From: a virus
Reading direction: 5' to 3' (one strand)
DNA length: 46,420 bases
IMG/VR virus record: IMGVR_UViG_3300005253_000023
In this document: piece after piece, positions 1 through 46,420 of the stretch
Position numbering within the stretch: position 1 is the first letter of the stretch
How the letters are laid out: each line of letters starts with the position of its first letter
Program-made: the position numbers and the translations under genes
Notes under the pieces: generated by a model
Seen by the model: only the letters and a program-made list of their open reading frames with translations
What the model was told of the DNA's origin: nothing
The model's database searches: none

Positions 1-121
1 CCTGCCACTTTAACCCAATGGGTTGACGGGCCTATTTTCTTGTCGTAGACAGCATCAAAAGTGCCTTTGGTGGGATGTTCTATTCGTATCTTATCCCCCT
101 TTACGTACATCGGTTTAAATA
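1..121. repeat. terminal direct repeat, copy 1 (identical to 46300..46420)
   Basis: The first 121 nt equal the last 121 nt base for base. Genes run across the junction. Confidence 0.9.
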
Positions 122-709
122 TTGATAGCCCTTAGCTGTTATGTCAAATTTAGGCGGGTCATGTGACGATATAGTACCTATCATTTTAATGAATCCATCA
201 CGTTTAAGATTAAATAATCTAGAATGTATATTGGTTTCTTCTTGAAAGTCTAATTTATCCATGATTTCTATTGATCCTTTCGGCCCCTGAGAGGCAACAA
301 GATTAAGAATCTTAAATTTATGCGTCTTAATATCCGCAATTGGCTTGCCATAGAATACCTTATCAAATCTCACATTAACTAGCTTACAAACTTTTTTCAG
401 AGAATTCCTTATGTTTATATTCGTAAGACATAAATTATAGAAATTTTCACGACTATGAATTATAGTTGAATGATCCCGACCCCCTACTTTAACTCCAATA
501 TATTCCAATGACAATGAAGTAAGACTACAAGCCATAAATATTAAACAATGCCTTGGTTCTACATATTCACGCCTTCTAACCTTTCCTATAATATGCTCTT
601 TATCCACATCAAAAACCTTAGATATGTTTTTCATCAGGACATCAAACTTCTCGTTATCGGTGTAAATATTAAACGATCTGGTAAAACCTGGGATTGCAAA
701 GTAATTCAT
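101..709 (-). CDS. DnaA domain IV-like helix-turn-helix DNA-binding protein
   Basis: 202-aa ORF. VEPRHCLIFMACSLTSLSLEYIGVKVGGRDHSTIIHS resembles the DnaA C-terminal (Bac_DnaA_C) signature. Its stop overlaps the start of the gene at 46215..46409 across the junction. Confidence 0.6.
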   Translation of the reverse strand: MNYFAIPGFTRSFNIYTDNEKFDVLMKNISKVFDVDKEHIIGKVRRREYVEPRHCLIFMACSLTSLSLEYIGVKVGGRDHSTIIHSRENFYNLCLTNINIRNSLKKVCKLVNVRFDKVFYGKPIADIKTHKFKILNLVASQGPKGSIEIMDKLDFQEETNIHSRLFNLKRDGFIKMIGTISSHDPPKFDITAKGYQYLNRCT

Positions 710-1446
710 TTAATTTCCTTTATTATCTGGTGCAGTTTTTCAACCACTTCTTTAATTCTATCCTTGATTGCTTCAATTATTTCTTCGTTCCTTCTAACCC
801 GTATAACAACCATTCTAAGAGATTTTTCAACCACTCTTGGATCATAACTTATAAAGTCGCAATACTTCCTATCAGTGGCCATTAAATTGCCTTGTAATTG
901 AAAGATATCTTGTTTAGGAACCTCTTTAGTGATTAATACTCTTGCATAATTAGCCGGGTTAAAAGGACATTTTATTTCTATTATTCCGTCATCATTAATT
1001 AATCCATCTGGACTACCCCCTGCATAGTCACCATAGGTAATAAACCCGACTTGGGTAACTTGGTTATCTGTCTTTTTTTCGTAGAAATCTTGTGCTTCTT
1101 GTTCATAATCTAAACCCCAATCCGTAGCTTGAGAGGTTTTAATATGATATGAATTAGTAAGTATTTCAGCAACTTTTTCATAGATGTAAGTCATGCAACC
1201 ATCACCAAAACGGGCTGCATTTTCAATAGCCACACAGTCCGAAATTTCAGCGTTGTATGCTTTCTGAGTTATCTCTTTTTTGTCCAGTTGCTTTTTAAGG
1301 CGCGCCCTTCGGGTTTTTGTGCCAGGTGCTCTCATAGACATCATATCAACATATCTTGATGAAGTAAGTCGCCCCTTTCGTTCTTCAAACCAATTATCGG
1401 TCTGCTGGTCTTTCGCTTTTGCTATCTCAAGATCAAGAAAGTCCAT
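706..1446 (-). CDS. YqaJ / lambda-exonuclease-like recombination exonuclease
   Basis: GRLTSS and GGSPDGL...IEIKCP motifs fit a PD-(D/E)XK YqaJ-type nuclease. Start moved to the ATG at 1446 (MDFLDL), giving a 14-nt overlap with the upstream ERF gene. Confidence 0.7.
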   Translation of the reverse strand: MDFLDLEIAKAKDQQTDNWFEERKGRLTSSRYVDMMSMRAPGTKTRRARLKKQLDKKEITQKAYNAEISDCVAIENAARFGDGCMTYIYEKVAEILTNSYHIKTSQATDWGLDYEQEAQDFYEKKTDNQVTQVGFITYGDYAGGSPDGLINDDGIIEIKCPFNPANYARVLITKEVPKQDIFQLQGNLMATDRKYCDFISYDPRVVEKSLRMVVIRVRRNEEIIEAIKDRIKEVVEKLHQIIKEIK

Positions 1447-1966
1447 ATTGCATTGATAAGTTGACAAGTTGTGATTTTTGTGAAGGCGTAAGTGCAAAAT
1501 GCGCTTCACATTGAATCATTATATTTTGTTCACCTGCTTTTATTCGTTCACAAGCCTTCTTAAAGGCATCGTCCGTTAATTTGGATTTCTTCTCTTCCAT
1601 AGGCTGTACGTCTTTATCTTCTTCAGTGATAAGGCCAAGTAAAGCAGATAATGTGTAACGCTTTGCATAGGTAATATTAGCACCTATAGCTTTTGCATCT
1701 CCTGCGTTTGGAATTAATAATTCACATTCCATTGATTGACCTGATTCAACATGGTAGATATGACATTTTACCGCCCCATCTTTCTCAGTTGAATGAAAGA
1801 ACATAAGATTCTTTCTATCAAGTACTGGTTTAATAGTTTTAACTATATTAGCCAGGGATGCGTATTTAAATTTTGTTTTTCCAAATGAAACTTCGCTATC
1901 CAAATTTATAGATTTACATTCCTTTTGGAAATCAAATAATGCCTTTAATATTTCGTTATTATCCAT
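1433..1966 (-). CDS. ERF-family single-strand annealing protein
   Basis: KYASLANIVKTIKPVL and ITYAKRYTLSALLGL motifs. Paired with the YqaJ-like exonuclease. Confidence 0.65.
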   Translation of the reverse strand: MDNNEILKALFDFQKECKSINLDSEVSFGKTKFKYASLANIVKTIKPVLDRKNLMFFHSTEKDGAVKCHIYHVESGQSMECELLIPNAGDAKAIGANITYAKRYTLSALLGLITEEDKDVQPMEEKKSKLTDDAFKKACERIKAGEQNIMIQCEAHFALTPSQKSQLVNLSMQYGLS

Positions 1967-2186
1967 GTTGGTTTAGTTTTTTACCTATTGAGTGTAATGT
2001 CTGTAGTTGATCACCAACCAATCCATTTTTGGTTAATGATTTTATACTTTTAACAACCGTTTCAATTCCGTGATGGAAGGCCTCTAATTGTTCTTGATCT
2101 CTTAAATAGCCACCATTATAATCATGGCATCCTTTAGCTATATTGAGACAAGTTTGGAAGTCTTCGTATTTAGATAGCTGTGTCAT
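1959..2186 (-). CDS. hypothetical protein
   Basis: Start set to the ATG at 2186 (MTQLSKYEDF), which forms an ATGA overlap with the stop of 2183..2542. Confidence 0.6.
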   Translation of the reverse strand: MTQLSKYEDFQTCLNIAKGCHDYNGGYLRDQEQLEAFHHGIETVVKSIKSLTKNGLVGDQLQTLHSIGKKLNQHG

Positions 2187-2542
2187 GATATTGCTTTTTG
2201 AGTCTTGCCTTTTGTTTTCCAAACAGCATAAGATTCTGAAAATCCAGAGTCAAAATAAACTACAATAATAGGTTCTGCCCACATTGAAGTTCCATAACAA
2301 TCATATTCGTAATATTTTTGATCCTCATATATTACCATAGAGTTGATTCCCCAATCACCATCCAGTCCCATTTCTACACGGTTAATTTCACGATCATTTT
2401 TTATCAGTGCTTTAATAATCTCTTTAGCTTTATTAAAATCGGCTTCCATAAAAAACCCAACATCACCTTGTGGGCCTAAAAATCCTGACGCAAAACTTAT
2501 ACTGCCGGGGACATAATTGTGATCTTTTATTATTAATTCCAT
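2183..2542 (-). CDS. hypothetical protein
   Basis: 119-aa ORF, the first gene after the promoter-like box at 2558..2580. Confidence 0.65.
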   Translation of the reverse strand: MELIIKDHNYVPGSISFASGFLGPQGDVGFFMEADFNKAKEIIKALIKNDREINRVEMGLDGDWGINSMVIYEDQKYYEYDCYGTSMWAEPIIVVYFDSGFSESYAVWKTKGKTQKAIS

Positions 2543-2557
2543 AATCTTTTCTTTAAA

Positions 2558-2580
2558 CGAATGTACAAATATCTTTTGTA
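2558..2580 (-). promoter_or_regulatory. promoter/operator box: TACAAA-N5-TTTGTA palindrome fused to TACATTCG
   Basis: The minus strand reads TACAAAAGATATTTGTACATTCG, 15 nt upstream of the ATG at 2542. Member of the repeated box family. Confidence 0.5.
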
Positions 2581-2590
2581 TTAGGCAAAT

Positions 2591-2831
2591 TTAGAACTGA
2601 ATTCTTATACCACAATTGATACATATACCCCCTGTGTCATAAGAATGCAATGTGCAGAGCTGTTGTTCACCAAATACATTATAGTCCAAATCCTGCAATG
2701 CCTTCTTTTCATCGTCCTAGTTCTTTAAGTTGTTTAATGTAATCATCAACCATATCCACAAAGGCTGACCTTGCCCGATCAATACTGTCCCCTTCAAATG
2801 TAACAAGGTCTTTTACGTCGTTGAATACCCT
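2591..2831 (-). pseudogene. degenerate gene remnant (in-frame stop plus frameshift)
   Basis: No ORF of 60 aa or more in this stretch of an otherwise dense genome. Protein-like frames RVFNDVKDLVTFEGDSIDRARSAFVDMVDDYIKQLKELGR* and DDEKKALQDLDYNVFGEQQLCTLHSYDTGGICINCGIRIQF* lack start codons and sit in different frames. Confidence 0.35.
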
Positions 2832-2999
2832 TTATAAGTCCCTTTCATTTTGATTCTTTTTTGTTTGACGGTCATACATAATAATACTTCCTGCTTTTGG
2901 CTTGTCCGTTGTATCTTCTTTACCCTTCGCCTGTTTCTTCTTTGAGTCAGGAGAATAGATTTTATTGAATTCCTGGAATAGTTCTGTGAGTTGATTCAT
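2832..2999 (-). CDS. small protein, paralog of 3519..3617 (shared N-terminus)
   Basis: 55-aa ORF MNQLTELFQEFNKIYSPDSKKKQAK... Its first 63 nt of shared sequence (2925..2987) are identical to 3540..3602. Confidence 0.4.
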   Translation of the reverse strand: MNQLTELFQEFNKIYSPDSKKKQAKGKEDTTDKPKAGSIIMYDRQTKKNQNERDL

Positions 3000-3001
3000 A
3001 A

Positions 3002-3526
3002 TTATAGTTTTTCAAATACAGATTCGGTTAAAATGTCCCTGCATATATTGGCAGTGGTTAGTTCGTTTCGCTTTCTGGCAACCTCATCCGGCTGTGTGCT
3101 TGCATAATAAGAATCAGCATTTGCCTCTGCGCTAGCCTTTGCGGCATAATAGGCAGAATAATAGGAGTCGCCAAAAAGGCAAGAAGCAATATCAGCAGCA
3201 TGAGCAGAAAACTCTGCTGAAGAAGATTCTGCTAATTCACCAGCAGCACCACCCGCTGCACAAGAAACAATAGTAAGTTGCCTATCATCAATCAATCCAT
3301 TACCGTAATCAATAGCGGCGTTTATAGCAGCCTTACTCCGGTCATCTTTCATTAAATGAAGGACGGTTTCAGCACATTTTCCTTTTGCCAAGGTTAACAG
3401 TCTTTTGTTTATATTTAATCTTTGCGCTAACCATAACATCCAATCGCCACTATGAGAAGCTTGCCAAGCTTTTTGCGGAGTGTCAAATCGTCCCATAAAT
3501 TGTGTTATTACTTTCTCCTTAATCAT
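3002..3526 (-). CDS. Ala-rich all-alpha repeat protein, paralog A
   Basis: 174 aa. N- and C-terminal thirds are nearly identical to 3614..4222 (GDWMLW..AQRL...LTLAKGKC.ETVLHLMKDDRSKAA...ARKRN.L..A.ICR.ILTE..FEKL). The centre is A/S/Y-rich. Confidence 0.75.
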   Translation of the reverse strand: MIKEKVITQFMGRFDTPQKAWQASHSGDWMLWLAQRLNINKRLLTLAKGKCAETVLHLMKDDRSKAAINAAIDYGNGLIDDRQLTIVSCAAGGAAGELAESSSAEFSAHAADIASCLFGDSYYSAYYAAKASAEANADSYYASTQPDEVARKRNELTTANICRDILTESVFEKL

Positions 3527-3617
3527 AATTGTAAATTTTCTTCGCCTGTTTCTTCTTTGAGTCAGGAGAATAGATTTTATTGAATTCCTGGAATAGTTCT
3601 GTTAATACTTGGCTCAT
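3519..3617 (-). CDS. small protein (32 aa), cassette partner of paralog A
   Basis: MSQVLTELFQEFNKIYSPDSKKKQAKKIYNYD. ATGA overlap with the upstream stop and ATGATTAA overlap with the downstream start. Confidence 0.4.
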   Translation of the reverse strand: MSQVLTELFQEFNKIYSPDSKKKQAKKIYNYD

Positions 3618-4222
3618 AGTTCTAATTTCTCAAATATCGTTTCCGTTAATATTTCTCTACATATATCGGCAGTCGCTAATTGATTTCTTTTTCTAGCATC
3701 ATCAGCAGCAGCATAAGCATCATCAGCAGCAGCATAAGCATCATAAGCAGCAGCATCATCAGCAGCAGCAGCATCATCATAAGCAGCAGCATAAGCAGCA
3801 TAAGCAGCATAAGCATCATAAGCAGCAGCATCATCAGCAGCAGCATCATCATAAGCAGCAGCATAAGCAGCATAAGCAGCATAAGCATCATAAGCAGCAG
3901 CATCATCAGCAGCAGCAGCATCATAAGCAGCAGCACTTAATTGATCACCATCAATCAACCCATTTCCATAATCTATTGCGGCTTTTACGGCTGCTTTACT
4001 GCGGTCATCCTTCATTAAATGGAGAACCGTTTCAACACATTTGCCTTTTGCTAGAGTTAAAATACGCTTATCAACTTTCAACCTTTGGGCTATCCATAGC
4101 ATCCAATCACCGCGAGGGCAATTTTGCCAGGATTCTTCAAATGTTTTGAACTTCTCCCTGAATTCCACAGCCTCACTACAAGGATTAAATTTTGCAATTT
4201 CTATTTTTTTAGTTATAGTCAT
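3614..4222 (-). CDS. Ala/Asp/Tyr tandem-repeat protein, paralog B
   Basis: Start set to the ATG at 4222 (MTITKK), an ATGA overlap with 4219..4398. The central ~85 aa consist only of A, D and Y. Confidence 0.75.
   Translation of the reverse strand: MTITKKIEIAKFNPCSEAVEFREKFKTFEESWQNCPRGDWMLWIAQRLKVDKRILTLAKGKCVETVLHLMKDDRSKAAVKAAIDYGNGLIDGDQLSAAAYDAAAADDAAAYDAYAAYAAYAAAYDDAAADDAAAYDAYAAYAAYAAAYDDAAAADDAAAYDAYAAADDAYAAADDARKRNQLATADICREILTETIFEKLEL
3695..3935. repeat. GCA/GCATAA/GCATCA microsatellite-like coding array with a perfect 72-bp tandem duplication
   Basis: 3771..3842 is identical to 3843..3914. Several frames are open across the array, which produces the spurious ORFs 3676..3936 and 3680..3940. 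Confidence 0.9.
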
Positions 4223-4398
4223 AATTCTAAATTTTCTTCGCCTTGATGCTCTAATAAATAATCCCGCTTTTCTGCTATCGCTATCCATAAAGGGTAAGCA
4301 GTTTCGTTGTCTGGCTGGCCGTCTTCGTCAAAGGGGTAATATCTCTCATGGTAAACCATCCCTGACTTTTCAAGCTCTGCTATTACTTCTTCGGTCAT
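4219..4398 (-). CDS. small acidic protein (59 aa)
   Basis: MTEEVIAELEKSGMVYHERYYPFDEDGQ... TAATG overlap with the upstream stop and ATGA overlap with the downstream start. Just under the ORF-track cutoff. Confidence 0.5.
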   Translation of the reverse strand: MTEEVIAELEKSGMVYHERYYPFDEDGQPDNETAYPLWIAIAEKRDYLLEHQGEENLEL

Positions 4399-4754
4399 TA
4401 TATTAACCTAAGAGTTCCTATTTCGCCTTTGATGTATTGAATAATTTGTAGCTGGGTGTCAGGATTAACCATGAATAAATACTTTTCAAGAGGTGTAAAC
4501 CGTTCACCTCTTGTAAAATCTTGCATTCCGAATGCCCAACCATTCCCATAGCTAATTGTCTTATAGATTTTAGGCATAATTTCTTTTGCCCTGTCAGATG
4601 CGCAATCCCCAGTCATTTGCCCGTATATGCACCTCTCATTGTGTGAGCGGTTAAAATGTCTGAAATCTAATCTACCTTTCTCCTTATCTGTAGCCACTTT
4701 TATTATGTGGTCTATCTCCTCAATTGCTGTTTGAATAAATTGTGCCTTTTTCAT
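4398..4754 (-). CDS. hypothetical protein
   Basis: Start set to the ATG at 4754 (MKKAQFIQ). The longer track ORF would run through the promoter box. Confidence 0.65.
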   Translation of the reverse strand: MKKAQFIQTAIEEIDHIIKVATDKEKGRLDFRHFNRSHNERCIYGQMTGDCASDRAKEIMPKIYKTISYGNGWAFGMQDFTRGERFTPLEKYLFMVNPDTQLQIIQYIKGEIGTLRLI

Positions 4755-4776
4755 AATCGTCTGTATTAGTACACAA

Positions 4777-4799
4777 CGAAGGTACAAAACATATTTGTA
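4777..4799 (-). promoter_or_regulatory. promoter/operator box: TACAAA-N5-TTTGTA + TACCTTCG
   Basis: The minus strand reads TACAAATATGTTTTGTACCTTCG, 22 nt upstream of the ATG at 4754. Confidence 0.55.
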
Positions 4800-4848
4800 A
4801 TAACCTAATCAGGTTAGTTTATTCCCAAGAAAGTATAGAGATTTATTT

Positions 4849-5118
4849 TTATGCCGCTGTCTCTATAGGCTTTGGAGTAAGCCCCGACCATCGGTAACTA
4901 GTCCTAAAAAATTCATCACATTTTTCAACGACTTCCATCTTAACAAAAGTGTGGGAATGTGTTTTACGATTAAATTGATAAAAGGAAGTTGGCTCTACAT
5001 TGATAGCTTTAGCGATACTATGCCGTGATATTTTAGAAAGTGGCGTAGACTTTTCCAAAATGAATGTCTCTATCCACCGATCAAACTCTTTAGCGTCTAC
5101 GTATTTTACTTCTGGCAT
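4849..5118 (-). CDS. putative helix-turn-helix regulator
   Basis: Start at the ATG at 5118 (MPEVKY). LSKISRHSIAKAINVEPTSFYQF looks like an HTH. This is a single-gene unit bracketed by two promoter boxes. Confidence 0.45.
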   Translation of the reverse strand: MPEVKYVDAKEFDRWIETFILEKSTPLSKISRHSIAKAINVEPTSFYQFNRKTHSHTFVKMEVVEKCDEFFRTSYRWSGLTPKPIETAA

Positions 5119-5122
5119 ATTA

Positions 5123-5146
5123 CAAAGGTACAAATATTTATTGTAA
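5123..5146 (-). promoter_or_regulatory. promoter box TTACAA-N6-TTTGTA + TACCTTTG, 4 nt from the ATG
   Basis: The minus strand reads TTACAATAAATATTTGTACCTTTG-TAAT-ATG. TACCTTTG fits TAnnTTTG. Predicts a leaderless mRNA. Confidence 0.5.
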
Positions 5147-5149
5147 TTT

Positions 5150-5467
5150 CTATAACAAGAGTATCAATACTAACAACACTCCCTCAATAGTGGCAATTTT
5201 AATCCAGCGATTACGCTTTTTATTGCCTAGCTTCTTTTCCTTTTTAATCTGCTGACCCTGAAGATCAATAATTGTGTCCCTTTTATGGACTTCAATCTTT
5301 AAATCCTGGGCTATAAGAATAGTCTTTGAGTAATTCTCTTTAATATCACGGCATGAGTCGTTCCCAGGCTGCGATAATACTGTCCTGCTCGTTAGCATCA
5401 ATATCAGAATTCCAATGATGGAAAATAATCTTGTCAGGCTCTTTAGTCTCAATCTTCTTAATTTCAT
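5150..5467 (-). CDS. membrane protein with N-terminal signal/TM and C-terminal TM (spanin-like candidate); start uncertain
   Basis: MKLRRLRLKSLTRLFSIIGILILML..., a charged middle, and a C-terminal IATIEGVLLVLILLL. Starts inside 5346..5573 in the +1 frame. Confidence 0.4.
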   Translation of the reverse strand: MKLRRLRLKSLTRLFSIIGILILMLTSRTVLSQPGNDSCRDIKENYSKTILIAQDLKIEVHKRDTIIDLQGQQIKKEKKLGNKKRNRWIKIATIEGVLLVLILLL

Positions 5468-5573
5468 GTTTAAGCGACTTTATGTTGTGCCGGGTACTTG
5501 CACCGCCAAACACAAAGTAAAGGGCTACAACGATTAATATTAAGTCTCGTATGTCAAGTTTGTTGAAAGTCAT
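5346..5573 (-). CDS. small single-TM membrane protein (holin or i-spanin-like candidate)
   Basis: LILIVVALYFVFGGA TM segment. ATGA overlap with the stop of 5570..5953. Confidence 0.55.
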   Translation of the reverse strand: MTFNKLDIRDLILIVVALYFVFGGASTRHNIKSLKHEIKKIETKEPDKIIFHHWNSDIDANEQDSIIAAWERLMP

Positions 5574-5953
5574 TTATTATGATTGTAAAGTGTTAAATTC
5601 TTTGGGGAGAAAATATAATGATCCGCCATAGATATTTTTTTGTGTAAAATCTTCTTCCAATGTTTTGTTTTACTGTATAAATATAGTCTATCAATATCAC
5701 TAAGAGCATCAATCTTCCATCTATAAAAATTTTTCATCTCTTTACCCGGTTTATCAATTTGCAAATCTTCAATTATTCCGAGCTCAATTAATATGTCATT
5801 ATGGTATGAAATCATGCTCATATGATAATATACCCAAACTAAATATTCTATTTCCTTTATACTGATTTTCATTAGATCACCAACCTTACAATCGGCAAAT
5901 TTACCGAATCCTAAAATGCTCTTCTTAGTTAATGTTCTAAGTAAAACAGTCAT
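5570..5953 (-). CDS. hypothetical protein
   Basis: 127-aa ORF, translationally coupled on both sides. Confidence 0.65.
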   Translation of the reverse strand: MTVLLRTLTKKSILGFGKFADCKVGDLMKISIKEIEYLVWVYYHMSMISYHNDILIELGIIEDLQIDKPGKEMKNFYRWKIDALSDIDRLYLYSKTKHWKKILHKKISMADHYIFSPKNLTLYNHNK

Positions 5954-6039
5954 ATCAAAGCCGAAATTGTTATACTTAATAATATTGCTACATTATAAAT
6001 GTATAGTGCCGTTACCCAATCGTAAAAGTCTAGTTTCAT
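5950..6039 (-). CDS. small hydrophobic peptide (29 aa)
   Basis: MKLDFYDWVTALYIYNVAILLSITISALI. ATGA overlap with the start at 5953. Confidence 0.3.
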   Translation of the reverse strand: MKLDFYDWVTALYIYNVAILLSITISALI

Positions 6040-6043
6040 TGTT

Positions 6044-6253
6044 CTATTCTTTAAATTTTGATGTATCCCGTCTAAAAGTTCCATTTGATATATCTACTAT
6101 AATAGTTTCAGGTACATTGGGGATTTTTCTTTCAAATGACTTACGCTTACACCAATCCTTGAAGGTCTCAAAATTATAATTCCCATTATAAACTGCCTGT
6201 CCGTATTTCACTTGCGTATAAACAATATATCTAAGATCAAAACTATAATTCAT
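6044..6253 (-). CDS. hypothetical protein
   Basis: 69-aa ORF with an ATGA overlap with the upstream small ORF. Confidence 0.6.
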   Translation of the reverse strand: MNYSFDLRYIVYTQVKYGQAVYNGNYNFETFKDWCKRKSFERKIPNVPETIIVDISNGTFRRDTSKFKE

Positions 6254-6393
6254 TGTGATTTTACATTAACTTTCTCACATGCAAATCTATGACCCTTGAC
6301 AGCCTCATCCCATGTGGAATACCTGTCCTGATAACCATCATCTTCACCGCCAAATATCATCGTCTCAAATACTAAAATATATTTATCGCTCAT
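6250..6393 (-). CDS. small protein (47 aa)
   Basis: MSDKYILVFETMIFGGEDDGYQDRYSTWDEAVKGHRFACEKVNVKSQ. ATGA overlaps at both ends. Confidence 0.5.
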   Translation of the reverse strand: MSDKYILVFETMIFGGEDDGYQDRYSTWDEAVKGHRFACEKVNVKSQ

Positions 6394-7010
6394 AATGATT
6401 TCCCGTAAGTGCCGTTTTTCTTTAATCGCTCGTATGCCTTTTTGATACGCACGTCATAGTTGTACATCTTATATCCTTTGCCATTGTACCCACGTGCAAA
6501 CAGATCGTAACGCTTAGACTTTAAATGCCTCAGTAGATTATTGCCGCTAATGAAGTTCATCATTCCCCTAGCCTGTTCTAATTCATTTAATTCAAAAGCA
6601 TCAACCATATCCATAACACTGTCAAATCCTGCGACCTTAAAGTTAAAGCCCATTACTTGGCCCAATCCCCAAGAAGTAGAAAGGTGAGCTATTTCAAAGT
6701 TAACTGCGCAAGCCTTGATGAAAGCATCCCACTCTTCTAATTGTCGCTCTACCCGGTTTTCTAAGATGAATTCCCCGTCTACATAAACTTTGTAAGAGCC
6801 GCGTTTACCTCTCGTATAATGAGCGTCACGATCTTTTCTGTTTAGTAGTCTTACAAACCAATGCGGTTCAAACTGAATTTTGATTCTTTGTTCGCCTTCC
6901 CAATCGGTGAAGAAACCACTGCCGGAAGACTCTACTTCCATAACCGCTTGGATCATTTCAGGTTCAAGCCCGAATTCAATCGCTAGTTGTTCAGATAGTT
7001 TTTTCATCAA
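6390..7010 (-). CDS. endolysin, N-acetylmuramidase family
   Basis: EPEMIQAVMEVESSGSGF...IQFEPHWF resembles the N-acetylmuramidase (PF11860-type) N-terminal signature. ATGATGA coupling to the upstream gene. Confidence 0.7.
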   Translation of the reverse strand: MMKKLSEQLAIEFGLEPEMIQAVMEVESSGSGFFTDWEGEQRIKIQFEPHWFVRLLNRKDRDAHYTRGKRGSYKVYVDGEFILENRVERQLEEWDAFIKACAVNFEIAHLSTSWGLGQVMGFNFKVAGFDSVMDMVDAFELNELEQARGMMNFISGNNLLRHLKSKRYDLFARGYNGKGYKMYNYDVRIKKAYERLKKNGTYGKSL

Positions 7011-7633
7011 TTTGACGTTTCGTTTACCACAAGTTCATCACTCGCTTCATCACCCCATGCTGTAACGATTAGATAATGTTTTTGGCCATCACAATATACA
7101 GGCTGTAAAACTACCGGGTCAGGAACTTGGATTTTTGAAAGTTTATTCTTTTTAATCTCCATGTTTTTAGTATTAAAGTCTTTAATAGGAGCGGCTATTT
7201 CTAAGGGTGCTTTACTGATATCCCCACTAAACATCGTAAATGTTGGTGATATTACGGGAAAATTAAAAGCACTAAAAATAGCAGTCCCTCGTTCTTCTAT
7301 TATTTCCACTGGCCTTACTGCTTGCGCTTTCTTCTCTTCATATTGCAAATAGTCCTTATGCGAAGCAATATTTGCCCCGCCCCATGCAATATTTTCATAC
7401 ACTAAATCTATATCCTCTATGGAGAAATTCTCAATTTCGTTTATGTTCTTTTCGGGAATATCGCCTTTGTAATTCTGGACGTTACCGTATATCAATCCAT
7501 CTGATTTTATTTCGGCCCTAACAATTTCTGATTGTGGGATAACTTTAATGGACTCCATCAATCTGTCAACTTCGGTATAAAATTCTGTGTGAATTTCTTG
7601 TACAAGTGTTGCTGTATCTTTTTGTGTGGTCAT
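7007..7633 (-). CDS. hypothetical protein
   Basis: Start set to the ATG at 7633 (MTTQKD), downstream of the box at 7654..7676. Confidence 0.65.
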   Translation of the reverse strand: MTTQKDTATLVQEIHTEFYTEVDRLMESIKVIPQSEIVRAEIKSDGLIYGNVQNYKGDIPEKNINEIENFSIEDIDLVYENIAWGGANIASHKDYLQYEEKKAQAVRPVEIIEERGTAIFSAFNFPVISPTFTMFSGDISKAPLEIAAPIKDFNTKNMEIKKNKLSKIQVPDPVVLQPVYCDGQKHYLIVTAWGDEASDELVVNETSN

Positions 7634-7653
7634 AATATATTTATTATACCCTA

Positions 7654-7676
7654 CGAAGTTACAAAATAACTTTGTA
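7654..7676 (-). promoter_or_regulatory. promoter/operator box: TACAAA-N5-TTTGTA + TAACTTCG
   Basis: The minus strand reads TACAAAGTTATTTTGTAACTTCG, 20 nt upstream of the ATG at 7633. Shares its palindrome with the divergent plus-strand promoter. Confidence 0.5.
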
Positions 7677-7700
7677 TTAAGCAAATGTTTCTTATCTTTG
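7671..7700 (+). promoter_or_regulatory. Bacteroidota-type promoter: TTTG-N18-TATCTTTG
   Basis: TTTG (7671..7674), an 18-nt spacer, then TATCTTTG (7693..7700), with the ATG 4 nt downstream at 7705. Confidence 0.55.
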
Positions 7701-7704
7701 TGGT

Positions 7705-8007
7705 ATGGATAGTATAAATTTTCATAAAGTCATCAATTGGCAAAGGGAAACGTTTAGACACGCAACCGCATTATCAAAGATTGCACATTTAAAACAGGAA
7801 TTGGAAGAACTTGAAGCCGATATAAAAGAAGATAAGGATAGTAGGCTTGAATTCGCAGATTGTTTTATTCTTTTATTTGGTGCTGCTGAATGTGAGGGAA
7901 TGACGTATTCAAGTATACAAATGTGTATTGAAAACAAAATGGAAATTAATTACAATAGAAAATGGGGCGATCCTGATGAAAACGGGGTTGTAAATCATAT
8001 CAAATAA
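7705..8007 (+). CDS. MazG-like nucleotide pyrophosphohydrolase domain protein
   Basis: KQELEELEADI...EFADCFILLFGAAE...IENKMEINYNRKW matches the small phage MazG/DUF550-type pattern. Confidence 0.5.
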   Translation: MDSINFHKVINWQRETFRHATALSKIAHLKQELEELEADIKEDKDSRLEFADCFILLFGAAECEGMTYSSIQMCIENKMEINYNRKWGDPDENGVVNHIK

Positions 8008-8015
8008 TATAAGCT

Positions 8016-8369
8016 ATGACCCACAAAAGCTACATGAAACAAACCATATTCAACCGCAACAAGTACGGGAATATTCGCCAAACTTATAACGGATATTCCT
8101 ATGACTCTAAATTAGAAGCTCAATATGCTGCGAACCTGGATTGGAGAATCAAAGCCGGGGAAGTTGAAAAGTGGGAACGTCAACATAAGATAAGCCTTGA
8201 TGTAAACGATGTACACATAGCCAATTATTTCATTGATTTTAAGGTTTATTTAACGGACGGATCAATAGAATATCATGAATGCAAAGGGCCGATAACTGAA
8301 GTTTGGCGGCTAAAGTTCAAACTAACCAAAGCCCTGTATCCTGATTGGGTGTTTAAAGTAATAAAATAG
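8016..8369 (+). CDS. DUF1064-family protein (resolvase-type nuclease candidate)
   Basis: YDSKLEAQYAANL...YFIDFKV...YHECKG...WRLKFKL pattern. Confidence 0.6.
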   Translation: MTHKSYMKQTIFNRNKYGNIRQTYNGYSYDSKLEAQYAANLDWRIKAGEVEKWERQHKISLDVNDVHIANYFIDFKVYLTDGSIEYHECKGPITEVWRLKFKLTKALYPDWVFKVIK

Positions 8370-8371
8370 AT

Positions 8372-8590
8372 ATGAGTAAATTCACTGAGAATATAGAGCT
8401 TGACGCTCGCATAGTATTTGCTGCAATGCGCGGTGGCATTGACGGAGTTATGGAATTCGCCTTTAACCATAGGCAACATTTTAAAACTGCGAACGATGCG
8501 GTTGAGAGGGCGAAGTGGCTTAAAACCCAATCGGAGGACTATATAACAAAGGTCAGCGAAAAGGCAGCTAAAATAGAACTGATGAAATGA
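8372..8590 (+). CDS. hypothetical protein
   Basis: 72-aa ORF with an ATGA overlap with the dam-like gene. Confidence 0.55.
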   Translation: MSKFTENIELDARIVFAAMRGGIDGVMEFAFNHRQHFKTANDAVERAKWLKTQSEDYITKVSEKAAKIELMK

Positions 8591-9021
8591 CTGAGAAACA
8601 AATGAATAAAGGATTATTCACAAGTAATTCTCAGGATTGGGAGACTCCACAAGATTTATTCAATTTATTAAACCAAGAATTTAATTTCACTTTAGATCCA
8701 TGCTGTACTATTGATACTGCCAAATGTGAAAAATTCTATACTCTAAAGGACAACGGATTAATCCAAGACTGGACCGGAGAAACAGTATTTTGCAATCCTC
8801 CCTATTCCCGTGAATTAAAACGATGGATTTATAAATGCTTTTGTGAATCTAAAAAGCTAAATACTACCGTTGTCATGTTAATTCCTGCAAGGACAGATAC
8901 TAAACATTTTCATGAATATATCTATGGCAAACATCAGATCAGATTCATTAAAGGAAGATTGAGATTTCAAGGTGCAAAATGGAATGCGCCTTTCCCTTCA
9001 ATGATAGTAGTAATGAAATAA
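8587..9021 (+). CDS. DNA N6-adenine methyltransferase (phage Dam family)
   Basis: WETPQDLF...FTLDPC...WTGETVFCNPPYS...VVMLIPARTDTKHFH...GRLRF. The NPPY catalytic motif is present. Confidence 0.8.
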   Translation: MTEKQMNKGLFTSNSQDWETPQDLFNLLNQEFNFTLDPCCTIDTAKCEKFYTLKDNGLIQDWTGETVFCNPPYSRELKRWIYKCFCESKKLNTTVVMLIPARTDTKHFHEYIYGKHQIRFIKGRLRFQGAKWNAPFPSMIVVMK

Positions 9022-9039
9022 TATAAAAGAAGTTTAGCC

Positions 9040-9237
9040 ATGACAGAAAAACAGATCAATAATTTCAAAAGCCGACTCACATCCAGGAAACTAATACTTT
9101 CCGTGTCCGTGCTTTGCGTGGCAACAACAGCCCTATTCTTAAAGTTTTCCACTTTTGGGGAATGGTCAACATTTACTATATTTATACTTGGGCTTTATAA
9201 GGCTGCAAACGTTATGGAATCAAAGGTGAATAAATAA
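9040..9237 (+). CDS. small two-TM membrane protein
   Basis: LILSVSVLCVATTALFL and FTIFILGLY hydrophobic segments. Confidence 0.5.
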   Translation: MTEKQINNFKSRLTSRKLILSVSVLCVATTALFLKFSTFGEWSTFTIFILGLYKAANVMESKVNK

Positions 9238-9575
9238 TGAAAAAAAAGAAAATTGACATTCCTATTTATGGTGGTGACTTGACAATATACCATTCTAAAA
9301 CTCTAAAATACGTAAGGAAAAAACACAAGCTTGTTTCTACGAATGGATTTGATGCAATTACATTCAGAACCTATGCAAAAAATGGCTATGCACGTTATTA
9401 TTTAGCTTTTAAAAAAGATGTAGATGCTGGGATTATTGCGCATGAAGCTTTACATATAGTATCTTTTATTTTTCAGGACTACAAAATAAAATTTCAATTA
9501 AAAAATGATGAACCTCAATGTTACTTATTAGAGTGGATTGTTAAACAAGTACATGAATTTATAGATGAAAAATAA
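9237..9575 (+). CDS. small HExxH putative zinc metallopeptidase
   Basis: IIAHEALHIV motif with a downstream NDEPQ glutamate. 112 aa. Confidence 0.5.
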   Translation: MKKKKIDIPIYGGDLTIYHSKTLKYVRKKHKLVSTNGFDAITFRTYAKNGYARYYLAFKKDVDAGIIAHEALHIVSFIFQDYKIKFQLKNDEPQCYLLEWIVKQVHEFIDEK

Positions 9576-9706
9576 AATAAAATTTCCTATTGTCAAGACT
9601 TACTCATCCGATCCTATCTTTAATACAAATTAGAATACTCTTGCACAATATCCCATAATAGATTTTAGCTTGTTGATCCTTAAGAAATGATTGTAAACAC
9701 AAAAAT

Positions 9707-9814
9707 ATGAACAACAACCATGAGTGCGCACACATTACTTTCCCGACCGGGAATGTGGCTGCTGGCGACCCTACAGACGTAAAAGTGTTTACGGAAGGGA
9801 AAGACAGGTTGTAG
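9707..9814 (+). CDS. small ORF (35 aa) in a locally GC-rich patch
   Basis: MNNNHECAHITFPTGNVAAGDPTDVKVFTEGKDRL. No recognisable family. Ends at the promoter box. Confidence 0.2.
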   Translation: MNNNHECAHITFPTGNVAAGDPTDVKVFTEGKDRL

Positions 9815-9816
9815 AT

Positions 9817-9839
9817 TACAACTAAATTTTGTATATTCG
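9817..9839 (+). promoter_or_regulatory. promoter/operator box on the plus strand: TACAAC-N5-TTTGTA + TATATTCG
   Basis: TACAACTAAATTTTGTATATTCG. Its 3' part matches the minus-strand copy at 33156..33178 (ATTTTGTATATTCGC). Confidence 0.45.
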
Positions 9840-9888
9840 CTGTGTTCTTTGCTATTAGTGAGGAATATTGTTATATTTAAATAAAATC

Positions 9889-9915
9889 AGCCCATCAAAA
9901 CCTGGTGGGCTTTTG
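9889..9915 (+). terminator. intrinsic terminator hairpin
   Basis: AGCCCA-tcaaaacctgg-TGGGCT followed by TTTTG. It lies between the 9817 box and the ATG at 9927. Confidence 0.55.
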
Positions 9916-9926
9916 TACTTTGTTAT

Positions 9927-10451
9927 GTGAGAATGAATACAAAAGAAATACAAGAATTATTATGTAAAGAAGAAGTTTTGAAAGGTAATTTGCCTTGTGA
10001 AAATGTCAGCAATATTTTCTATTGTAGTGAATCTGATGTTGTTTCAATATTGAAAAGTGGTTATACAGTAGAATATGAAGTAAAAATCAGCAGATCAGAT
10101 TTCAAGGCTGATGCGAAAAAATCTAAGTGGAAATTTTACAATGCAAAAGTTGAAAAAGGAATACCAAATTATTTTTATTATGCTTGTCCAGAAAATTTAA
10201 TTAATAAAAATGAAGTACCAAGTTTTGCAGGATTGATTTATGTATATGAGAATGGGTGTAAAATAATTAAAAAAGCATCAATATTACATCGTTATAAACA
10301 CGATTTAATAAAACTGCTTACAAAATTTTGCCGAGTGAAAAGCGAGAGAAAATATTTAGGCAGTTGCCTTTTAACTTATAAAAATAATAAAATTAAAGAA
10401 AGGAATACAATATTCGCTTTTAAAACGCCCGCACAGTATACCCCATTATAG
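9927..10451 (+). CDS. MmcB-like PD-(D/E)XK nuclease
   Basis: SESDVVSI...GYTVEYEVKISRSDFKADAKK...YFYYACPENL...FAGLIYV pattern. An alternative ATG lies at 9933. Confidence 0.55.
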   Translation: MRMNTKEIQELLCKEEVLKGNLPCENVSNIFYCSESDVVSILKSGYTVEYEVKISRSDFKADAKKSKWKFYNAKVEKGIPNYFYYACPENLINKNEVPSFAGLIYVYENGCKIIKKASILHRYKHDLIKLLTKFCRVKSERKYLGSCLLTYKNNKIKERNTIFAFKTPAQYTPL

Positions 10452-10878
10452 ACACCAACTTATTGATCTTAAAAAAGTACCTCAGAAAATGATTGTACTT
10501 TACGAATAATTCAGTTCTTAGCTTTATAAGCTCACCATCACCACGAATATACTGATATTCAAATGTCGCTGTTTTATATATCTCCAATTCAGTTAGCGCC
10601 TTTTGCATTAGCATAGCAAATTCCCTGTTTCCCGGGGTAACTATCAGTTCACTTGCATTCAATCCTATCAAATCCTTACGTTGTATTAAATCATGTGCCA
10701 TTTTATTAGCCCATAATATCTTGCACCGTCCTTTGCCGTTGGGAAAGGAATATTCAATAAGTGCAGGCCCGGGATAAGTGCCGAACATCTTCATGTGACC
10801 ATTCATGTGGATGTATCTGTAAAACCAAATCCAACCTACAGCTTGGCTGACTATGCCAATAATCATCACGGCACTCAT
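10420..10878 (-). CDS. membrane-anchored PAS-like domain protein
   Basis: N-terminal TM (VMIIGIVSQAVGWIWFY). KILWANKMAHDLIQRKDLIGLNASELI...FEYQYIRGDGELIKL resembles a PAS fold. TAATG coupling to the holin candidate. Confidence 0.5.
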   Translation of the reverse strand: MSAVMIIGIVSQAVGWIWFYRYIHMNGHMKMFGTYPGPALIEYSFPNGKGRCKILWANKMAHDLIQRKDLIGLNASELIVTPGNREFAMLMQKALTELEIYKTATFEYQYIRGDGELIKLRTELFVKYNHFLRYFFKINKLVSIMGYTVRAF

Positions 10879-11159
10879 TACTTTTTGTCTCTTTTTAGTT
10901 CTTCAATGATGTCCTTGTACATCTGTTCTTTATCCTCACGTTCCTTGCGTATGGTTTCGTCTTTTTTCTGGTTCTGTTTCCATAGAAACCAACCGATAAT
11001 AACAAAGGCTATAAGCGCCCCAAAAGGGCCAATTAAAAGTTCTACGATACCCTGAACATTTAGGGAATCAACTTGCTGAAGTCCCTGGACTGAATTATCA
11101 AGTACTGCGCCTCCTGCTACGGCTGCGCCAATCATAAATAGATTACTTAGTGTCTGCAT
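10878..11159 (-). CDS. holin candidate (2 TM, highly charged C-terminus)
   Basis: Start at the ATG at 11159 (MQTLSNLFMIGAAVAGGAV). Second TM LLIGPFGALIAFVIIGWFLW, then a K/E-rich tail. Confidence 0.5.
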   Translation of the reverse strand: MQTLSNLFMIGAAVAGGAVLDNSVQGLQQVDSLNVQGIVELLIGPFGALIAFVIIGWFLWKQNQKKDETIRKEREDKEQMYKDIIEELKRDKK

Positions 11160-11490
11160 TTTGTTTTTTATTAAGAAGGTAGAAAGTGAATATAAATCCA
11201 ATACTTAGGATCGTAATATTGGCGTAAGCTGATGTATAATCTGCTTTGTCAAATCCGAATAATCTATACGCTAAATTGAATATATTGTTATACAACAAAG
11301 CCCAAGCTGCCGCCTTCTGGACGATGCTTTTAGAGTACTTAATAAAGAAAATATCTGCAAGAATACTATAGCCCATGATCTCTGATAGATATGGGTATAA
11401 ATATGATGTATTAAACCCAAAGAACATTCCTGTAATTAGAATCAGAGTTATTGAAACCATTATAATAGGCGTATGTTCTATTTTTATCAT
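11143..11490 (-). CDS. multi-pass membrane protein
   Basis: 115 aa with 3-4 hydrophobic segments. Confidence 0.6.
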   Translation of the reverse strand: MIKIEHTPIIMVSITLILITGMFFGFNTSYLYPYLSEIMGYSILADIFFIKYSKSIVQKAAAWALLYNNIFNLAYRLFGFDKADYTSAYANITILSIGFIFTFYLLNKKQNADTK

Positions 11491-11723
11491 GGTATGGGTA
11501 TCCCACCTCCGCTTAGGGAACCGTCATAAATATTAGTGTCGTCTACATAAGTATCAAGATCATTGGCTTCATCAGTTGTTAATTCCTGAAATAACCATTG
11601 AAATCCAGATGTAGCCGAAAATGCTCTAACACCCGATCCCGATGTATCAATAAAAGAAGATAAATTATTATCAATTGTTGTCTTGCCTGTAGCGTTCCAA
11701 ACTATCTTATGTACTTCGCTCAT
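11487..11723 (-). CDS. hypothetical protein (tail-fibre region)
   Basis: 78-aa ORF with an ATGA overlap with the downstream gene. Confidence 0.6.
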   Translation of the reverse strand: MSEVHKIVWNATGKTTIDNNLSSFIDTSGSGVRAFSATSGFQWLFQELTTDEANDLDTYVDDTNIYDGSLSGGGIPIP

Positions 11724-11734
11724 TTTTGCTTTGC

Positions 11735-12691
11735 TTAAGTTAAATTTCGTTTTAATGGTACTTGTGACACATCATTCATTGTGATCTGGAACTTGCCGTC
11801 CTTATTCTCTTTAAAGAATATACCCTCATTGTAGTCAGCGAGTTTCAGTTCTTTTTCTCTATACCGTTCATTGGCAAAGATATTGAAATCTGTTATCAAT
11901 ACCGTATTAGCTATTAAATTATCATCTAATATTAAGTTACTTATGACGCTAGGAATATATTCAAGCTCCAATGTATATTGAAATCCTATCTTGTCCTGAA
12001 TCTGAAATAACCGTCTATCGGCTGTTTCACCCTGCTCTTGTTCTAATATTCGTTGTTTGTTCCACAATCGGCCACGAACACGTACACTTTGCACCCAATC
12101 CATACCCGAATAGTCAAAGCCCCCTGTAATCTGTCCACTTTGACTAGTTTCTATCTTAACTGTCTGATGTGCCAATTGTGGATTATCATCTACATTCCAG
12201 TTCATTAGCCTATACACTTGGCTGTCTTTTATAAAGGTTTGCCCTGCGATGGTCAAATTACCACGTATTACATATTTACCCGTACCTTCAGCAGCTTCAA
12301 TAAGCTCCCAATCTGCTAAAAAGCCAGCCTTAAGTGGATGCCCTGAGATTGTACCCTTAGCAAAGAATGTCCCCAAAGTGTTATCGGTAATTGTTGCCTG
12401 AACGACGTAATTCTGTTCATTGATTACAATTGTACCCGAATCATCTTGCTTTAATAATTGAATAACAACCGTATCGCCTGTTAATTGTAACTGATATAGG
12501 ACAGACGAAGTATCACTTGTCTCACAATTTTGTGAATCATTAGTGGCTACCAATGCAAGTTCTTCATAGCAACATCCAATATCACAATCACATAGCTTTT
12601 CGGGAATGTCAAAGCATACAAGCTCCACAGATCCGCCAAGTAAATCCTGGGTCATTGGTGTGCCGTTCGGTAATGTTGATTCTATAGTCAT
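11735..12691 (-). CDS. tail-associated structural protein (hypothetical)
   Basis: 318-aa ORF directly downstream of the fibre genes. Confidence 0.6.
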   Translation of the reverse strand: MTIESTLPNGTPMTQDLLGGSVELVCFDIPEKLCDCDIGCCYEELALVATNDSQNCETSDTSSVLYQLQLTGDTVVIQLLKQDDSGTIVINEQNYVVQATITDNTLGTFFAKGTISGHPLKAGFLADWELIEAAEGTGKYVIRGNLTIAGQTFIKDSQVYRLMNWNVDDNPQLAHQTVKIETSQSGQITGGFDYSGMDWVQSVRVRGRLWNKQRILEQEQGETADRRLFQIQDKIGFQYTLELEYIPSVISNLILDDNLIANTVLITDFNIFANERYREKELKLADYNEGIFFKENKDGKFQITMNDVSQVPLKRNLT

Positions 12692-13017
12692 TTAGGAAGC
12701 CATATTTGAAGTCCGTTATCTACTAAATTATCCAGCTCAGATGATAATATAGCAATATCTACGCTATCGTCAAAATCTTCCCAACCACGCGCATAACCCC
12801 AAAGCTGAAAATAGTCAAACTGAAAGGTAAATAATCCTTTGTTTATCAATCGTTTTTCGGGCTTGTACTTGTCAGGATCACCGCTTTGCTTGTACTTTTC
12901 AAAACCTGTTTTGTTATCATCCATATCAAAGGTTTCAAAATCAGTGCTACCATCATTTTTAACCTTAATACAAAGGCCCATTGTCTTATAATTTATTATG
13001 TCTGCGTTGGTTTTCAT
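12688..13017 (-). CDS. hypothetical protein
   Basis: 109-aa ORF with an ATGA overlap. Confidence 0.6.
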   Translation of the reverse strand: MKTNADIINYKTMGLCIKVKNDGSTDFETFDMDDNKTGFEKYKQSGDPDKYKPEKRLINKGLFTFQFDYFQLWGYARGWEDFDDSVDIAILSSELDNLVDNGLQIWLPK

Positions 13018-13018
13018 A

Positions 13019-16000
13019 TCAAAATGCTTTAGCCTCTACAAGCCCCGGTGTTGTGGACTTATCATCAGGGACAACCGTATCCACAACATTATCTACTGAA
13101 CCGTCTTTGGAATTTAGGTCTATAAATCTAAAATTATTATTTGTCTGATCTACTGCAATAATCTCAGTTGCTGATTTTATAAAGCTACCCAAATGAAGTT
13201 CACCAAACCTAACCACACTACCCGTACCATCAACATGGCCATCAATTCCTGCTGCTGCCTGGAATGGTGATTCTACCGTCCAGTTTGCCGCCGCCGGGAC
13301 TGATATATTATCGGGTGTGCATACCCTGAATATTTCATTAGAACCGAATAGAGTTGCCCTCTGCCCTATCCACAAGGTAGGATTATTGTTAGAATCTTCT
13401 TCCAATATCTCAAGCTCTTCATTTGCTTGGAAACGTGCTGTAGCACCATCACCGTCTATATTGCCTGAAGCAGCATTATCTCCCAGTATTACCGTTCCTG
13501 TCCATTGGTTTACAAAGTCGGCTACCGTAGCTATCGCATCTGTTTGCAGGTTTCCATTGTAAATATATCGTTCTATGTTTCCTCCCCTGTTTGCTATTCC
13601 TGAACCATCGCCCCTATTTTGCAAGTAAACCCTGCCTATAGAATCTGATACGCAAGTAGAAAGTCCCGAATGTCCCGGTAATGCATTAGTTAAAGTTCGC
13701 TTCCATATAGCACCATCAAACCACGCTACAGATAGCTCATTACCGAATGCTGCTGTTATCAGTACTGGCTTGCCGTTTTCCCTTCGCCCCTCTATAATGG
13801 CTATATCTGCATTAACACCGCCGCCCACACCCGTTATAATCACCGTTGCTGTCCATCCTACACCTGCATTTTTGACCATCTCAAATACCTGACCGGTATT
13901 AAAACGATGACAATAGATTACAGGCTGCCCGTTAATTACGTCTAACTGATCTACTGCCAGCCCTTGAGGTGCACCTATAATAGCGATTACCTCAGAATCA
14001 TTGATTTCCCTGAATGTATTATCAATAAATGTCATCACCCTGACTCTTGAATTGGACTGATCAGCAACAACAACGGTATTTTCAGAAGCTAACAATAATT
14101 TAGCATGGCCAGGCCCGAACCAACGAGAGCTTATATGGAAGATAGGCACATCAATAGTATCTAAATTACTTTCTACGTTTGTTGGATCAAGGAAGCTACC
14201 TGTCACTTTCCATGCAATAGCTACTTGAATAATTGAGTTGTAAGCATCATGCACATCGTTTTTATCATAAACTATGTTAGACGGTGGTATGTCCGTTACA
14301 TCGCCTGCAAAGGCATTTTGAATATCTGTTTTTAATGCGCCCGAAAGTCCAGATAAAACACCTTGTGAGAAATCAAATGTTCCTATTATATCGCCATTAT
14401 CTTCCGTAAATCGCCATAGCTCATCAAGCAAATTAATATCCGTTATGGCTGGATCATCACGACGAACGATTATTGTAGTGGTAGCAGTCGGATCATTACG
14501 ATAATCTGTTGCCCCTGTTGGATCGCTGGCTTGATCTGTAATGATCTCTGCTGCCAGACCGTCCGTATTGTCGGCTGTTATATCGTATACTGGCAGTGGT
14601 ATAAGTGTAGGCTCATTCCATGTCCTGTAACCCAAACGATAACAACGATCATCTTCTAACCTTGTATGATCTATCAGGCATTCAGTAACAAATGTTAGGT
14701 CATTAGCAGTAAAGCCTACGAATACTAAAAAGTCTTCACCGTCTTTAGGGATTAGCAAGTTATTAGGCGGTGGGTCACGGAATGTTGATAACTCCCAATT
14801 GTTAAATGTGCCGTCTATCTCCTGAATTCTGTGAGCAGCCGTTTGTGGTAGTGCCGGAATCGGTGCTATCCCCTTGGCCCATGTTGTCCTGTATAGGGTA
14901 TTTGCATCCCTTGAAATTCCTGCATCAATACCCACTCCAAACGAAATTGTTCCTGCTTCGTTAAATGTTTCTACTGTTGCCGTCCATCCCGGGTCTAGCG
15001 GTGGTGCTTCGTCCCTATTGAGTAAATTAATGGTGTTTGACTTGTGGCGGTAGGTAGTTACCGAATTTCCTTCTGTAATCCCGGCTTCTAAAAATATCCT
15101 TATCTCATAACCCTCTTTTAGTGAATAGCGGCTTATATTATTATTGAGTCCGTCATTCTCTTCAGCAGCATCGTAAAATACTGTATCTGCACCGTCAAGC
15201 GCAAGCCAGTCTTGCCAATTGGCTTTCCATGCTATTGTTCCTTCTATTGGTTGACGATTTGATACCCTTGCTTGACCCGTTAAAGTCACTTCATTGAACT
15301 GGTCATCTACATTTAAATTAAAGCCCCGTGTAGTATCTAAGGTTATCTGTTGCGTGGTAAATCCCCCGTCTTGCGTAAAAACAGAATTAAAAACGTAGAC
15401 AAAATTTTGAAGCTCAAAGAATTCTTCTGTCGTTGGGTTAAACGCTACTAATCTAAAGGTCATTGAATCCAACAGAGCATCAAGATCAAGGCTTAATTCA
15501 CCCGTAAATTTTGTTAATATCCCATCTTCAATCCATCCTTTATAATCTGTAAATCCCGCTGTTGTCTTTTCAAAAGTATGTGGATAATGTACAACTTCGG
15601 TATAAGCCCAAAGCCCGGGAATATCTGCATTAATCACATATTCGTCCCGATCTATCTCTACAATTTCTTCATCAGAGGTATCTACTGTCGTCGTTTGGTC
15701 TTCTACCGATACTGAGATGAGAAATTCAGCACCTTCTTCTATTAGTGCTTGTTGTGCCGTGGAATATTCAAGAATTACTTCTATCGCTACATTATTGGCA
15801 TCAATTAAAGAACTATTTAAATTTGTTATGATACCGCCAAAAGCTACCGCTGATCCTATCACAACGCTATGTGAGTCTGATAACCATATTTCATCATAAT
15901 TACCTGTTTGGTCGGTATACTCTGCATCCGTTGGCAGTTTGCTAACATAAAACACGTACCTCGTAGCTGCCGTTACCAATGTGCCATTATCGCTGGTAAG

Positions 16001-16936
16001 TGTGAATTCTATTTTTGTGACTGCTGATTTTTCTATTCCCGTTGTAACTATCGCAGTATCCTCGTTAGTATAAACCAGGTCTTTAAATCCATAAGTACTA
16101 AGGCCACCGTTTCTATTCTCGCCATAAGTGCCGTAGTTGCCCAACAAAAGACTATCTTCTGCTACTACCGCCGTATTGGGGTCTGATAAAACCGTTCTGA
16201 TCTCAAAATTAGTTACGTAAGTAGGTGATGACTCACCCGCAAAATCCCCCAATGGATCACCGAAGGTCTCACCCTCTAAATGGTATGGAACAACCCTGAA
16301 TACATGCTCAATTTCATATTCCTGAACATAGGTAGAAACGAAGCCATTTGTTAGAACTTGTAATTCACCTGTTTTCCATAATGGTTCGCCACCATCAGCC
16401 GTAGCAGTTTTTAATTCACCTGTAAGGCCATCTACCTTAAAAAATTGTTCTGTCCCTGTGAAAGCATTGTTATAATTAACAGTATCATCATTTTCTATTA
16501 GCCCATACTTAAAGACCATAGCAGTTTTTGCCGTTGTACCCCTTAATTCAACATCCGAATAAGGCCCGCCAGCGTCGGTTAACGGTACACCCGCATCAAT
16601 AGAATAAAATAATTCTAAGTCGGTAAGATTTGTAATAGTGCCTTCAAAAGTTGTTTTTACCCCCGCCTGAAACTCATGAAATGTATCACCTATAGACCAA
16701 TCATCATCCAGCCAAGACCCCGATTGTCTTTCTATTAGATTCTGTGCATTAGTATAATCAAATAAATTTGTTATATCCGCAGTGCTTTCCCAGGATAATT
16801 GTAAGGTGTAATCAGCACGTTTAAGCCCTTGTATGAATCCTTTGGGATGCGTAGCGAAATCGCCTGTGTCAAGCGAAAAGTCGTCGCCATTTCTTAGAGC
16901 TGAGAAGAATTTTCTACTTGTGATCAGTAACGACAT
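13019..16936 (-). CDS. tail fibre / receptor-binding megaprotein
   Basis: 1305 aa, the largest ORF, downstream of the tape measure and baseplate genes. The C-terminal third has NHL/beta-propeller-like strands (VADQSNSRVRVM, AVDQTNNNFRFIDL). Confidence 0.65.
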   Translation of the reverse strand: MSLLITSRKFFSALRNGDDFSLDTGDFATHPKGFIQGLKRADYTLQLSWESTADITNLFDYTNAQNLIERQSGSWLDDDWSIGDTFHEFQAGVKTTFEGTITNLTDLELFYSIDAGVPLTDAGGPYSDVELRGTTAKTAMVFKYGLIENDDTVNYNNAFTGTEQFFKVDGLTGELKTATADGGEPLWKTGELQVLTNGFVSTYVQEYEIEHVFRVVPYHLEGETFGDPLGDFAGESSPTYVTNFEIRTVLSDPNTAVVAEDSLLLGNYGTYGENRNGGLSTYGFKDLVYTNEDTAIVTTGIEKSAVTKIEFTLTSDNGTLVTAATRYVFYVSKLPTDAEYTDQTGNYDEIWLSDSHSVVIGSAVAFGGIITNLNSSLIDANNVAIEVILEYSTAQQALIEEGAEFLISVSVEDQTTTVDTSDEEIVEIDRDEYVINADIPGLWAYTEVVHYPHTFEKTTAGFTDYKGWIEDGILTKFTGELSLDLDALLDSMTFRLVAFNPTTEEFFELQNFVYVFNSVFTQDGGFTTQQITLDTTRGFNLNVDDQFNEVTLTGQARVSNRQPIEGTIAWKANWQDWLALDGADTVFYDAAEENDGLNNNISRYSLKEGYEIRIFLEAGITEGNSVTTYRHKSNTINLLNRDEAPPLDPGWTATVETFNEAGTISFGVGIDAGISRDANTLYRTTWAKGIAPIPALPQTAAHRIQEIDGTFNNWELSTFRDPPPNNLLIPKDGEDFLVFVGFTANDLTFVTECLIDHTRLEDDRCYRLGYRTWNEPTLIPLPVYDITADNTDGLAAEIITDQASDPTGATDYRNDPTATTTIIVRRDDPAITDINLLDELWRFTEDNGDIIGTFDFSQGVLSGLSGALKTDIQNAFAGDVTDIPPSNIVYDKNDVHDAYNSIIQVAIAWKVTGSFLDPTNVESNLDTIDVPIFHISSRWFGPGHAKLLLASENTVVVADQSNSRVRVMTFIDNTFREINDSEVIAIIGAPQGLAVDQLDVINGQPVIYCHRFNTGQVFEMVKNAGVGWTATVIITGVGGGVNADIAIIEGRRENGKPVLITAAFGNELSVAWFDGAIWKRTLTNALPGHSGLSTCVSDSIGRVYLQNRGDGSGIANRGGNIERYIYNGNLQTDAIATVADFVNQWTGTVILGDNAASGNIDGDGATARFQANEELEILEEDSNNNPTLWIGQRATLFGSNEIFRVCTPDNISVPAAANWTVESPFQAAAGIDGHVDGTGSVVRFGELHLGSFIKSATEIIAVDQTNNNFRFIDLNSKDGSVDNVVDTVVPDDKSTTPGLVEAKAF

Positions 16937-17174
16937 CTTTTAAGTTTTCAAATGTTTTAATATCTAAATTACGTTCCATCCCCGATATACGCTGCATATC
17001 GCCCATCATAGCTATCATCTTATCAAGATTACCCTCTCGTATACAATTTAGTGCTTTATTGGCTATCATCTTATCTTCTGGCGTTTTGGCAAGACTGCGA
17101 ATTTCACCCGTAAGCTTACCAAGTCGTTTAGTTGCTTTGCCTGATTGTTTTATAAGTTTTTTTAGGTTATCCAT
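16914..17174 (-). CDS. hypothetical protein
   Basis: 86-aa helical ORF overlapping both neighbours. Confidence 0.55.
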   Translation of the reverse strand: MDNLKKLIKQSGKATKRLGKLTGEIRSLAKTPEDKMIANKALNCIREGNLDKMIAMMGDMQRISGMERNLDIKTFENLKDVVTDHK

Positions 17175-18876
17175 TTATCTTTTCTTCTTGCAGGTTATTG
17201 GTGTATTGTTGATGTTTTGCATAGGTAAGCTCTGCCTTATCTGCCGCAGCAGTCCATAACAATTGTATTGCTTCTTCACGTTCGCCTTCAGTAGGTATAA
17301 TTTCACCACTTTCTATTATTTCTATCCAATTATCCAGGTGGAAAGATTCTTGTTCAACCGACCTGGGTAGCCTCAATTGCCCCGATCCTTCTACAAAGCT
17401 ATCATATACATAGTACTTTTCATAAAGGGTTTCAGTGGATATTTTCTCTCTATGGTTAGGTCTTAACCCATTACCCTCAGTAAATACTAATTTAGGAACC
17501 GAAAACGTACGCTGTGAAATCTTCATCGGTTCAGGACGGTTTGTTAATCCTTTGGCCAAATTAGATTTTTGACCAAATGCCCTGAGTAAACTATCCGCGA
17601 TCCCTGCAAGACCTAATAATATTTCTTCAATAAAATTAAGGTTTCCTTTGCGTGATCCTAAAGCAAGTGGTATCTGTATACGCTCTTCGCCTGTTATTGT
17701 TGTTCCACCACCGCCTTTTATACTGGTAACTACGGTAAAGATCTTACCTTCTGTTTCCCTAGTAGTATAGTCGTCACTTGAATCGTCAATATACGATATA
17801 ATCTTGGTGCGATTTAACTGATCATCATTGAATTTAAACTCTTCATTGAGCACATCCTTGCGCCTATATTTAGCATTCTGTTGCCAAAATAGGTCGCCAC
17901 GACTGCGCTGGTGGAATACATTGTTGATAACCGCTGTTTTGGTATTGCCAAATGCTGTCACTATTCTTATTACGCCCGCAAGGGTGGCCCCCGGTTCACC
18001 ATCGGCGGGTATGCCAATAGACCTCACACCAAGTAAGGTATTTTTATCTTCTACCAATTGGGTCATAGTAGGAATATAAATAGCATCCTCTAGCTCCGTG
18101 ATGTCAGTCTCAAAGCCGTCATAGCCCAGAGAGTCTATGCCTTTTTCTATTAGAGTCTTTAGACTTATTCCCTTTAATGTACCCCTACGATCTTCAAATA
18201 GCTTGATAATTGCGACAATAAGTAATGCTACCTGCGCTGCTAAAATAGCATAATAAAGAGCAAATATGATAGTTTGTCCTAACTTCTGTTTCGCTCCTGC
18301 GGCTACGCTTGTCGGGGTTCCTGTAGCTACTATTGAAGTACTTGTATTATCATCTTCAGCGTCATCTCTAGCAACTTGTACCAAGCGATCAAATAAGTAG
18401 AAAACAATAAACTGTAATAATCCCGTTAATGAATCATCATTAGTAGGCACTACTTGAAAAGGAACTGAAGTATAATCCGATACCGTAATAGCCTTTGAAT
18501 CCACTAATTCTTTGAATGTAACACCTTCGGCCTTCGCCAACAGATCATTCATACCATTTATCTTTACAAGCGTTGCGGTATATTTTACGGGTGTTACTTC
18601 AGTTATTTCAGTTAGATAATTAGCGAACCTGAATATTGAACCGTTTTTTGTAATCTCCGTATTGTATGGTATCTGTACAAATATGCCAAACTGCCCGTTT
18701 ATATGATCCGTGATTATTGTTGCCGCTTCATTGACAAATGTAAGTTCAATAGGTTTAATTGATGCCTCAATGCTATTACGGGAAAACAATGCTTCAAACT
18801 GCATAGTCTTCCATTCAACAGGTGGAATGATTTGCTTGCCGTTTAAAAAGTGCCTTATTTCCTGTGTTGTTCCCAT
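17167..18876 (-). CDS. distal tail / baseplate protein (hypothetical)
   Basis: 569 aa, immediately after the tape measure. Contains an internal 26-aa hydrophobic segment. Confidence 0.6.
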   Translation of the reverse strand: MGTTQEIRHFLNGKQIIPPVEWKTMQFEALFSRNSIEASIKPIELTFVNEAATIITDHINGQFGIFVQIPYNTEITKNGSIFRFANYLTEITEVTPVKYTATLVKINGMNDLLAKAEGVTFKELVDSKAITVSDYTSVPFQVVPTNDDSLTGLLQFIVFYLFDRLVQVARDDAEDDNTSTSIVATGTPTSVAAGAKQKLGQTIIFALYYAILAAQVALLIVAIIKLFEDRRGTLKGISLKTLIEKGIDSLGYDGFETDITELEDAIYIPTMTQLVEDKNTLLGVRSIGIPADGEPGATLAGVIRIVTAFGNTKTAVINNVFHQRSRGDLFWQQNAKYRRKDVLNEEFKFNDDQLNRTKIISYIDDSSDDYTTRETEGKIFTVVTSIKGGGGTTITGEERIQIPLALGSRKGNLNFIEEILLGLAGIADSLLRAFGQKSNLAKGLTNRPEPMKISQRTFSVPKLVFTEGNGLRPNHREKISTETLYEKYYVYDSFVEGSGQLRLPRSVEQESFHLDNWIEIIESGEIIPTEGEREEAIQLLWTAAADKAELTYAKHQQYTNNLQEEKING

Positions 18877-21743
18877 ACGTTACTGGAATAATGAGTAATT
18901 ATTCTCTTATTTTTCATTGTTTTTGTTTCCCGTATCCCATCCACTAGGTTTGACCAGTCCACATGATACCCTGGTATACTATTTATTGCCTGCTTAACGT
19001 CACTAAGCTCACTTTTTAGCGTGTTTGTCTGGTTTTTGATAGCATTACCTATCCCGGCAGTAGAATCGCTTAAATTGAAGTTCGCCATACCCCGCGTCTG
19101 ATTTAATATTTCTTTGGTTTGGCTGGCAGTGTAAACGGTAGAGTGTCTTGGCAAATACGCTACTGTTTTATCTTCTATTAAACTAGCCCCTTTACCTGTT
19201 TGAACTATCTCTGCTCCATGTTCAGCAAGCTTGGCTAATCCTTCGGGTGAATCGGTTGTTCCTTTGAAGAATCCCGGTATGCCTGCTGCCCCTCCGGCTG
19301 TCTCTAAAATTTTAAATACCCCTTCCAATATTGCTTGTTGGCTTCCTGATTTTATAGCATCTAATAAATCAACTATCCCACCTAATCCTTCTTTAGTATT
19401 TTCAAGGTTTTCAATGGTTTGTTCTTGTCTTTTTTGCTCTGCATCGGCTGCATCTTGTTGAGCTTTGGATATTTTAGCAATAGACTCTTCTGTGTCCTTT
19501 ACAATAGTATCAAGCGTATCTTTATTTTCCTGTATTTTCTTTTCGTCTGCTTTTTTAAGTGCTTCCAAATCATCAAGAACAATTTTAGGAACTCCCGTTT
19601 TTTCATTCTCTTCTGCCAAGGCTGCGTTTAAATCTCTTGAAAGTTTCACACGTAATTTGAATGCCTCTTTCTCCCTTTTTTCTCTCGCCTTCCTTTGTTC
19701 TTTGGTTTCTTCCCTAGAAATACTAATATCAGGAGTATCTTCAATTGATTTTTTGATTGTTTCCAATTGTTTCTGTAATAATGCCAATTGATTTTTTAGG
19801 TTTACTGTCTTTTTAGACCCATCATCAAAAGCAAGATTTAAATTTTTAGTAGACTCTACTAAATCAGCATTGAGTACTAGTGCATCTGACTGTTGAGTTG
19901 ATAGATTTTGCATCTTTTTGCCAAGATTACCTAATGCCTCTTCTTCACGTTTGTTTTCTTTAGTTAAAATCTCTTCTTCTTGAATTAAATCTTGGGTAGC
20001 TTCTATTACATTTAATGTCTGAGCCAATAAGTCCTTTTTCTGGCGTAAATTAGCTTCATCAATATTTTTAACCAGCCGATCTATTTCTATCGCCTCTTCT
20101 ACCGATTTATTTAATTCTCTCTGCCCTTCTGCCGCTTCCTTGGCTCCTGATGCAAATGCTTTAAATGCTACCACTGCCGTAAGTACTACGGAAACTAAAG
20201 CACCGATTATATTTGCCTTTGTGACCTTGTCTAGCGTCTTAAATGATACTATCGCTGCTTTTATTCCACCAGTGAGGCCAGCCATTGCAACTTTTAATCC
20301 ATTAACGCCAAAATTCAATAATTTAGTTCTTAGACTAATTGCTATTAATACCAATCTATAAGAGCCCCAAGCTGTTACAGCTATTAAAATTACTTTTACA
20401 ATGGTTCTGATATTTTGCCCCAAAAACCTTACTACTCTGCTTAATCCCCTTGATGCCCCTGTAGCCTGATTGGTTCCTAATATAAAATCCTCCCACCTAC
20501 TTTTTAATATTTTAAGTTCAGCATCCAAAGACATCAACTGACTATCAACTAAATCCTGTAATGCACCTCCATTATCTCTTATTGCTTGGGCATTTGTTTG
20601 AATAATATCCGTATTCTCGGCAAGAATAACACCCACTTTAGCAGCCCTTGCACCGAATAAATCACCAGCAATAGCAAGTAATTCAACCCCTGTTCTTCCT
20701 TCATCAATTGCGATATTTATTTTATCCAAACCGTCCTGAAGCGTCAATCCTGATTTGGCAAGTTTTATTTGCGCAGTAGAAAGTAACCTACCAGAATTTG
20801 CAGCCTTTAGCCCGTTATCAGCTAATATACCTACTATAGCTCCTGTAAATGCTAAGTCTTCACCCAATAGTCTAGATATAGGAGAAAGAAATGCAAAGGC
20901 ATCTTTCATTTTCTCAAAGTTCAGCGTGGTAGAGGTTCTTATAGTTGCTATTACATCAGCAAATTCTGCCGCCGCCGCCGAACCTCTACCAAAAGCGTTT
21001 AATTGTTGGATTAAAAATTCACCTGCTTCAGCAGATGTTACTTTTAATCCAATACTTAAATCTGTAACAGGCTTAAGTAAATCAATTATTTCTTCTCTGG
21101 TCTTACCTAAAGTTGCTAGTGATTCAGCTAGTTGTGCTGTTTCATTGGCTGTTCGTACTGATGAAGCCCCTACTCTTCTGATTTCTTCCTCAACTGCTGC
21201 TAAGTCTTCACGGGATATTCTAAATATACCCGCTACAGTTTGCATGGTTAGCCCAAATTCACGAATCACTGTGATTGAACCACGAATTAGTCTGAATGCA
21301 CCAAATATTCCTAAAGTAACTCCTGCGGCTTGAGAAAGTCTAATAAATCCTGCCCGTACTAATCCTAACTGCTTGCTTAATCCTAATGTTGATCTGGCCG
21401 TTGCTCGGTTTTCCCTGTTAACTTCTTTTAATCGTTCGCGTATAACAGCTAATTGCCTGGCTTCTTTAGTGGCTGCTATTCTTAATCGTTCAGTAGTTGT
21501 GACTAGGGCTTTTTGCTGCCTTTCCCTTTCCTTGAGAGCAATATTGCCACGTTCAAGCTGTTTATTTTGTTTAGCAAAATCTGCTGATCGTGAACCAGGG
21601 CCAAGTCTTGTAGATGACAGGGTAGTTTTAATTTCTTTTAATTCAGCATCAGTCTTCCTAAGAGTCTGATTAAGTGTGACAAACTCTGCCGCCAATTCCT
21701 GGACTGCTTTTACGCCTATCTCATCGCCCCTAATTATCCCCAT
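18855..21743 (-). CDS. tail tape measure protein
   Basis: 962 aa, helical/coiled-coil rich with hydrophobic segments. Canonical position after the chaperone-like pair. Confidence 0.8.
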   Translation of the reverse strand: MGIIRGDEIGVKAVQELAAEFVTLNQTLRKTDAELKEIKTTLSSTRLGPGSRSADFAKQNKQLERGNIALKERERQQKALVTTTERLRIAATKEARQLAVIRERLKEVNRENRATARSTLGLSKQLGLVRAGFIRLSQAAGVTLGIFGAFRLIRGSITVIREFGLTMQTVAGIFRISREDLAAVEEEIRRVGASSVRTANETAQLAESLATLGKTREEIIDLLKPVTDLSIGLKVTSAEAGEFLIQQLNAFGRGSAAAAEFADVIATIRTSTTLNFEKMKDAFAFLSPISRLLGEDLAFTGAIVGILADNGLKAANSGRLLSTAQIKLAKSGLTLQDGLDKINIAIDEGRTGVELLAIAGDLFGARAAKVGVILAENTDIIQTNAQAIRDNGGALQDLVDSQLMSLDAELKILKSRWEDFILGTNQATGASRGLSRVVRFLGQNIRTIVKVILIAVTAWGSYRLVLIAISLRTKLLNFGVNGLKVAMAGLTGGIKAAIVSFKTLDKVTKANIIGALVSVVLTAVVAFKAFASGAKEAAEGQRELNKSVEEAIEIDRLVKNIDEANLRQKKDLLAQTLNVIEATQDLIQEEEILTKENKREEEALGNLGKKMQNLSTQQSDALVLNADLVESTKNLNLAFDDGSKKTVNLKNQLALLQKQLETIKKSIEDTPDISISREETKEQRKAREKREKEAFKLRVKLSRDLNAALAEENEKTGVPKIVLDDLEALKKADEKKIQENKDTLDTIVKDTEESIAKISKAQQDAADAEQKRQEQTIENLENTKEGLGGIVDLLDAIKSGSQQAILEGVFKILETAGGAAGIPGFFKGTTDSPEGLAKLAEHGAEIVQTGKGASLIEDKTVAYLPRHSTVYTASQTKEILNQTRGMANFNLSDSTAGIGNAIKNQTNTLKSELSDVKQAINSIPGYHVDWSNLVDGIRETKTMKNKRIITHYSSNVWEQHRK

Positions 21744-22242
21744 GACTGTTTATATTTTGGATAATACCATAGTAAGCGGCAGCCTTGATCTTGCGTGGAT
21801 CAATAAAAGATACATTCTGATATTTGGCAACCTGAGCCATTTCTTTGTTTCGTTGCGGTTTGGTATCTATTTGGAAGCCTTTTAATTCCCTTTCCTTGAT
21901 CCTGATCCTGTTATTTAAAAACAGATTCCCGGTAAGTGCCATATCTATCCTATCAATCATAATAGCCCCTTTTATTTTCCATATCCTTGTGAATTCATCA
22001 GATATGCCCATCATGTCAAAATATTGATCTTGCAATCCCATCCATATAGTCATAACATCAACTTTCACAGGTTTGTCTTTAAACAGGTATTTGGCATCGC
22101 CCTTATCAATCAGCTTAAACCAATTGAACAAAGGGATTTCATCAAACTGGCTGTATACCAAGCTCTCGTCGTATTTGGTTTTGGAGCTTAGCCAAGATAA
22201 AAGCTTGCCCCAAATCTTGCGTATTTTCTGTAGTAAGTTCAA
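21730..22242 (-). CDS. tail assembly chaperone extension frame (T-like) or independent gene
   Basis: Frame opens right after a TAA. The track start is TTG. Overlaps 22142..22624 by 101 nt in the +1 frame. Confidence 0.5.
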   Translation of the reverse strand: MNLLQKIRKIWGKLLSWLSSKTKYDESLVYSQFDEIPLFNWFKLIDKGDAKYLFKDKPVKVDVMTIWMGLQDQYFDMMGISDEFTRIWKIKGAIMIDRIDMALTGNLFLNNRIRIKERELKGFQIDTKPQRNKEMAQVAKYQNVSFIDPRKIKAAAYYGIIQNINSHGDN

Positions 22243-22624
22243 TTATATTTTCTCCATATTTATCTAATAGGTCTACTGTTAAACCTCTATCTCTAAAGTC
22301 TGTAGCCCTTTTAACCGTGTCGGCACTAGTCACAAGCCCTACACCCTTAACTGCATCGGCCCTGATAGACCTTCTGAAAACCCCGGTATCTGTAAAGTTA
22401 AACGGGTCGCCCGCTTTCTTCAGACCACCCGTAATTTTCTCAGTAGCTATAGAATATCTGCCTATTATGACATCATCGGCGTTTACACCTCTTCTAAATA
22501 ATTGATCATCACGAATGAACTTTACAGCCGCACTGCGAATAGCGGGATCAGAAAGAACTTTAAATAGGACGGTATCAGCATTAAGCCTTGCTCCCTTCTT
22601 TATCAGTTCCCTTAGTTTTCCCAT
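22142..22624 (-). CDS. tail assembly chaperone (G-like) candidate
   Basis: 160 aa, directly upstream of the tape measure region. Ends GUU UGA UGA. Confidence 0.5.
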   Translation of the reverse strand: MGKLRELIKKGARLNADTVLFKVLSDPAIRSAAVKFIRDDQLFRRGVNADDVIIGRYSIATEKITGGLKKAGDPFNFTDTGVFRRSIRADAVKGVGLVTSADTVKRATDFRDRGLTVDLLDKYGENIIELTTENTQDLGQAFILAKLQNQIRRELGIQPV

Positions 22625-22757
22625 GCTTTATAATATAAGCCCAACAGTCGCTAATATCAACACGCAGTTTACCCGTATGGGCTTTCATAAATGCTTCCTT
22701 GCCCATTGCCTTACAAGCGTCAACGTTCATGTATTTTTTTACGTATTCTTCTATCAT
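22581..22757 (-). CDS. small protein (58 aa)
   Basis: MIEEYVKKYMNVDACKAMGKEAFMKAHTGKL... ATGA overlap with the stop of 22754..23689. Confidence 0.4.
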   Translation of the reverse strand: MIEEYVKKYMNVDACKAMGKEAFMKAHTGKLRVDISDCWAYIIKHGKTKGTDKEGSKA

Positions 22758-23689
22758 GGTACTGTAATATCAGGTGGGTTTAACTTACTCAAGTCAAAAG
22801 TATCTCTTGATCCTGTCAACTGCAATACATCTGCCGATGTTTGTATAGGAAATACAAAATCATATATCCCAGAGACGCCGGGCGTTGTCTCAGTAACAGT
22901 AGTTACTACGATGGCCAGACTTGTCGTAAAATTAAAAAGTACAAAGTCAGCCAGTACAAGATTTGTGATAGGCTCTCTATTAGGGAGTGAACCATAGTCA
23001 AATGTAATGGTCGCAGTGAAAGTAGTTGTGGTGATAGTAGTATAAACACCATTAGCATCCCTTAAACCTTCTAGTGCAGTCAAATCAACACTGTCTAAGT
23101 CTTCAGAATTTACTTGACGTAAGTCTTCATCAAACTCAGTCTGTGCCATTTGGAAGTTCATCTGAACATTTTGGTTGTTAGTACCGCCAGTAGCACCCAT
23201 TAGACGAGTCCAAAAGTTAGACAATTCAATTGGGAATAACTTACTGGTATCGTCATCTCTCCACATCCCTTGTATAGCCCCTGATCTGTCTACCATATAA
23301 AATGAAAGATCAGAACAAGAATGATTCCTAAATTGGTCAAGGTAAGTAGTAGATTCACCTTTATTGTGCGCCACAAACTGTCGCACACCTTGTGAGATGA
23401 ATTCCGTTGAGCCGTCTGAATTTGATTCTTCTGTAGGGTCTGCCCTTTCAGTAGTAACATCTTTCAGATGCCCGGTAGTAGGAAACCAGCGTTTAGACTC
23501 ATCCGTGTTATTAACCAAACCATCAAAAAGTGCTTGGTTAAGTGTTACGGACAAATCCAGAAAATTCGCTGCTCCTGTAGTGTCATTGGTCTTCACGAAT
23601 ATGATTGTATCCATCAAGCCAAATAGGGTAGCACAAGTGGTTGTTCCCGTGTTGCCTATCCCTCCGCCGCATTTACATAAATCTGCCAT
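22754..23689 (-). CDS. major tail protein candidate
   Basis: 311 aa. The call rests on position only (upstream of the chaperones and tape measure). Confidence 0.4.
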   Translation of the reverse strand: MADLCKCGGGIGNTGTTTCATLFGLMDTIIFVKTNDTTGAANFLDLSVTLNQALFDGLVNNTDESKRWFPTTGHLKDVTTERADPTEESNSDGSTEFISQGVRQFVAHNKGESTTYLDQFRNHSCSDLSFYMVDRSGAIQGMWRDDDTSKLFPIELSNFWTRLMGATGGTNNQNVQMNFQMAQTEFDEDLRQVNSEDLDSVDLTALEGLRDANGVYTTITTTTFTATITFDYGSLPNREPITNLVLADFVLFNFTTSLAIVVTTVTETTPGVSGIYDFVFPIQTSADVLQLTGSRDTFDLSKLNPPDITVP

Positions 23690-23694
23690 AATTA

Positions 23695-24015
23695 TTAATA
23701 TTCTGTTATAAAAATTTCAAATGTTCCCGCTTCCGTTATTGCACATAGCTCACCCGTGTATATGTTATCCGTAGGCATTTCCCAAAATGGAATAGCACCT
23801 ACTTTAGAGCTTATAAAGATGCCCTTCATGTCATCGTCTACACTAGCGGGTTGTAATTTTAACCAAAACCCGATAGCGTTGTCATTATTAGATACATGCA
23901 AAAACACCCTGTTTGTATTGGCAACCGCTATCGTAGTAGATGAAGATGAATTTAAGGTAATACCTCCTGATACGGTAGCCGTTGGACTTGTATTTCTATT
24001 TCTTCCTATAGTCAT
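23695..24015 (-). CDS. virion structural protein (hypothetical)
   Basis: 106-aa ORF in the head-tail connector region. Confidence 0.6.
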   Translation of the reverse strand: MTIGRNRNTSPTATVSGGITLNSSSSTTIAVANTNRVFLHVSNNDNAIGFWLKLQPASVDDDMKGIFISSKVGAIPFWEMPTDNIYTGELCAITEAGTFEIFITEY

Positions 24016-25040
24016 GGTAGAAAATTAAATGCCGGTGACACCTCAGACACCAATGATGAGTTAATAATTTTAAATTCCATAACCGCCGTTACAAACGTAT
24101 TAGGGTTCGTATCCGATCGTGCCTGGAAAAGTATCTCTGACTTTTCAGGAAGCTTTAAAAATGTCTTAAACGGGTATATAACGTTTGACTGATAGTTTGA
24201 AGATATACCACCAACAGCAAACGGGCCAACGCCGCCGATCTGTATTCTGGGCCTTACCCTTACGTCTTCACCTTTAGGCGCGAATATTACCGCTTGCTCC
24301 CAAAATGCTGTCTTGCCAAGGGGTACGGTAAAAAATGAATCAAAAGACGATAAATCGCCTGCCTTCATTACACTCCTAACTAGTCCACCTCCTGATACAC
24401 GTAATGTTATATCACCATCATTCTCACCAAGACTGCCTACTTGTGAGGTTACGAACCTATTTTTTCTAAAATGTGTTCCCGATATTACAACGGGGGTTGT
24501 ACCGTTCATATCTACTTCAACTTCCGCCTGTTGTGTATAATCAGCAGCAAGCGTTTGAATTATGATTTTCTGTGCTCCTGTTCCTGCTATTGTATCGTTA
24601 ACACTTGAGCTTACTACTTCCCATTCTTCTGCAACAGTAGGAAATACAAGATTACCTCCACCATTCCACAGGTCAGCAAAAGTTAGTCCTACATCGGCCT
24701 GATTTGATATTATGCCCAAAGATGCAACGCCAGGAATAAGACCAATGGCAACTTCTAAGTCGTAATTGGTAGATCGTGGCTTGCTTGCGCCAACATTTAT
24801 TAAATCAAGTGCAGCTACTACCTGATCAATAGTTGTGAATCCTGAGACACCGTCAATTGTCCAGTCTGCGGCTGCCGCCCCGGTGGTTATTTTTGTGCCG
24901 TCTTGTAATGACATTGAGATAGTAGCTATAGATGCCCCACCTTTCGTATAACTATAATACCACAGGTTAGATGAATAAAAAAGATTGCCCTTTTCTGTCA
25001 CCTTAAAACCGCCCGTCTGTAATCTTTCTATAATTATCAT
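24012..25040 (-). CDS. virion structural protein (hypothetical)
   Basis: Start set to the ATG at 25040 (MIIIERL), an ATGA overlap with the stop at 25037. Confidence 0.65.
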   Translation of the reverse strand: MIIIERLQTGGFKVTEKGNLFYSSNLWYYSYTKGGASIATISMSLQDGTKITTGAAAADWTIDGVSGFTTIDQVVAALDLINVGASKPRSTNYDLEVAIGLIPGVASLGIISNQADVGLTFADLWNGGGNLVFPTVAEEWEVVSSSVNDTIAGTGAQKIIIQTLAADYTQQAEVEVDMNGTTPVVISGTHFRKNRFVTSQVGSLGENDGDITLRVSGGGLVRSVMKAGDLSSFDSFFTVPLGKTAFWEQAVIFAPKGEDVRVRPRIQIGGVGPFAVGGISSNYQSNVIYPFKTFLKLPEKSEILFQARSDTNPNTFVTAVMEFKIINSSLVSEVSPAFNFLP

Positions 25041-25594
25041 TCTATACAAACATCATTTTCATCGTACTCTACCGATAAGTTAAACCTTACAAAGTGAAAA
25101 TCGCTCATATCATCCTGTGATATTCTTTCACTTAACTCTGCGGATAATGTCAAACCTGTATAGACATTATCCCTGCCTGTAACAAAACTTTCAAGCTCAA
25201 ACATGGCATCTGATCTGTTTATAGCCAAAAATATATCGTTGTGCATCTCTTCATCTGCCCTGTGTAACACCCCGGGATATAGCTGATCTAGCTTGCCCTG
25301 AAATACTATACTTATCTCTGAGGTAAATGAATTAGCATCATACTCCCTGGTAGGATTGACCAGAAAAAAAGAACTTACATTAAATGAGTCATCAAAGAAT
25401 ACATCTTCGTATTCATTGCTTTCCAAATAATGTTCTGGAATAATATCTAGCCCATTAACATTAACATAAACTCTTGGATATGATTGATAGTCTGTCCATG
25501 ATGCCTTGGTAGTTAAATCCGTAAACAGGTGCTTTTGCAGGTTGTTCACCTGAATGTCTACAAGTACCGGGTTATCTTTTAACACTAAGCTCAT
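25037..25594 (-). CDS. virion structural protein (hypothetical)
   Basis: 185-aa ORF with ATGA overlaps. Confidence 0.65.
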   Translation of the reverse strand: MSLVLKDNPVLVDIQVNNLQKHLFTDLTTKASWTDYQSYPRVYVNVNGLDIIPEHYLESNEYEDVFFDDSFNVSSFFLVNPTREYDANSFTSEISIVFQGKLDQLYPGVLHRADEEMHNDIFLAINRSDAMFELESFVTGRDNVYTGLTLSAELSERISQDDMSDFHFVRFNLSVEYDENDVCIE

Positions 25595-26661
25595 GTCATC
25601 GTATCAACTGTCATCCTTACATTTCCATACCCTTCACGCAGTTTAGCGATCTGCTTTCTAATAGAAGCTATCTCACCAAAAAGCATCGGCCGAAGCCCAC
25701 TGATCCGTAATAGCCCTTCCTGATTCTGTCCTTCTATCTCTTGTGTTATACGCACTATTAACTCATCTGTCTTGCGTTCATTTTTATTAGATCGTAGCGA
25801 TGCTAAATAATTTGTCAGTGCATTGATTTGAGCCTTTAGCTGTATTGCACGTGAGAATAATTGCTTATTCTGTTTTATAAGATCAGTGAAATCATCAAAG
25901 ACCATTATGTCAGGATTAAGACCGATAGAACTCTCCAAACTTTCTTCATCATCTAAGTCAAACATCGTTTCCGTATTATGCCCAGGTACGAAAATTCGGC
26001 GTAGCGATAAATGTGTGAACTGTGATTGTATGTCGGCACTCTCAAATTCACGTTCAAAAGGTGTGATGGTTAGCCCATCGGTCAAATATCCCAGATAATA
26101 CTCTCCTTTATAAGTAGTATCAGAATTGTCAACCCTGAAATTCAATACCTCTTCCTGATGATCAGTGGTAATAGTAATTTCCTTCTCAAAAATAGGTGTA
26201 GTAAAAGATGTGTTAAACAACAACAGCTTAAATGTCCCCGTTGTTTTGAAGTCCAGAAGTATCCTTGTAATCTCAAAAGCTATGTTCTTCTCATTGGATA
26301 CCCTGATTTGAAAACCTACAAATCCGTTAGGCAGGGCAACAGTGTCAATCCTATTCTGTGCGTTAATAAATAGTAGATTCTTATCTATATAATCCGCTTC
26401 ATTGAATACAGAATTACATACATCAACAATGCTAGTATCTATCAGTTGCGACAGAAATGTATTAAAGTCAACGTCTGATATGCCCGAATAATCTTGAGTG
26501 TCTTTAAGATACTCAATCTTAGCAAAAGGGTTGTCATTCACAAAATAACCAGAACTACTTAGCAGATTATTAGCATCCACTATGCTAAAATCAGGGTTAA
26601 AAGGTTGCCTATAACCTACCAACCCTGATAAGTCTGTCGTTACTTTGGTCGGGTTAAACAT
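25591..26661 (-). CDS. virion structural protein (hypothetical)
   Basis: 356-aa ORF in the morphogenesis block. Confidence 0.65.
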   Translation of the reverse strand: MFNPTKVTTDLSGLVGYRQPFNPDFSIVDANNLLSSSGYFVNDNPFAKIEYLKDTQDYSGISDVDFNTFLSQLIDTSIVDVCNSVFNEADYIDKNLLFINAQNRIDTVALPNGFVGFQIRVSNEKNIAFEITRILLDFKTTGTFKLLLFNTSFTTPIFEKEITITTDHQEEVLNFRVDNSDTTYKGEYYLGYLTDGLTITPFEREFESADIQSQFTHLSLRRIFVPGHNTETMFDLDDEESLESSIGLNPDIMVFDDFTDLIKQNKQLFSRAIQLKAQINALTNYLASLRSNKNERKTDELIVRITQEIEGQNQEGLLRISGLRPMLFGEIASIRKQIAKLREGYGNVRMTVDTMT

Positions 26662-26910
26662 TTACTTTTTCTTGGGGTCTTTCTTGTCCTGATAAATCTT
26701 ATCCTCGGACTTGTTGATCTCCATGAAGACACCTGAATTTCCAAAGACTGCATTGATACTATCGGCGTAATCATCCGTTACTACCATTCGTTCTTTGATA
26801 ACCTTAGTCATCTTCTTATTCCAACCCTTTTCGTCCTTGTATAAGCTTTTATACTGGGTATAAACACTAAAATTTATGTCAACCTCTAAGAGTTTCTTTG
26901 CCTTTTTCAT
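26662..26910 (-). CDS. hypothetical protein
   Basis: 82-aa lysine-rich ORF directly after the capsid gene. Confidence 0.55.
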   Translation of the reverse strand: MKKAKKLLEVDINFSVYTQYKSLYKDEKGWNKKMTKVIKERMVVTDDYADSINAVFGNSGVFMEINKSEDKIYQDKKDPKKK

Positions 26911-26914
26911 GATC

Positions 26915-27943
26915 CTATACTAATGCGAATGCCAAAAGAGAAGTTTCACCGGCAACCGTCAGTGGTGTATCGTGAAAAGCCAAGTCAAGTGATAGCTCCC
27001 ATTCTGTTTTGGTATCCTGTTTTACTGAATTAGTTGCTGTTCCATCAAATCGTTCTACATAAGTATGCAGAGCGTAAGACAGACCATCTACAGGATTGAT
27101 CATGGTTGAATAAACATCTTCAGGAGTTACCCTACCTTCCCTGTTTTGGCGTGGTATCCATGTGTTTACACCTACAGACCCGTCCTGAATAGCTATCCAT
27201 GCACCTAAGCTGTAAGCAGAAACAAGAGCACCAAACAACGGGCCTAATTCAGGGGATCGTACAAACGTAATTCCTTCATTTTGGAAGGATAAGTTTGTAG
27301 AGTTAGAATTGCCCTGTTGGAGGTCTTTTTCAAACCTGTTGAAAGAAGTCTCATCGCAATAGAATGTATAACTTGGTGAGTAAGCATTAAGATCAAGAAT
27401 AGATTTGGTAATCTGTACAGCACGTTCTCCATTTGTACTGTTTGTGATCTCAAAGGTATCTTCAACAACATCAAAAGTCCCTTCGTTTGATCCCTGATCA
27501 AAGTCTACTGTATTTCTGTTGTTGAATAGATGGTTGATAGCTAATGTCTCAAAGCCATTCATAAAGGCTTTAATACAATTGTCAACGCCTGTATCAAATT
27601 CATCTGCCTGAGTAAAGAAATTGTTATCCATTCTCTTTAGTGAGGTCTGGAATTCAGATGTGCGAGTAACCCAACTGAGGGTTAATAGACTTGAATCCCC
27701 TACTGGGCCAGTATGATTAAATAATCGTTCCGTTCCCAAAGCAGGTGGATCACTGGCGCGAAAATTCGCCTCTACAGCACGATCTTCACGTGTTCTTACT
27801 GAGTTGTCGGGAACAAAGAAGTTCTGATTCTGTAAGAAATTCAGATACGTTGCTGGTCGTCTGAAGCGCAATTCATTTGCTTGAAACCTGTTTATCAATC
27901 TAACTTGCGCGGTTTTTAGATCGGTGGTTGTAAAATCTGCCAT
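26915..27943 (-). CDS. major capsid protein candidate
   Basis: 342 aa, immediately downstream of the scaffold-like gene, with its own leader. Call by synteny. Confidence 0.55.
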   Translation of the reverse strand: MADFTTTDLKTAQVRLINRFQANELRFRRPATYLNFLQNQNFFVPDNSVRTREDRAVEANFRASDPPALGTERLFNHTGPVGDSSLLTLSWVTRTSEFQTSLKRMDNNFFTQADEFDTGVDNCIKAFMNGFETLAINHLFNNRNTVDFDQGSNEGTFDVVEDTFEITNSTNGERAVQITKSILDLNAYSPSYTFYCDETSFNRFEKDLQQGNSNSTNLSFQNEGITFVRSPELGPLFGALVSAYSLGAWIAIQDGSVGVNTWIPRQNREGRVTPEDVYSTMINPVDGLSYALHTYVERFDGTATNSVKQDTKTEWELSLDLAFHDTPLTVAGETSLLAFALV

Positions 27944-27979
27944 TTGATTAATTATTAGATAGTTAGAAAATACCTCTAA

Positions 27980-28067
27980 GCTACCGCTTAATTAATCCCT
28001 GCCAGCTACCGCCAGTCAAATGATTTAGAGAAGTGTTGGCTACCGCCTATATCTTATCAGCTACCGC
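27980..28067 (-). repeat. four direct copies of GGCGGTAGCY (minus-strand sense) in the capsid-gene leader
   Basis: Plus-strand GCTACCGC at 27980..27987, 28005..28012, 28039..28046 and 28060..28067. The region is non-coding. Confidence 0.85.
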
Positions 28068-28076
28068 CGATTATTG

Positions 28077-28084
28077 CAAAAGTA
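28077..28084 (-). promoter_or_regulatory. -7-type promoter box TACTTTTG
   Basis: Fits TAnnTTTG. Sits just after the scaffold stop and upstream of the repeat array. Confidence 0.35.
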
Positions 28085-28089
28085 AGGAA

Positions 28090-28905
28090 TTAATCTTTAA
28101 ATTCCTTTTTTAACGTTCTTTTAAGAAGTTCTTGGTTGATCTGTTCATCTGTTTTACCCTCTTCTTCCAACTTCGCTACAACTTCCTCTACATCCGTTCC
28201 CTTCTTTGGGTTTTCATTGCCTCCTCCTGCTCCGCCTTCGGCTTTCTTTCGGAAGTCATTAACAAAATCCCCCATAATAACATCTATCTTCAAAGGTGAT
28301 TCCATTTTGTCTTTTAGGATACCGCCACCGTTTTTAGAAAAGGTAAGGTTGCCGTCCTCAAGGCTGGTATTAAATTCACTCTTAAAAAGGATCAACGCAC
28401 GATCCCGACTGATATTCAGACCGCTTTCGGGAATAGCCCTCATTAACATATTATCTATTGTGGTCTGCTGCTTGAATTGACTGAAGGTTTTTTCATGGTT
28501 TTCAAATAAATCCTTTTGCTCTTGTATTGTTATGCGCAACTTTCCCAGGCTTTCATTTTGTTCCTGAATCTTTTTATCAGGCTCTATCTTGGCATCTTCC
28601 AAAACTTTATTTTGGAAAGCATCTAGAAAGATATTCAAGTCCTTTTTGCCTTCAAACGCTTCCATGCCTCTGTCTATTTTGGCTTGCTTAATGGCCATTT
28701 CTAAATTCAGATTACTAAAGTCTGACTTTGCCTGACTTTTAATGTTCTCTGTTAGCGTAGCTTTGAAGGTGTCGTCCTCTTCTTTGGTTCTTATTACTTC
28801 GGGCAAGGAAATTTCTACTTCTTCATCCTCTGTAAAGCCTTTTGCCAGCACACCTTCTTCAAGGCCGAGCCGTTTTTCTAAATCTTTTATATTTTTAATG
28901 GGCAT
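28090..28905 (-). CDS. scaffolding protein candidate
   Basis: 271 aa, E/K-rich, predicted helical, Gly-rich near the C-terminus. Lies between the portal candidate and the capsid gene. Confidence 0.55.
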   Translation of the reverse strand: MPIKNIKDLEKRLGLEEGVLAKGFTEDEEVEISLPEVIRTKEEDDTFKATLTENIKSQAKSDFSNLNLEMAIKQAKIDRGMEAFEGKKDLNIFLDAFQNKVLEDAKIEPDKKIQEQNESLGKLRITIQEQKDLFENHEKTFSQFKQQTTIDNMLMRAIPESGLNISRDRALILFKSEFNTSLEDGNLTFSKNGGGILKDKMESPLKIDVIMGDFVNDFRKKAEGGAGGGNENPKKGTDVEEVVAKLEEEGKTDEQINQELLKRTLKKEFKD

Positions 28906-29380
28906 AATTGATATTGTTTTGGTCTAATAATTCAGTGAGTTTGGGTTCTTTTGCTAGGTGATGATATTTGATTTTATGCTTATCAAGTAAAGCTTTCATC
29001 TCTTGCAATGTTGCCGAAGGCGATTCGGCTTCCGCTTCTTTAATCTTGTTCACATCCGGGATGTTGCGCTCAGGCATAGGCACATGATCCGCCAAAGCAT
29101 CATTCAATACGTGCTTCAGTACATTGCCTTTCAATAGCTCATCGCTTTCTTTTTGGGCTTTCCTTTTACGCATCTTTGCCTCTCCGTCTACATAATACTT
29201 GTTAGTGGCCTCTTCATCTATCTCATAAATCTTACCACCATTTACCCAATTTGCATTGGTTTGCTCATACCATTCTTTCGTAATTTTTGCCGCTGGCATC
29301 AGTAATGTTTTGTGTTCTTTGGTGAATCCTTTCTCATTTCTGAAAAGTTGATAGTGCCGACATACATAAATTTCATTCAT
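28895..29380 (-). CDS. hypothetical protein
   Basis: 161-aa ORF overlapping both neighbours. Confidence 0.6.
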   Translation of the reverse strand: MNEIYVCRHYQLFRNEKGFTKEHKTLLMPAAKITKEWYEQTNANWVNGGKIYEIDEEATNKYYVDGEAKMRKRKAQKESDELLKGNVLKHVLNDALADHVPMPERNIPDVNKIKEAEAESPSATLQEMKALLDKHKIKYHHLAKEPKLTELLDQNNINYAH

Positions 29381-31016
29381 CGCTATTTTTTATTTGATTA
29401 GTTTCAAACCAGCTATCAAAGCTGGCCTTTAATTCTTTTTCTGTTGATTTGAAGACAAAATCCTTGCTTTGTTCTTCCCACCAGTCGCGAAACTGTACTT
29501 TTTTTCGTGCTTGCTTCTGGTTAAATATCTCTCCCACCTGTTCGGCTGTGTAATGAAGATACGGCTCTATGTTTGATTTTTTCACCAACACATTCAGCCA
29601 AATAGGATCGTTGTGGAATTTGGCCGTGATCCATTCGTTATATAACCTATCAAGGATTACCGTACTGTCTCCCTTGTCTTTAGACATCTCATAACGCTTA
29701 AGGATCATATCGCTTGACTCAATGATATATCGCCTGCCGTAGGCTATAAGTGCCGCATTTTCTTCTTTGTCGCGTGTTGGCTGCAAGAAATCTGCAATGA
29801 AATTGGTAATCTGCAATTCCATAAACTCCGTAGTAGATGAATAGAAGTCTAGCTTATTTTCCAAAGGCTGTTTGTTCATTATCACAATTTCTGTTGCAGT
29901 TTTATTGGTGATCCTGTCTTCAGATACCCCTATAACAGTACCCCAATGAGTAACACTAGCCATATCCTGAAGTAATTCAAGCTCTTTTGTAAACTGATCC
30001 CAGGCATCAATATCAGGTGATACAAAGCCCATAATATTAGGTGCAAGGACAGTTTCATTCGCTTGGGGTATTTTAAGACGTATAACATCTGTTACATCAT
30101 TGGTAACAAGCCATCCTTTACCATTACAGTTCTTACATGACTCTGATGATGCGCCTGATTTGCCCGTTCCTTTACACATCGCACAGCCCATCTCATAACG
30201 CCACATCTTAGGAAATCCCTGTTGAAATTTAAAGATCGTCTTAATAGACTGATCACGGGCATATTCCCTGCTCAACTCTACTACTGATCTGATCGGTGAT
30301 TCCTTAAATTCTTCACCAACCTTTTGAATATTAGAATTAACAATTCCCGGTACACGTGAAAAAGGATGTTCAAAGGTATGTTCCTGGTCTACGGTAAAAG
30401 TATCACCTGATTCAATGATAGTATAATCCTTTTCGTCGTCTACCAATCGCCATAATTTTGCACCTTCTGGTAACACTTTAGGTTCAAACAATAGTAAATG
30501 AATGCGTTGTCCTATTACCCTGTACGTTTTTATTGATCCTATTGACTTATAAGTAGGGTAAACATCATCTACGCCGTGAATCTCTTCAGTTGTATATTCC
30601 ATGAAGACGATGCCATTCGGATCAGTATGATAAACCCTCATCCACTGGGTTTGTAGCCATTCTTCTATTGACTTATCACCGCGAAGATTCATGGTTTTGG
30701 CTATCAATTCAGCTTTGTCATCGTCGTTTTCAATAAGATACTTACGACTACCCCCGGTTGCTGAAAATACGTTATCAACAGGTGTTAACAGCCTTTGGTA
30801 GAAATCAACAATAGATCGTGAATATTTACGTCTTGATTTGGATTTAGACTCAGATTCCAGGTGCTCAATACGAAGAATGAGTTCTTCTAAGAATCCATCA
30901 CCTTCAATTAATGCGTTTAGCGTTTTTGATTGTTTGCGTGCTTCAATAATAAACGGATCATTGCCTTGATGGGCTTTAACAAAGTCTATCGCTGCTTGAT
31001 CGTCTACAAATACCAC
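29373..31016 (-). CDS. portal protein candidate with an embedded DnaJ-type zinc finger
   Basis: 547 aa, GTG start. Size and position (upstream of scaffold and capsid). CAMCKGTG-x8-CKNCNGKG motif. Confidence 0.45.
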   Translation of the reverse strand: MVFVDDQAAIDFVKAHQGNDPFIIEARKQSKTLNALIEGDGFLEELILRIEHLESESKSKSRRKYSRSIVDFYQRLLTPVDNVFSATGGSRKYLIENDDDKAELIAKTMNLRGDKSIEEWLQTQWMRVYHTDPNGIVFMEYTTEEIHGVDDVYPTYKSIGSIKTYRVIGQRIHLLLFEPKVLPEGAKLWRLVDDEKDYTIIESGDTFTVDQEHTFEHPFSRVPGIVNSNIQKVGEEFKESPIRSVVELSREYARDQSIKTIFKFQQGFPKMWRYEMGCAMCKGTGKSGASSESCKNCNGKGWLVTNDVTDVIRLKIPQANETVLAPNIMGFVSPDIDAWDQFTKELELLQDMASVTHWGTVIGVSEDRITNKTATEIVIMNKQPLENKLDFYSSTTEFMELQITNFIADFLQPTRDKEENAALIAYGRRYIIESSDMILKRYEMSKDKGDSTVILDRLYNEWITAKFHNDPIWLNVLVKKSNIEPYLHYTAEQVGEIFNQKQARKKVQFRDWWEEQSKDFVFKSTEKELKASFDSWFETNQIKNSDE

Positions 31017-31023
31017 TTACGGG

Positions 31024-31031
31024 CAAAGGTA
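31024..31031 (-). promoter_or_regulatory. -7-type promoter box TACCTTTG, 7 nt from the GTG start
   Basis: Same octamer as in the 5123 and 40375 boxes. Confidence 0.4.
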
Positions 31032-31064
31032 AGGAAAATTGTTTAAATACGATGATTGCCCTTT

Positions 31065-31316
31065 TTATAGCTGATCCATTAAATCAAATGTTTCACATGC
31101 TATAAAATCTTCACTGACTTTATTGATTGCTGTTTGTATTTTATTTAAGGCCGTTAATTTATCTTTATTCCAATTAGTCTTTGAAGATTCATTATCGTCG
31201 TTTCCAAAGTAAACTGCTGTGATTAATATTTTACCATCCTCATGATTATAAATTATTTCTAAATCACCGTACTTTTTAGTCTTTATTATTCTATGTAATG
31301 ATTGCATTTTTATCAA
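31065..31316 (-). CDS. hypothetical protein
   Basis: 83-aa ORF. Confidence 0.55.
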   Translation of the reverse strand: MIKMQSLHRIIKTKKYGDLEIIYNHEDGKILITAVYFGNDDNESSKTNWNKDKLTALNKIQTAINKVSEDFIACETFDLMDQL

Positions 31317-31320
31317 AGTT

Positions 31321-31497
31321 TTATTTATCCTCTAGAGAATTTACAGCATGTTTTGCTTTAATTAATGAGTCTCCTAGTATTTTAATACTCTTTGTTAATT
31401 TCTTAATGTTGTACGTGAGACTTTTCCTTTTCTCAACTGTCCCCCAACTAGCGGCCATAGGCTCTATGCTCTTATCCGTTCTCTTCTCAGGTTTCAT
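31321..31497 (-). CDS. hypothetical protein
   Basis: Start set to the ATG at 31497 (MKPEKR). Confidence 0.45.
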   Translation of the reverse strand: MKPEKRTDKSIEPMAASWGTVEKRKSLTYNIKKLTKSIKILGDSLIKAKHAVNSLEDK

Positions 31498-31687
31498 GAT
31501 ACACAATTTTTACATTATCTAAATAATCAACTAATGATAATTTACCATCATCTTCTATGAGCATTAACAGTCGCGTTTCAGTTAGAGCCTTTTTATCACG
31601 CTCAGTGAGTTGGTGTTTTGGAAACAATTCTTTAATTTCCTCATCGGGTATTTTAGTTCCATCGGGATATTCCCATTCAATCTTCAT
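31487..31687 (-). CDS. hypothetical protein
   Basis: Start set to the ATG at 31687 (MKIEWEY). A TATATTTG box (31694..31701) lies 6 nt upstream. Confidence 0.5.
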   Translation of the reverse strand: MKIEWEYPDGTKIPDEEIKELFPKHQLTERDKKALTETRLLMLIEDDGKLSLVDYLDNVKIVYHET

Positions 31688-31708
31688 GATACACAAATAT
31701 AATTATAT

Positions 31709-31972
31709 TTATACTGTTATTGCTGATTCAACTCTTTTACCAAATAGAAAATAAAAGCTCATACCATAACTATCACCACAACCCCAATTAGAATTTTCAA
31801 TCTGAATTTCTTGGTTGAAAGTAATGGCACGTTCAATATACATGCCATCACCTTCTAATATTTCCTTAGATGCTTCCAAATATTTTCTTTGTCGCAGACC
31901 CTTATATTCATCATACGCATAAGGCTGACCTATCTCGTCAAAGGTCTTTTTAAGTTTTTCCAGGTCTGTCAT
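31709..31972 (-). CDS. hypothetical protein
   Basis: 87-aa ORF with an ATGA overlap with the upstream gene. Confidence 0.55.
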   Translation of the reverse strand: MTDLEKLKKTFDEIGQPYAYDEYKGLRQRKYLEASKEILEGDGMYIERAITFNQEIQIENSNWGCGDSYGMSFYFLFGKRVESAITV

Positions 31973-32439
31973 TTATCTAGTGTGTTAATGTTTATTGCCA
32001 GCCTGGCATCAATCAACCCGAATACATCAAAGTGCCATTCAAAGAGTTTTTCCATTATTGCCATGCAATTCTCAATATCCACTCCTGCGTTTCCACCTGT
32101 CTTAATCATAACCGTCTTAGGTACAGGTTTCCCCTCTTCTTCATATAGCCAGTCCGCTTCTGGATTAATACTGCCTACAGACAAATACCAACTCATATGC
32201 TTAGGCTTGACGCCTTCATGATTTATAGGCACAAACCTCTCGCCATTGTGTTCTATTTCTTTGGTGAGGTCGGGAAGAGGGTGTAAATATGGACTTTGAA
32301 AGTACCCGATATTACCTCTCTTTAGGGTTATTAATTGTTTGCCATTATTAGTTCTTCCTTGTAATCCATAAGGCAAATAAGGGGCAAGGTGCTTTAATTC
32401 CAGTTTCATCTCTGTGTGTTTAGCTCTTTTCCCGTTCAT
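31969..32439 (-). CDS. hypothetical protein
   Basis: 156-aa ORF. An alternative start lies at 32409 (MKLELKHL). Confidence 0.6.
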   Translation of the reverse strand: MNGKRAKHTEMKLELKHLAPYLPYGLQGRTNNGKQLITLKRGNIGYFQSPYLHPLPDLTKEIEHNGERFVPINHEGVKPKHMSWYLSVGSINPEADWLYEEEGKPVPKTVMIKTGGNAGVDIENCMAIMEKLFEWHFDVFGLIDARLAININTLDK

Positions 32440-32441
32440 TT

Positions 32442-32699
32442 TTAGAACAGTTCTTTATTGGCCACTTCCATAACCTCTAAAGCATTCTGGATGTCGGCAA
32501 TTTCAACCATCGTTTCCCCGATCGCCGTCAAGGAAAAGTCTTCTTCCGCTGATTTCAGATCGTCTAATTTTTGTTCTGCTTCGGCCAGTTGTTGTTTGCA
32601 TTCCAGAAGGTCGGCTTCCGCTTTTAATTTTGATCTTCCGTTTAGAAAATCTTTGCCCTTGGATTCTTTGTCTTGTTGGATTCTTTTTAGGTATTTCAT
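32442..32699 (-). CDS. coiled-coil protein
   Basis: 85 aa with a protein-like composition (KLKAEADLLECKQQLAEAEQKLDDLK). Confidence 0.55.
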   Translation of the reverse strand: MKYLKRIQQDKESKGKDFLNGRSKLKAEADLLECKQQLAEAEQKLDDLKSAEEDFSLTAIGETMVEIADIQNALEVMEVANKELF

Positions 32700-33132
32700 T
32701 ATTTTTTATTATTAATTTTCTTACGTGATAAAAATCAGAATTGGGATCGCCGTCTTGATCTACTATTCTCCATTGTTGTGAATATCCAAATGTATTCTTT
32801 AGCCCCCACTCACTTCCATTAGTGTCATTGCATAAAAAAACACCTTGTGAACTAACATGCACCTTCCCCTCACAATATTTCCTATTAATTTCAGCTGTAA
32901 ACTCAGCCCCGTGAACATATTCAATTGATTTCTTGCCAAAGTCTCCTGCTTTGGCACTCTTGTGAAGACGAACCCAATAACCATTGCCTTGAGATGACTT
33001 ATTCCACCAACATCTGAATATTGCATCATGTAATGAATCTACAATTTCCTCTAAATCCTTACTTTCTCTAATACACCACACCTTGTGAGGCTCTGGTAAT
33101 TGTTCAAACCATTCTTTGGATGTCTTTCCCAT
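32503..33132 (-). CDS. hypothetical protein; the last ~65 codons overlap 32442..32699 out of frame
   Basis: 209-aa ORF. The tail after ...HVRKLIIKNN is R/K-rich and looks like out-of-frame read-through. The true end is uncertain. Confidence 0.5.
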   Translation of the reverse strand: MGKTSKEWFEQLPEPHKVWCIRESKDLEEIVDSLHDAIFRCWWNKSSQGNGYWVRLHKSAKAGDFGKKSIEYVHGAEFTAEINRKYCEGKVHVSSQGVFLCNDTNGSEWGLKNTFGYSQQWRIVDQDGDPNSDFYHVRKLIIKNNEIPKKNPTRQRIQGQRFSKRKIKIKSGSRPSGMQTTTGRSRTKIRRSEISGRRLFLDGDRGNDG

Positions 33133-33155
33133 AGCTATCTTTAATGTTCATACTG

Positions 33156-33178
33156 CGAATATACAAAATATCTTTGTA
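33156..33178 (-). promoter_or_regulatory. promoter/operator box: TACAAA-N5-TTTGTA + TATATTCG
   Basis: The minus strand reads TACAAAGATATTTTGTATATTCG, 23 nt upstream of the ATG at 33132. Confidence 0.5.
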
Positions 33179-33189
33179 CTAACCAAGAA

Positions 33190-33429
33190 CTATCTTTTGT
33201 TTGTGGGTTGCTTTATTAATTCCCATTCGGCAACATCACAGAAGACCGTCCTTTCCTGTTTTTCGCAGATTATAAAGCAGCTATCTTTTATGCAGAATTT
33301 CGTCCGGGGCTTTGAGCTTTTAACGTACAATGTATCTGACTCAGAAACGCCGTCTGAATGCGTTACATTGACTATGTAGGTGTGTTGATAGCTGCATGAG
33401 AACAGTAGGCTAAGAAGTAGATATTTCAT
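33190..33429 (-). CDS. putative secreted lipoprotein
   Basis: MKYLLLSLLFSC: signal peptide ending in a lipobox-like LFSC. Cys-rich mature part. Confidence 0.5.
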   Translation of the reverse strand: MKYLLLSLLFSCSYQHTYIVNVTHSDGVSESDTLYVKSSKPRTKFCIKDSCFIICEKQERTVFCDVAEWELIKQPTNKR

Positions 33430-33683
33430 CTTTTCTTTTCAAACTCCATAAGTGCTTTCTCTCCATCAGGAACAATACGAATATACAATCCATGACCTGT
33501 TGCATAATCTGAAATAAGACCTTTCACACGTAAACTCTCTTGTGTTTTCCAGTGTATCGTCTTTTCAAAATATTCCTGTCTCATTTCTTTCTTGCCAATA
33601 AGTAATTTAAGGGCATATGCTTGTTTATTTGTAAGTGTATTACACCAATCTAAATATTCTCTTCTAGCTTCTAATAAATCCAT
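33426..33683 (-). CDS. hypothetical protein
   Basis: 85-aa ORF with an ATGA overlap. Confidence 0.55.
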   Translation of the reverse strand: MDLLEARREYLDWCNTLTNKQAYALKLLIGKKEMRQEYFEKTIHWKTQESLRVKGLISDYATGHGLYIRIVPDGEKALMEFEKKR

Positions 33684-33685
33684 AG

Positions 33686-34042
33686 CTAATCTTTAATTAC
33701 GGTTTCATCTTTCAAAGTTAGTTCTTCGTTTGTAAGGGCATAGTAAAGGTTTTGGACTTGGTGGACATATTTGATCTCCATTCCAGTATGATAAAAATAA
33801 TAACCCTTTCGTTGTTCTTTAATGCTTATTCTATCCTTGGTGTAGCTGTGCGTTTTTTTGACAAACCCAAACTTCTCCAACCATTCTTTGGTGAGGGGGA
33901 TTGCCCTACATTTCATATTCCCGTGTTCAATTTGAACCAAATCTTCTGCATCCTCTATTTGCGTTTCAAATCCATAGGTTCTTTCTGTTTCACCATATTC
34001 AAAATCTACCCAATTGCCAATTCTAAGTTCTTGTGATTTCAT
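33686..34042 (-). CDS. hypothetical protein
   Basis: 118-aa ORF. Confidence 0.6.
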   Translation of the reverse strand: MKSQELRIGNWVDFEYGETERTYGFETQIEDAEDLVQIEHGNMKCRAIPLTKEWLEKFGFVKKTHSYTKDRISIKEQRKGYYFYHTGMEIKYVHQVQNLYYALTNEELTLKDETVIKD

Positions 34043-34122
34043 AGTTTCATTCCAAATATACTACCATAAGTCCATTTTCTAGTATCTCTTCGTTTCCCTC
34101 TAAATTTTATTTCCCGTCCCAT
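34039..34122 (-). pseudogene. 27-codon ORF resembling only the N-terminus of YopX-type phage proteins
   Basis: MGREIKFRGKRRDTRKWTYGSIFGMKL, then a stop in an ATGA overlap. YopX-like proteins normally continue for more than 100 aa. Confidence 0.3.
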
Positions 34123-34159
34123 TTCTTATATCGTTTAGTTACACAGTGCATTACTGCTA

Positions 34160-34453
34160 TTAATAATTCCATTTACTTTTAATAATTCTGTACCCGTTAG
34201 CTTTTAACAAAGTAACCAGTTCGTTAGCGCAAATAGTACAAAGTTCCATTTCTTCTGTCTGGCCGTCCCCTGATCCAGGGTATCTAAACCCCTGCACAAG
34301 TTCAAATGTAAACTCATCGGCACTATGGCTGCCGTGTGCTATCTTTTCTTCGCATTTATCGCATTCATGAAATCTCTCCTTCTCAACCTCAGATTCATGG
34401 GCTGGGATAATTTCTTCTGGAACTAGTAATTTCTCTTTTATAGTTACTTGCAT
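34160..34453 (-). CDS. zinc-ribbon protein
   Basis: HECDKCEEK...ELCTICANEL (CxxC...CxxC). First gene after the structured leader. Confidence 0.6.
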   Translation of the reverse strand: MQVTIKEKLLVPEEIIPAHESEVEKERFHECDKCEEKIAHGSHSADEFTFELVQGFRYPGSGDGQTEEMELCTICANELVTLLKANGYRIIKSKWNY

Positions 34454-34467
34454 AATCGTTGTTTAAA

Positions 34468-34633
34468 AGTGGTTGGAGCAGGATTTTATACCCGCATGGT
34501 TCAGTCGGTTTTACTTTGGGAACAGATTGTTACATCCTATTAATCAAAGCACACTCCCCAGTGTTGGAGGAAGGCCGAGAACGAATCCCATATTTACCAT
34601 AACTCCTTTCTCGCCTTTTTATATCCAACCACT
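34468..34633 (-). promoter_or_regulatory. structured ~166-nt 5' leader closed by a perfect 10-bp helix
   Basis: AGTGGTTGGA (34468..34477) is the exact reverse complement of TCCAACCACT (34624..34633). Internal hairpins CGAGAA/TTCTCG and ACACT-GGGG-AGTGT. Locally GC-rich. Confidence 0.45.
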
Positions 34634-34636
34634 CTA

Positions 34637-34659
34637 CGAAGGTACAAAACTAATTTGTA
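34637..34659 (-). promoter_or_regulatory. promoter/operator box: TACAAA-N5-TTTGTA + TACCTTCG
   Basis: The minus strand reads TACAAATTAGTTTTGTACCTTCG. Lies directly after the terminator and 3 nt before the leader helix. Confidence 0.55.
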
Positions 34660-34673
34660 ATATGCAAGCAACA

Positions 34674-34705
34674 AAAAAGCCCACCTATTAAGATGGGCTT
34701 TTTAA
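34674..34705 (-). terminator. strong intrinsic terminator (bidirectional geometry)
   Basis: The minus strand reads AGCCCATC-TTAATA-GGTGGGCT followed by TTTTTT. An A-run precedes it. Confidence 0.75.
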
Positions 34706-34735
34706 TTATTCTCATATCTCAGAGCGGTAGCCTTA
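34674..34735 (-). ncRNA. candidate ~60-nt sRNA (or terL 3'UTR-derived RNA) carrying GGCUACCGCU
   Basis: A TATATTTG box (reverse complement of 34740..34747) lies upstream and the terminator hairpin closes the 3' end. No ORF. Confidence 0.3.
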
Positions 34736-35083
34736 TTCACAAATATACTACTTTTTTTGCAGGCCATTTATGGTTCACTAAATATCTTTTGGGCCATATC
34801 TGTATGATTGTGGCCTATAAAAGCAAAAACCGCCAAGTCTGTCTCCCTTGACGATTTCGTTTCTCCTTTGACACTTGGTCAACGAGATATACAACATTAT
34901 CCCCACATCTGCCAAAGGCAAATAAAAACATGCTCCACCCTTTGCCGACCAATATTGACTAAGGTTTTTAACTTATTGATTATCAACCATGGACCTCAAA
35001 CAGCTATTTTTAATCGTTTTTACTTTAATTAACATTGTTAAATCATTGATAATAAGGAATATAAACCATGGTCCAGATAGGAC

Positions 35084-36391
35084 CTACCCCCACATCATTA
35101 CACTGCTAGGCTGTAATTCAAACCATTCACGCATCATAATACTGTCCCATTCGTCAGGAGAACGCCCGATATTGGCCTTTACATCCTCTTTGGGTACTAC
35201 TCTCAATTTTCCGTCCTTGTCTATGTCACGCTGCTTGACCTGCTCCATTTCCTGAATGATCCTTTCTCGTAACCCCACATCAGTACATTCTTCATACACT
35301 TCTTTACGTGTGATCCTGCCAGCCATTTTGAAGGTACACTGTGCTTTTAAACTATCGTAATTTACCGATTGTCCTTGCTCATCTAAGGCTCTAGAGTTAT
35401 TGACGAACCCTTTACATTCTAATATATCTACAACTCCCGATCCGATCCCATCCTCATCCACTATCACCTGACTCATGGGTACTTTGTACATATTGGCAAG
35501 CTTCCTGATTTCTGCCGCCGATTCAGTGATTAATGATATCTTCATCTCCTTGCGATCTATCACCGTAAACCCATCCCAGACACGTATAATCGTGCTGTCA
35601 CGGCCTTTTCTTGCTATGTCGGCGGTAATGTAGTCTTCGCCCGGTTCAACGTGCTGATTCTTAAAGTAATCTTCAATTGAATCCCGGTCAATTAATGTTC
35701 GCGGGTCGTCGTCGTACTCCCATTCACCAAAAAGCAATCGTTGTTTGCTGATCTCATCTAGTGTCAGTAAGTTCTCCCGGTAATGTTCTGAGATATACGG
35801 ATTGTCAGATAAGAGAGCTTGTACAAACTTTCTATATTCGGGCAAAGTACCGTCCTTCCAAGGCTTATAGAACCGTGAATACACCCAGTTCTTAGTAGGA
35901 TTACAGCTACCTAATATCTTCGGTGTAAGCCCATATTCATCCAGCCTATACCTGATCCTTGACTTAACGATGTTCCACCCTTTTTCGTCTATCTGATTGA
36001 CCTCATCCAAGAATGCCCCGGTAATCTCTAATGATCCAAGTTCATCATAATGTGGATCGCTAGGATAATGAAATAAGTCTTTGAGAAGGATCTCACTACC
36101 ATTGGAATAATAAATAGTGCTTTTCTGTTGGTTGTAATCGTGAATATTAGGGTCAAGGTCTAACTTTTTGAATATGTCAAAATAGGTGTTTAGAGTAGTT
36201 TCCTTGAGTGTTTTAAGCCTTGACCTACCCATTAGCCATCTAGTGCCTGGAAAGCGTGTACAGCGATCTATGAGCCACAATGAACCAAGAGAACTTTTCG
36301 CGCCACCTGCTCCGCCTCCGAAAAGTATTTCAGTCGTTGTCTTGTCGGCGAGATACTTGGTGGCTACGGTCTGCTTTTTGGTGAGCTTCAT
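35084..36391 (-). CDS. terL: terminase large subunit
   Basis: N-terminal Walker A FGGGAGGAKS. 435 aa with terminase-like organisation. Adjacent to TerS and HNH. Confidence 0.85.
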   Translation of the reverse strand: MKLTKKQTVATKYLADKTTTEILFGGGAGGAKSSLGSLWLIDRCTRFPGTRWLMGRSRLKTLKETTLNTYFDIFKKLDLDPNIHDYNQQKSTIYYSNGSEILLKDLFHYPSDPHYDELGSLEITGAFLDEVNQIDEKGWNIVKSRIRYRLDEYGLTPKILGSCNPTKNWVYSRFYKPWKDGTLPEYRKFVQALLSDNPYISEHYRENLLTLDEISKQRLLFGEWEYDDDPRTLIDRDSIEDYFKNQHVEPGEDYITADIARKGRDSTIIRVWDGFTVIDRKEMKISLITESAAEIRKLANMYKVPMSQVIVDEDGIGSGVVDILECKGFVNNSRALDEQGQSVNYDSLKAQCTFKMAGRITRKEVYEECTDVGLRERIIQEMEQVKQRDIDKDGKLRVVPKEDVKANIGRSPDEWDSIMMREWFELQPSSVMMWG

Positions 36392-36401
36392 TCATTATTT
36401 C

Positions 36402-36653
36402 CTAATTCTTATGGGCATCAAGATAAAATCTGTCATACAGATTATTTATTCTGATCTTAATTTCACTGATTCTTAAAATAGCACGTTCACAGTCGGTCGG
36501 CATTGATTGATATGGTGGTATAAGATGGCCACCTTCTACATTATCAAGTATTGATTTATATAATGCTCTTATGTAATCTAAATCACGAAATGTAGCCTCT
36601 AAAGAAGTAGACCATTCTTGAAAATCCGTAGTTTTTTTTATATTATTCTTCAT
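36402..36653 (-). CDS. hypothetical protein
   Basis: 83-aa ORF between TerS and TerL. Confidence 0.55.
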   Translation of the reverse strand: MKNNIKKTTDFQEWSTSLEATFRDLDYIRALYKSILDNVEGGHLIPPYQSMPTDCERAILRISEIKIRINNLYDRFYLDAHKN

Positions 36654-36990
36654 CAGGTATCACATGGATGGTTATTGGCTTGCCGCCTGTAGTATGATCA
36701 ATTTCTTTCTTGTCAGCCCATCCAAAACGATTGCGCATATTCATATAAAACAGGGTTGCATTAAACTTAGGGTTTTCAAGGTTTTCCCGTGCATTTTTCA
36801 TCCACCAGCCTAGTGAAAAGTCTGTCCCTCTTTTTTTAGCGTGTAATAACTCATCGTGTTTCTTACACCAGTTGTAGAAAGTCTTCTTCGCAACATTCAG
36901 TTCAAGACATATTTCCTCAATAGAATATCCTTGCTTCATAAAGGAAACTACTTTATCAGGAATATCTTCTGAATATTTACTTGGCCTCAT
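36643..36990 (-). CDS. terS: terminase small subunit
   Basis: PSKYSEDIPDKVVSFMKQGYSIEEICLELNVAKKTFYNWCKKHDEL...FYMNMRNRFGWADK: an HTH-type small terminase pattern. Confidence 0.65.
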   Translation of the reverse strand: MRPSKYSEDIPDKVVSFMKQGYSIEEICLELNVAKKTFYNWCKKHDELLHAKKRGTDFSLGWWMKNARENLENPKFNATLFYMNMRNRFGWADKKEIDHTTGGKPITIHVIPDEE

Positions 36991-37525
36991 AGATGGAATC
37001 CTTTTTAGACATATTAGTACTAGGCTGTAATAATTGTATATTACTTGATGTATGTGTTCCTCCTTTAGATAGTGGAATTACGTGGTCTAAGTGATAGTTG
37101 CCATTACTTATATCTTTACCACTTATTGCGCATTTATAATTCTGTTCTTTTAACAGATGTATAATAAATCCCCCCGTCACTGTGCCATCTGAAGTTGATC
37201 TTTTTTTTGACCTTCTTTCTTGATTCACAGCCTTTACAAGCGCCTTACCTTCTTCAGAATTATACCGCTCCCTTTTATATGTGTTGATAGCATCCTTATT
37301 ATTTAAGTAATACTCTCTCATTTTGATAGCATATTTAGGATTGCTATTCTTTAGTAGCCTATACTTATCCCGGGTATCCCAATAAAATTTTGATTGACAA
37401 ACTTTACACGGTGACTGATGCCCCGATTTTGCCCTTTTATCTTTATTAAAAAATTCAACACTTTTCAATAGGCCACACTTTGTACAAACTTTTTGTCCAT
37501 TAACTATTAAAGGGGGTCTGGGCAT
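36977..37525 (-). CDS. HNH endonuclease (terminase-associated)
   Basis: YHLDHVIPLSKGGTHTSSNIQLL motif with N-terminal Cys pairs. Confidence 0.8.
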   Translation of the reverse strand: MPRPPLIVNGQKVCTKCGLLKSVEFFNKDKRAKSGHQSPCKVCQSKFYWDTRDKYRLLKNSNPKYAIKMREYYLNNKDAINTYKRERYNSEEGKALVKAVNQERRSKKRSTSDGTVTGGFIIHLLKEQNYKCAISGKDISNGNYHLDHVIPLSKGGTHTSSNIQLLQPSTNMSKKDSIYEAK

Positions 37526-37530
37526 AATCG

Positions 37531-37538
37531 CAAATATA
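37531..37538 (-). promoter_or_regulatory. -7-type promoter box TATATTTG, 5 nt from the ATG
   Basis: Exact TAnnTTTG immediately upstream of the HNH start at 37525. Confidence 0.4.
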
Positions 37539-37545
37539 CGAAATT

Positions 37546-38154
37546 CTATTCATTAGGGAATACCATATCTTCTTGCATCGGTTCCAGTTCAGCATTTATT
37601 GCTTTATCATAGTTGGTGAATTCATTGTCTACTTCAAAGTAAAAACGTTTATCTACAGATGTTTGAAAGTAGAATTTCCCATTACCTTTCCCGCGGCCAA
37701 ATCCTAAATACACTAAATGATCTATTTTCTTATATAGCCTGTTAGTGGACAGCCCTAACGGTTTATTATTTTTGTCTAACCATAAAGTTACGCCTGGGCT
37801 AAATGCATTAAGCTCACAAAAGGAAACCATTTCAAAACCATCATTCATTAAAAATACTTCAAAAGGAAATAATTTTGTGCATGATCCTGATCCTTCTTGC
37901 TTCAATAGGAAATCGTAGATAACTTTAAGACCGTTTTCTTTCAGTTTTTCGTCTAGCCATAGATTTGAATCACAAATTCTTAGGGCTTCGGTATATTTAT
38001 GACTTTTAAGCTTAATATCCCCCCAATTTTTTCTTTCATAGCTATCCTGTGAATATTGATGATATTCCTTACCGTTTAGCTTTTTAACGGGTTGTTTATG
38101 GTGAAACCCTTCTTTATGCTCATAGTATGTTTTAATGAAATATTTTGGTTTCAT
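37546..38154 (-). CDS. hypothetical protein
   Basis: 202-aa ORF. Confidence 0.65.
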   Translation of the reverse strand: MKPKYFIKTYYEHKEGFHHKQPVKKLNGKEYHQYSQDSYERKNWGDIKLKSHKYTEALRICDSNLWLDEKLKENGLKVIYDFLLKQEGSGSCTKLFPFEVFLMNDGFEMVSFCELNAFSPGVTLWLDKNNKPLGLSTNRLYKKIDHLVYLGFGRGKGNGKFYFQTSVDKRFYFEVDNEFTNYDKAINAELEPMQEDMVFPNE

Positions 38155-38158
38155 CTGT

Positions 38159-38389
38159 TTAATGCCTTGGCCAAGTAATTAGATATTCTGTGCCGTTGTG
38201 TTTTAACCTTGTTGTGAACCCCTTGGTTCTTAATGCTCGGACTTCGTAAGGAATTAATGGCCTGTTGGGTGAGATTGTTAACTCTTCATCTGAAGTTTGC
38301 TTAATGTCGTGAAGGATCGCTTCTAACAGGTTGTTTCTGATCCCTTGTTGATCTCTGCGCTTTTGTGCTGCTGTGTAATTTAGTATCAT
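38159..38389 (-). CDS. hypothetical protein
   Basis: 76-aa ORF. Confidence 0.55.
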   Translation of the reverse strand: MILNYTAAQKRRDQQGIRNNLLEAILHDIKQTSDEELTISPNRPLIPYEVRALRTKGFTTRLKHNGTEYLITWPRH

Positions 38390-38541
38390 GTTCTATAGTA
38401 GTTAAATCCTAAGTAAAATAAGTCTATGCTGATCATAGATTTGGTGATTACGATTGCAAATAATGCTCTACGAGTTTTGATATTTTCCATAATTTGCAGA
38501 GCAAAAAGGTAGGTGGTAATTTCTAAGTTAATTATTGTCAT
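38386..38541 (-). CDS. small hydrophobic protein (51 aa)
   Basis: MTIINLEITTYLFALQIMENIKTRRALFAIVITKSMISIDLFYLGFNYYRT. ATGA overlap with the start at 38389. Confidence 0.35.
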   Translation of the reverse strand: MTIINLEITTYLFALQIMENIKTRRALFAIVITKSMISIDLFYLGFNYYRT

Positions 38542-38553
38542 TCTTCCAGTAGT

Positions 38554-38916
38554 TTAGATTTGAGCCAGTAATTTAATTACTTTATTTCTAAAATAATCAG
38601 AAGCCGTTTTAAATCCTGTTTCAAAACCCCAAGCCCTTATACCAATGTAATACCATTCATCTTCTAATTGTCGTTTAATTTCATCTTCAATTTGAACACC
38701 AGTAGGCCATTTCATGCCTATCTCCTTCTCACTAGGCATCTTGGCCTTGAGTCTTTCTTTGAAGGGTAAATTCAAGAAGTTAATAATTGTCCAGATTTCA
38801 TCAAGAACTTTTTTAGATGTAAGATCCACCTCTTCGCCTTCAATTACCCCGTTGCCTATAATTTCTTGAACTTTCTCATAGAGTATTCTTCTGTTTACTT
38901 TTATATTTGCGCTCAT
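38554..38916 (-). CDS. hypothetical protein
   Basis: 120-aa ORF with an ATGA overlap with the upstream gene. Confidence 0.6.
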   Translation of the reverse strand: MSANIKVNRRILYEKVQEIIGNGVIEGEEVDLTSKKVLDEIWTIINFLNLPFKERLKAKMPSEKEIGMKWPTGVQIEDEIKRQLEDEWYYIGIRAWGFETGFKTASDYFRNKVIKLLAQI

Positions 38917-39113
38917 GGTTGTTTGGGTTTAGGTGGGTCGGGTAATGGCATCCAATGGGTGACTGTATAGTAATGGTTTTCTGTTCTGATGTGCATAAAA
39001 TTGTGAATTTTATGAAAATATGCTACTCCAACACTTTGCGAATTATTAGTATATGCAACAAGGCAGTTACATGTTCTTTCAGGCAATTTTTCTTCTACTG
39101 ATATCCATTCCAT
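38913..39113 (-). CDS. DUF551-like protein
   Basis: MEWISVEEKLPE...VTHWMPLPDPPK pattern. Confidence 0.6.
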   Translation of the reverse strand: MEWISVEEKLPERTCNCLVAYTNNSQSVGVAYFHKIHNFMHIRTENHYYTVTHWMPLPDPPKPKQP

Positions 39114-39114
39114 C

Positions 39115-39297
39115 TTAGTTGTCTTTTTCGTTTAGTACCCATTTAAGCGTATTTCTTTCGGCCAGATACAAATCGGACATTACCTTGGCATTATCTCTTA
39201 ATTCTCTCCGAGGTTCGGTTTCGGCTTTTAAGCGATACTTAGCCGCTCTTTGTTCAAGAACTCTTATTTCTGCTCTTATTTCTTCTTCTGTTCTCAT
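39115..39297 (-). CDS. small coiled-coil protein
   Basis: 60-aa charged helical ORF. Confidence 0.5.
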   Translation of the reverse strand: MRTEEEIRAEIRVLEQRAAKYRLKAETEPRRELRDNAKVMSDLYLAERNTLKWVLNEKDN

Positions 39298-39704
39298 AGT
39301 GGGTTAGTTAAATGTATAAGACCATCAAACCCACATGGACATACAGCGGTTACAGCGGTTATTTCTGTTTGCCCCTCTTCCATCCATTCATCTAAAATGC
39401 GCACATTTTTCTTGCATTTTGGACATTGTATATCTGATTCTTTAGAATCGTTGTTATATTTATTTATCGCAGTTTGCTTATCAAATTCTTCTTTACTTTG
39501 AGTACATCTAAGAGCTTTAATCTTGCTCCTACCGTCTATTTCGATTGAATGTAAATCCCTGCACTTACCTTTAATTCCACAGTTTTCACAATACATTATA
39601 TCATACGTGCCTTGCGCATCATCAAGGGTGACAAGGTTTAGTTTTCTGAATAAATGATTAGCGTCTGACAGATATACTTTCATCTTACACTTTAAACAGT
39701 TCAA
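39294..39704 (-). CDS. multi-zinc-ribbon protein
   Basis: CLKC...CENC...CPKC...CPC Cys pairs. Confidence 0.6.
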   Translation of the reverse strand: MNCLKCKMKVYLSDANHLFRKLNLVTLDDAQGTYDIMYCENCGIKGKCRDLHSIEIDGRSKIKALRCTQSKEEFDKQTAINKYNNDSKESDIQCPKCKKNVRILDEWMEEGQTEITAVTAVCPCGFDGLIHLTNPL

Positions 39705-40191
39705 TTATTACTGAATCCATACTTACCCAAATCATTCCTTTCCCAACAAGAAAGTCTATTGAGTTTGTGTGCCTCTTGTTCATTTTATCCTGGATTATCC
39801 ATAGGCCGTTGTAAATCATTTCACATTTCTTAACTCTTATAGTATCGCCATATTCAAATGGGCCTTTTGGTTTTAGTAAGTCTGGGCTTACCCCGCAAAT
39901 CCTGTGTTTTTCAGGGTGTCGCCTGTTAATCTTAAATCCGCTTGCAGTTACAAAAGGGGTGCTATCTGTTTGTGCTACCGTTGCGTGATAGATCGTTGCA
40001 TGTACGTAAATAGGGGAGGGTTTCACTTTTAATGATTCCCTCCCATTATCTACGCCCGCAGTTAAGGGCTGACGATTATGATTGCCATATTCAGGCTGTA
40101 ATAAAACCCCTGATGTTACTGCGGTAATCATCAATACTATGATTATTCCTGTTATTAATCTTCGGTTGAAAATATCTAGCTTGGATTTCAT
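39685..40191 (-). CDS. membrane-anchored 3D-domain (MltA/RlpA-like) cell-wall protein
   Basis: N-terminal TM, then ATIYHATVAQTDSTPFVTASGFKI...YGDTIRV...WIIQDKMNKRHTNSIDFLV, the 3D-domain pattern. Confidence 0.6.
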   Translation of the reverse strand: MKSKLDIFNRRLITGIIIVLMITAVTSGVLLQPEYGNHNRQPLTAGVDNGRESLKVKPSPIYVHATIYHATVAQTDSTPFVTASGFKINRRHPEKHRICGVSPDLLKPKGPFEYGDTIRVKKCEMIYNGLWIIQDKMNKRHTNSIDFLVGKGMIWVSMDSVIIELFKV

Positions 40192-40197
40192 TGACCT

Positions 40198-40356
40198 TTA
40201 TTTATTTGCGAATGAGTAATACCCAAAATATTTCCTCTCTACATTAAATTTTAATCTTAGTTTTTTAAGATTTCTTTCGGTAACAACCCCAAGGTGTAAT
40301 GATACGCTCCCGTGTTTATCTAAATCAGCTTGAATCTTTTTAATTAAATCTTTCAT
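40198..40356 (-). CDS. small protein (52 aa)
   Basis: MKDLIKKIQADLDKHGSVSLHLGVVTERNLKKL... First ORF after the box at 40375..40397. Confidence 0.45.
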   Translation of the reverse strand: MKDLIKKIQADLDKHGSVSLHLGVVTERNLKKLRLKFNVERKYFGYYSFANK

Positions 40357-40374
40357 AATCGTCTTATTATAACA

Positions 40375-40397
40375 CAAAGGTACAAATAAGTTTTGTA
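40375..40397 (-). promoter_or_regulatory. promoter/operator box: TACAAA-N5-TTTGTA + TACCTTTG
   Basis: The minus strand reads TACAAAACTTATTTGTACCTTTG, 18 nt upstream of the ATG at 40356. Confidence 0.55.
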
Positions 40398-40479
40398 AAT
40401 ACCTAATTGGTTATTTAAATGGAAAACATTATATTTGTAGAATAGCATATAAGTTATATGTATAGTTAAAAATAAAATC

Positions 40480-40508
40480 CGCAAGCCGCCTTATGGGCGG
40501 TTTTTGCG
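40480..40508 (-). terminator. intrinsic terminator (two-tier hairpin) enclosing the HNH stop codon
   Basis: CGCAA...CCGCC-cataa-GGCGG...TTGCG on the minus strand, followed by GATTTTATTTTT. Confidence 0.55.
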
Positions 40509-40889
40509 TTCTTTAAACAAACTTTTTGTTTTTATTTTATGGCAAGGAATACATAGGGTTTGATAATTCTCAATTCCCCGGCCTCCTCCACCGTTTACAA
40601 CCTCTACAATATGATCAGCGTGCCATTCATCCCATTTAGTCTGAATACCACAATTACGACATTTATACCTATCAATTTTAGAAAGCTCATTTCTTATAGT
40701 TTGAACATCCCCTTTTATGATCCAATAATCGGTAAGTAATGGTTTAACACAATCATCAGTCGCCCACCTTTTTCTCCTGCCTGTTAATTTTACACCACAA
40801 CCACAAGAACATGTTCCATCTGGAGGATTAGGATACATCTCATGTAGTTTGAAATCCTTTTGATATCTCTTATATGGGTCTATTGGCAT
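40491..40889 (-). CDS. HNH endonuclease (free-standing)
   Basis: WHADHIVEVVNGGGG...NYQTLCIPCHKIKT motif plus Cys clusters. Confidence 0.8.
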   Translation of the reverse strand: MPIDPYKRYQKDFKLHEMYPNPPDGTCSCGCGVKLTGRRKRWATDDCVKPLLTDYWIIKGDVQTIRNELSKIDRYKCRNCGIQTKWDEWHADHIVEVVNGGGGRGIENYQTLCIPCHKIKTKSLFKERKNRP

Positions 40890-40899
40890 AGTATTAATT

Positions 40900-41100
40900 T
40901 CATAATTTCCAATATTTTACTTCTGAACTTTGTATTAAAGATGTGAATACACACCAATAATCCTCACGCTTTACATAACAATCAGGCCAATATTTACAGT
41001 ATGATAAAAATCCCCTTGCAGTTCTACCGTCTTCCGTTTTCACATGAACTCTTTTTTTGTGTTCTGGTAATGAATCTTTAATGTCTATCCAATCTTCCAT
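40900..41100 (-). CDS. DUF551-like protein (second copy)
   Basis: MEDWIDIKDSLPE... with a C-terminal KYWKL. Same architecture as 38913..39113. Confidence 0.45.
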   Translation of the reverse strand: MEDWIDIKDSLPEHKKRVHVKTEDGRTARGFLSYCKYWPDCYVKREDYWCVFTSLIQSSEVKYWKL

Positions 41101-41190
41101 TTTAAGCGTTTATTCTTTGCTTTGGTATCCTACTACCAAAAAGTTGTTAAAGTGTCTTAAATCGTACTTAGGTGGGCTGTGTGGTGATTT

Positions 41191-41535
41191 TTACGTGAGA
41201 AGTCTAACCCTCTGTTTTAATTTCTCAATATAAGATTCAACTTCAGCCTTTAATTGTTCTAATGTTTCACAGTCAAATTTCTTTTCTTCAACTTTATTTC
41301 CAAAAATACTAACTGTTGCTGTTCCATCCCATGTTTCACCATAATGAGTTTTCGGAGGGTAGAATCTACAATTCAATGAAATTAGATCACCATCATAATC
41401 AAGTTTAAACCCACTGTCAAATGACCATTGTGGATAATCCGCTCTTTTATTGTTCGCATCATCACACCATTTTTCAGCTTGATGCCAGTCAGTAGGACAA
41501 TCTTTTAAGGGATTACCTCCATTTATAATAATCAT
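41191..41535 (-). CDS. hypothetical protein
   Basis: 114-aa ORF. Confidence 0.6.
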   Translation of the reverse strand: MIIINGGNPLKDCPTDWHQAEKWCDDANNKRADYPQWSFDSGFKLDYDGDLISLNCRFYPPKTHYGETWDGTATVSIFGNKVEEKKFDCETLEQLKAEVESYIEKLKQRVRLLT

Positions 41536-41551
41536 CGTCTATCTTCTCCTT

Positions 41552-41827
41552 TCATTTTAAATCTATACCAAACTCACGCCTGTCTAAACTAATCCCAAGC
41601 TCTTTAGCTTTTTCAATTAGAGGATATGTGTGGTGGTAGTTATCTGTGAGTTTCCAAATTTTTATCAGTCGTTCCCGATATAATTCCACAGGCTCTTTTA
41701 TCTTCTCAACAGTAAATCTATATTTTTCTAATGATACCATTCCGTTAAAACAACTTGGCTCTTTTTGAATATGAATCCCATAAGTTGACCCATTAAAACT
41801 TTCTATTATTTTTTTATCTTCTGTCAT
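41552..41827 (-). CDS. hypothetical protein
   Basis: 91-aa ORF. Confidence 0.6.
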   Translation of the reverse strand: MTEDKKIIESFNGSTYGIHIQKEPSCFNGMVSLEKYRFTVEKIKEPVELYRERLIKIWKLTDNYHHTYPLIEKAKELGISLDRREFGIDLK

Positions 41828-42482
41828 TGCCTTTCATTTCTATAAAGTTAAACATTTCTTTTGCCCGTGACCATTCGCGGACACTGTAAATTTCTTGTAT
41901 GTTTTCGTGGGTTAGATTGCTTGTAAAGTGGGTTCGGTAAAGCCCCCTATCCATTAGGTCGTTCCGGTAACTGATAAGTTCTGCCAAGGGTTGAACACGT
42001 TGCCCGAAGTGGATAACCTCCATATTTTCATCACCTTCATAGCCTAAATCCTGAATAAGAATTTCTGGCTTACAATAGTTTCGCAGAATCTTAATCCCTT
42101 CTTCAGAATATTCAATTGCTATTTCCTTGGCTGTGTATTCCATGCACTTACGAAATGGATTTGGACAGGTAATAGTTGACATCATGTTGACGTAGTGAAT
42201 GAATGCCGACATCACTAAGGATTTACCTACACCACAAACACCATGTAAAAATATTCCCTTATTCAAACTACCGTCAAATGATGGATCGTTATGAAAGTAT
42301 TTAACCAGATTTTTGAATATGTGTTCGTTGTCTTTATCAATGTTAAACACAGGTTCTTTTTTATTTAATGCTTTCCCAATCTTGATTACTGTTTTCATCG
42401 CCTGTTCGTAATCCATCGGAACAATTCCAGGAACCTTCTTAGCCTGTTCTAATGATAGTATGTAGTCGTCAATGTAACTCAT
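41814..42482 (-). CDS. DnaC/IstB-like P-loop ATPase (helicase-loader candidate)
   Basis: Walker A LHGVCGVGKS, Walker B-like ILIQDLG. Follows the DUF1376 initiator. Confidence 0.55.
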   Translation of the reverse strand: MSYIDDYILSLEQAKKVPGIVPMDYEQAMKTVIKIGKALNKKEPVFNIDKDNEHIFKNLVKYFHNDPSFDGSLNKGIFLHGVCGVGKSLVMSAFIHYVNMMSTITCPNPFRKCMEYTAKEIAIEYSEEGIKILRNYCKPEILIQDLGYEGDENMEVIHFGQRVQPLAELISYRNDLMDRGLYRTHFTSNLTHENIQEIYSVREWSRAKEMFNFIEMKGNDRR

Positions 42483-42673
42483 GACAATTTTTTCATGATT
42501 AATTTCGTCAGCTTCTTATTTAATTCCTTTTTGCAATTAAAACTAAATATTTCCTTAAGGTTGTCGGTTCTGACCGTGCCAGATAAATCACTACATGTAC
42601 AGATTATAAGCGGGTAATCGCTTTCTCCAGTTAACTCATCCAAAATAGCTAGTTTTCTTAATATCTTTTTCAT
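42479..42673 (-). CDS. hypothetical protein
   Basis: 64-aa ORF with ATGA overlaps on both sides. Confidence 0.55.
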   Translation of the reverse strand: MKKILRKLAILDELTGESDYPLIICTCSDLSGTVRTDNLKEIFSFNCKKELNKKLTKLIMKKLS

Positions 42674-43440
42674 CTCAATTTTACTTTAGGTTTTGGTTGT
42701 TTATTATTTTCATCATTAAGCTTAAAAAATCCTTTCCATCCTTTCGCCATTGATCTGTCTATAATCTTAACTGCAATTGATTCCTTTTCTCCTGATAGGT
42801 TATATAATTCAGTTAATGTAGCTTGTTCACTTTGCTTGGATTTGTATTTAAACTCAAATTCATCATTTTTATACTCCCGCCAATCTTTCCATTTACTTTT
42901 AAAAGTTTCTGTATTAAAAAATAAATTCACACCTTTCTTAATATTATCTTTATTTACATCTTCATCTACATTTATATATAGTTCAAGTTTTTGTTCTAAC
43001 ATATGTTTTAACACTTGTTCATTTTTAAGGTCAATAGTTAGGTCAATTTTCTCTTTTAAAAACAGTTCTTTCTTCTTGTTAAGCTTAAAGTTTTTCCTTG
43101 CATAGCGCATTATATAACTAATTTTCCCGGCAGAACTTCGCTTCTCAACAAACTTTTGTCGTCGTTGAATTATCTCTTTTGCAAATCCATTTTCATAACG
43201 CTGTTCATCATTCAACTCGAATTTTTGTTTAAGCACTTGTTCAAACACTTGTTCAAACAGTTTATATTCAGAAGGACGTACTGCACAAATGGAGGCTAAT
43301 TCATCCAAATCGGAAGGGATAGAACCTTTATCAAATTGATGTAATATTAGATCAAAATACCAACCTTTTTCAGCTCCTTTCATGCCTTTAGTGGCTGAAA
43401 TCCATTTGTCAATATAGACTAATGCAGCAGGGTCTTTCAT
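42670..43440 (-). CDS. DUF1376-type replication initiation protein candidate
   Basis: LVYIDKWISATKGMKGAEKGWYFDLILHQFDKGSIPSDLDELA matches the DUF1376 (YdaU-like) N-terminal pattern. Confidence 0.55.
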   Translation of the reverse strand: MKDPAALVYIDKWISATKGMKGAEKGWYFDLILHQFDKGSIPSDLDELASICAVRPSEYKLFEQVFEQVLKQKFELNDEQRYENGFAKEIIQRRQKFVEKRSSAGKISYIMRYARKNFKLNKKKELFLKEKIDLTIDLKNEQVLKHMLEQKLELYINVDEDVNKDNIKKGVNLFFNTETFKSKWKDWREYKNDEFEFKYKSKQSEQATLTELYNLSGEKESIAVKIIDRSMAKGWKGFFKLNDENNKQPKPKVKLR

Positions 43441-43442
43441 TA

Positions 43443-43952
43443 TTAAAAACCTTCGTATTTTAATTTGTACTCTCCTTCTTTATTAAAACCTATGCCATTA
43501 ATTGAATAGTCATAAGTATATATTTCAAAAATTAAAGTATTAGAATTTAGCAGGAAATCAACCAGATATATAATATCATCGTCCATATTAACATCAGAAC
43601 CAATACAGATAATTTTATATGTAACAGGATATTTGAATTCTCTTTTTTCTAAATAATTCCTGATTCCTTTAATATATCTAAGGGCTTGTAAAAAAGTATT
43701 TGTACTAACTAAATCCTTTTTTAATTCATAAACTGTAATAGTAGCAGGTATTGCATGTTCTTTTTTAATATTCCATCGTGGCCTTTCAAACGTAATTACA
43801 TCAGCAATCCCATAAGCTCCTATTTTGAATTGCCTGAATATTTTATTAGGATAATAAATAGGGAATCCTTTATTTATAAGGTTTTCAATTGATTCCTTAT
43901 CTTTGATATTGTCCCAGATAATATCTTCCAAATCTTTTTCTAAGAACTTCAT
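43443..43952 (-). CDS. PD-(D/E)XK nuclease-like protein (NucS/DUF91-like)
   Basis: Start at the ATG at 43952 (MKFLEKDLEDIIW). GIADVITFE...TVYELKK resembles a D...ExK core. Confidence 0.45.
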   Translation of the reverse strand: MKFLEKDLEDIIWDNIKDKESIENLINKGFPIYYPNKIFRQFKIGAYGIADVITFERPRWNIKKEHAIPATITVYELKKDLVSTNTFLQALRYIKGIRNYLEKREFKYPVTYKIICIGSDVNMDDDIIYLVDFLLNSNTLIFEIYTYDYSINGIGFNKEGEYKLKYEGF

Positions 43953-43977
43953 AATATAAAAGCCTACTAAAAAGGTT

Positions 43978-44054
43978 GTGACAAAACGATGCAAGAAAGT
44001 TTTTACCTTCCGTTCGGCTTAATTTTTATGTTCAAATGATTTTCGTTTCGTCAC
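43978..44054 (-). promoter_or_regulatory. 5' leader clamp: 12-bp helix (one G:U) enclosing 53 nt
   Basis: Minus-strand GUGACGAAACGA (44043..44054) pairs with UCGUUUUGUCAC (43978..43989). The 5' arm starts 4 nt after the TATATTTG box. Confidence 0.4.
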
Positions 44055-44077
44055 ATTACAAATATAGTCTTTTATTC
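44054..44077 (-). promoter_or_regulatory. 24-nt exact repeat containing a TATATTTG box (copy 1)
   Basis: CATTACAAATATAGTCTTTTATTC is identical to 45603..45626. The reverse complement contains TAnnTTTG. Confidence 0.5.
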
Positions 44078-44605
44078 TTCCATTGCATATAAAATATTGT
44101 AATACCTAGCAATTTTTTCATAGGTTTCAACAACTACATCTATAGCTTCATTAAAGCGTTTAGTGGCATCATCACATTTATCGTCATAAAATTGATAAAT
44201 ACTATTTTCAGTCATTTCATTTGCAATAAAGTTATTCTTAATTTTTTTATCTAAATACCATGCTGATTTTTGGCTTATACTCAGAACCCGGCCTAATTGA
44301 TGGGTGCTTATTCCTTCAGGGGATAAGTAAAGTGCAACAAATAACTTACGAATGGGTAATTTACTTTCTTGAAATGGTGTACCAATACGAATACTAAATT
44401 GCTTTCTGCATTTCTTACATTTCCATCGCTTGCCACGATTGGTTAAATTCAATTCATAGCAAACATCGTGATTACAATATTGACAAATAGGTTTACCATT
44501 CCATCTAAATTGAGCTAAATAATCAACACATTTTTCTTCTGTATTTAATTCCGATAATAGATCAAATGTTGATTCAAATTCTTGTCGCAAATGTTCTATA
44601 ATCAT
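44072..44605 (-). CDS. IS1595-type transposase N-terminal Zn-ribbon/HTH domain protein (no DDE domain)
   Basis: CVDYLAQFRWNGKPICQYCNH...WKCKKCRKQFSIRIGTPFQESKLPIRKLFVALYL...SAWYLDKKIK. Start at the ATG at 44605. Confidence 0.6.
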   Translation of the reverse strand: MIIEHLRQEFESTFDLLSELNTEEKCVDYLAQFRWNGKPICQYCNHDVCYELNLTNRGKRWKCKKCRKQFSIRIGTPFQESKLPIRKLFVALYLSPEGISTHQLGRVLSISQKSAWYLDKKIKNNFIANEMTENSIYQFYDDKCDDATKRFNEAIDVVVETYEKIARYYNILYAMEE

Positions 44606-44607
44606 TA

Positions 44608-45051
44608 TTAACTCATTACAAATACTGCGTAAATCCATCGCGGAGTAAGTGTTCTGGCAAAAATTACCGCCCCAACACTAGGTTCATCAATTTTTTTTGA
44701 CATAGTGTACATACTATTTCCTGTTGTAAATACATCATCACAAATCAATGTTAATGATGAATCTTTATTCACGTATTTATCCAAAGCCAACTTTAAACGA
44801 TCACCGCCTGTAGGTATTGATACCACTTTATTGAATGCTTTTGAATATGTTCTCCAATTTTTAACCCCAATTGCTTCCATAACCATCTGTGAAGGAAAGC
44901 CAAATTTTTCTTTCCATCCTAATCTATTACAATGCTCTATAGCAAAGAAATATATTGCCGTGTGAATTGGCCTTGTTCGTTCTGGATTTTCAAAACAGAA
45001 GTCAAACCAATCCCTTGATAATTCATAGCCGTTTAACTTCTGCTCATTCAC
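44608..45051 (-). CDS. chimeric-looking protein: phage N-terminal domain plus a phosphoribosyltransferase-like signature
   Basis: The C-terminal half, IPTGGDRLKLAL...LTLICDDVFTTGNSM...GAVIFAR, resembles a type-I PRTase/ComF PRPP-binding loop. Confidence 0.55.
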   Translation of the reverse strand: MNEQKLNGYELSRDWFDFCFENPERTRPIHTAIYFFAIEHCNRLGWKEKFGFPSQMVMEAIGVKNWRTYSKAFNKVVSIPTGGDRLKLALDKYVNKDSSLTLICDDVFTTGNSMYTMSKKIDEPSVGAVIFARTLTPRWIYAVFVMS

Positions 45052-45067
45052 CGTTAAATAGTATAGG

Positions 45068-45481
45068 CTATTCTACTGTATTTGTTATCCTGGTTTTTGC
45101 TTCTAGGATAGGCAAGTTTGCTTCTGTTGGTATGTAAATCTTATCACCATCCATTTTGTCAATATTTCTAACCCATAAATATTGTATATACTTATCAGTT
45201 AATTTCCCATCTTCTATCTCAATAGCTATCGCCATTCCCTTTGCGCGTTCAACTTCTGCCTGACTATTTAATTTTTGAGATTCTAAATTTGCCTTTGCTT
45301 CTTCAATAAGAATCTTTCTATTTTGTTCTGCTTTTGCCATTTCAGCACGCCCAAAATTTTCAGCACTTTCAATCTTAACCTTTGACCTCCAAACCTGATA
45401 TTTTGGTAAGCCAAACATAGCACACATAATAATAACAATAATCGTAAGCACGATTGTAAAAAACCATCCTAATTCACTCAT
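45068..45481 (-). CDS. membrane-anchored protein with an SPFH/band-7 C-terminal-like region
   Basis: N-terminal TM FFTIVLTIIVIIMCAMFGL. AEMAKAEQNRKILIEEAKANLESQKLNSQAEVERAKGMA helical repeat. Confidence 0.4.
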   Translation of the reverse strand: MSELGWFFTIVLTIIVIIMCAMFGLPKYQVWRSKVKIESAENFGRAEMAKAEQNRKILIEEAKANLESQKLNSQAEVERAKGMAIAIEIEDGKLTDKYIQYLWVRNIDKMDGDKIYIPTEANLPILEAKTRITNTVE

Positions 45482-45522
45482 AATATTTAAATTAAATTAA
45501 TCAAAAAGCCCTTCCAACATGT

Positions 45523-45603
45523 TGCACACTTACCAGGAAGTAAGATGACACGTTTTCGGGGCTATGAAAAAAGTTTTTGTAACATGTCCTGGTCTAAGTG
45601 TGC
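45523..45603 (-). promoter_or_regulatory. 5' leader clamp: imperfect ~15-bp helix with a 2-nt bulge
   Basis: Minus-strand GCACACUUAGACCAGG (45589..45603 region) pairs with CCUGGUAAGUGUGC (45524..45537 region). The 5' arm starts 4 nt after the TATATTTG box. Confidence 0.35.
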
Positions 45604-45626
45604 ATTACAAATATAGTCTTTTATTC
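45603..45626 (-). promoter_or_regulatory. 24-nt exact repeat containing a TATATTTG box (copy 2)
   Basis: Identical to 44054..44077. Lies between the stop of 45631..45945 and the leader of 45068..45481. Confidence 0.5.
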
Positions 45627-45630
45627 GGGG

Positions 45631-45945
45631 CTATCTGTTATTTTCATACAATTTAAAACCCTTTTCTGTTAATCCATAGTAGTGACAACCATCATCATCA
45701 CACCACTCCGAAGGAATATTAATATATTGTCCTTCTCTCACTATGTCTATTACTGCAACCTCATTATCACCATAGGCATGAATATGGGAATCTCCAAATC
45801 CACTAATATTTTTAGCATCATAAGCATATAGCGAGCCGTATCTATTGACAAAATTTATTCCTTCTTTTTCACAATCTTTATAAGCCTTTTTTAATCTATT
45901 AAAAGCACGTTGCTGGTTTGCTGTTAAATCAAATATGTCTTCCAT
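45631..45945 (-). CDS. hypothetical protein
   Basis: 104-aa ORF. Confidence 0.6.
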   Translation of the reverse strand: MEDIFDLTANQQRAFNRLKKAYKDCEKEGINFVNRYGSLYAYDAKNISGFGDSHIHAYGDNEVAVIDIVREGQYINIPSEWCDDDGCHYYGLTEKGFKLYENNR

Positions 45946-45948
45946 AAT

Positions 45949-46218
45949 CTAAACTTCAATCGTTTCAAGTAACTCTTCTACCGCCTCTTCGGCTTGTTGC
46001 CAATCTTCTAAGGGTGCGAAAAATTTACTATTTGCATAAAAACTACGTAAATCTCTGTCACAAGTAGTACAGGTAGTGCTCCCATTCATATTTTTATGTA
46101 CATAAATAGATATTATGCTACAACATTTAGTTACACTATAGATTAGATATTCTTTGCCTGCACTAATACCAAGTGTATTTACAGTTTTAATACAAACAAC
46201 TTTATCTCCAACGTTCAT
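45949..46218 (-). CDS. hypothetical protein
   Basis: 89-aa ORF with an ATGA overlap with the upstream gene. Confidence 0.6.
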   Translation of the reverse strand: MNVGDKVVCIKTVNTLGISAGKEYLIYSVTKCCSIISIYVHKNMNGSTTCTTCDRDLRSFYANSKFFAPLEDWQQAEEAVEELLETIEV

Positions 46219-46409
46219 AATTTCTCTACTTTACACTCTTCAAAATTTATAAATAAAAAATCATCAGGATAGTATGTTTGCTTATTGAGTGTTAGCTTAC
46301 CTGCCACTTTAACCCAATGGGTTGACGGGCCTATTTTCTTGTCGTAGACAGCATCAAAAGTGCCTTTGGTGGGATGTTCTATTCGTATCTTATCCCCCTT
46401 TACGTACAT
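46215..46409 (-). CDS. hypothetical protein (start lies in the terminal repeat)
   Basis: 64-aa ORF. Its ATG (46409, equivalent to 110) overlaps the stop of the DnaA-IV-like gene (101..103) once the genome is circularised. Confidence 0.55.
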   Translation of the reverse strand: MYVKGDKIRIEHPTKGTFDAVYDKKIGPSTHWVKVAGKLTLNKQTYYPDDFLFINFEECKVEKL

Positions 46410-46420
46410 CGGTTTAAATA
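46300..46420. repeat. terminal direct repeat, copy 2 (identical to 1..121)
   Basis: Base-for-base identity with the window start. Confidence 0.9.

Follow-up and report, generated by a model that had tools for sequence, protein, structure and literature searches.

Tandem GGTA-loop hairpins with an ops-like core in the capsid leader of a family of Bacteroidota phages

The 46.4-kb window (the whole stretch of phage DNA analysed here) carries genes mostly on the - strand, the sole block of + strand ORFs spanning 7705-10451, with flanking gaps at 9022-9236 and 9576-9926. Pfam matches in the window include a muramidase, Dam, ERF, YqaJ and a DnaA-C-like HTH (DnaA-C at 101-709). The major capsid ORF (26915-27943, -; phrog_7231) follows a scaffold-like ORF (28090-28905, -; phrog_30432), with the portal gene farther upstream of both. 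The 146-nt gap between the two (27944-28089) contains, as the original prediction had described, four repeats in one shared orientation: GCTACCGC on the + strand at 27980, 28005, 28039 and 28060, that is four times GCGGTAGC on the coding (-) strand, with spacings of 25, 34 and 21 nt. With their flanks, and in + strand reading, the copies are aGCTACCGCt (27979-27988), aGCTACCGCc (28004-28013), gGCTACCGCc (28038-28047) and aGCTACCGCc (28059-28068). The k-mer test that had been suggested gave a clear enrichment: the exact 8-mer occurs six times in the window, versus 0.30 expected, and none of 100 shuffles contained at least six. Four of the six copies fall within 88 nt; the remaining two are at 15843(+), in a coding region, and at 34724(-). 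In the 1305-aa ORF at 13019-16936, the coding (-) strand reads GCGGTAGCttttGGCGGTATC at 15830-15850, which adds a fifth copy in the shared orientation, a near-copy 13 nt off and a stem of at most 3 bp. It has probably arisen by chance, although an internal site of the operon is conceivable.

A -7 promoter box of the Bacteroidota sigma-A type (TAnnTTTG), TACTTTTG, was found by box scan at 28077..28084 (-), where one had been predicted. Judging from the TSS map of Flavobacterium psychrophilum, in which the sigma-A box occupies -12 to -5 (PMC9723704), the capsid transcript would start at ~28072 and its leader would measure ~129 nt, in agreement with the earlier estimate of ~125 nt. The repeats are downstream of this Bacteroidota-type box and thus belong to the transcribed capsid leader, which ends in an A/U-rich, SD-less spacer (27944..27975, -) between the last hairpin (see below) and the capsid start codon (ATG 27941-27943). 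The scaffold stop codon is only 5 nt from the capsid -7 box (28090 / 28084), with no terminator at this place, unlike in most relatives, so that read-through transcripts from the portal-scaffold region would carry the array too.

The capsid gene (26915-27943) comes first in a transcription unit that continues with ~19 head and tail genes (10420..27943, -; ~17.5 kb). A single gap of at least 30 nt interrupts this unit (22625-22753), and it contains no TAnnTTTG box; the gene packing and the lack of promoter boxes suggest that the whole unit is one operon. Window-wide, 20 of the 69 TAnnTTTG boxes are in the non-coding 11% of the sequence, a placement that fits a family infecting Bacteroidota, and sigma-70-type promoter matches are not enriched (58 versus 59 expected). 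No enrichment of terminator-like sites was found within the operon.

The copies do not pair with each other, as had been noted, but it had been missed that every one of them is self-complementary and folds as a hairpin, GC-GGUA-GC, with a stem lengthened by the flanks (MFE fold, stem scan). Hairpin 1 (28056..28071, -; core GCGGTAGC at 28060-28067; MFE fold and stem scan) is AUCGGC[GGUA]GCUGAU, with a 6-bp stem, and would cover ~+2 to +17 of the transcript given the TSS proposed above. Hairpin 2 (28038..28047, -; core 28039-28046; MFE fold) is GGC[GGUA]GCC, with a 3-bp stem; hairpin 3 (28002..28015, -; core 28005-28012; MFE fold and stem scan) is CUGGC[GGUA]GCUGG, with a 5-bp stem that includes G·U pairs; and hairpin 4 (27976..27991, -; core 27980-27987) is UUAAGC[GGUA]GCUUAG, with a 6-bp stem containing one U·G wobble. 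In the MFE fold of the leader (z-score -2.8 versus shuffles), hairpins 1-3 are formed and expose GGUA tetraloops, while an alternative pairing competes with hairpin 4, the 3' end of which is 32 nt from the ATG. C-GGTA-G hairpins with a stem of at least 4 bp are confined, window-wide, to the capsid leader, save for one antisense chance match at 16616. Rfam gave no match to the window at gathering score, nothing relevant to the leader at E<=10 (JUMPstart included) and nothing relevant in eight relatives at E<=1. A tRNA-like reading of GCGGTAGCTCA was dropped, as ARAGORN finds no tRNA in the window.

The phage has no blastn match among cultured phages, and tblastn retrieved nothing but capsids, 25-27% identical, from one Rhodobacteraceae phage and one Pseudanabaena phage. 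Its capsid has 129 metagenomic homologues, the nearest at 50% identity, and collections of metagenomes, viruses and genomes supplied ~250 related loci. Binning places relatives in MAGs of Flavobacterium, Lutibacter and Flavobacteriaceae, and farther ones, at 27-35% identity, occur as prophages of Chitinophaga, Parabacteroides, Prevotellaceae and Flavipsychrobacter; these bins and prophage hosts indicate that the family infects Bacteroidota. Nearly all relatives retain 105-480 nt of non-coding DNA ahead of the capsid gene, and independent contigs of the window phage have an identical leader.

We compared 126 distinct capsid leaders from related uncultured Bacteroidota phages, mostly Flavobacterium-binned. 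C-GGTA-G hairpins are present in 65 of them, one hairpin in 28 and two in 36, and four are found only in the window phage. Upstream of the relatives' capsid genes, GGCGGTA occurs in 51 of 125 regions (3.2 expected) and GCGGTA in 61 of 125 (6.8 expected). Conservation in related phages, the lack of which the original prediction had named as a refutation, is thus clear: the motif is kept at the same place next to capsids that are only 38-50% identical. Exact GCGGTAGC is found 49-104 nt upstream of the capsid ATG in six relatives (L127, L135, L136, L146, L222 and L258), and a seventh, L245, has two exact GCGGTAGC and one GCGGTAGT variant upstream of its capsid gene. The L245 capsid ORF (2833-4014, 393 aa) has a 51-residue hydrophobic N-terminal extension, and its units, in the order GCGGTAGC, GCGGTAGT, GCGGTAGC (2631-2832), are 55-135 nt upstream of this longer ORF, after an extra 76-aa ORF.

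The geometry is also conserved. The usual layout is a terminator, TAnnTTTG, ~10 nt, unit 1, 21-25 nt, unit 2, ~40 nt of A-rich sequence and the ATG. The -7 box is present at a fixed distance in 64 of the 65 hairpin-bearing leaders; in the relatives' leaders 10-12 nt separate TTTG from the first closing C, units are spaced by 21-25 nt, and the 3' end of the last stem is 36-44 nt from the ATG (median 40), compared with 32 nt in the window. Counted generically, two hairpins in this layout are found in 88 of 125 leaders, versus 3.6±2.2 in shuffles, and the layout is kept in leaders that lack CGGTA, where the loops are GGTA (closed by U-A), GGT, AGT, CGT, GGTC or AGGTTC. G-T occurs within 86 of 104 proximal loops, and many relatives have loops of 5-6 nt (GGTAT, GGTAAT). 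The window array is best read as a four-copy, lineage-specific amplification of the one- or two-hairpin leader of this large family.

Several clades depart from the common pattern. In one of them (L126, L142, L193, L124, L177 and others; -70 to -35 from the capsid ATG), the distal hairpin has a GTGCTA loop, the linker AGGTC(A)AA is conserved and the proximal hairpin, GGCT[GGTA]AGCC, is closed by U-A, not C-G; other clades have in common an AAGTCT linker between the two hairpins. The nearest relative, L494 (ERZ4219663 NODE_181, 9437-9819; its capsid is 50% identical), has an insertion of five tRNA genes (Leu-tag, Gln-ttg, Arg-acg, His-gtg and Pro-tgg) between the scaffold and capsid genes; after these come a terminator, a TACCTTTG box and the variant hairpins GGC[GGTC]GCT and AGC[GGAAAA]GCT. 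Four prophage relatives (L367, L368, L372 and L376; Chitinophaga, Flavipsychrobacter) have capsid leaders with 3-5 tandem hairpins of another type, CCCAAGAT(G/A)CTGGG or GCGCAGGATACAGTGC, at -150 to -20 from the capsid ATG. These arrays suggest that the hairpin-array architecture is older than the GGTA loop and that the loop class shifts with the phage or host clade. Scanning viral contigs for two GCGGTAGC 10-30 nt apart mostly returned coding repeats for Gly-Ser linkers (e.g. L035) and was uninformative; a scan for TTTG..GCGGTA..GCGGTA found the box and both hairpins in one of the 123 matches listed, already a member of the family, and thus has no bearing on any occurrence outside it.

The stems are conserved as structures and not as sequences. 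Among the 122 CGGTA units in leaders, 89 have stems of at least 4 bp with very diverse arms (e.g. GGGC/GCTC, TAGC/GCTA, GAAC/GTTC, TGTC/GACA and ATTGAC/GTCGAT). A 4-bp stem is reached by 73% of the units in leaders but by only 5% of CGGTA in the rest of these loci, and leaders contain the units at an 11-fold higher density. When the 3' arms were permuted among units, pairing at stem position 4 fell from 78% to 40% (0/5000 permutations reach the observed value) and at stem position 3 from 92% to 83% (7/5000). In a gapless alignment of 25 distinct units with 6-nt loops, the covariation score (count_structure_pairs) is 0.544, versus 0.254±0.035 in shuffles (0/500) and at most 0.17 for slid partners. 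Pairing reaches 88-100% at each of the four inner positions, with GC/AU/UA/GU exchanges. The covarying stems measure 4-7 bp, and ~25% of their pairs are G·T (G·U). When 39 heterogeneous leaders were aligned with MAFFT, the varying length of their loops caused misalignment and RNAalifold predicted no structure; the anchored-unit and gapless analyses were used instead. Compensatory changes across relatives thus back a conserved hairpin structure.

What could such a hairpin be? GCGGTAGC, exact in all four copies, is letter for letter the hairpin of the non-template strand of the E. coli ops element (PMC11685472, PMC5995543), the 12-nt loading site of RfaH (ops12, GGCGGTAGCGTG). Three of the four window copies extend the match to GGCGGTAGC (ops positions 1-9). 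Positions 10-12 are TGA, CAA, TGG and TTA in the window versus the GTG of ops GGCGGTAGnnTG, and a T-G step follows copies 1 and 3 only, one base early compared to ops; the unit of hairpin 1, GGCGGTAGCTG, is ops positions 1-9, then T-G. In the RfaH:ops structure, the loop G4-A7 (GGTA) is closed by the pair C3:G8, a pocket takes up the flipped-out T6, and recognition of G5 is base-specific; RfaH contacts loop nucleotides only (PMC5995543). ops sites are located in the leaders of long operons (PMC2871177), and RfaH-like genes have been found on plasmids and prophages (PMC7593976). The original prediction had proposed binding sites for a late regulator and overlooked this identity, which points to the control of transcription elongation rather than to generic regulator binding. 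Both elements have a GGTA loop closed by C:G on the non-template strand, and both precede a long operon (a predicted one in the phage) of a mobile element, within its untranslated leader; the two window copies followed by T-G also have a G ten bases upstream, like the elemental pause. The differences are equally evident: the phage element comes in tandem arrays of 1-4 starting at ~+2, whereas ops is a single site tens to hundreds of nt downstream; the phage stems are 4-7 bp long, covarying and G·U-rich, with loops of 5-6 nt in relatives; and the host phylum is almost devoid of RfaH, with no RfaH-like gene found in the phage. Divergent NusG paralogs are present in about half of Bacteroidota, RfaH proper being found in 1 of 1,908 Bacteroidota genomes (PMC7593976).

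Other leader signals share part of these features. In Bacteroides fragilis, the opsX element read by UpxY is a GCG..AGC hairpin in operon leaders, with the Class 1 start codon at +41/+42 (PMC11685472). The phage element likewise has a Bacteroidota host, a small leader hairpin of the GCG..AGC type and upstream RNA hairpins; its start codon, ~40 nt past the last stem in relatives and 32 nt in the window, may be placed comparably, depending on where the polymerase pauses. However, opsX (YGCGNAGCR) is one nt shorter than the GCG-GT-AGC of the window, and it is a single multipartite site of ~40 bp in which the pause hairpin abuts the DNA hairpin, whereas the upstream hairpins of the phage are 7-20 nt away; moreover, the first gene of the operon is the cognate UpxY in B. 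fragilis and the capsid gene in the phage, which has no UpxY/UpxZ genes. In Firmicutes, LoaP reads an RNA tetraloop hairpin of the UNCG type (PMC12691694). Like LoaP and lambda N-boxB, the phage system may consist of small leader hairpins with conserved loops read by a processive anti-termination factor, and as in lambdoid N/boxB the loop differs by phage clade (here the GGTA, GTGCTA and CCCAAGATG types), but the loop sequences are others and no LoaP-like or N-like protein and no boxA-like element were recognised. The loading pause of lambda Q is promoter-proximal, in the initially transcribed region of a late promoter (non-template strand, ~+5 to +20) that heads a long late operon, and a read-out of hairpin 1 at ~+15 to +20 would be reminiscent of it; the phage signal is a hairpin, and no -10-like pause element, Q-binding element or Q homologue was found. 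Finally, multiple short hairpins with conserved G-rich loops in an mRNA leader recall CsrA GGA-loop arrays, and a hairpin 1-3 nt from the 5' end recalls ompA-type stabilisers, but the phage loop is GGUA and not GGA, an ompA-type stabiliser requires no conserved loop, and CsrA is not known as a Bacteroidota protein. We classify the array as a leader hairpin of the ops/opsX/boxB type that differs by its tandem arrangement, its position at the extreme 5' end and its association with a phage late operon. Our literature search found no ops-like elements described in phage late leaders or in Flavobacteriia.

A candidate protein reader was searched for in the phage itself. Among the 61 window ORFs, Pfam at E<=0.01 detected no NGN/KOW, NusG, RfaH, UpxY-like or known RNA-binding domain, PHROGs gave no NGN/KOW or known RNA-binding domain, and NCBIfam at E<=0.1 showed no NusG/RfaH/UpxY-like family among the best 25 of 46 matched families (to E=0.021). 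A relaxed Pfam search (E<=0.5) of 20 early-region ORFs found no NGN/KOW domain, a PDB sequence search with four unannotated ORFs found no NGN/KOW or known RNA-binding domain, and the Pfam-tagged 20-kb neighbourhoods of two relatives contained no NusG/RfaH/UpxY-like protein. A literature search for proteins binding GGUA-loop RNA yielded nothing pertinent.

We tentatively propose, with slightly less than even confidence, that an elongation or anti-termination factor is loaded where the late operon begins and that the hairpins, close to the promoter, are its loading signals. The four repeats would act in cis as tandem hairpins (closing C:G, GGTA loop, 3-6 bp stem) on the non-template/RNA strand, right after the predicted sigma-A promoter of the ~17.5-kb structural (late) operon. 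As the first few tens of nt are transcribed, a hairpin would be presented by the exposed non-template strand, by the nascent RNA or by the two together; given the position of hairpin 1 (~+2 to +17), the first read-out would take place with RNAP at ~+15 to +20. A trans-acting elongation factor, either a specialised NusG paralog of the host (UpxY/RfaH type) or an as yet unrecognised phage protein, would read the hairpin and, once loaded, would render the polymerase processive and termination-resistant through the long operon, possibly also coupling it to translation of the SD-less capsid mRNA. Extra hairpin copies would offer extra chances of loading. The data show the repeats, their covarying hairpin fold, the fixed distances to promoter and ATG, the conservation in the family and the match to the ops hairpin; from these we infer the existence and identity of this factor, as well as the anti-termination outcome. 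The context is suitable, since ops-type systems serve long operons and the element heads 17.5 kb of packed genes. As for the protein binding sites of the original prediction, a trans-acting protein would still be the likeliest partner, but the sites are not simple linear ones: they are hairpins with covarying stems.

Two other readings appear very improbable. The repeats could be duplex-DNA operators, iteron-like direct repeats bound downstream of the promoter by a phage late activator or repressor; they do adjoin the promoter in the same orientation, and a spacing of 21-25 bp is about two helical turns. Duplex sites conserve sequence and not complementarity, though, and here the flanks covary to keep intramolecular pairing around conserved GGUA loops, which argues against such operators; G·T pairs, which are C·A mismatches on the other strand, are common, and every unit is on the non-template strand downstream of the proposed TSS. 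This is the least credible of the explanations considered, and a partnership with an sRNA, suggested originally for a candidate at 34674..34735, fares hardly better. That proposal would have a phage sRNA (34747 to ~34670, -) pair through AGGCUACCGC with the four GCGGUAGC sites and regulate the capsid gene. The unit itself (34668..34747, -), in a 630-nt gap (34454-35083) just downstream of the terminase gene, is at best a weakly supported accessory element, but does look genuine, with a perfect -7 box TATATTTG at 34740-34747, 8 nt farther GCTACCGC, one of only two copies of the 8-mer outside the leader, and a strong intrinsic terminator at 34674-34710; it would give an RNA of ~60-70 nt or act as an attenuator. 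Its single-stranded 5' AGGCUACCGC, an 8-9-mer antisense to the hairpin core, stays unpaired as a seed in a fold of -22 kcal/mol, and the seed-leader duplex (-21.4 kcal/mol) outranks 99.1% of genome windows. Beyond the terminator of the unit comes another -7 box, TAGTTTTG (34645-34652). However, in the relatives, with up to 10 kb of sequence upstream of the capsid gene, the gene strand of that part never contains an antisense version of the relative's own core; the three antisense 8-mer matches (L312, L341) are all downstream of the capsid start; a promoter box with TACCGC was met just twice across 1.4 Mb of relatives, in each case within a gene; and the target bases are largely sequestered in stems. 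The hairpins are conserved family-wide and the sRNA unit is not, so the core function of the hairpins cannot depend on it.

A purely post-transcriptional role is a more serious contender, well short of an even chance but quite possible. The RNA hairpins would then combine a 5' stabiliser with the operator of an RNA-binding protein and leave the polymerase unmodified: the 5' stem-loop (~+2 to +17) would shield the capsid mRNA from 5'-end-dependent decay, and the GGUA loops would be bound by a phage or host protein tuning stability, processing or translation. A hairpin 1-3 nt from the 5' end is the classical geometry of a 5' stabiliser (ompA-type), and only 1-3 unpaired nt precede hairpin 1. This explanation is favoured by the compensatory changes and by the stems, which measure 4-7 bp and have G·U at ~25% of their pairs; such stems also exceed what a transcription bubble of 10-11 nt can hold, which speaks against a read-out through DNA only, and G·T pairs at this frequency are typical of RNA rather than DNA pairing, which argues that the RNA form also matters. 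Zuber et al. indeed considered even the second base pair doubtful in the TEC, with its bubble of 10-11 nt (PMC5995543). The last hairpin stands 36-44 nt from the ATG, just beyond the 30S footprint, in an A-rich SD-less leader (for the context of which we refer, in part, to a study of Bacteroidota translation, PMC6847099), and the element is always tied to the capsid gene, even in L494 with its five inserted tRNA genes. Other observations tell directly against factor loading: no NusG-like protein was detected in the phage, which also suits the post-transcriptional alternative, and RfaH is nearly absent from Bacteroidota; many relatives have 5-6-nt loops; T-G is found after just two window copies out of four; hairpin 1, at ~+2, is much nearer the promoter than any known ops site; the operon shows no enrichment of terminator-like sites; Rfam reports no JUMPstart match; and opsX is one base shorter. 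On the other hand, a stabiliser alone leaves unexplained why GGUA and the closing C:G are invariant when the stems change freely, as well as the letter-for-letter identity with ops, and neither a GGUA-loop-binding family in our literature search nor an annotated RNA-binding protein in the phage came forward to read the loops.

Factor loading by ops-type hairpins can be taken one step further: Flavobacteriia phages of a widespread family may drive their late operon by tandem hairpins of this type, right at the beginning of the transcript, that capture either a specialised NusG paralog of the host or a phage protein of a different fold reading the GGTA hairpin. We regard this extended version as rather unlikely, but if true, neither phage late genes nor Flavobacteriia would have had an ops-like system of processive anti-termination described before. 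Its recognition hairpin would be the one that enterobacterial RfaH reads, although the hosts belong to different phyla, and copy number (1-4) would be an evolvable gain control. If the RNA-only reading is right, the hairpins would be a new conserved leader operator of the most abundant phage mRNA, a useful though less surprising result. Late transcription in Bacteroidota phages is essentially uncharacterised, and NusG-paralog signals are largely uncharted beyond E. coli, Bacillus and B. fragilis. Here, a compact motif backed by covariation and absent from Rfam marks the capsid gene and late promoter in more than 100 uncultured phage genomes, which makes it a practical marker of both in Flavobacteriia phage contigs. 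Its leaders with one, two and four copies and its clade-specific loop variants form a natural series for dissecting how small hairpins are read on the non-template strand or RNA, and the core that it has in common with the best-understood loading site of an elongation factor opens a testable ops/NusG-paralog hypothesis for this family.

Follow-up and report, generated by a model that had tools for sequence, protein, structure and literature searches.

A long untranslated leader closed by a predicted 5'-proximal helix ahead of an accessory gene island in a Flavobacteriaceae-type phage

Ahead of an island of small genes, the phage genome analysed here carries an untranslated stretch whose first nucleotides are complementary to a segment close to the first start codon. 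This raises the question of whether the resulting helix serves the message of the island or is a fortuitous pairing within a spacer. The stretch of DNA that was analysed (the window, 46,420 nt) is a rotated copy of the 46,444-nt contig C19 (GC 36.9%), which is a separate piece within a 4.7-Mb, 31-contig Bacteroidota-family assembly of approximately 34.5% GC (the host assembly). C19 is a complete tailed-phage genome, and the phage is uncultured, of the Flavobacteriaceae type and from marine sediment; its DNA was found in marine-sediment metagenomes from three studies. Nearly all phage genes are located on the minus strand. The order near the leader is an HNH endonuclease, a small-terminase-like HTH protein, TerL, a 630-nt gap free of ORFs, the small-gene island and a portal-sized gene. 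The island comprises small genes of unknown function and reaches to about 31100. A strong bidirectional terminator hairpin ends the terL unit and lies directly upstream of the leader promoter. The phage genes also include a YqaJ exonuclease and an ERF annealing protein, which form a short-homology recombination pair, and two HNH endonucleases (706..1966, 36977..37525, 40491..40889).

The predicted promoter of the leader, TTTG-N19-TAGTTTTG, follows the Bacteroidota sigma-A consensus (PMC6847099) and is one of three full consensus matches in the window, where 2.1 are expected by chance. As the -7 box spans positions -12 to -5 in Flavobacterium psychrophilum (PMC9723704), the transcription start is predicted at 34640. 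This start would place the outer part of the helix from +2 and its main part from +6, and would give a 5' UTR of 187 nt. The proposal that the leader is very long for this phage is thereby borne out, since the leaders behind six other TAnnTTTG boxes of the phage measure just 4-18 nt; the median 5' UTR of F. psychrophilum is 24 nt (PMC9723704). Within the gap, no further consensus promoter box was found ahead of the 97-aa gene, the first of the island, and a neighbouring promoter-terminator unit occupies 34747..34674. The sequence UUAAACAACGAUUAUG, which follows the 3' arm of the helix, carries an A at -3 and at -6, both of which are positive determinants of initiation in Flavobacterium (PMC6847099). 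The stretch is most likely a genuine 5' untranslated leader behind a Bacteroidota-type promoter.

The perfect 10-bp helix of the original prediction can be read directly in the sequence, as can the start codon at 34453. The RNA arms AGUGGUUGGA (34633..34624) and UCCAACCACU (34477..34468), which correspond to AGTGGTTGGA and TCCAACCACT in minus-strand letters, pair over their full length, and in RNAfold the pairing grows to 12 bp with one G-U pair. An outer 4-bp helix follows past a 6-nt one-sided loop, so that the 3' arm stops 2 nt short of the AUG (Table 1). The 12 pairs of the main helix have probabilities of 0.9-1.0 when 187, 341, 481 or 645 nt are folded, whereas the weak outer helix drops in probability in the longer contexts. 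With RNAduplex, the energy of the main duplex (-20.6 kcal/mol) falls in the 0.3% tail among all strand positions. The fold of the 187-nt leader has a z-score of -3.1 against dinucleotide shuffles (-2.7 for 194 nt) and takes 16th place among 1850 GC-corrected sliding windows. The closing helix accounts for the whole fold signal of the leader. Among 187-nt folds across the window, the highest stability after GC correction (-4.15 sd) is reached at 20876..21112 on the minus strand, inside a 962-aa ORF (18855..21743); this region holds two inverted repeats, a perfect one of 12 bp (20927-20938 / 20980-20991) and one of 19 nt (20998-21016 / 21042-21060).

Table 1. Positions of the leader, its surroundings and the two other clamped leaders in the window.
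Feature	Position	Strand	Basis or remark
TerL	36391..35084	-	Pfam Terminase_3
Intrinsic terminator hairpin, 13 pairs, strong, bidirectional	34674..34703	-	Terminator scan; inverted-repeat list
Predicted sigma-A promoter TTTG-N19-TAGTTTTG	34645..34675	-	-33 TTTG at 34675..34672; -7 box at 34652..34645
Predicted transcription start (+1)	34640	-	Fifth nucleotide past the box, rule from PMC9723704
Clamp 5' arm	34624..34639	-	UCGU (34639..34636) + AGAGUGGUUGGA (34635..34624)
Enclosed 146 nt, four predicted hairpins	34478..34623	-	No stabler than shuffles
Upstream microhomology copy AGAAAGGAGTTATGGTA	34595..34611	-	Sequence comparison
18-codon ATG frame (MVNMGFVLGLPPTLGSVL) inside the clamp	34544..34600	-	Translation putative
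Clamp 3' arm	34456..34477	-	UCCAACCACUUU (34477..34466), 6-nt one-sided loop, ACGA (34459..34456)
First island gene, 97-aa CxxC...CxxC zinc-ribbon protein	34160..34453	-	ATG at 34453
Segment absent from the variant (X4, L117), 533 nt	34062..34594	-	Contig alignments
Downstream microhomology copy AGAAAATGGACTTATGGTA	34062..34080	-	Inside the 27-codon stub
27-codon ORF stub	34039..34122	-	Matches just residues 1-25 of the 164-position phrog_8684
Second clamped leader	43978..44066	-	Box TATATTTG (44066..44059), +1 at 44054
Third clamped leader	45524..45615	-	+1 at 45603; same 24-nt promoter repeat as the second

Our tentative reading is that the leader helix clamps the 5' end of the island mRNA and thereby protects or insulates it; we would give this reading somewhat less than an even chance. 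The terminator would end the terL unit, and TTTG-N19-TAGTTTTG would restart transcription at about 34640. The first 16 nt of the RNA would then pair with the segment that ends 2 nt before the AUG, looping out 146 nt. If, as we infer, this helix forms in vivo, the message would lack a free 5' end and may be shielded from 5'-end-dependent decay by RNase E/G-type enzymes, including its pyrophosphohydrolase step, with a possible effect on RNA half-life. The long untranslated stretch would be folded into a compact domain, and the A/U-rich ribosome landing pad, with its A at -3 and -6, would be left exposed. The clamp reading is favoured by the robust 12+4-bp helix and its position between the predicted start and the AUG, and further by the recurrence of the layout in two other leaders of the phage, described below, for which neither the host nor related phages show enrichment. 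Pairing of the 5' terminus is an established bacterial mRNA stabiliser, according to Emory 1992 and Bouvet & Belasco 1992 as relayed by PMC3997798. The stable helix and a host 5'-end-dependent RNase that such a stabiliser involves are both present: the host assembly encodes an RNase E/G-family enzyme (PF10150), RNase Y and RNase III, and has no RNase J above the cut-off. A Pfam scan of the early phage genes gave no RNA-decay or NUDIX function that would explain protection of the 5' end. Known 5' stabilisers tolerate just a few unpaired 5' nucleotides. A main helix predicted to begin only at +6, with a weak outer helix closing the gap from +2, weighs against a clamp of the stabiliser type; the helices of the two sister leaders begin at the predicted +1.

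The same stretch could be a neutral spacer, left over from the shuffling of cassettes in a hyperplastic island, in which the helix would be fortuitous and functionless. Inverted repeats of this size are indeed at chance frequency: there are 21 exact 10-nt inverted repeats with a spacing of 20-250 nt in the window and 20.9 in shuffles, so the closing helix alone is not beyond chance. With at least 5 G/C the numbers are 5 in the window versus 1.5 in shuffles, and the expectation of one to two such perfect 10-bp repeats per window weighs against the clamp reading. The inner fold is likewise at the chance level, in keeping with a spacer. The enclosed 146 nt have a z-score of -0.75, with 21% of shuffles folding equally well, and the helices CGAGAA/UUCUCG and ACACU..AGUGU, which had been singled out at the outset, are therefore not special. 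The leader had also been called GC-rich; at 43.4% versus 36.9% for the window it is, although this is a modest excess, at about the 90th percentile of 166-nt windows. It is roughly correct, for coding-strand ATG starts, that the 18-codon frame is the only one in the leader; a 32-codon TTG frame and an antisense 72-codon TTG frame also exist. Neither the 32-aa nor the 72-aa product has a family match, and a homologue search with the antisense frame, the sole frame of the two that was searched, found nothing.

Debris of genes in the island is also in line with a neutral spacer. The 27-codon stub, which matches phrog_8684, is what remains of the 5' end of a lost gene, and it runs into the beginning of a 118-aa phrog_10066 gene. 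It further marks one end of a natural deletion, which became apparent when contigs from four runs were compared over 34100..35100. In run X4, from another study (2019), a contig with a depth of 77 matches 34595..35100, and its loose end is exactly 34032..34061. The public contig L117 (SDBV01014017.1, 10,143 nt) is independent and shows an identical junction. Its matches to the window are 35694..34595 at 99.3%, 34079..33189 at 97.6% and, after a mosaic island, 31499..25075 at 98.8%. The deletion of 533 nt removes the greater part of the leader, its 3' arm included, along with the 97-aa gene and the greater part of the 27-codon stub; it also interrupts the 18-codon frame after codon 2. As AGAAA(AT)GGA(G/C)TTATGGTA is present at both ends, the variant is best read as a putative microhomology-mediated deletion over 17-19 nt. 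Such a deletion is plausible given the ERF/YqaJ recombinase pair of the phage, which favours short-homology exchange and in this respect also suits a neutral spacer. A further possibility, that the leader's first 40 nt arose from the YopX-like stub by duplication and decay, was rejected, just the 17-19-nt microhomology being significant (p ~0.013).

The leader of the variant, approximately 70 nt long, contains no replacement clamp, and its best pairing of -10.3 kcal/mol is the median of random positions. Judged from these contigs, the clamp is dispensable in at least one circulating lineage, and a variant of high depth that has neither the 3' arm nor a substitute weighs against the clamp reading; a leader that is restricted to a lineage and can be lost is what a neutral spacer would be. 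L117 and the window differ at eight places over 1.1 kb, and seven of these are located within 34610..34691. They affect the terminator loop, the -33 TTTG, which is lost, and 34633, where the 5' arm has an A-to-G change in its first base; the -7 box is unchanged. Such clustering, right beside the junction of the deletion, points to either a recombination boundary or relaxed constraint. Between the end of terL and the terminator lie 380 nt (34704..35083) that are ORF-free, the same in L117 and the window, and of above-average fold stability. The island itself is mosaic, in phages that share about 99% identity in terL and the structural genes (L117 versus window 34595..31499), which again fits a spacer in a shuffled region. 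In L117, a 237-aa ORF takes the place of window 33189..32718, a 76-aa ORF with flanks lacking a blastn match takes the place of 32431..31973, and the segment 31972..31684 is merely 78% identical.

What counts against a neutral spacer is the placement of the helix, exactly between the predicted start and the AUG (p ~0.003 for the given start), and its recurrence. When all TAnnTTTG boxes on the coding strand were listed, two further long leaders with the same layout and other sequences were found. In the second leader, GUGACGAAACGA (44054..44043) pairs with UCGUUUUGUCAC (43989..43978) over 12 bp with a probability of approximately 1.0. In the third, GCACACUU..ACCAGGA (45603..45587) pairs with 45538..45524 as 8 + 7 pairs with a 2-nt bulge between them, with probabilities of 0.7-0.98 in three of four contexts. 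Both clamps begin exactly at the predicted start. The two leaders (43950..44082 and 45479..45631) share the 24-nt promoter, AAC after the 3' arm, GGCTTTT, and ATATTATG at the start codon, while their clamp arms are unrelated sequences, each self-complementary. Differing arms under an identical promoter would look like the compensated divergence of paralogues. As for the genes that follow, the third leader (box at 45608) was absent from the relatives of its 137-aa gene, and a 169-aa nuclease-like gene, which follows the second leader (box at 44059), has no viral relatives.

Because the initial choice of two among the three clamps was made by eye, there is an ascertainment risk; this risk was lessened by applying a fixed rule to all boxes. 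The start was set at the G of the box plus 5, the first 20 nt were paired with +31..+250 by RNAduplex, and p was taken against all strand positions. The rule gave p values of 0.003 (34640), 0.011 (44054), 0.0002 (45603) and 0.22 (capsid leader), and a Fisher combined p of 2.3e-6 for the four long leaders. The exception is the capsid leader, which has small repeated hairpins instead of a clamp. In the host assembly, 2.2% of 226 boxes with 60-250-nt intergenic leaders reach -18 kcal/mol, versus 0.9% of shifted controls, and in the related phage loci none of 39 boxes reaches p <= 0.05 for a clamp. Neither the host nor the related phages are thus enriched for clamps at the start, and the recurrence in this one phage, with a combined p of 2e-6, counts against a neutral spacer. 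Considering both sides, we regard the neutral spacer as a sizeable possibility, but on the whole an unlikely one.

The clamp reading can be extended to the whole phage. It is conceivable, if rather doubtful, that a rule peculiar to this phage has evolved for its long leaders, by which three independent units (the accessory island, a replication module and a membrane-protein unit) would each clamp their 5' end to a site 53-146 nt downstream, giving a 'closed-loop' 5' UTR that would hide the end from host decay or from a defence nuclease.

It had been proposed that the leader is a cis-regulatory RNA (riboswitch, thermosensor or protein-binding leader) or a stable ncRNA. A cis-acting feature of the leader is plausible, whereas a riboswitch, a thermosensor and a stand-alone ncRNA are unsupported. 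As a regulatory switch, the clamp would be opened or locked by the zinc-ribbon product, by another phage or host protein, by a small ligand, or by ribosomes on the 18-codon frame, and would set the translation of the first gene. The multi-branch domain with a terminal closing helix has an aptamer-like architecture, and the variant has lost the 97-aa gene along with the leader. A helix of 12 bp and -20 kcal/mol is far more stable than the P1 helices of switches, which counts against this explanation, as does the chance level of the inner structure. A switch is favoured by the placement of the two helices, with the outer one stopping 2 nt short of the AUG and the main 3' arm covering -13 to -24, since pairing within -20..+20 tunes initiation in Flavobacterium (PMC6847099). 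On the other side, only 2 nt separate the AGGAG ahead of the 18-codon frame from the ATG of that frame, and Shine-Dalgarno sequences are not used in Bacteroidota (PMC6847099). In the predicted ensemble there is no sequestering or competing helix and no terminator hairpin after the 3' arm, and the AUG plus the six nucleotides -7..-12 are unpaired. A thermosensor of the ROSE or fourU type was rejected: the main helix (-20.6 kcal/mol, probability of about 1.0 at 37 C) is too stable and, at -13..-24, too far from the AUG, which is free. A riboswitch is not supported either, because no expression platform follows the helix and no match to a curated covariance model or homologue was found in genomes, loci or collections.

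The searches behind this statement were broad. The Rfam search suggested by the original prediction (Rfam 15, gathering threshold, whole window) gave no family, and at E <= 10 over 34300..34800 nearly all matches were centred on the terminator 34674..34703, with none over the leader body. ARAGORN found neither a tRNA nor a tmRNA gene in the window. A tRNA, tmRNA or Y-RNA-like element was thus rejected by both programs; the hairpin adjoining the 3' arm has an 8-nt UAUAAAAU loop, which by inspection is not a T-loop. A MITE or IS element was also rejected, the stretch being present in one copy in the 4.7-Mb assembly and its flanks (ttcgt and taaac) lacking a target-site duplication. Using blastn with 651 nt of the gap, just generic terminator-hairpin matches were obtained in 400 genomes of the family, and nothing matched in the phage collection. 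For a single-sequence covariance model of the leader and its fold, the leader itself was the sole match across 150 further genomes, 68 of them from the same genus, and 95 loci. The gap sequence was not found by blastn or nhmmer in 80 IMG/VR phage loci (TerL 54-60% identical), in which the genes after terL differ from those of the window. Exact-pattern scans found nothing in viral contigs, one chance match in genomes (an Oscillospiraceae MAG) and, in metagenomes, one true relative (L117, the deletion variant) plus five chance matches in GC-rich DNA. Conservation in relatives had been set beforehand as a test, and with no homologue in 550 related genomes, 80 phage loci and the pattern scans, a conserved riboswitch-like element is ruled out by it. 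A leader without homologues also gives no comparative (covariation) support for the helix.

The gene behind the leader is more widespread than the leader itself. Although the 97-aa protein seemed an orphan in a word-indexed search, an exhaustive HMMER search retrieved 98 remote clusters of 78-111 residues (E <= 1e-3); the family has no Pfam or PHROG match. The leader is absent from the upstream regions of those homologues whose surroundings were compared, and most of these homologues belong to closely packed runs of small phage genes that overlap or are spaced by about 30-50 nt. The homologue of one phage (L126-L129) is directly preceded by a tRNA-Met, and ParB_N and TAGT genes lie downstream. 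On the sequences compared, the leader appears to be neither a conserved RNA nor a companion of the 97-aa gene family, which together with the lack of an Rfam family makes a regulatory switch improbable.

Two further explanations concern the fate of the RNA itself. The helix could be an RNase III site, at which the host enzyme would cut the 16-bp interrupted helix and leave a short message with a 5'-monophosphate. A long-range helix with a one-sided internal loop around dispensable sequence, the RNase III encoded by the host, and a deletion variant that works with a short leader resembling a processing product are all in its favour. However, 12 contiguous pairs are the lower limit for RNase III substrates, which counts against processing, and the other two clamps are also short (12 bp; 8 + 7 pairs with a 2-nt bulge), so we give this explanation only a slim chance. 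Finally, a stand-alone stable small RNA of approximately 175 nt, ending at UUUU after the 3' arm and leaving the downstream genes to read-through, would suit the own promoter, the helix joining both ends, the four U after the 3' arm and the neighbouring unit 34747..34674, which indicates that the gap can hold small transcription units, but it is very unlikely, since a hairpin-type terminator is lacking (the loop closed by the helix is 146 nt long, with just four U after it), no family match or homologue exists, and the gap has no other consensus promoter, so that the first island gene would depend on read-through.

If the clamp reading holds, Bacteroidota phages would protect or gate long leaders via a distant site rather than a local hairpin, in a phylum without Shine-Dalgarno-based initiation in which translation signals and RNA decay are poorly understood, and the clamps would offer simple portable parts to stabilise transgene mRNAs in Flavobacteria. 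If the helix is fortuitous, the stretch is an ordinary spacer in a shuffled island. The deletion variant would be a clean example of an accessory island losing a gene together with its leader by 17-19-nt microhomology.

Among known systems, the surroundings of the leader resemble the PeSL cassettes of T4-like phages, in which a terminator hairpin directly precedes a promoter heading small orphan genes in a hyperplastic region (PMC2839356, PMC4122927). The same arrangement is found here, with the terminator 34703..34674 and the promoter 34675..34645 before small variable genes, and in both cases close relatives differ by indels. In contrast, PeSLs occur in many repeated, mutually recombining copies, whereas the phage and the host assembly together hold a single copy of the cassette; the deletion ended in microhomology located 29-45 nt downstream of the predicted start and not in the terminator-promoter cassette. 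Moreover, PeSLs have not been described as clamping the 5' end of the RNA.

Known processing structures include the RNase III hairpin of the lambda N leader and the RNase III stems that flank rRNAs. The lambda N leader is likewise a structured leader between an early promoter and the first gene, with a long-range helix around removable RNA. Compared with the lambda N and rRNA stems, the helix described here is shorter (12+4 bp) and has no sequence relation to them. The roles of RNase III are reviewed in PMC3997798. Riboswitch aptamers closed by a P1 helix also have a multi-branch domain in the 5' leader and an end-to-end helix, but in the present leader no family, conservation or expression platform is found, the inner fold is at the chance level, and the closing helix is much longer and more stable than a switching P1.

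The closest likeness is to the 5' stem-loop stabilisers of E. coli ompA and papA (Emory, Bouvet & Belasco 1992, cited in PMC3997798), in which the first nucleotides of the transcript are paired within an untranslated leader, as is predicted for this phage. As in the stabiliser systems, the host of the phage has a 5'-end-dependent enzyme of the RNase E/G type. These stabilisers are local hairpins of approximately 10-30 nt, whereas in this phage the partner is 146 nt away, or 53-57 nt away in the other two leaders. Further 5' stabilisers are the stem-loop at +1 of the T7 phi10 transcript and those of B. subtilis aprE and SP82. The feature of the leader is a lineage-specific form of a known type of element, and by this analogy it would work most like the 5'-terminal stem stabilisers, with a distant partner replacing the local hairpin.

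Follow-up and report, generated by a model that had tools for sequence, protein, structure and literature searches.

Genome organisation and host setting

The window, i.e. the whole 46,420-nt stretch of DNA analysed here, is a circularly assembled phage genome, as its bases 1-121 are identical to bases 46300-46420. It originates from a marine-sediment metagenome (LCGC14) and the phage is known from metagenomes only. NCBI assigns proteins identical to those of the window to a Maribacter sp. assembly, relatives defined by the capsid protein fall into Flavobacterium, Lutibacter and Flavobacteriaceae MAGs, and more distant capsid relatives are prophages of Chitinophaga, Parabacteroides and Prevotellaceae. 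The phage is thus considered as uncultured and of Flavobacteriaceae type; a Bacteroidota host is a reasonable assumption, and promoters of the TAnnTTTG type were therefore assumed for the window. Bacteroidota hosts are known for this unusual type of promoter and for translation initiation that is not led by a Shine-Dalgarno sequence. To our knowledge, nothing has been described on late-gene control in phages of Flavobacteriia or of other Bacteroidota.

Almost all genes of the window are carried by the minus strand, on which the order is HNH endonuclease, terS, an 83-aa ORF, terL, small genes, portal, a 161-aa ORF, a 271-aa ORF and capsid. Neither a tRNA nor a tmRNA was found in the window. The genes needed below are the following:

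36977-37525, minus strand: HNH endonuclease gene
36643-36990, minus strand: terS
35084..36391, minus strand: terL (phrog_979, 1e-27; PF04466)
29373-31016, minus strand: portal gene
26915..27943, minus strand: putative major capsid protein gene (phrog_7231 and a remote match to a major capsid protein)

A first-pass annotation, made from the sequence alone, had named terL and the capsid gene. The first name is borne out by the matches to phrog_979 (1e-27) and PF04466, the second indirectly, by the match of ORF 26915-27943 to phrog_7231 ('virion structural protein') and by its resemblance (25% identity) to a protein annotated as major capsid protein. The 1305-aa ORF called 'fibre' in that annotation matches phrog_12056, a family of unknown function. 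Downstream of terL, 337 nt devoid of any ORF extend up to a promoter-like element, hereafter P1. No gene remnant was detected in 34441-35100 by blastx against 28,585 six-frame ORFs from all fetched loci.

A strong terminator preceded by a predicted promoter lies behind terL

The region between terL and the small genes contains a promoter-like box and a hairpin, immediately followed by a repeated 32-mer. The stem of the hairpin is found a second time in the window:

34740..34751, minus strand: P1, the 12-mer GTAGTATATTTG, containing the -7 box TATATTTG at 34747..34740; no -33 TTTG
34723..34732, minus strand: seed segment GGCUACCGCU, at about +2 to +12 of the predicted P1 transcript
34673..34703, minus strand: intrinsic terminator, A5-AGCCCAUC / UUAAUA / GGUGGGCU-U6
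34631..34662, minus strand: promoter/operator-like 32-mer of a 7-member family (TTACAAA-N5-TTTTGTACCTTCG), directly after the terminator
9889..9911, plus strand: second hairpin with the identical stem AGCCCATC/GGTGGGCT and the loop AAAACCT

The core of the terminator, AGCCCATC-TTAATA-GGTGGGCT, occupies 34699..34678 on the minus strand and its T run then reaches 34673. The stem comprises 8 G+C-rich pairs, or 13 pairs with the flanking A-U pairs (34703..34674), and is closed by a 6-nt loop. The structure at 34703..34674 hence combines the G+C-rich stem, the short loop and the U tract that define intrinsic terminators; its fold has a free energy of -24.9 kcal/mol (z = -3.4), and it was the sole strong terminator returned by a scan of the 27-37 kb region. 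The strong terminator that had been proposed downstream of the box, with its 13-pair stem and U6 (z = -3.4), is thus well supported. The A and U tracts that flank it could potentially allow it to act in both directions.

We compared this region with that of strain B, which is represented by three independent samples (L200, L302 and L303), is ~98% identical to the window and was the only close relative found in a scan of metagenomes; capsid and terL searches of a 5.8-billion-protein set returned no relative between 61% and ~98% identity. At the terminator, the two strains differ at 5 positions in 22 nt: 3 of these are in the loop and 2 directly after the U tract, and none affects the stem or the U tract. 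The chance that 5 random changes in those 22 positions spare both stem and U tract is ~0.002 by our calculation. Because the differences fall outside the stem and the U tract, the comparison indicates that the terminator is under selection. No signal of selection could be read for P1, for the seed segment or for the 384-nt spacer, the block 35690-34700 being nearly identical between the strains; this near-identity is consistent with a recently shared block.

The only ORF of the unit, of 21 aa and running across the terminator (MRIIKKPILIGGLFCCLHITN), was discarded as a gene: a 1-base insertion in strain B shifts its reading frame, and the unit is therefore regarded as non-coding. A comparison of the short RNA with Rfam gave no family at gathering score; the sub-threshold matches were driven by the terminator hairpin.

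The -7 box that the first-pass annotation placed on the minus strand is present: TATATTTG, at 34747..34740, is a perfect match to TAnnTTTG, and it is located 38 nt ahead of the terminator. A -33 TTTG element, sought ~19-21 nt upstream of the -7 box, is absent. The degenerate motif TAnnTTTG is not enriched genome-wide (69 copies vs 61 expected), and 15 of its 42 sense-strand copies are in non-coding DNA. The exact TATATTTG behaves differently, as all six coding-strand copies lie in non-coding DNA, which represents 6.8% of the genome with a generous gene call, and the five copies other than P1 are each just upstream of a gene. The complete 12-mer GTAGTATATTTG has a second copy (34064..34053), 11 nt before the ATG of ORF 33686-34042. 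Furthermore, in other Bacteroidota phages, boxes nearly identical to P1 are found 17 nt upstream of the gene that precedes terL. Based on the exclusively non-coding location of TATATTTG, on the repeated 12-mer and on the similar boxes of other phages, P1 is probably an active promoter, despite the missing -33 element; the idea that the box is a true promoter thus gained support. The unit made of P1 and the terminator therefore probably yields a non-coding RNA of ~60 nt, or forms the end of one.

The copy of the 32-mer family begins 12 nt past the terminator. Since this promoter-like element follows at once, the terminator also fits an ordinary operon end. The second hairpin, at 9889-9911, is found 45 nt after a plus-strand copy of the same 32-mer family and 22 nt ahead of an ATG at 9933. 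Beyond the 32-mer, the gene content is variable. Strain B is devoid of window positions 34080-34594, which include ORF 34160-34453, and an 8-bp microhomology, TTATGGTA, is found at both junctions of this deletion; in relatives, the genes of the terL-portal interval are quite different from those of the window. These comparisons indicate that the stretch between terL and the portal gene is a hot spot at which cassettes are gained and lost. In IMG/VR loci collected through terL (54-60% identity), neither the P1-terminator unit nor the leader element described below is present.

The repeated motif of the capsid leader forms hairpins

The 8-mer GCTACCGC is found 6 times in the window vs 0.30 expected, a number that was reached in none of 100 shuffles. 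Four of the plus-strand copies (27980, 28005, 28039 and 28060) are clustered in the 146-nt gap upstream of the capsid ORF 26915-27943 and a fifth (15843) is within the 1305-aa ORF; the copy at 34724-34731, on the minus strand, is the only one of the six in the opposite orientation. This exact count agrees with the four leader copies, the copy in the 'fibre' ORF and the lone reversed copy that had been found by eye, and it answers the question of enrichment and orientation raised at the time (6 vs 0.30 expected, one reversed copy). The features of the leader, and the coding copy, are:

28077..28084, minus strand: -7 box of the capsid promoter, TACTTTTG, 5 nt upstream of hairpin 1
28056..28071, minus strand: leader hairpin 1, AUCGGC-GGUA-GCUGAU (covariance-model match 28078..28030)
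28038..28047, minus strand: leader hairpin 2, GGC-GGUA-GCC (covariance-model match 28078..28030)
28002..28015, minus strand: leader hairpin 3, CUGGC-GGUA-GCUGG, aligned with hairpin 1 of the nearest relatives (L201-L203)
27976..27991, minus strand: leader hairpin 4, UAAGC-GGUA-GCUUA (weak second covariance-model match 28023..27952)
15842..15851, minus strand: AGCGGUAGCU in the 1305-aa ORF, read as Ala-Val-Ala codons

The copy at 15842..15851 is probably a coding copy that arose by chance. The leader copies had been viewed as linear sites, a view that has to be abandoned: each of them is a GGUA loop closed by a stem (6, 3, 5 and 6 bp in the four copies). Their common form is a GGC/GCY stem with additional flanking pairs and a GGUA tetraloop. 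With the covariance model of the family (see below), the segment 28078..28030, containing hairpins 1 and 2, scored 30.2 bits, and the segment 28023..27952, containing hairpins 3 and 4, gave a weak match. When the sequence is aligned with those of the nearest relatives, hairpins 3 and 4 are the pair that occupies the ancestral position. The core spacings in the two units of the window are 21 and 25 nt, equal to those of the relatives, and 34 nt separate the units. As the window contains two tandem units with spacings like those of its relatives, its lineage has doubled a two-hairpin element.

No further convincing GGUA-loop hairpin was found at the other promoters of the window; one candidate (42608-42623) was rejected as it is located inside a small ORF. 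We also considered that the P1 region could be paralogous to the capsid promoter and hairpin 1, and dismissed this possibility since the score of the local alignment was no better than those of shuffled sequences. A scan of IMG/VR for GGCGGTAGC-N(8-38)-GGCGGTAGC returned mostly coding repeats, and an array of four GTCACCGA in one locus (L262) proved to be a coding tandem repeat.

A dual-hairpin element is conserved upstream of the capsid gene in related phages

Relatives were collected in steps: capsid homologues of ~50% identity first, then 80 IMG/VR loci by a scan with the capsid alignment, and then 17 genome loci. About 70 phage relatives, with 37-50% capsid identity, have two hairpins right behind a TAnnTTTG box ahead of the capsid gene. 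A terminator and then this box precede the capsid gene in nearly all of them, the box being present in 66 of the 71 distinct leaders; in these 66, hairpin 1 begins 5-35 nt past the -7 box. From hairpin 2 to the capsid ATG, the leader is A-rich and unstructured.

The loops conserved in the relatives consist of CGGUA extended by A, AA, AU, U or UA. The stems that carry these loops exist in more than 25 versions (for example GGGC/GCUC, GAGC/GCUC, GGC/GCC, GAC/GUC, GAAC/GUUC, GUC/GAC and GGCU/AGCC), and pairing is kept throughout. In a MAFFT alignment of 31 leaders, 86% of the cells are paired and the covariation is 0.42, vs 26-41% and at most 0.135 when the partners are slid; an alignment of 39 leaders based on the covariance model gave 87% of paired cells and a covariation of 0.39. 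Over both alignments, 24-46% of cells are paired in the slid controls. G.U pairs are frequent in the stems. As the stems co-vary and are rich in G.U pairs, the conserved structure is that of the sense-strand RNA and not of duplex DNA. The covariance model matched once per genome, always on the sense strand and just upstream of the capsid ATG, with 44 matches at E < 1e-4. No Rfam 15 family was matched at gathering score in the window or in the leaders of 7 relatives.

The architecture is kept with other loops in distant clades: AGGUUC or AGGCUC, GUGCUA together with GUGUCA, or CGU. In more distant Bacteroidota prophages, of the Chitinophaga type, 3-4 hairpins bear AAGAUGC or AGGAUAC loops. Because the loops are alike within a genome and different between clades, these loop-matched hairpins point to a co-evolving reader. 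Taken together, the conserved position, pairing and covariation establish, at the level of sequence comparison, the capsid-leader dual-hairpin array as a newly recognised, family-wide element, and we consider it as the solid result of this analysis. The element can be used now as a marker of capsid promoters and as a handle for finding its reader.

The array was compared with known systems. The nearest described architecture is the dual-hairpin target of ANTAR proteins: EutV, NasR and AmiR are dimeric RNA-binding regulators that recognise tandem mini-hairpins of variable spacing in 5' leaders; the hexaloops of these hairpins have A as first and G as fourth base, and the second hairpin is in competition with a terminator (PMC3369931). 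Like these targets, the leader array has two tandem hairpins with short, variable stems and like, conserved loops. However, its loops, GGUA, GGUAA(N) or GGUAU(A), begin with G and have A as their fourth base, and no terminator overlaps hairpin 2, which is followed by an A-rich stretch up to the ATG. Moreover, none of the ORFs scanned encodes an ANTAR protein.

In phage lambda, the nut site with its boxB hairpin acts together with N, whereas HK022 put acts on RNA polymerase through a pair of neighbouring stem-loops. The leader array resembles these sites, as it too consists of small hairpins that immediately follow a phage promoter and head a long operon. It differs from nut in having neither a boxA-like element nor a GNRA-like pentaloop, and no N-like protein is known here; it differs from put by its stems, those of put being much longer. 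The leader of T7 gene 10 is an example of a 5'-terminal stem-loop that stabilises a highly expressed phage mRNA. Here too, a hairpin is found at the very 5' end of the mRNA of the major capsid protein, which has its own strong promoter; however, unlike a pure stabiliser, the array has a loop whose sequence is conserved, common to both hairpins and clade-specific.

The predicted short RNA is complementary to the leader hairpins

On the minus strand, the GGCUACCGCU / GGCTACCGCT segment (34732..34723) is the reverse complement of the core of the leader hairpins, i.e., stem and GGUA loop. It is poor as a hairpin of its own, with 3 bp including one G.U, and it lies in the only segment of the predicted RNA that is unstructured, at the outermost 5' end.

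As had been proposed (8-10 bp per site), the RNA could pair with each of the four leader copies, over 10 bp when G.U pairs are counted. The net cofold gain is -15.7 kcal/mol after deduction of the unfolding costs, vs -5.6 +/- 2.4 for shuffled 5' parts; it was reached by none of 100 shuffles and by 2 of 200 genomic 32-mers. The leader is not the only candidate site: when sense-strand windows are ranked on raw duplex energy, it comes ~18th among 4636 (top 0.4%), and several other sites of the genome would pair with the short RNA as well or better. The pairing suggested by the first-pass annotation is thus predicted to be favourable, its gain surpassing all shuffles, yet it is not unique. Genome-wide, ~0.15 copies of the reverse 8-mer are expected per strand. 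Its chance of occurring in non-coding sense-strand DNA is ~0.01-0.02, and in the 38-nt spacer ~1e-4, both values being post hoc.

No conserved partner was observed in related phages: an intergenic reverse complement of the own hairpin core is present in 0 of 39 GGUA-class relatives, in which copies are found only inside long ORFs. Across 33 kb of non-coding sense strand, TACCG occurs 7 times vs 19 for CGGTA and is not enriched. Because the relatives have no intergenic complement, the array apparently works family-wide with no antisense RNA. The window and strain B are identical at both seed and hairpins. The 10-nt complementarity, private to the lineage of the window, is statistically suggestive, but most likely coincidental or recently acquired.

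Known RNAs offer several parallels. The P4 CI RNA, whose seqB pairs with seqA and seqC, and the P1/P7 c4 RNA, with two sites ahead of ant, are multi-site phage antisense RNAs; they are excised from the transcript that bears their targets and control immunity genes. As in these systems, the prediction is that of a small phage RNA with a short complement to repeated leader sites; the candidate RNA differs by its origin, a separate unit 6.7 kb away, and by its putative target, the leader of a structural gene. The lambda PR'-tR' 6S RNA is a model for promoter transcripts that stop at a nearby terminator. Finally, 3'UTR-derived or stand-alone sRNAs with 5' seeds and a Rho-independent terminator are known from enterobacteria, and GibS-type sRNAs from Bacteroides. 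The candidate RNA would share with them an unstructured 5' seed, a terminator hairpin with a U tail, a length of ~60 nt and an origin from either its own promoter or the upstream mRNA, although it has no homology to any sRNA of Rfam.

Interpretation of the P1-terminator unit and of the leader array

We favour, with a probability of about one half, an explanation in which an ordinary operon-end terminator lies next to an orphan or accessory promoter, and in which the cis-acting hairpin array is unrelated to both. The terminator 34703..34673 would be the transcription punctuation that closes the terS-terL operon, adjoined by the promoter-like element of the next cassette. The P1 box, 38 nt upstream, probably fires and would generate a non-coding RNA of ~60 nt; read-through from terL would give the identical 3' end. 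In the capsid mRNA, the array would place two tandem like-looped hairpins right after the promoter, at the 5' end, with two such units in the window. Its most likely role would be that of a recognition site for a loop-specific factor, which would set the stability or the translation of the capsid mRNA, or allow RNA polymerase to resist termination. Against the operon-end explanation, a strong promoter that points at a strong terminator, with no gene or other element in between, is difficult to account for unless the short RNA has a function.

Alternatively, the short RNA might be a trans-acting antisense sRNA whose 5' GGCUACCGCU invades the GGUA hairpins of the capsid 5' UTR through UACC/GGUA contacts. 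Pairing would destroy the structure read by the factor, or expose the 5' end, and thereby tune the amount or the timing of the capsid protein. Promoter, terminator and non-coding status all support such an RNA; the complement is in the open 5' segment, where many sRNA seeds lie, it offers 10 bp at each of four sites with the cofold gain of -15.7 kcal/mol, the leader is among the top 0.4% of sense-strand windows, and the lineage of the window is also the one in which the hairpins doubled in number. However, ~40 relatives with GGUA loops have no intergenic complement of their own hairpin, the target sequences are locked in stems and tetraloops, other sites of the genome pair equally well or better, and the two strains, identical at both partners, provide no co-variation. 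Capsid targeting by the short RNA is a hypothesis built on a single complementary 10-mer, and we regard it as unlikely. We are more doubtful still about the complete scenario, in which the ~60-nt sRNA would melt up to four hairpins, override the loop-specific control and set the timing or the dose of the capsid protein. Were it true, Bacteroidota phages would have their first described sRNA, an antisense RNA would act on top of an RNA operator read by a protein, and the antisense unit would add RNA-RNA control to phage morphogenesis.

It is rather improbable that the unit is a relic, i.e., that the loss of a small cassette left a promoter beside a terminator and that the complementarity is pure chance. 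The cassette turnover of the terL-portal interval, with the microhomology-flanked deletion of strain B and the quite different genes of relatives, would fit this scenario, but no coding remnant was detected, the terminator is still under selection and the ORF-free stretch of 337 nt upstream would be left unexplained.

We give less credit to a regulated leader, or attenuator, in which P1 transcripts would stop at the terminator unless an antitermination factor acts, the short RNA being a by-product and read-through reaching the variable small-gene cassette and the portal gene. The order of the elements, a promoter, ~40 nt, a strong terminator and then genes on the same strand, corresponds to such a device, and the same stem is found again at 9889-9911, with a promoter-like 32-mer on one side and the start of a gene on the other, where expression needs read-through. 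However, the genes downstream of the terminator have promoter-like elements of their own (34662..34631 and 34064..34053), and read-through from P1 is therefore not needed; furthermore, the ORFs scanned include no antiterminator gene and no alternative anti-terminator fold is evident.

Finally, GCGGTAGC could be a site in double-stranded DNA to which a phage transcription factor binds, in either orientation, at both promoters, and the 8-mer does begin 8-9 nt past the -7 box in both places, but this reading was rejected as highly improbable: the stem bases of the relatives vary freely while pairing is kept and only the loop is conserved, the stems co-vary with common G.U pairs, which the other strand would show as A-C mismatches, and the 34724 copy would present the wrong loop.

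Returning to the operon-end explanation, we note that the capsid gene of the relatives also shows a 'terminator then promoter' layout, in line with this reading of the region behind terL.

A repeated promoter-like element and a repeated hairpin stem

A ~30-nt element of the form TTACAAA-N5-TTTTGTACCTTCG(T) occurs in seven copies in the window, each of them directly upstream of a gene:

4771-4802, 5117-5148, 7648-7679, 33150-33181, 34631-34662 and 40369-40400, minus strand: six copies of the element
9817-9843, plus strand: seventh copy

The element carries an inverted repeat (TACAAA/TTTGTA). The family resembles a class of promoters specific to the phage, in which an operator for a dimeric regulator is built in. 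An 8-bp hairpin stem, AGCCCATC/GGTGGGCT, is also used more than once, being present at two sites with unlike loops:

9889-9911, plus strand: hairpin with this stem and the loop AAAACCT
34699-34678, minus strand: hairpin with this stem and the loop TTAATA, the core of the intrinsic terminator behind terL

At the latter site, the loop in strain B, the second strain of this phage, is AATAACA. The 9889-9911 hairpin is placed after a promoter-like element and before the ATG at 9933, a position in which it may serve as a 5' UTR hairpin or as an attenuator.

The region behind terL

A small hairpin, GGUCC-UAUCU-GGACC (35070-35084, minus strand), overlaps the stop codon of terL and is followed by 337 nt that contain no ORF and have the same sequence in the window and in strain B. 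A 515-bp segment (34080-34594), which includes an ORF at 34160-34453, is missing from strain B (loci L200, L302 and L303; 98% identical to the window); the 97-aa product of this ORF had no family match. With TTATGGTA at both of its junctions, the segment is a cassette gained or lost via microhomology.

The capsid upstream region in relatives

In the Chitinophaga and Flavipsychrobacter prophages L291, L292, L296 and L300, the GGUA hairpins, the small RNA hairpins that precede the capsid gene in the window, give way to a set of three or four whose loops read AAGAUGC or AGGAUAC and whose stems are G+C-rich (e.g., GCCC-AAGAUGC-GGGC). This set is located 60-170 nt ahead of the capsid ATG. The architecture is the same, but the loop code is different.

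Some relatives have tRNA genes inserted between the capsid-upstream gene and the capsid promoter: Rfam identified two at this site in L250 (5311-5462), and an apparent array of about five was recognized only by eye in L201 (~9440-9820). In L212, a DUF805b RNA match (3674-3705, plus strand; Rfam, 41.5 bits, above the gathering score) is located ahead of the capsid gene, at a distance of about 400 nt.

Other repeats and genome ends

Two identical 24-mers (44054-44077 and 45603-45626), which read GAATAAAAGACTATATTTGTAATG on the minus strand and include a TATATTTG box, precede ORFs 43443-43994 and 45068-45481 and have the look of a promoter duplication. ORFs 3002-3526 and 3614-4288 appear to be paralogous genes for repeat-containing proteins. 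The neighbours share 73% similarity, 3238-3474 resembles 3901-4137, and ORF 3614-4288 contains a dense periodic repeat of 9/12/15 nt (3659-3968). A 63-nt exact duplication is found at 2925-2987 and 3540-3602. Finally, the first 121 nt of the window (1-121) are identical to the last (46300-46420); the contig represents a complete genome of ~46.3 kb, assembled as a circular or terminally redundant molecule.
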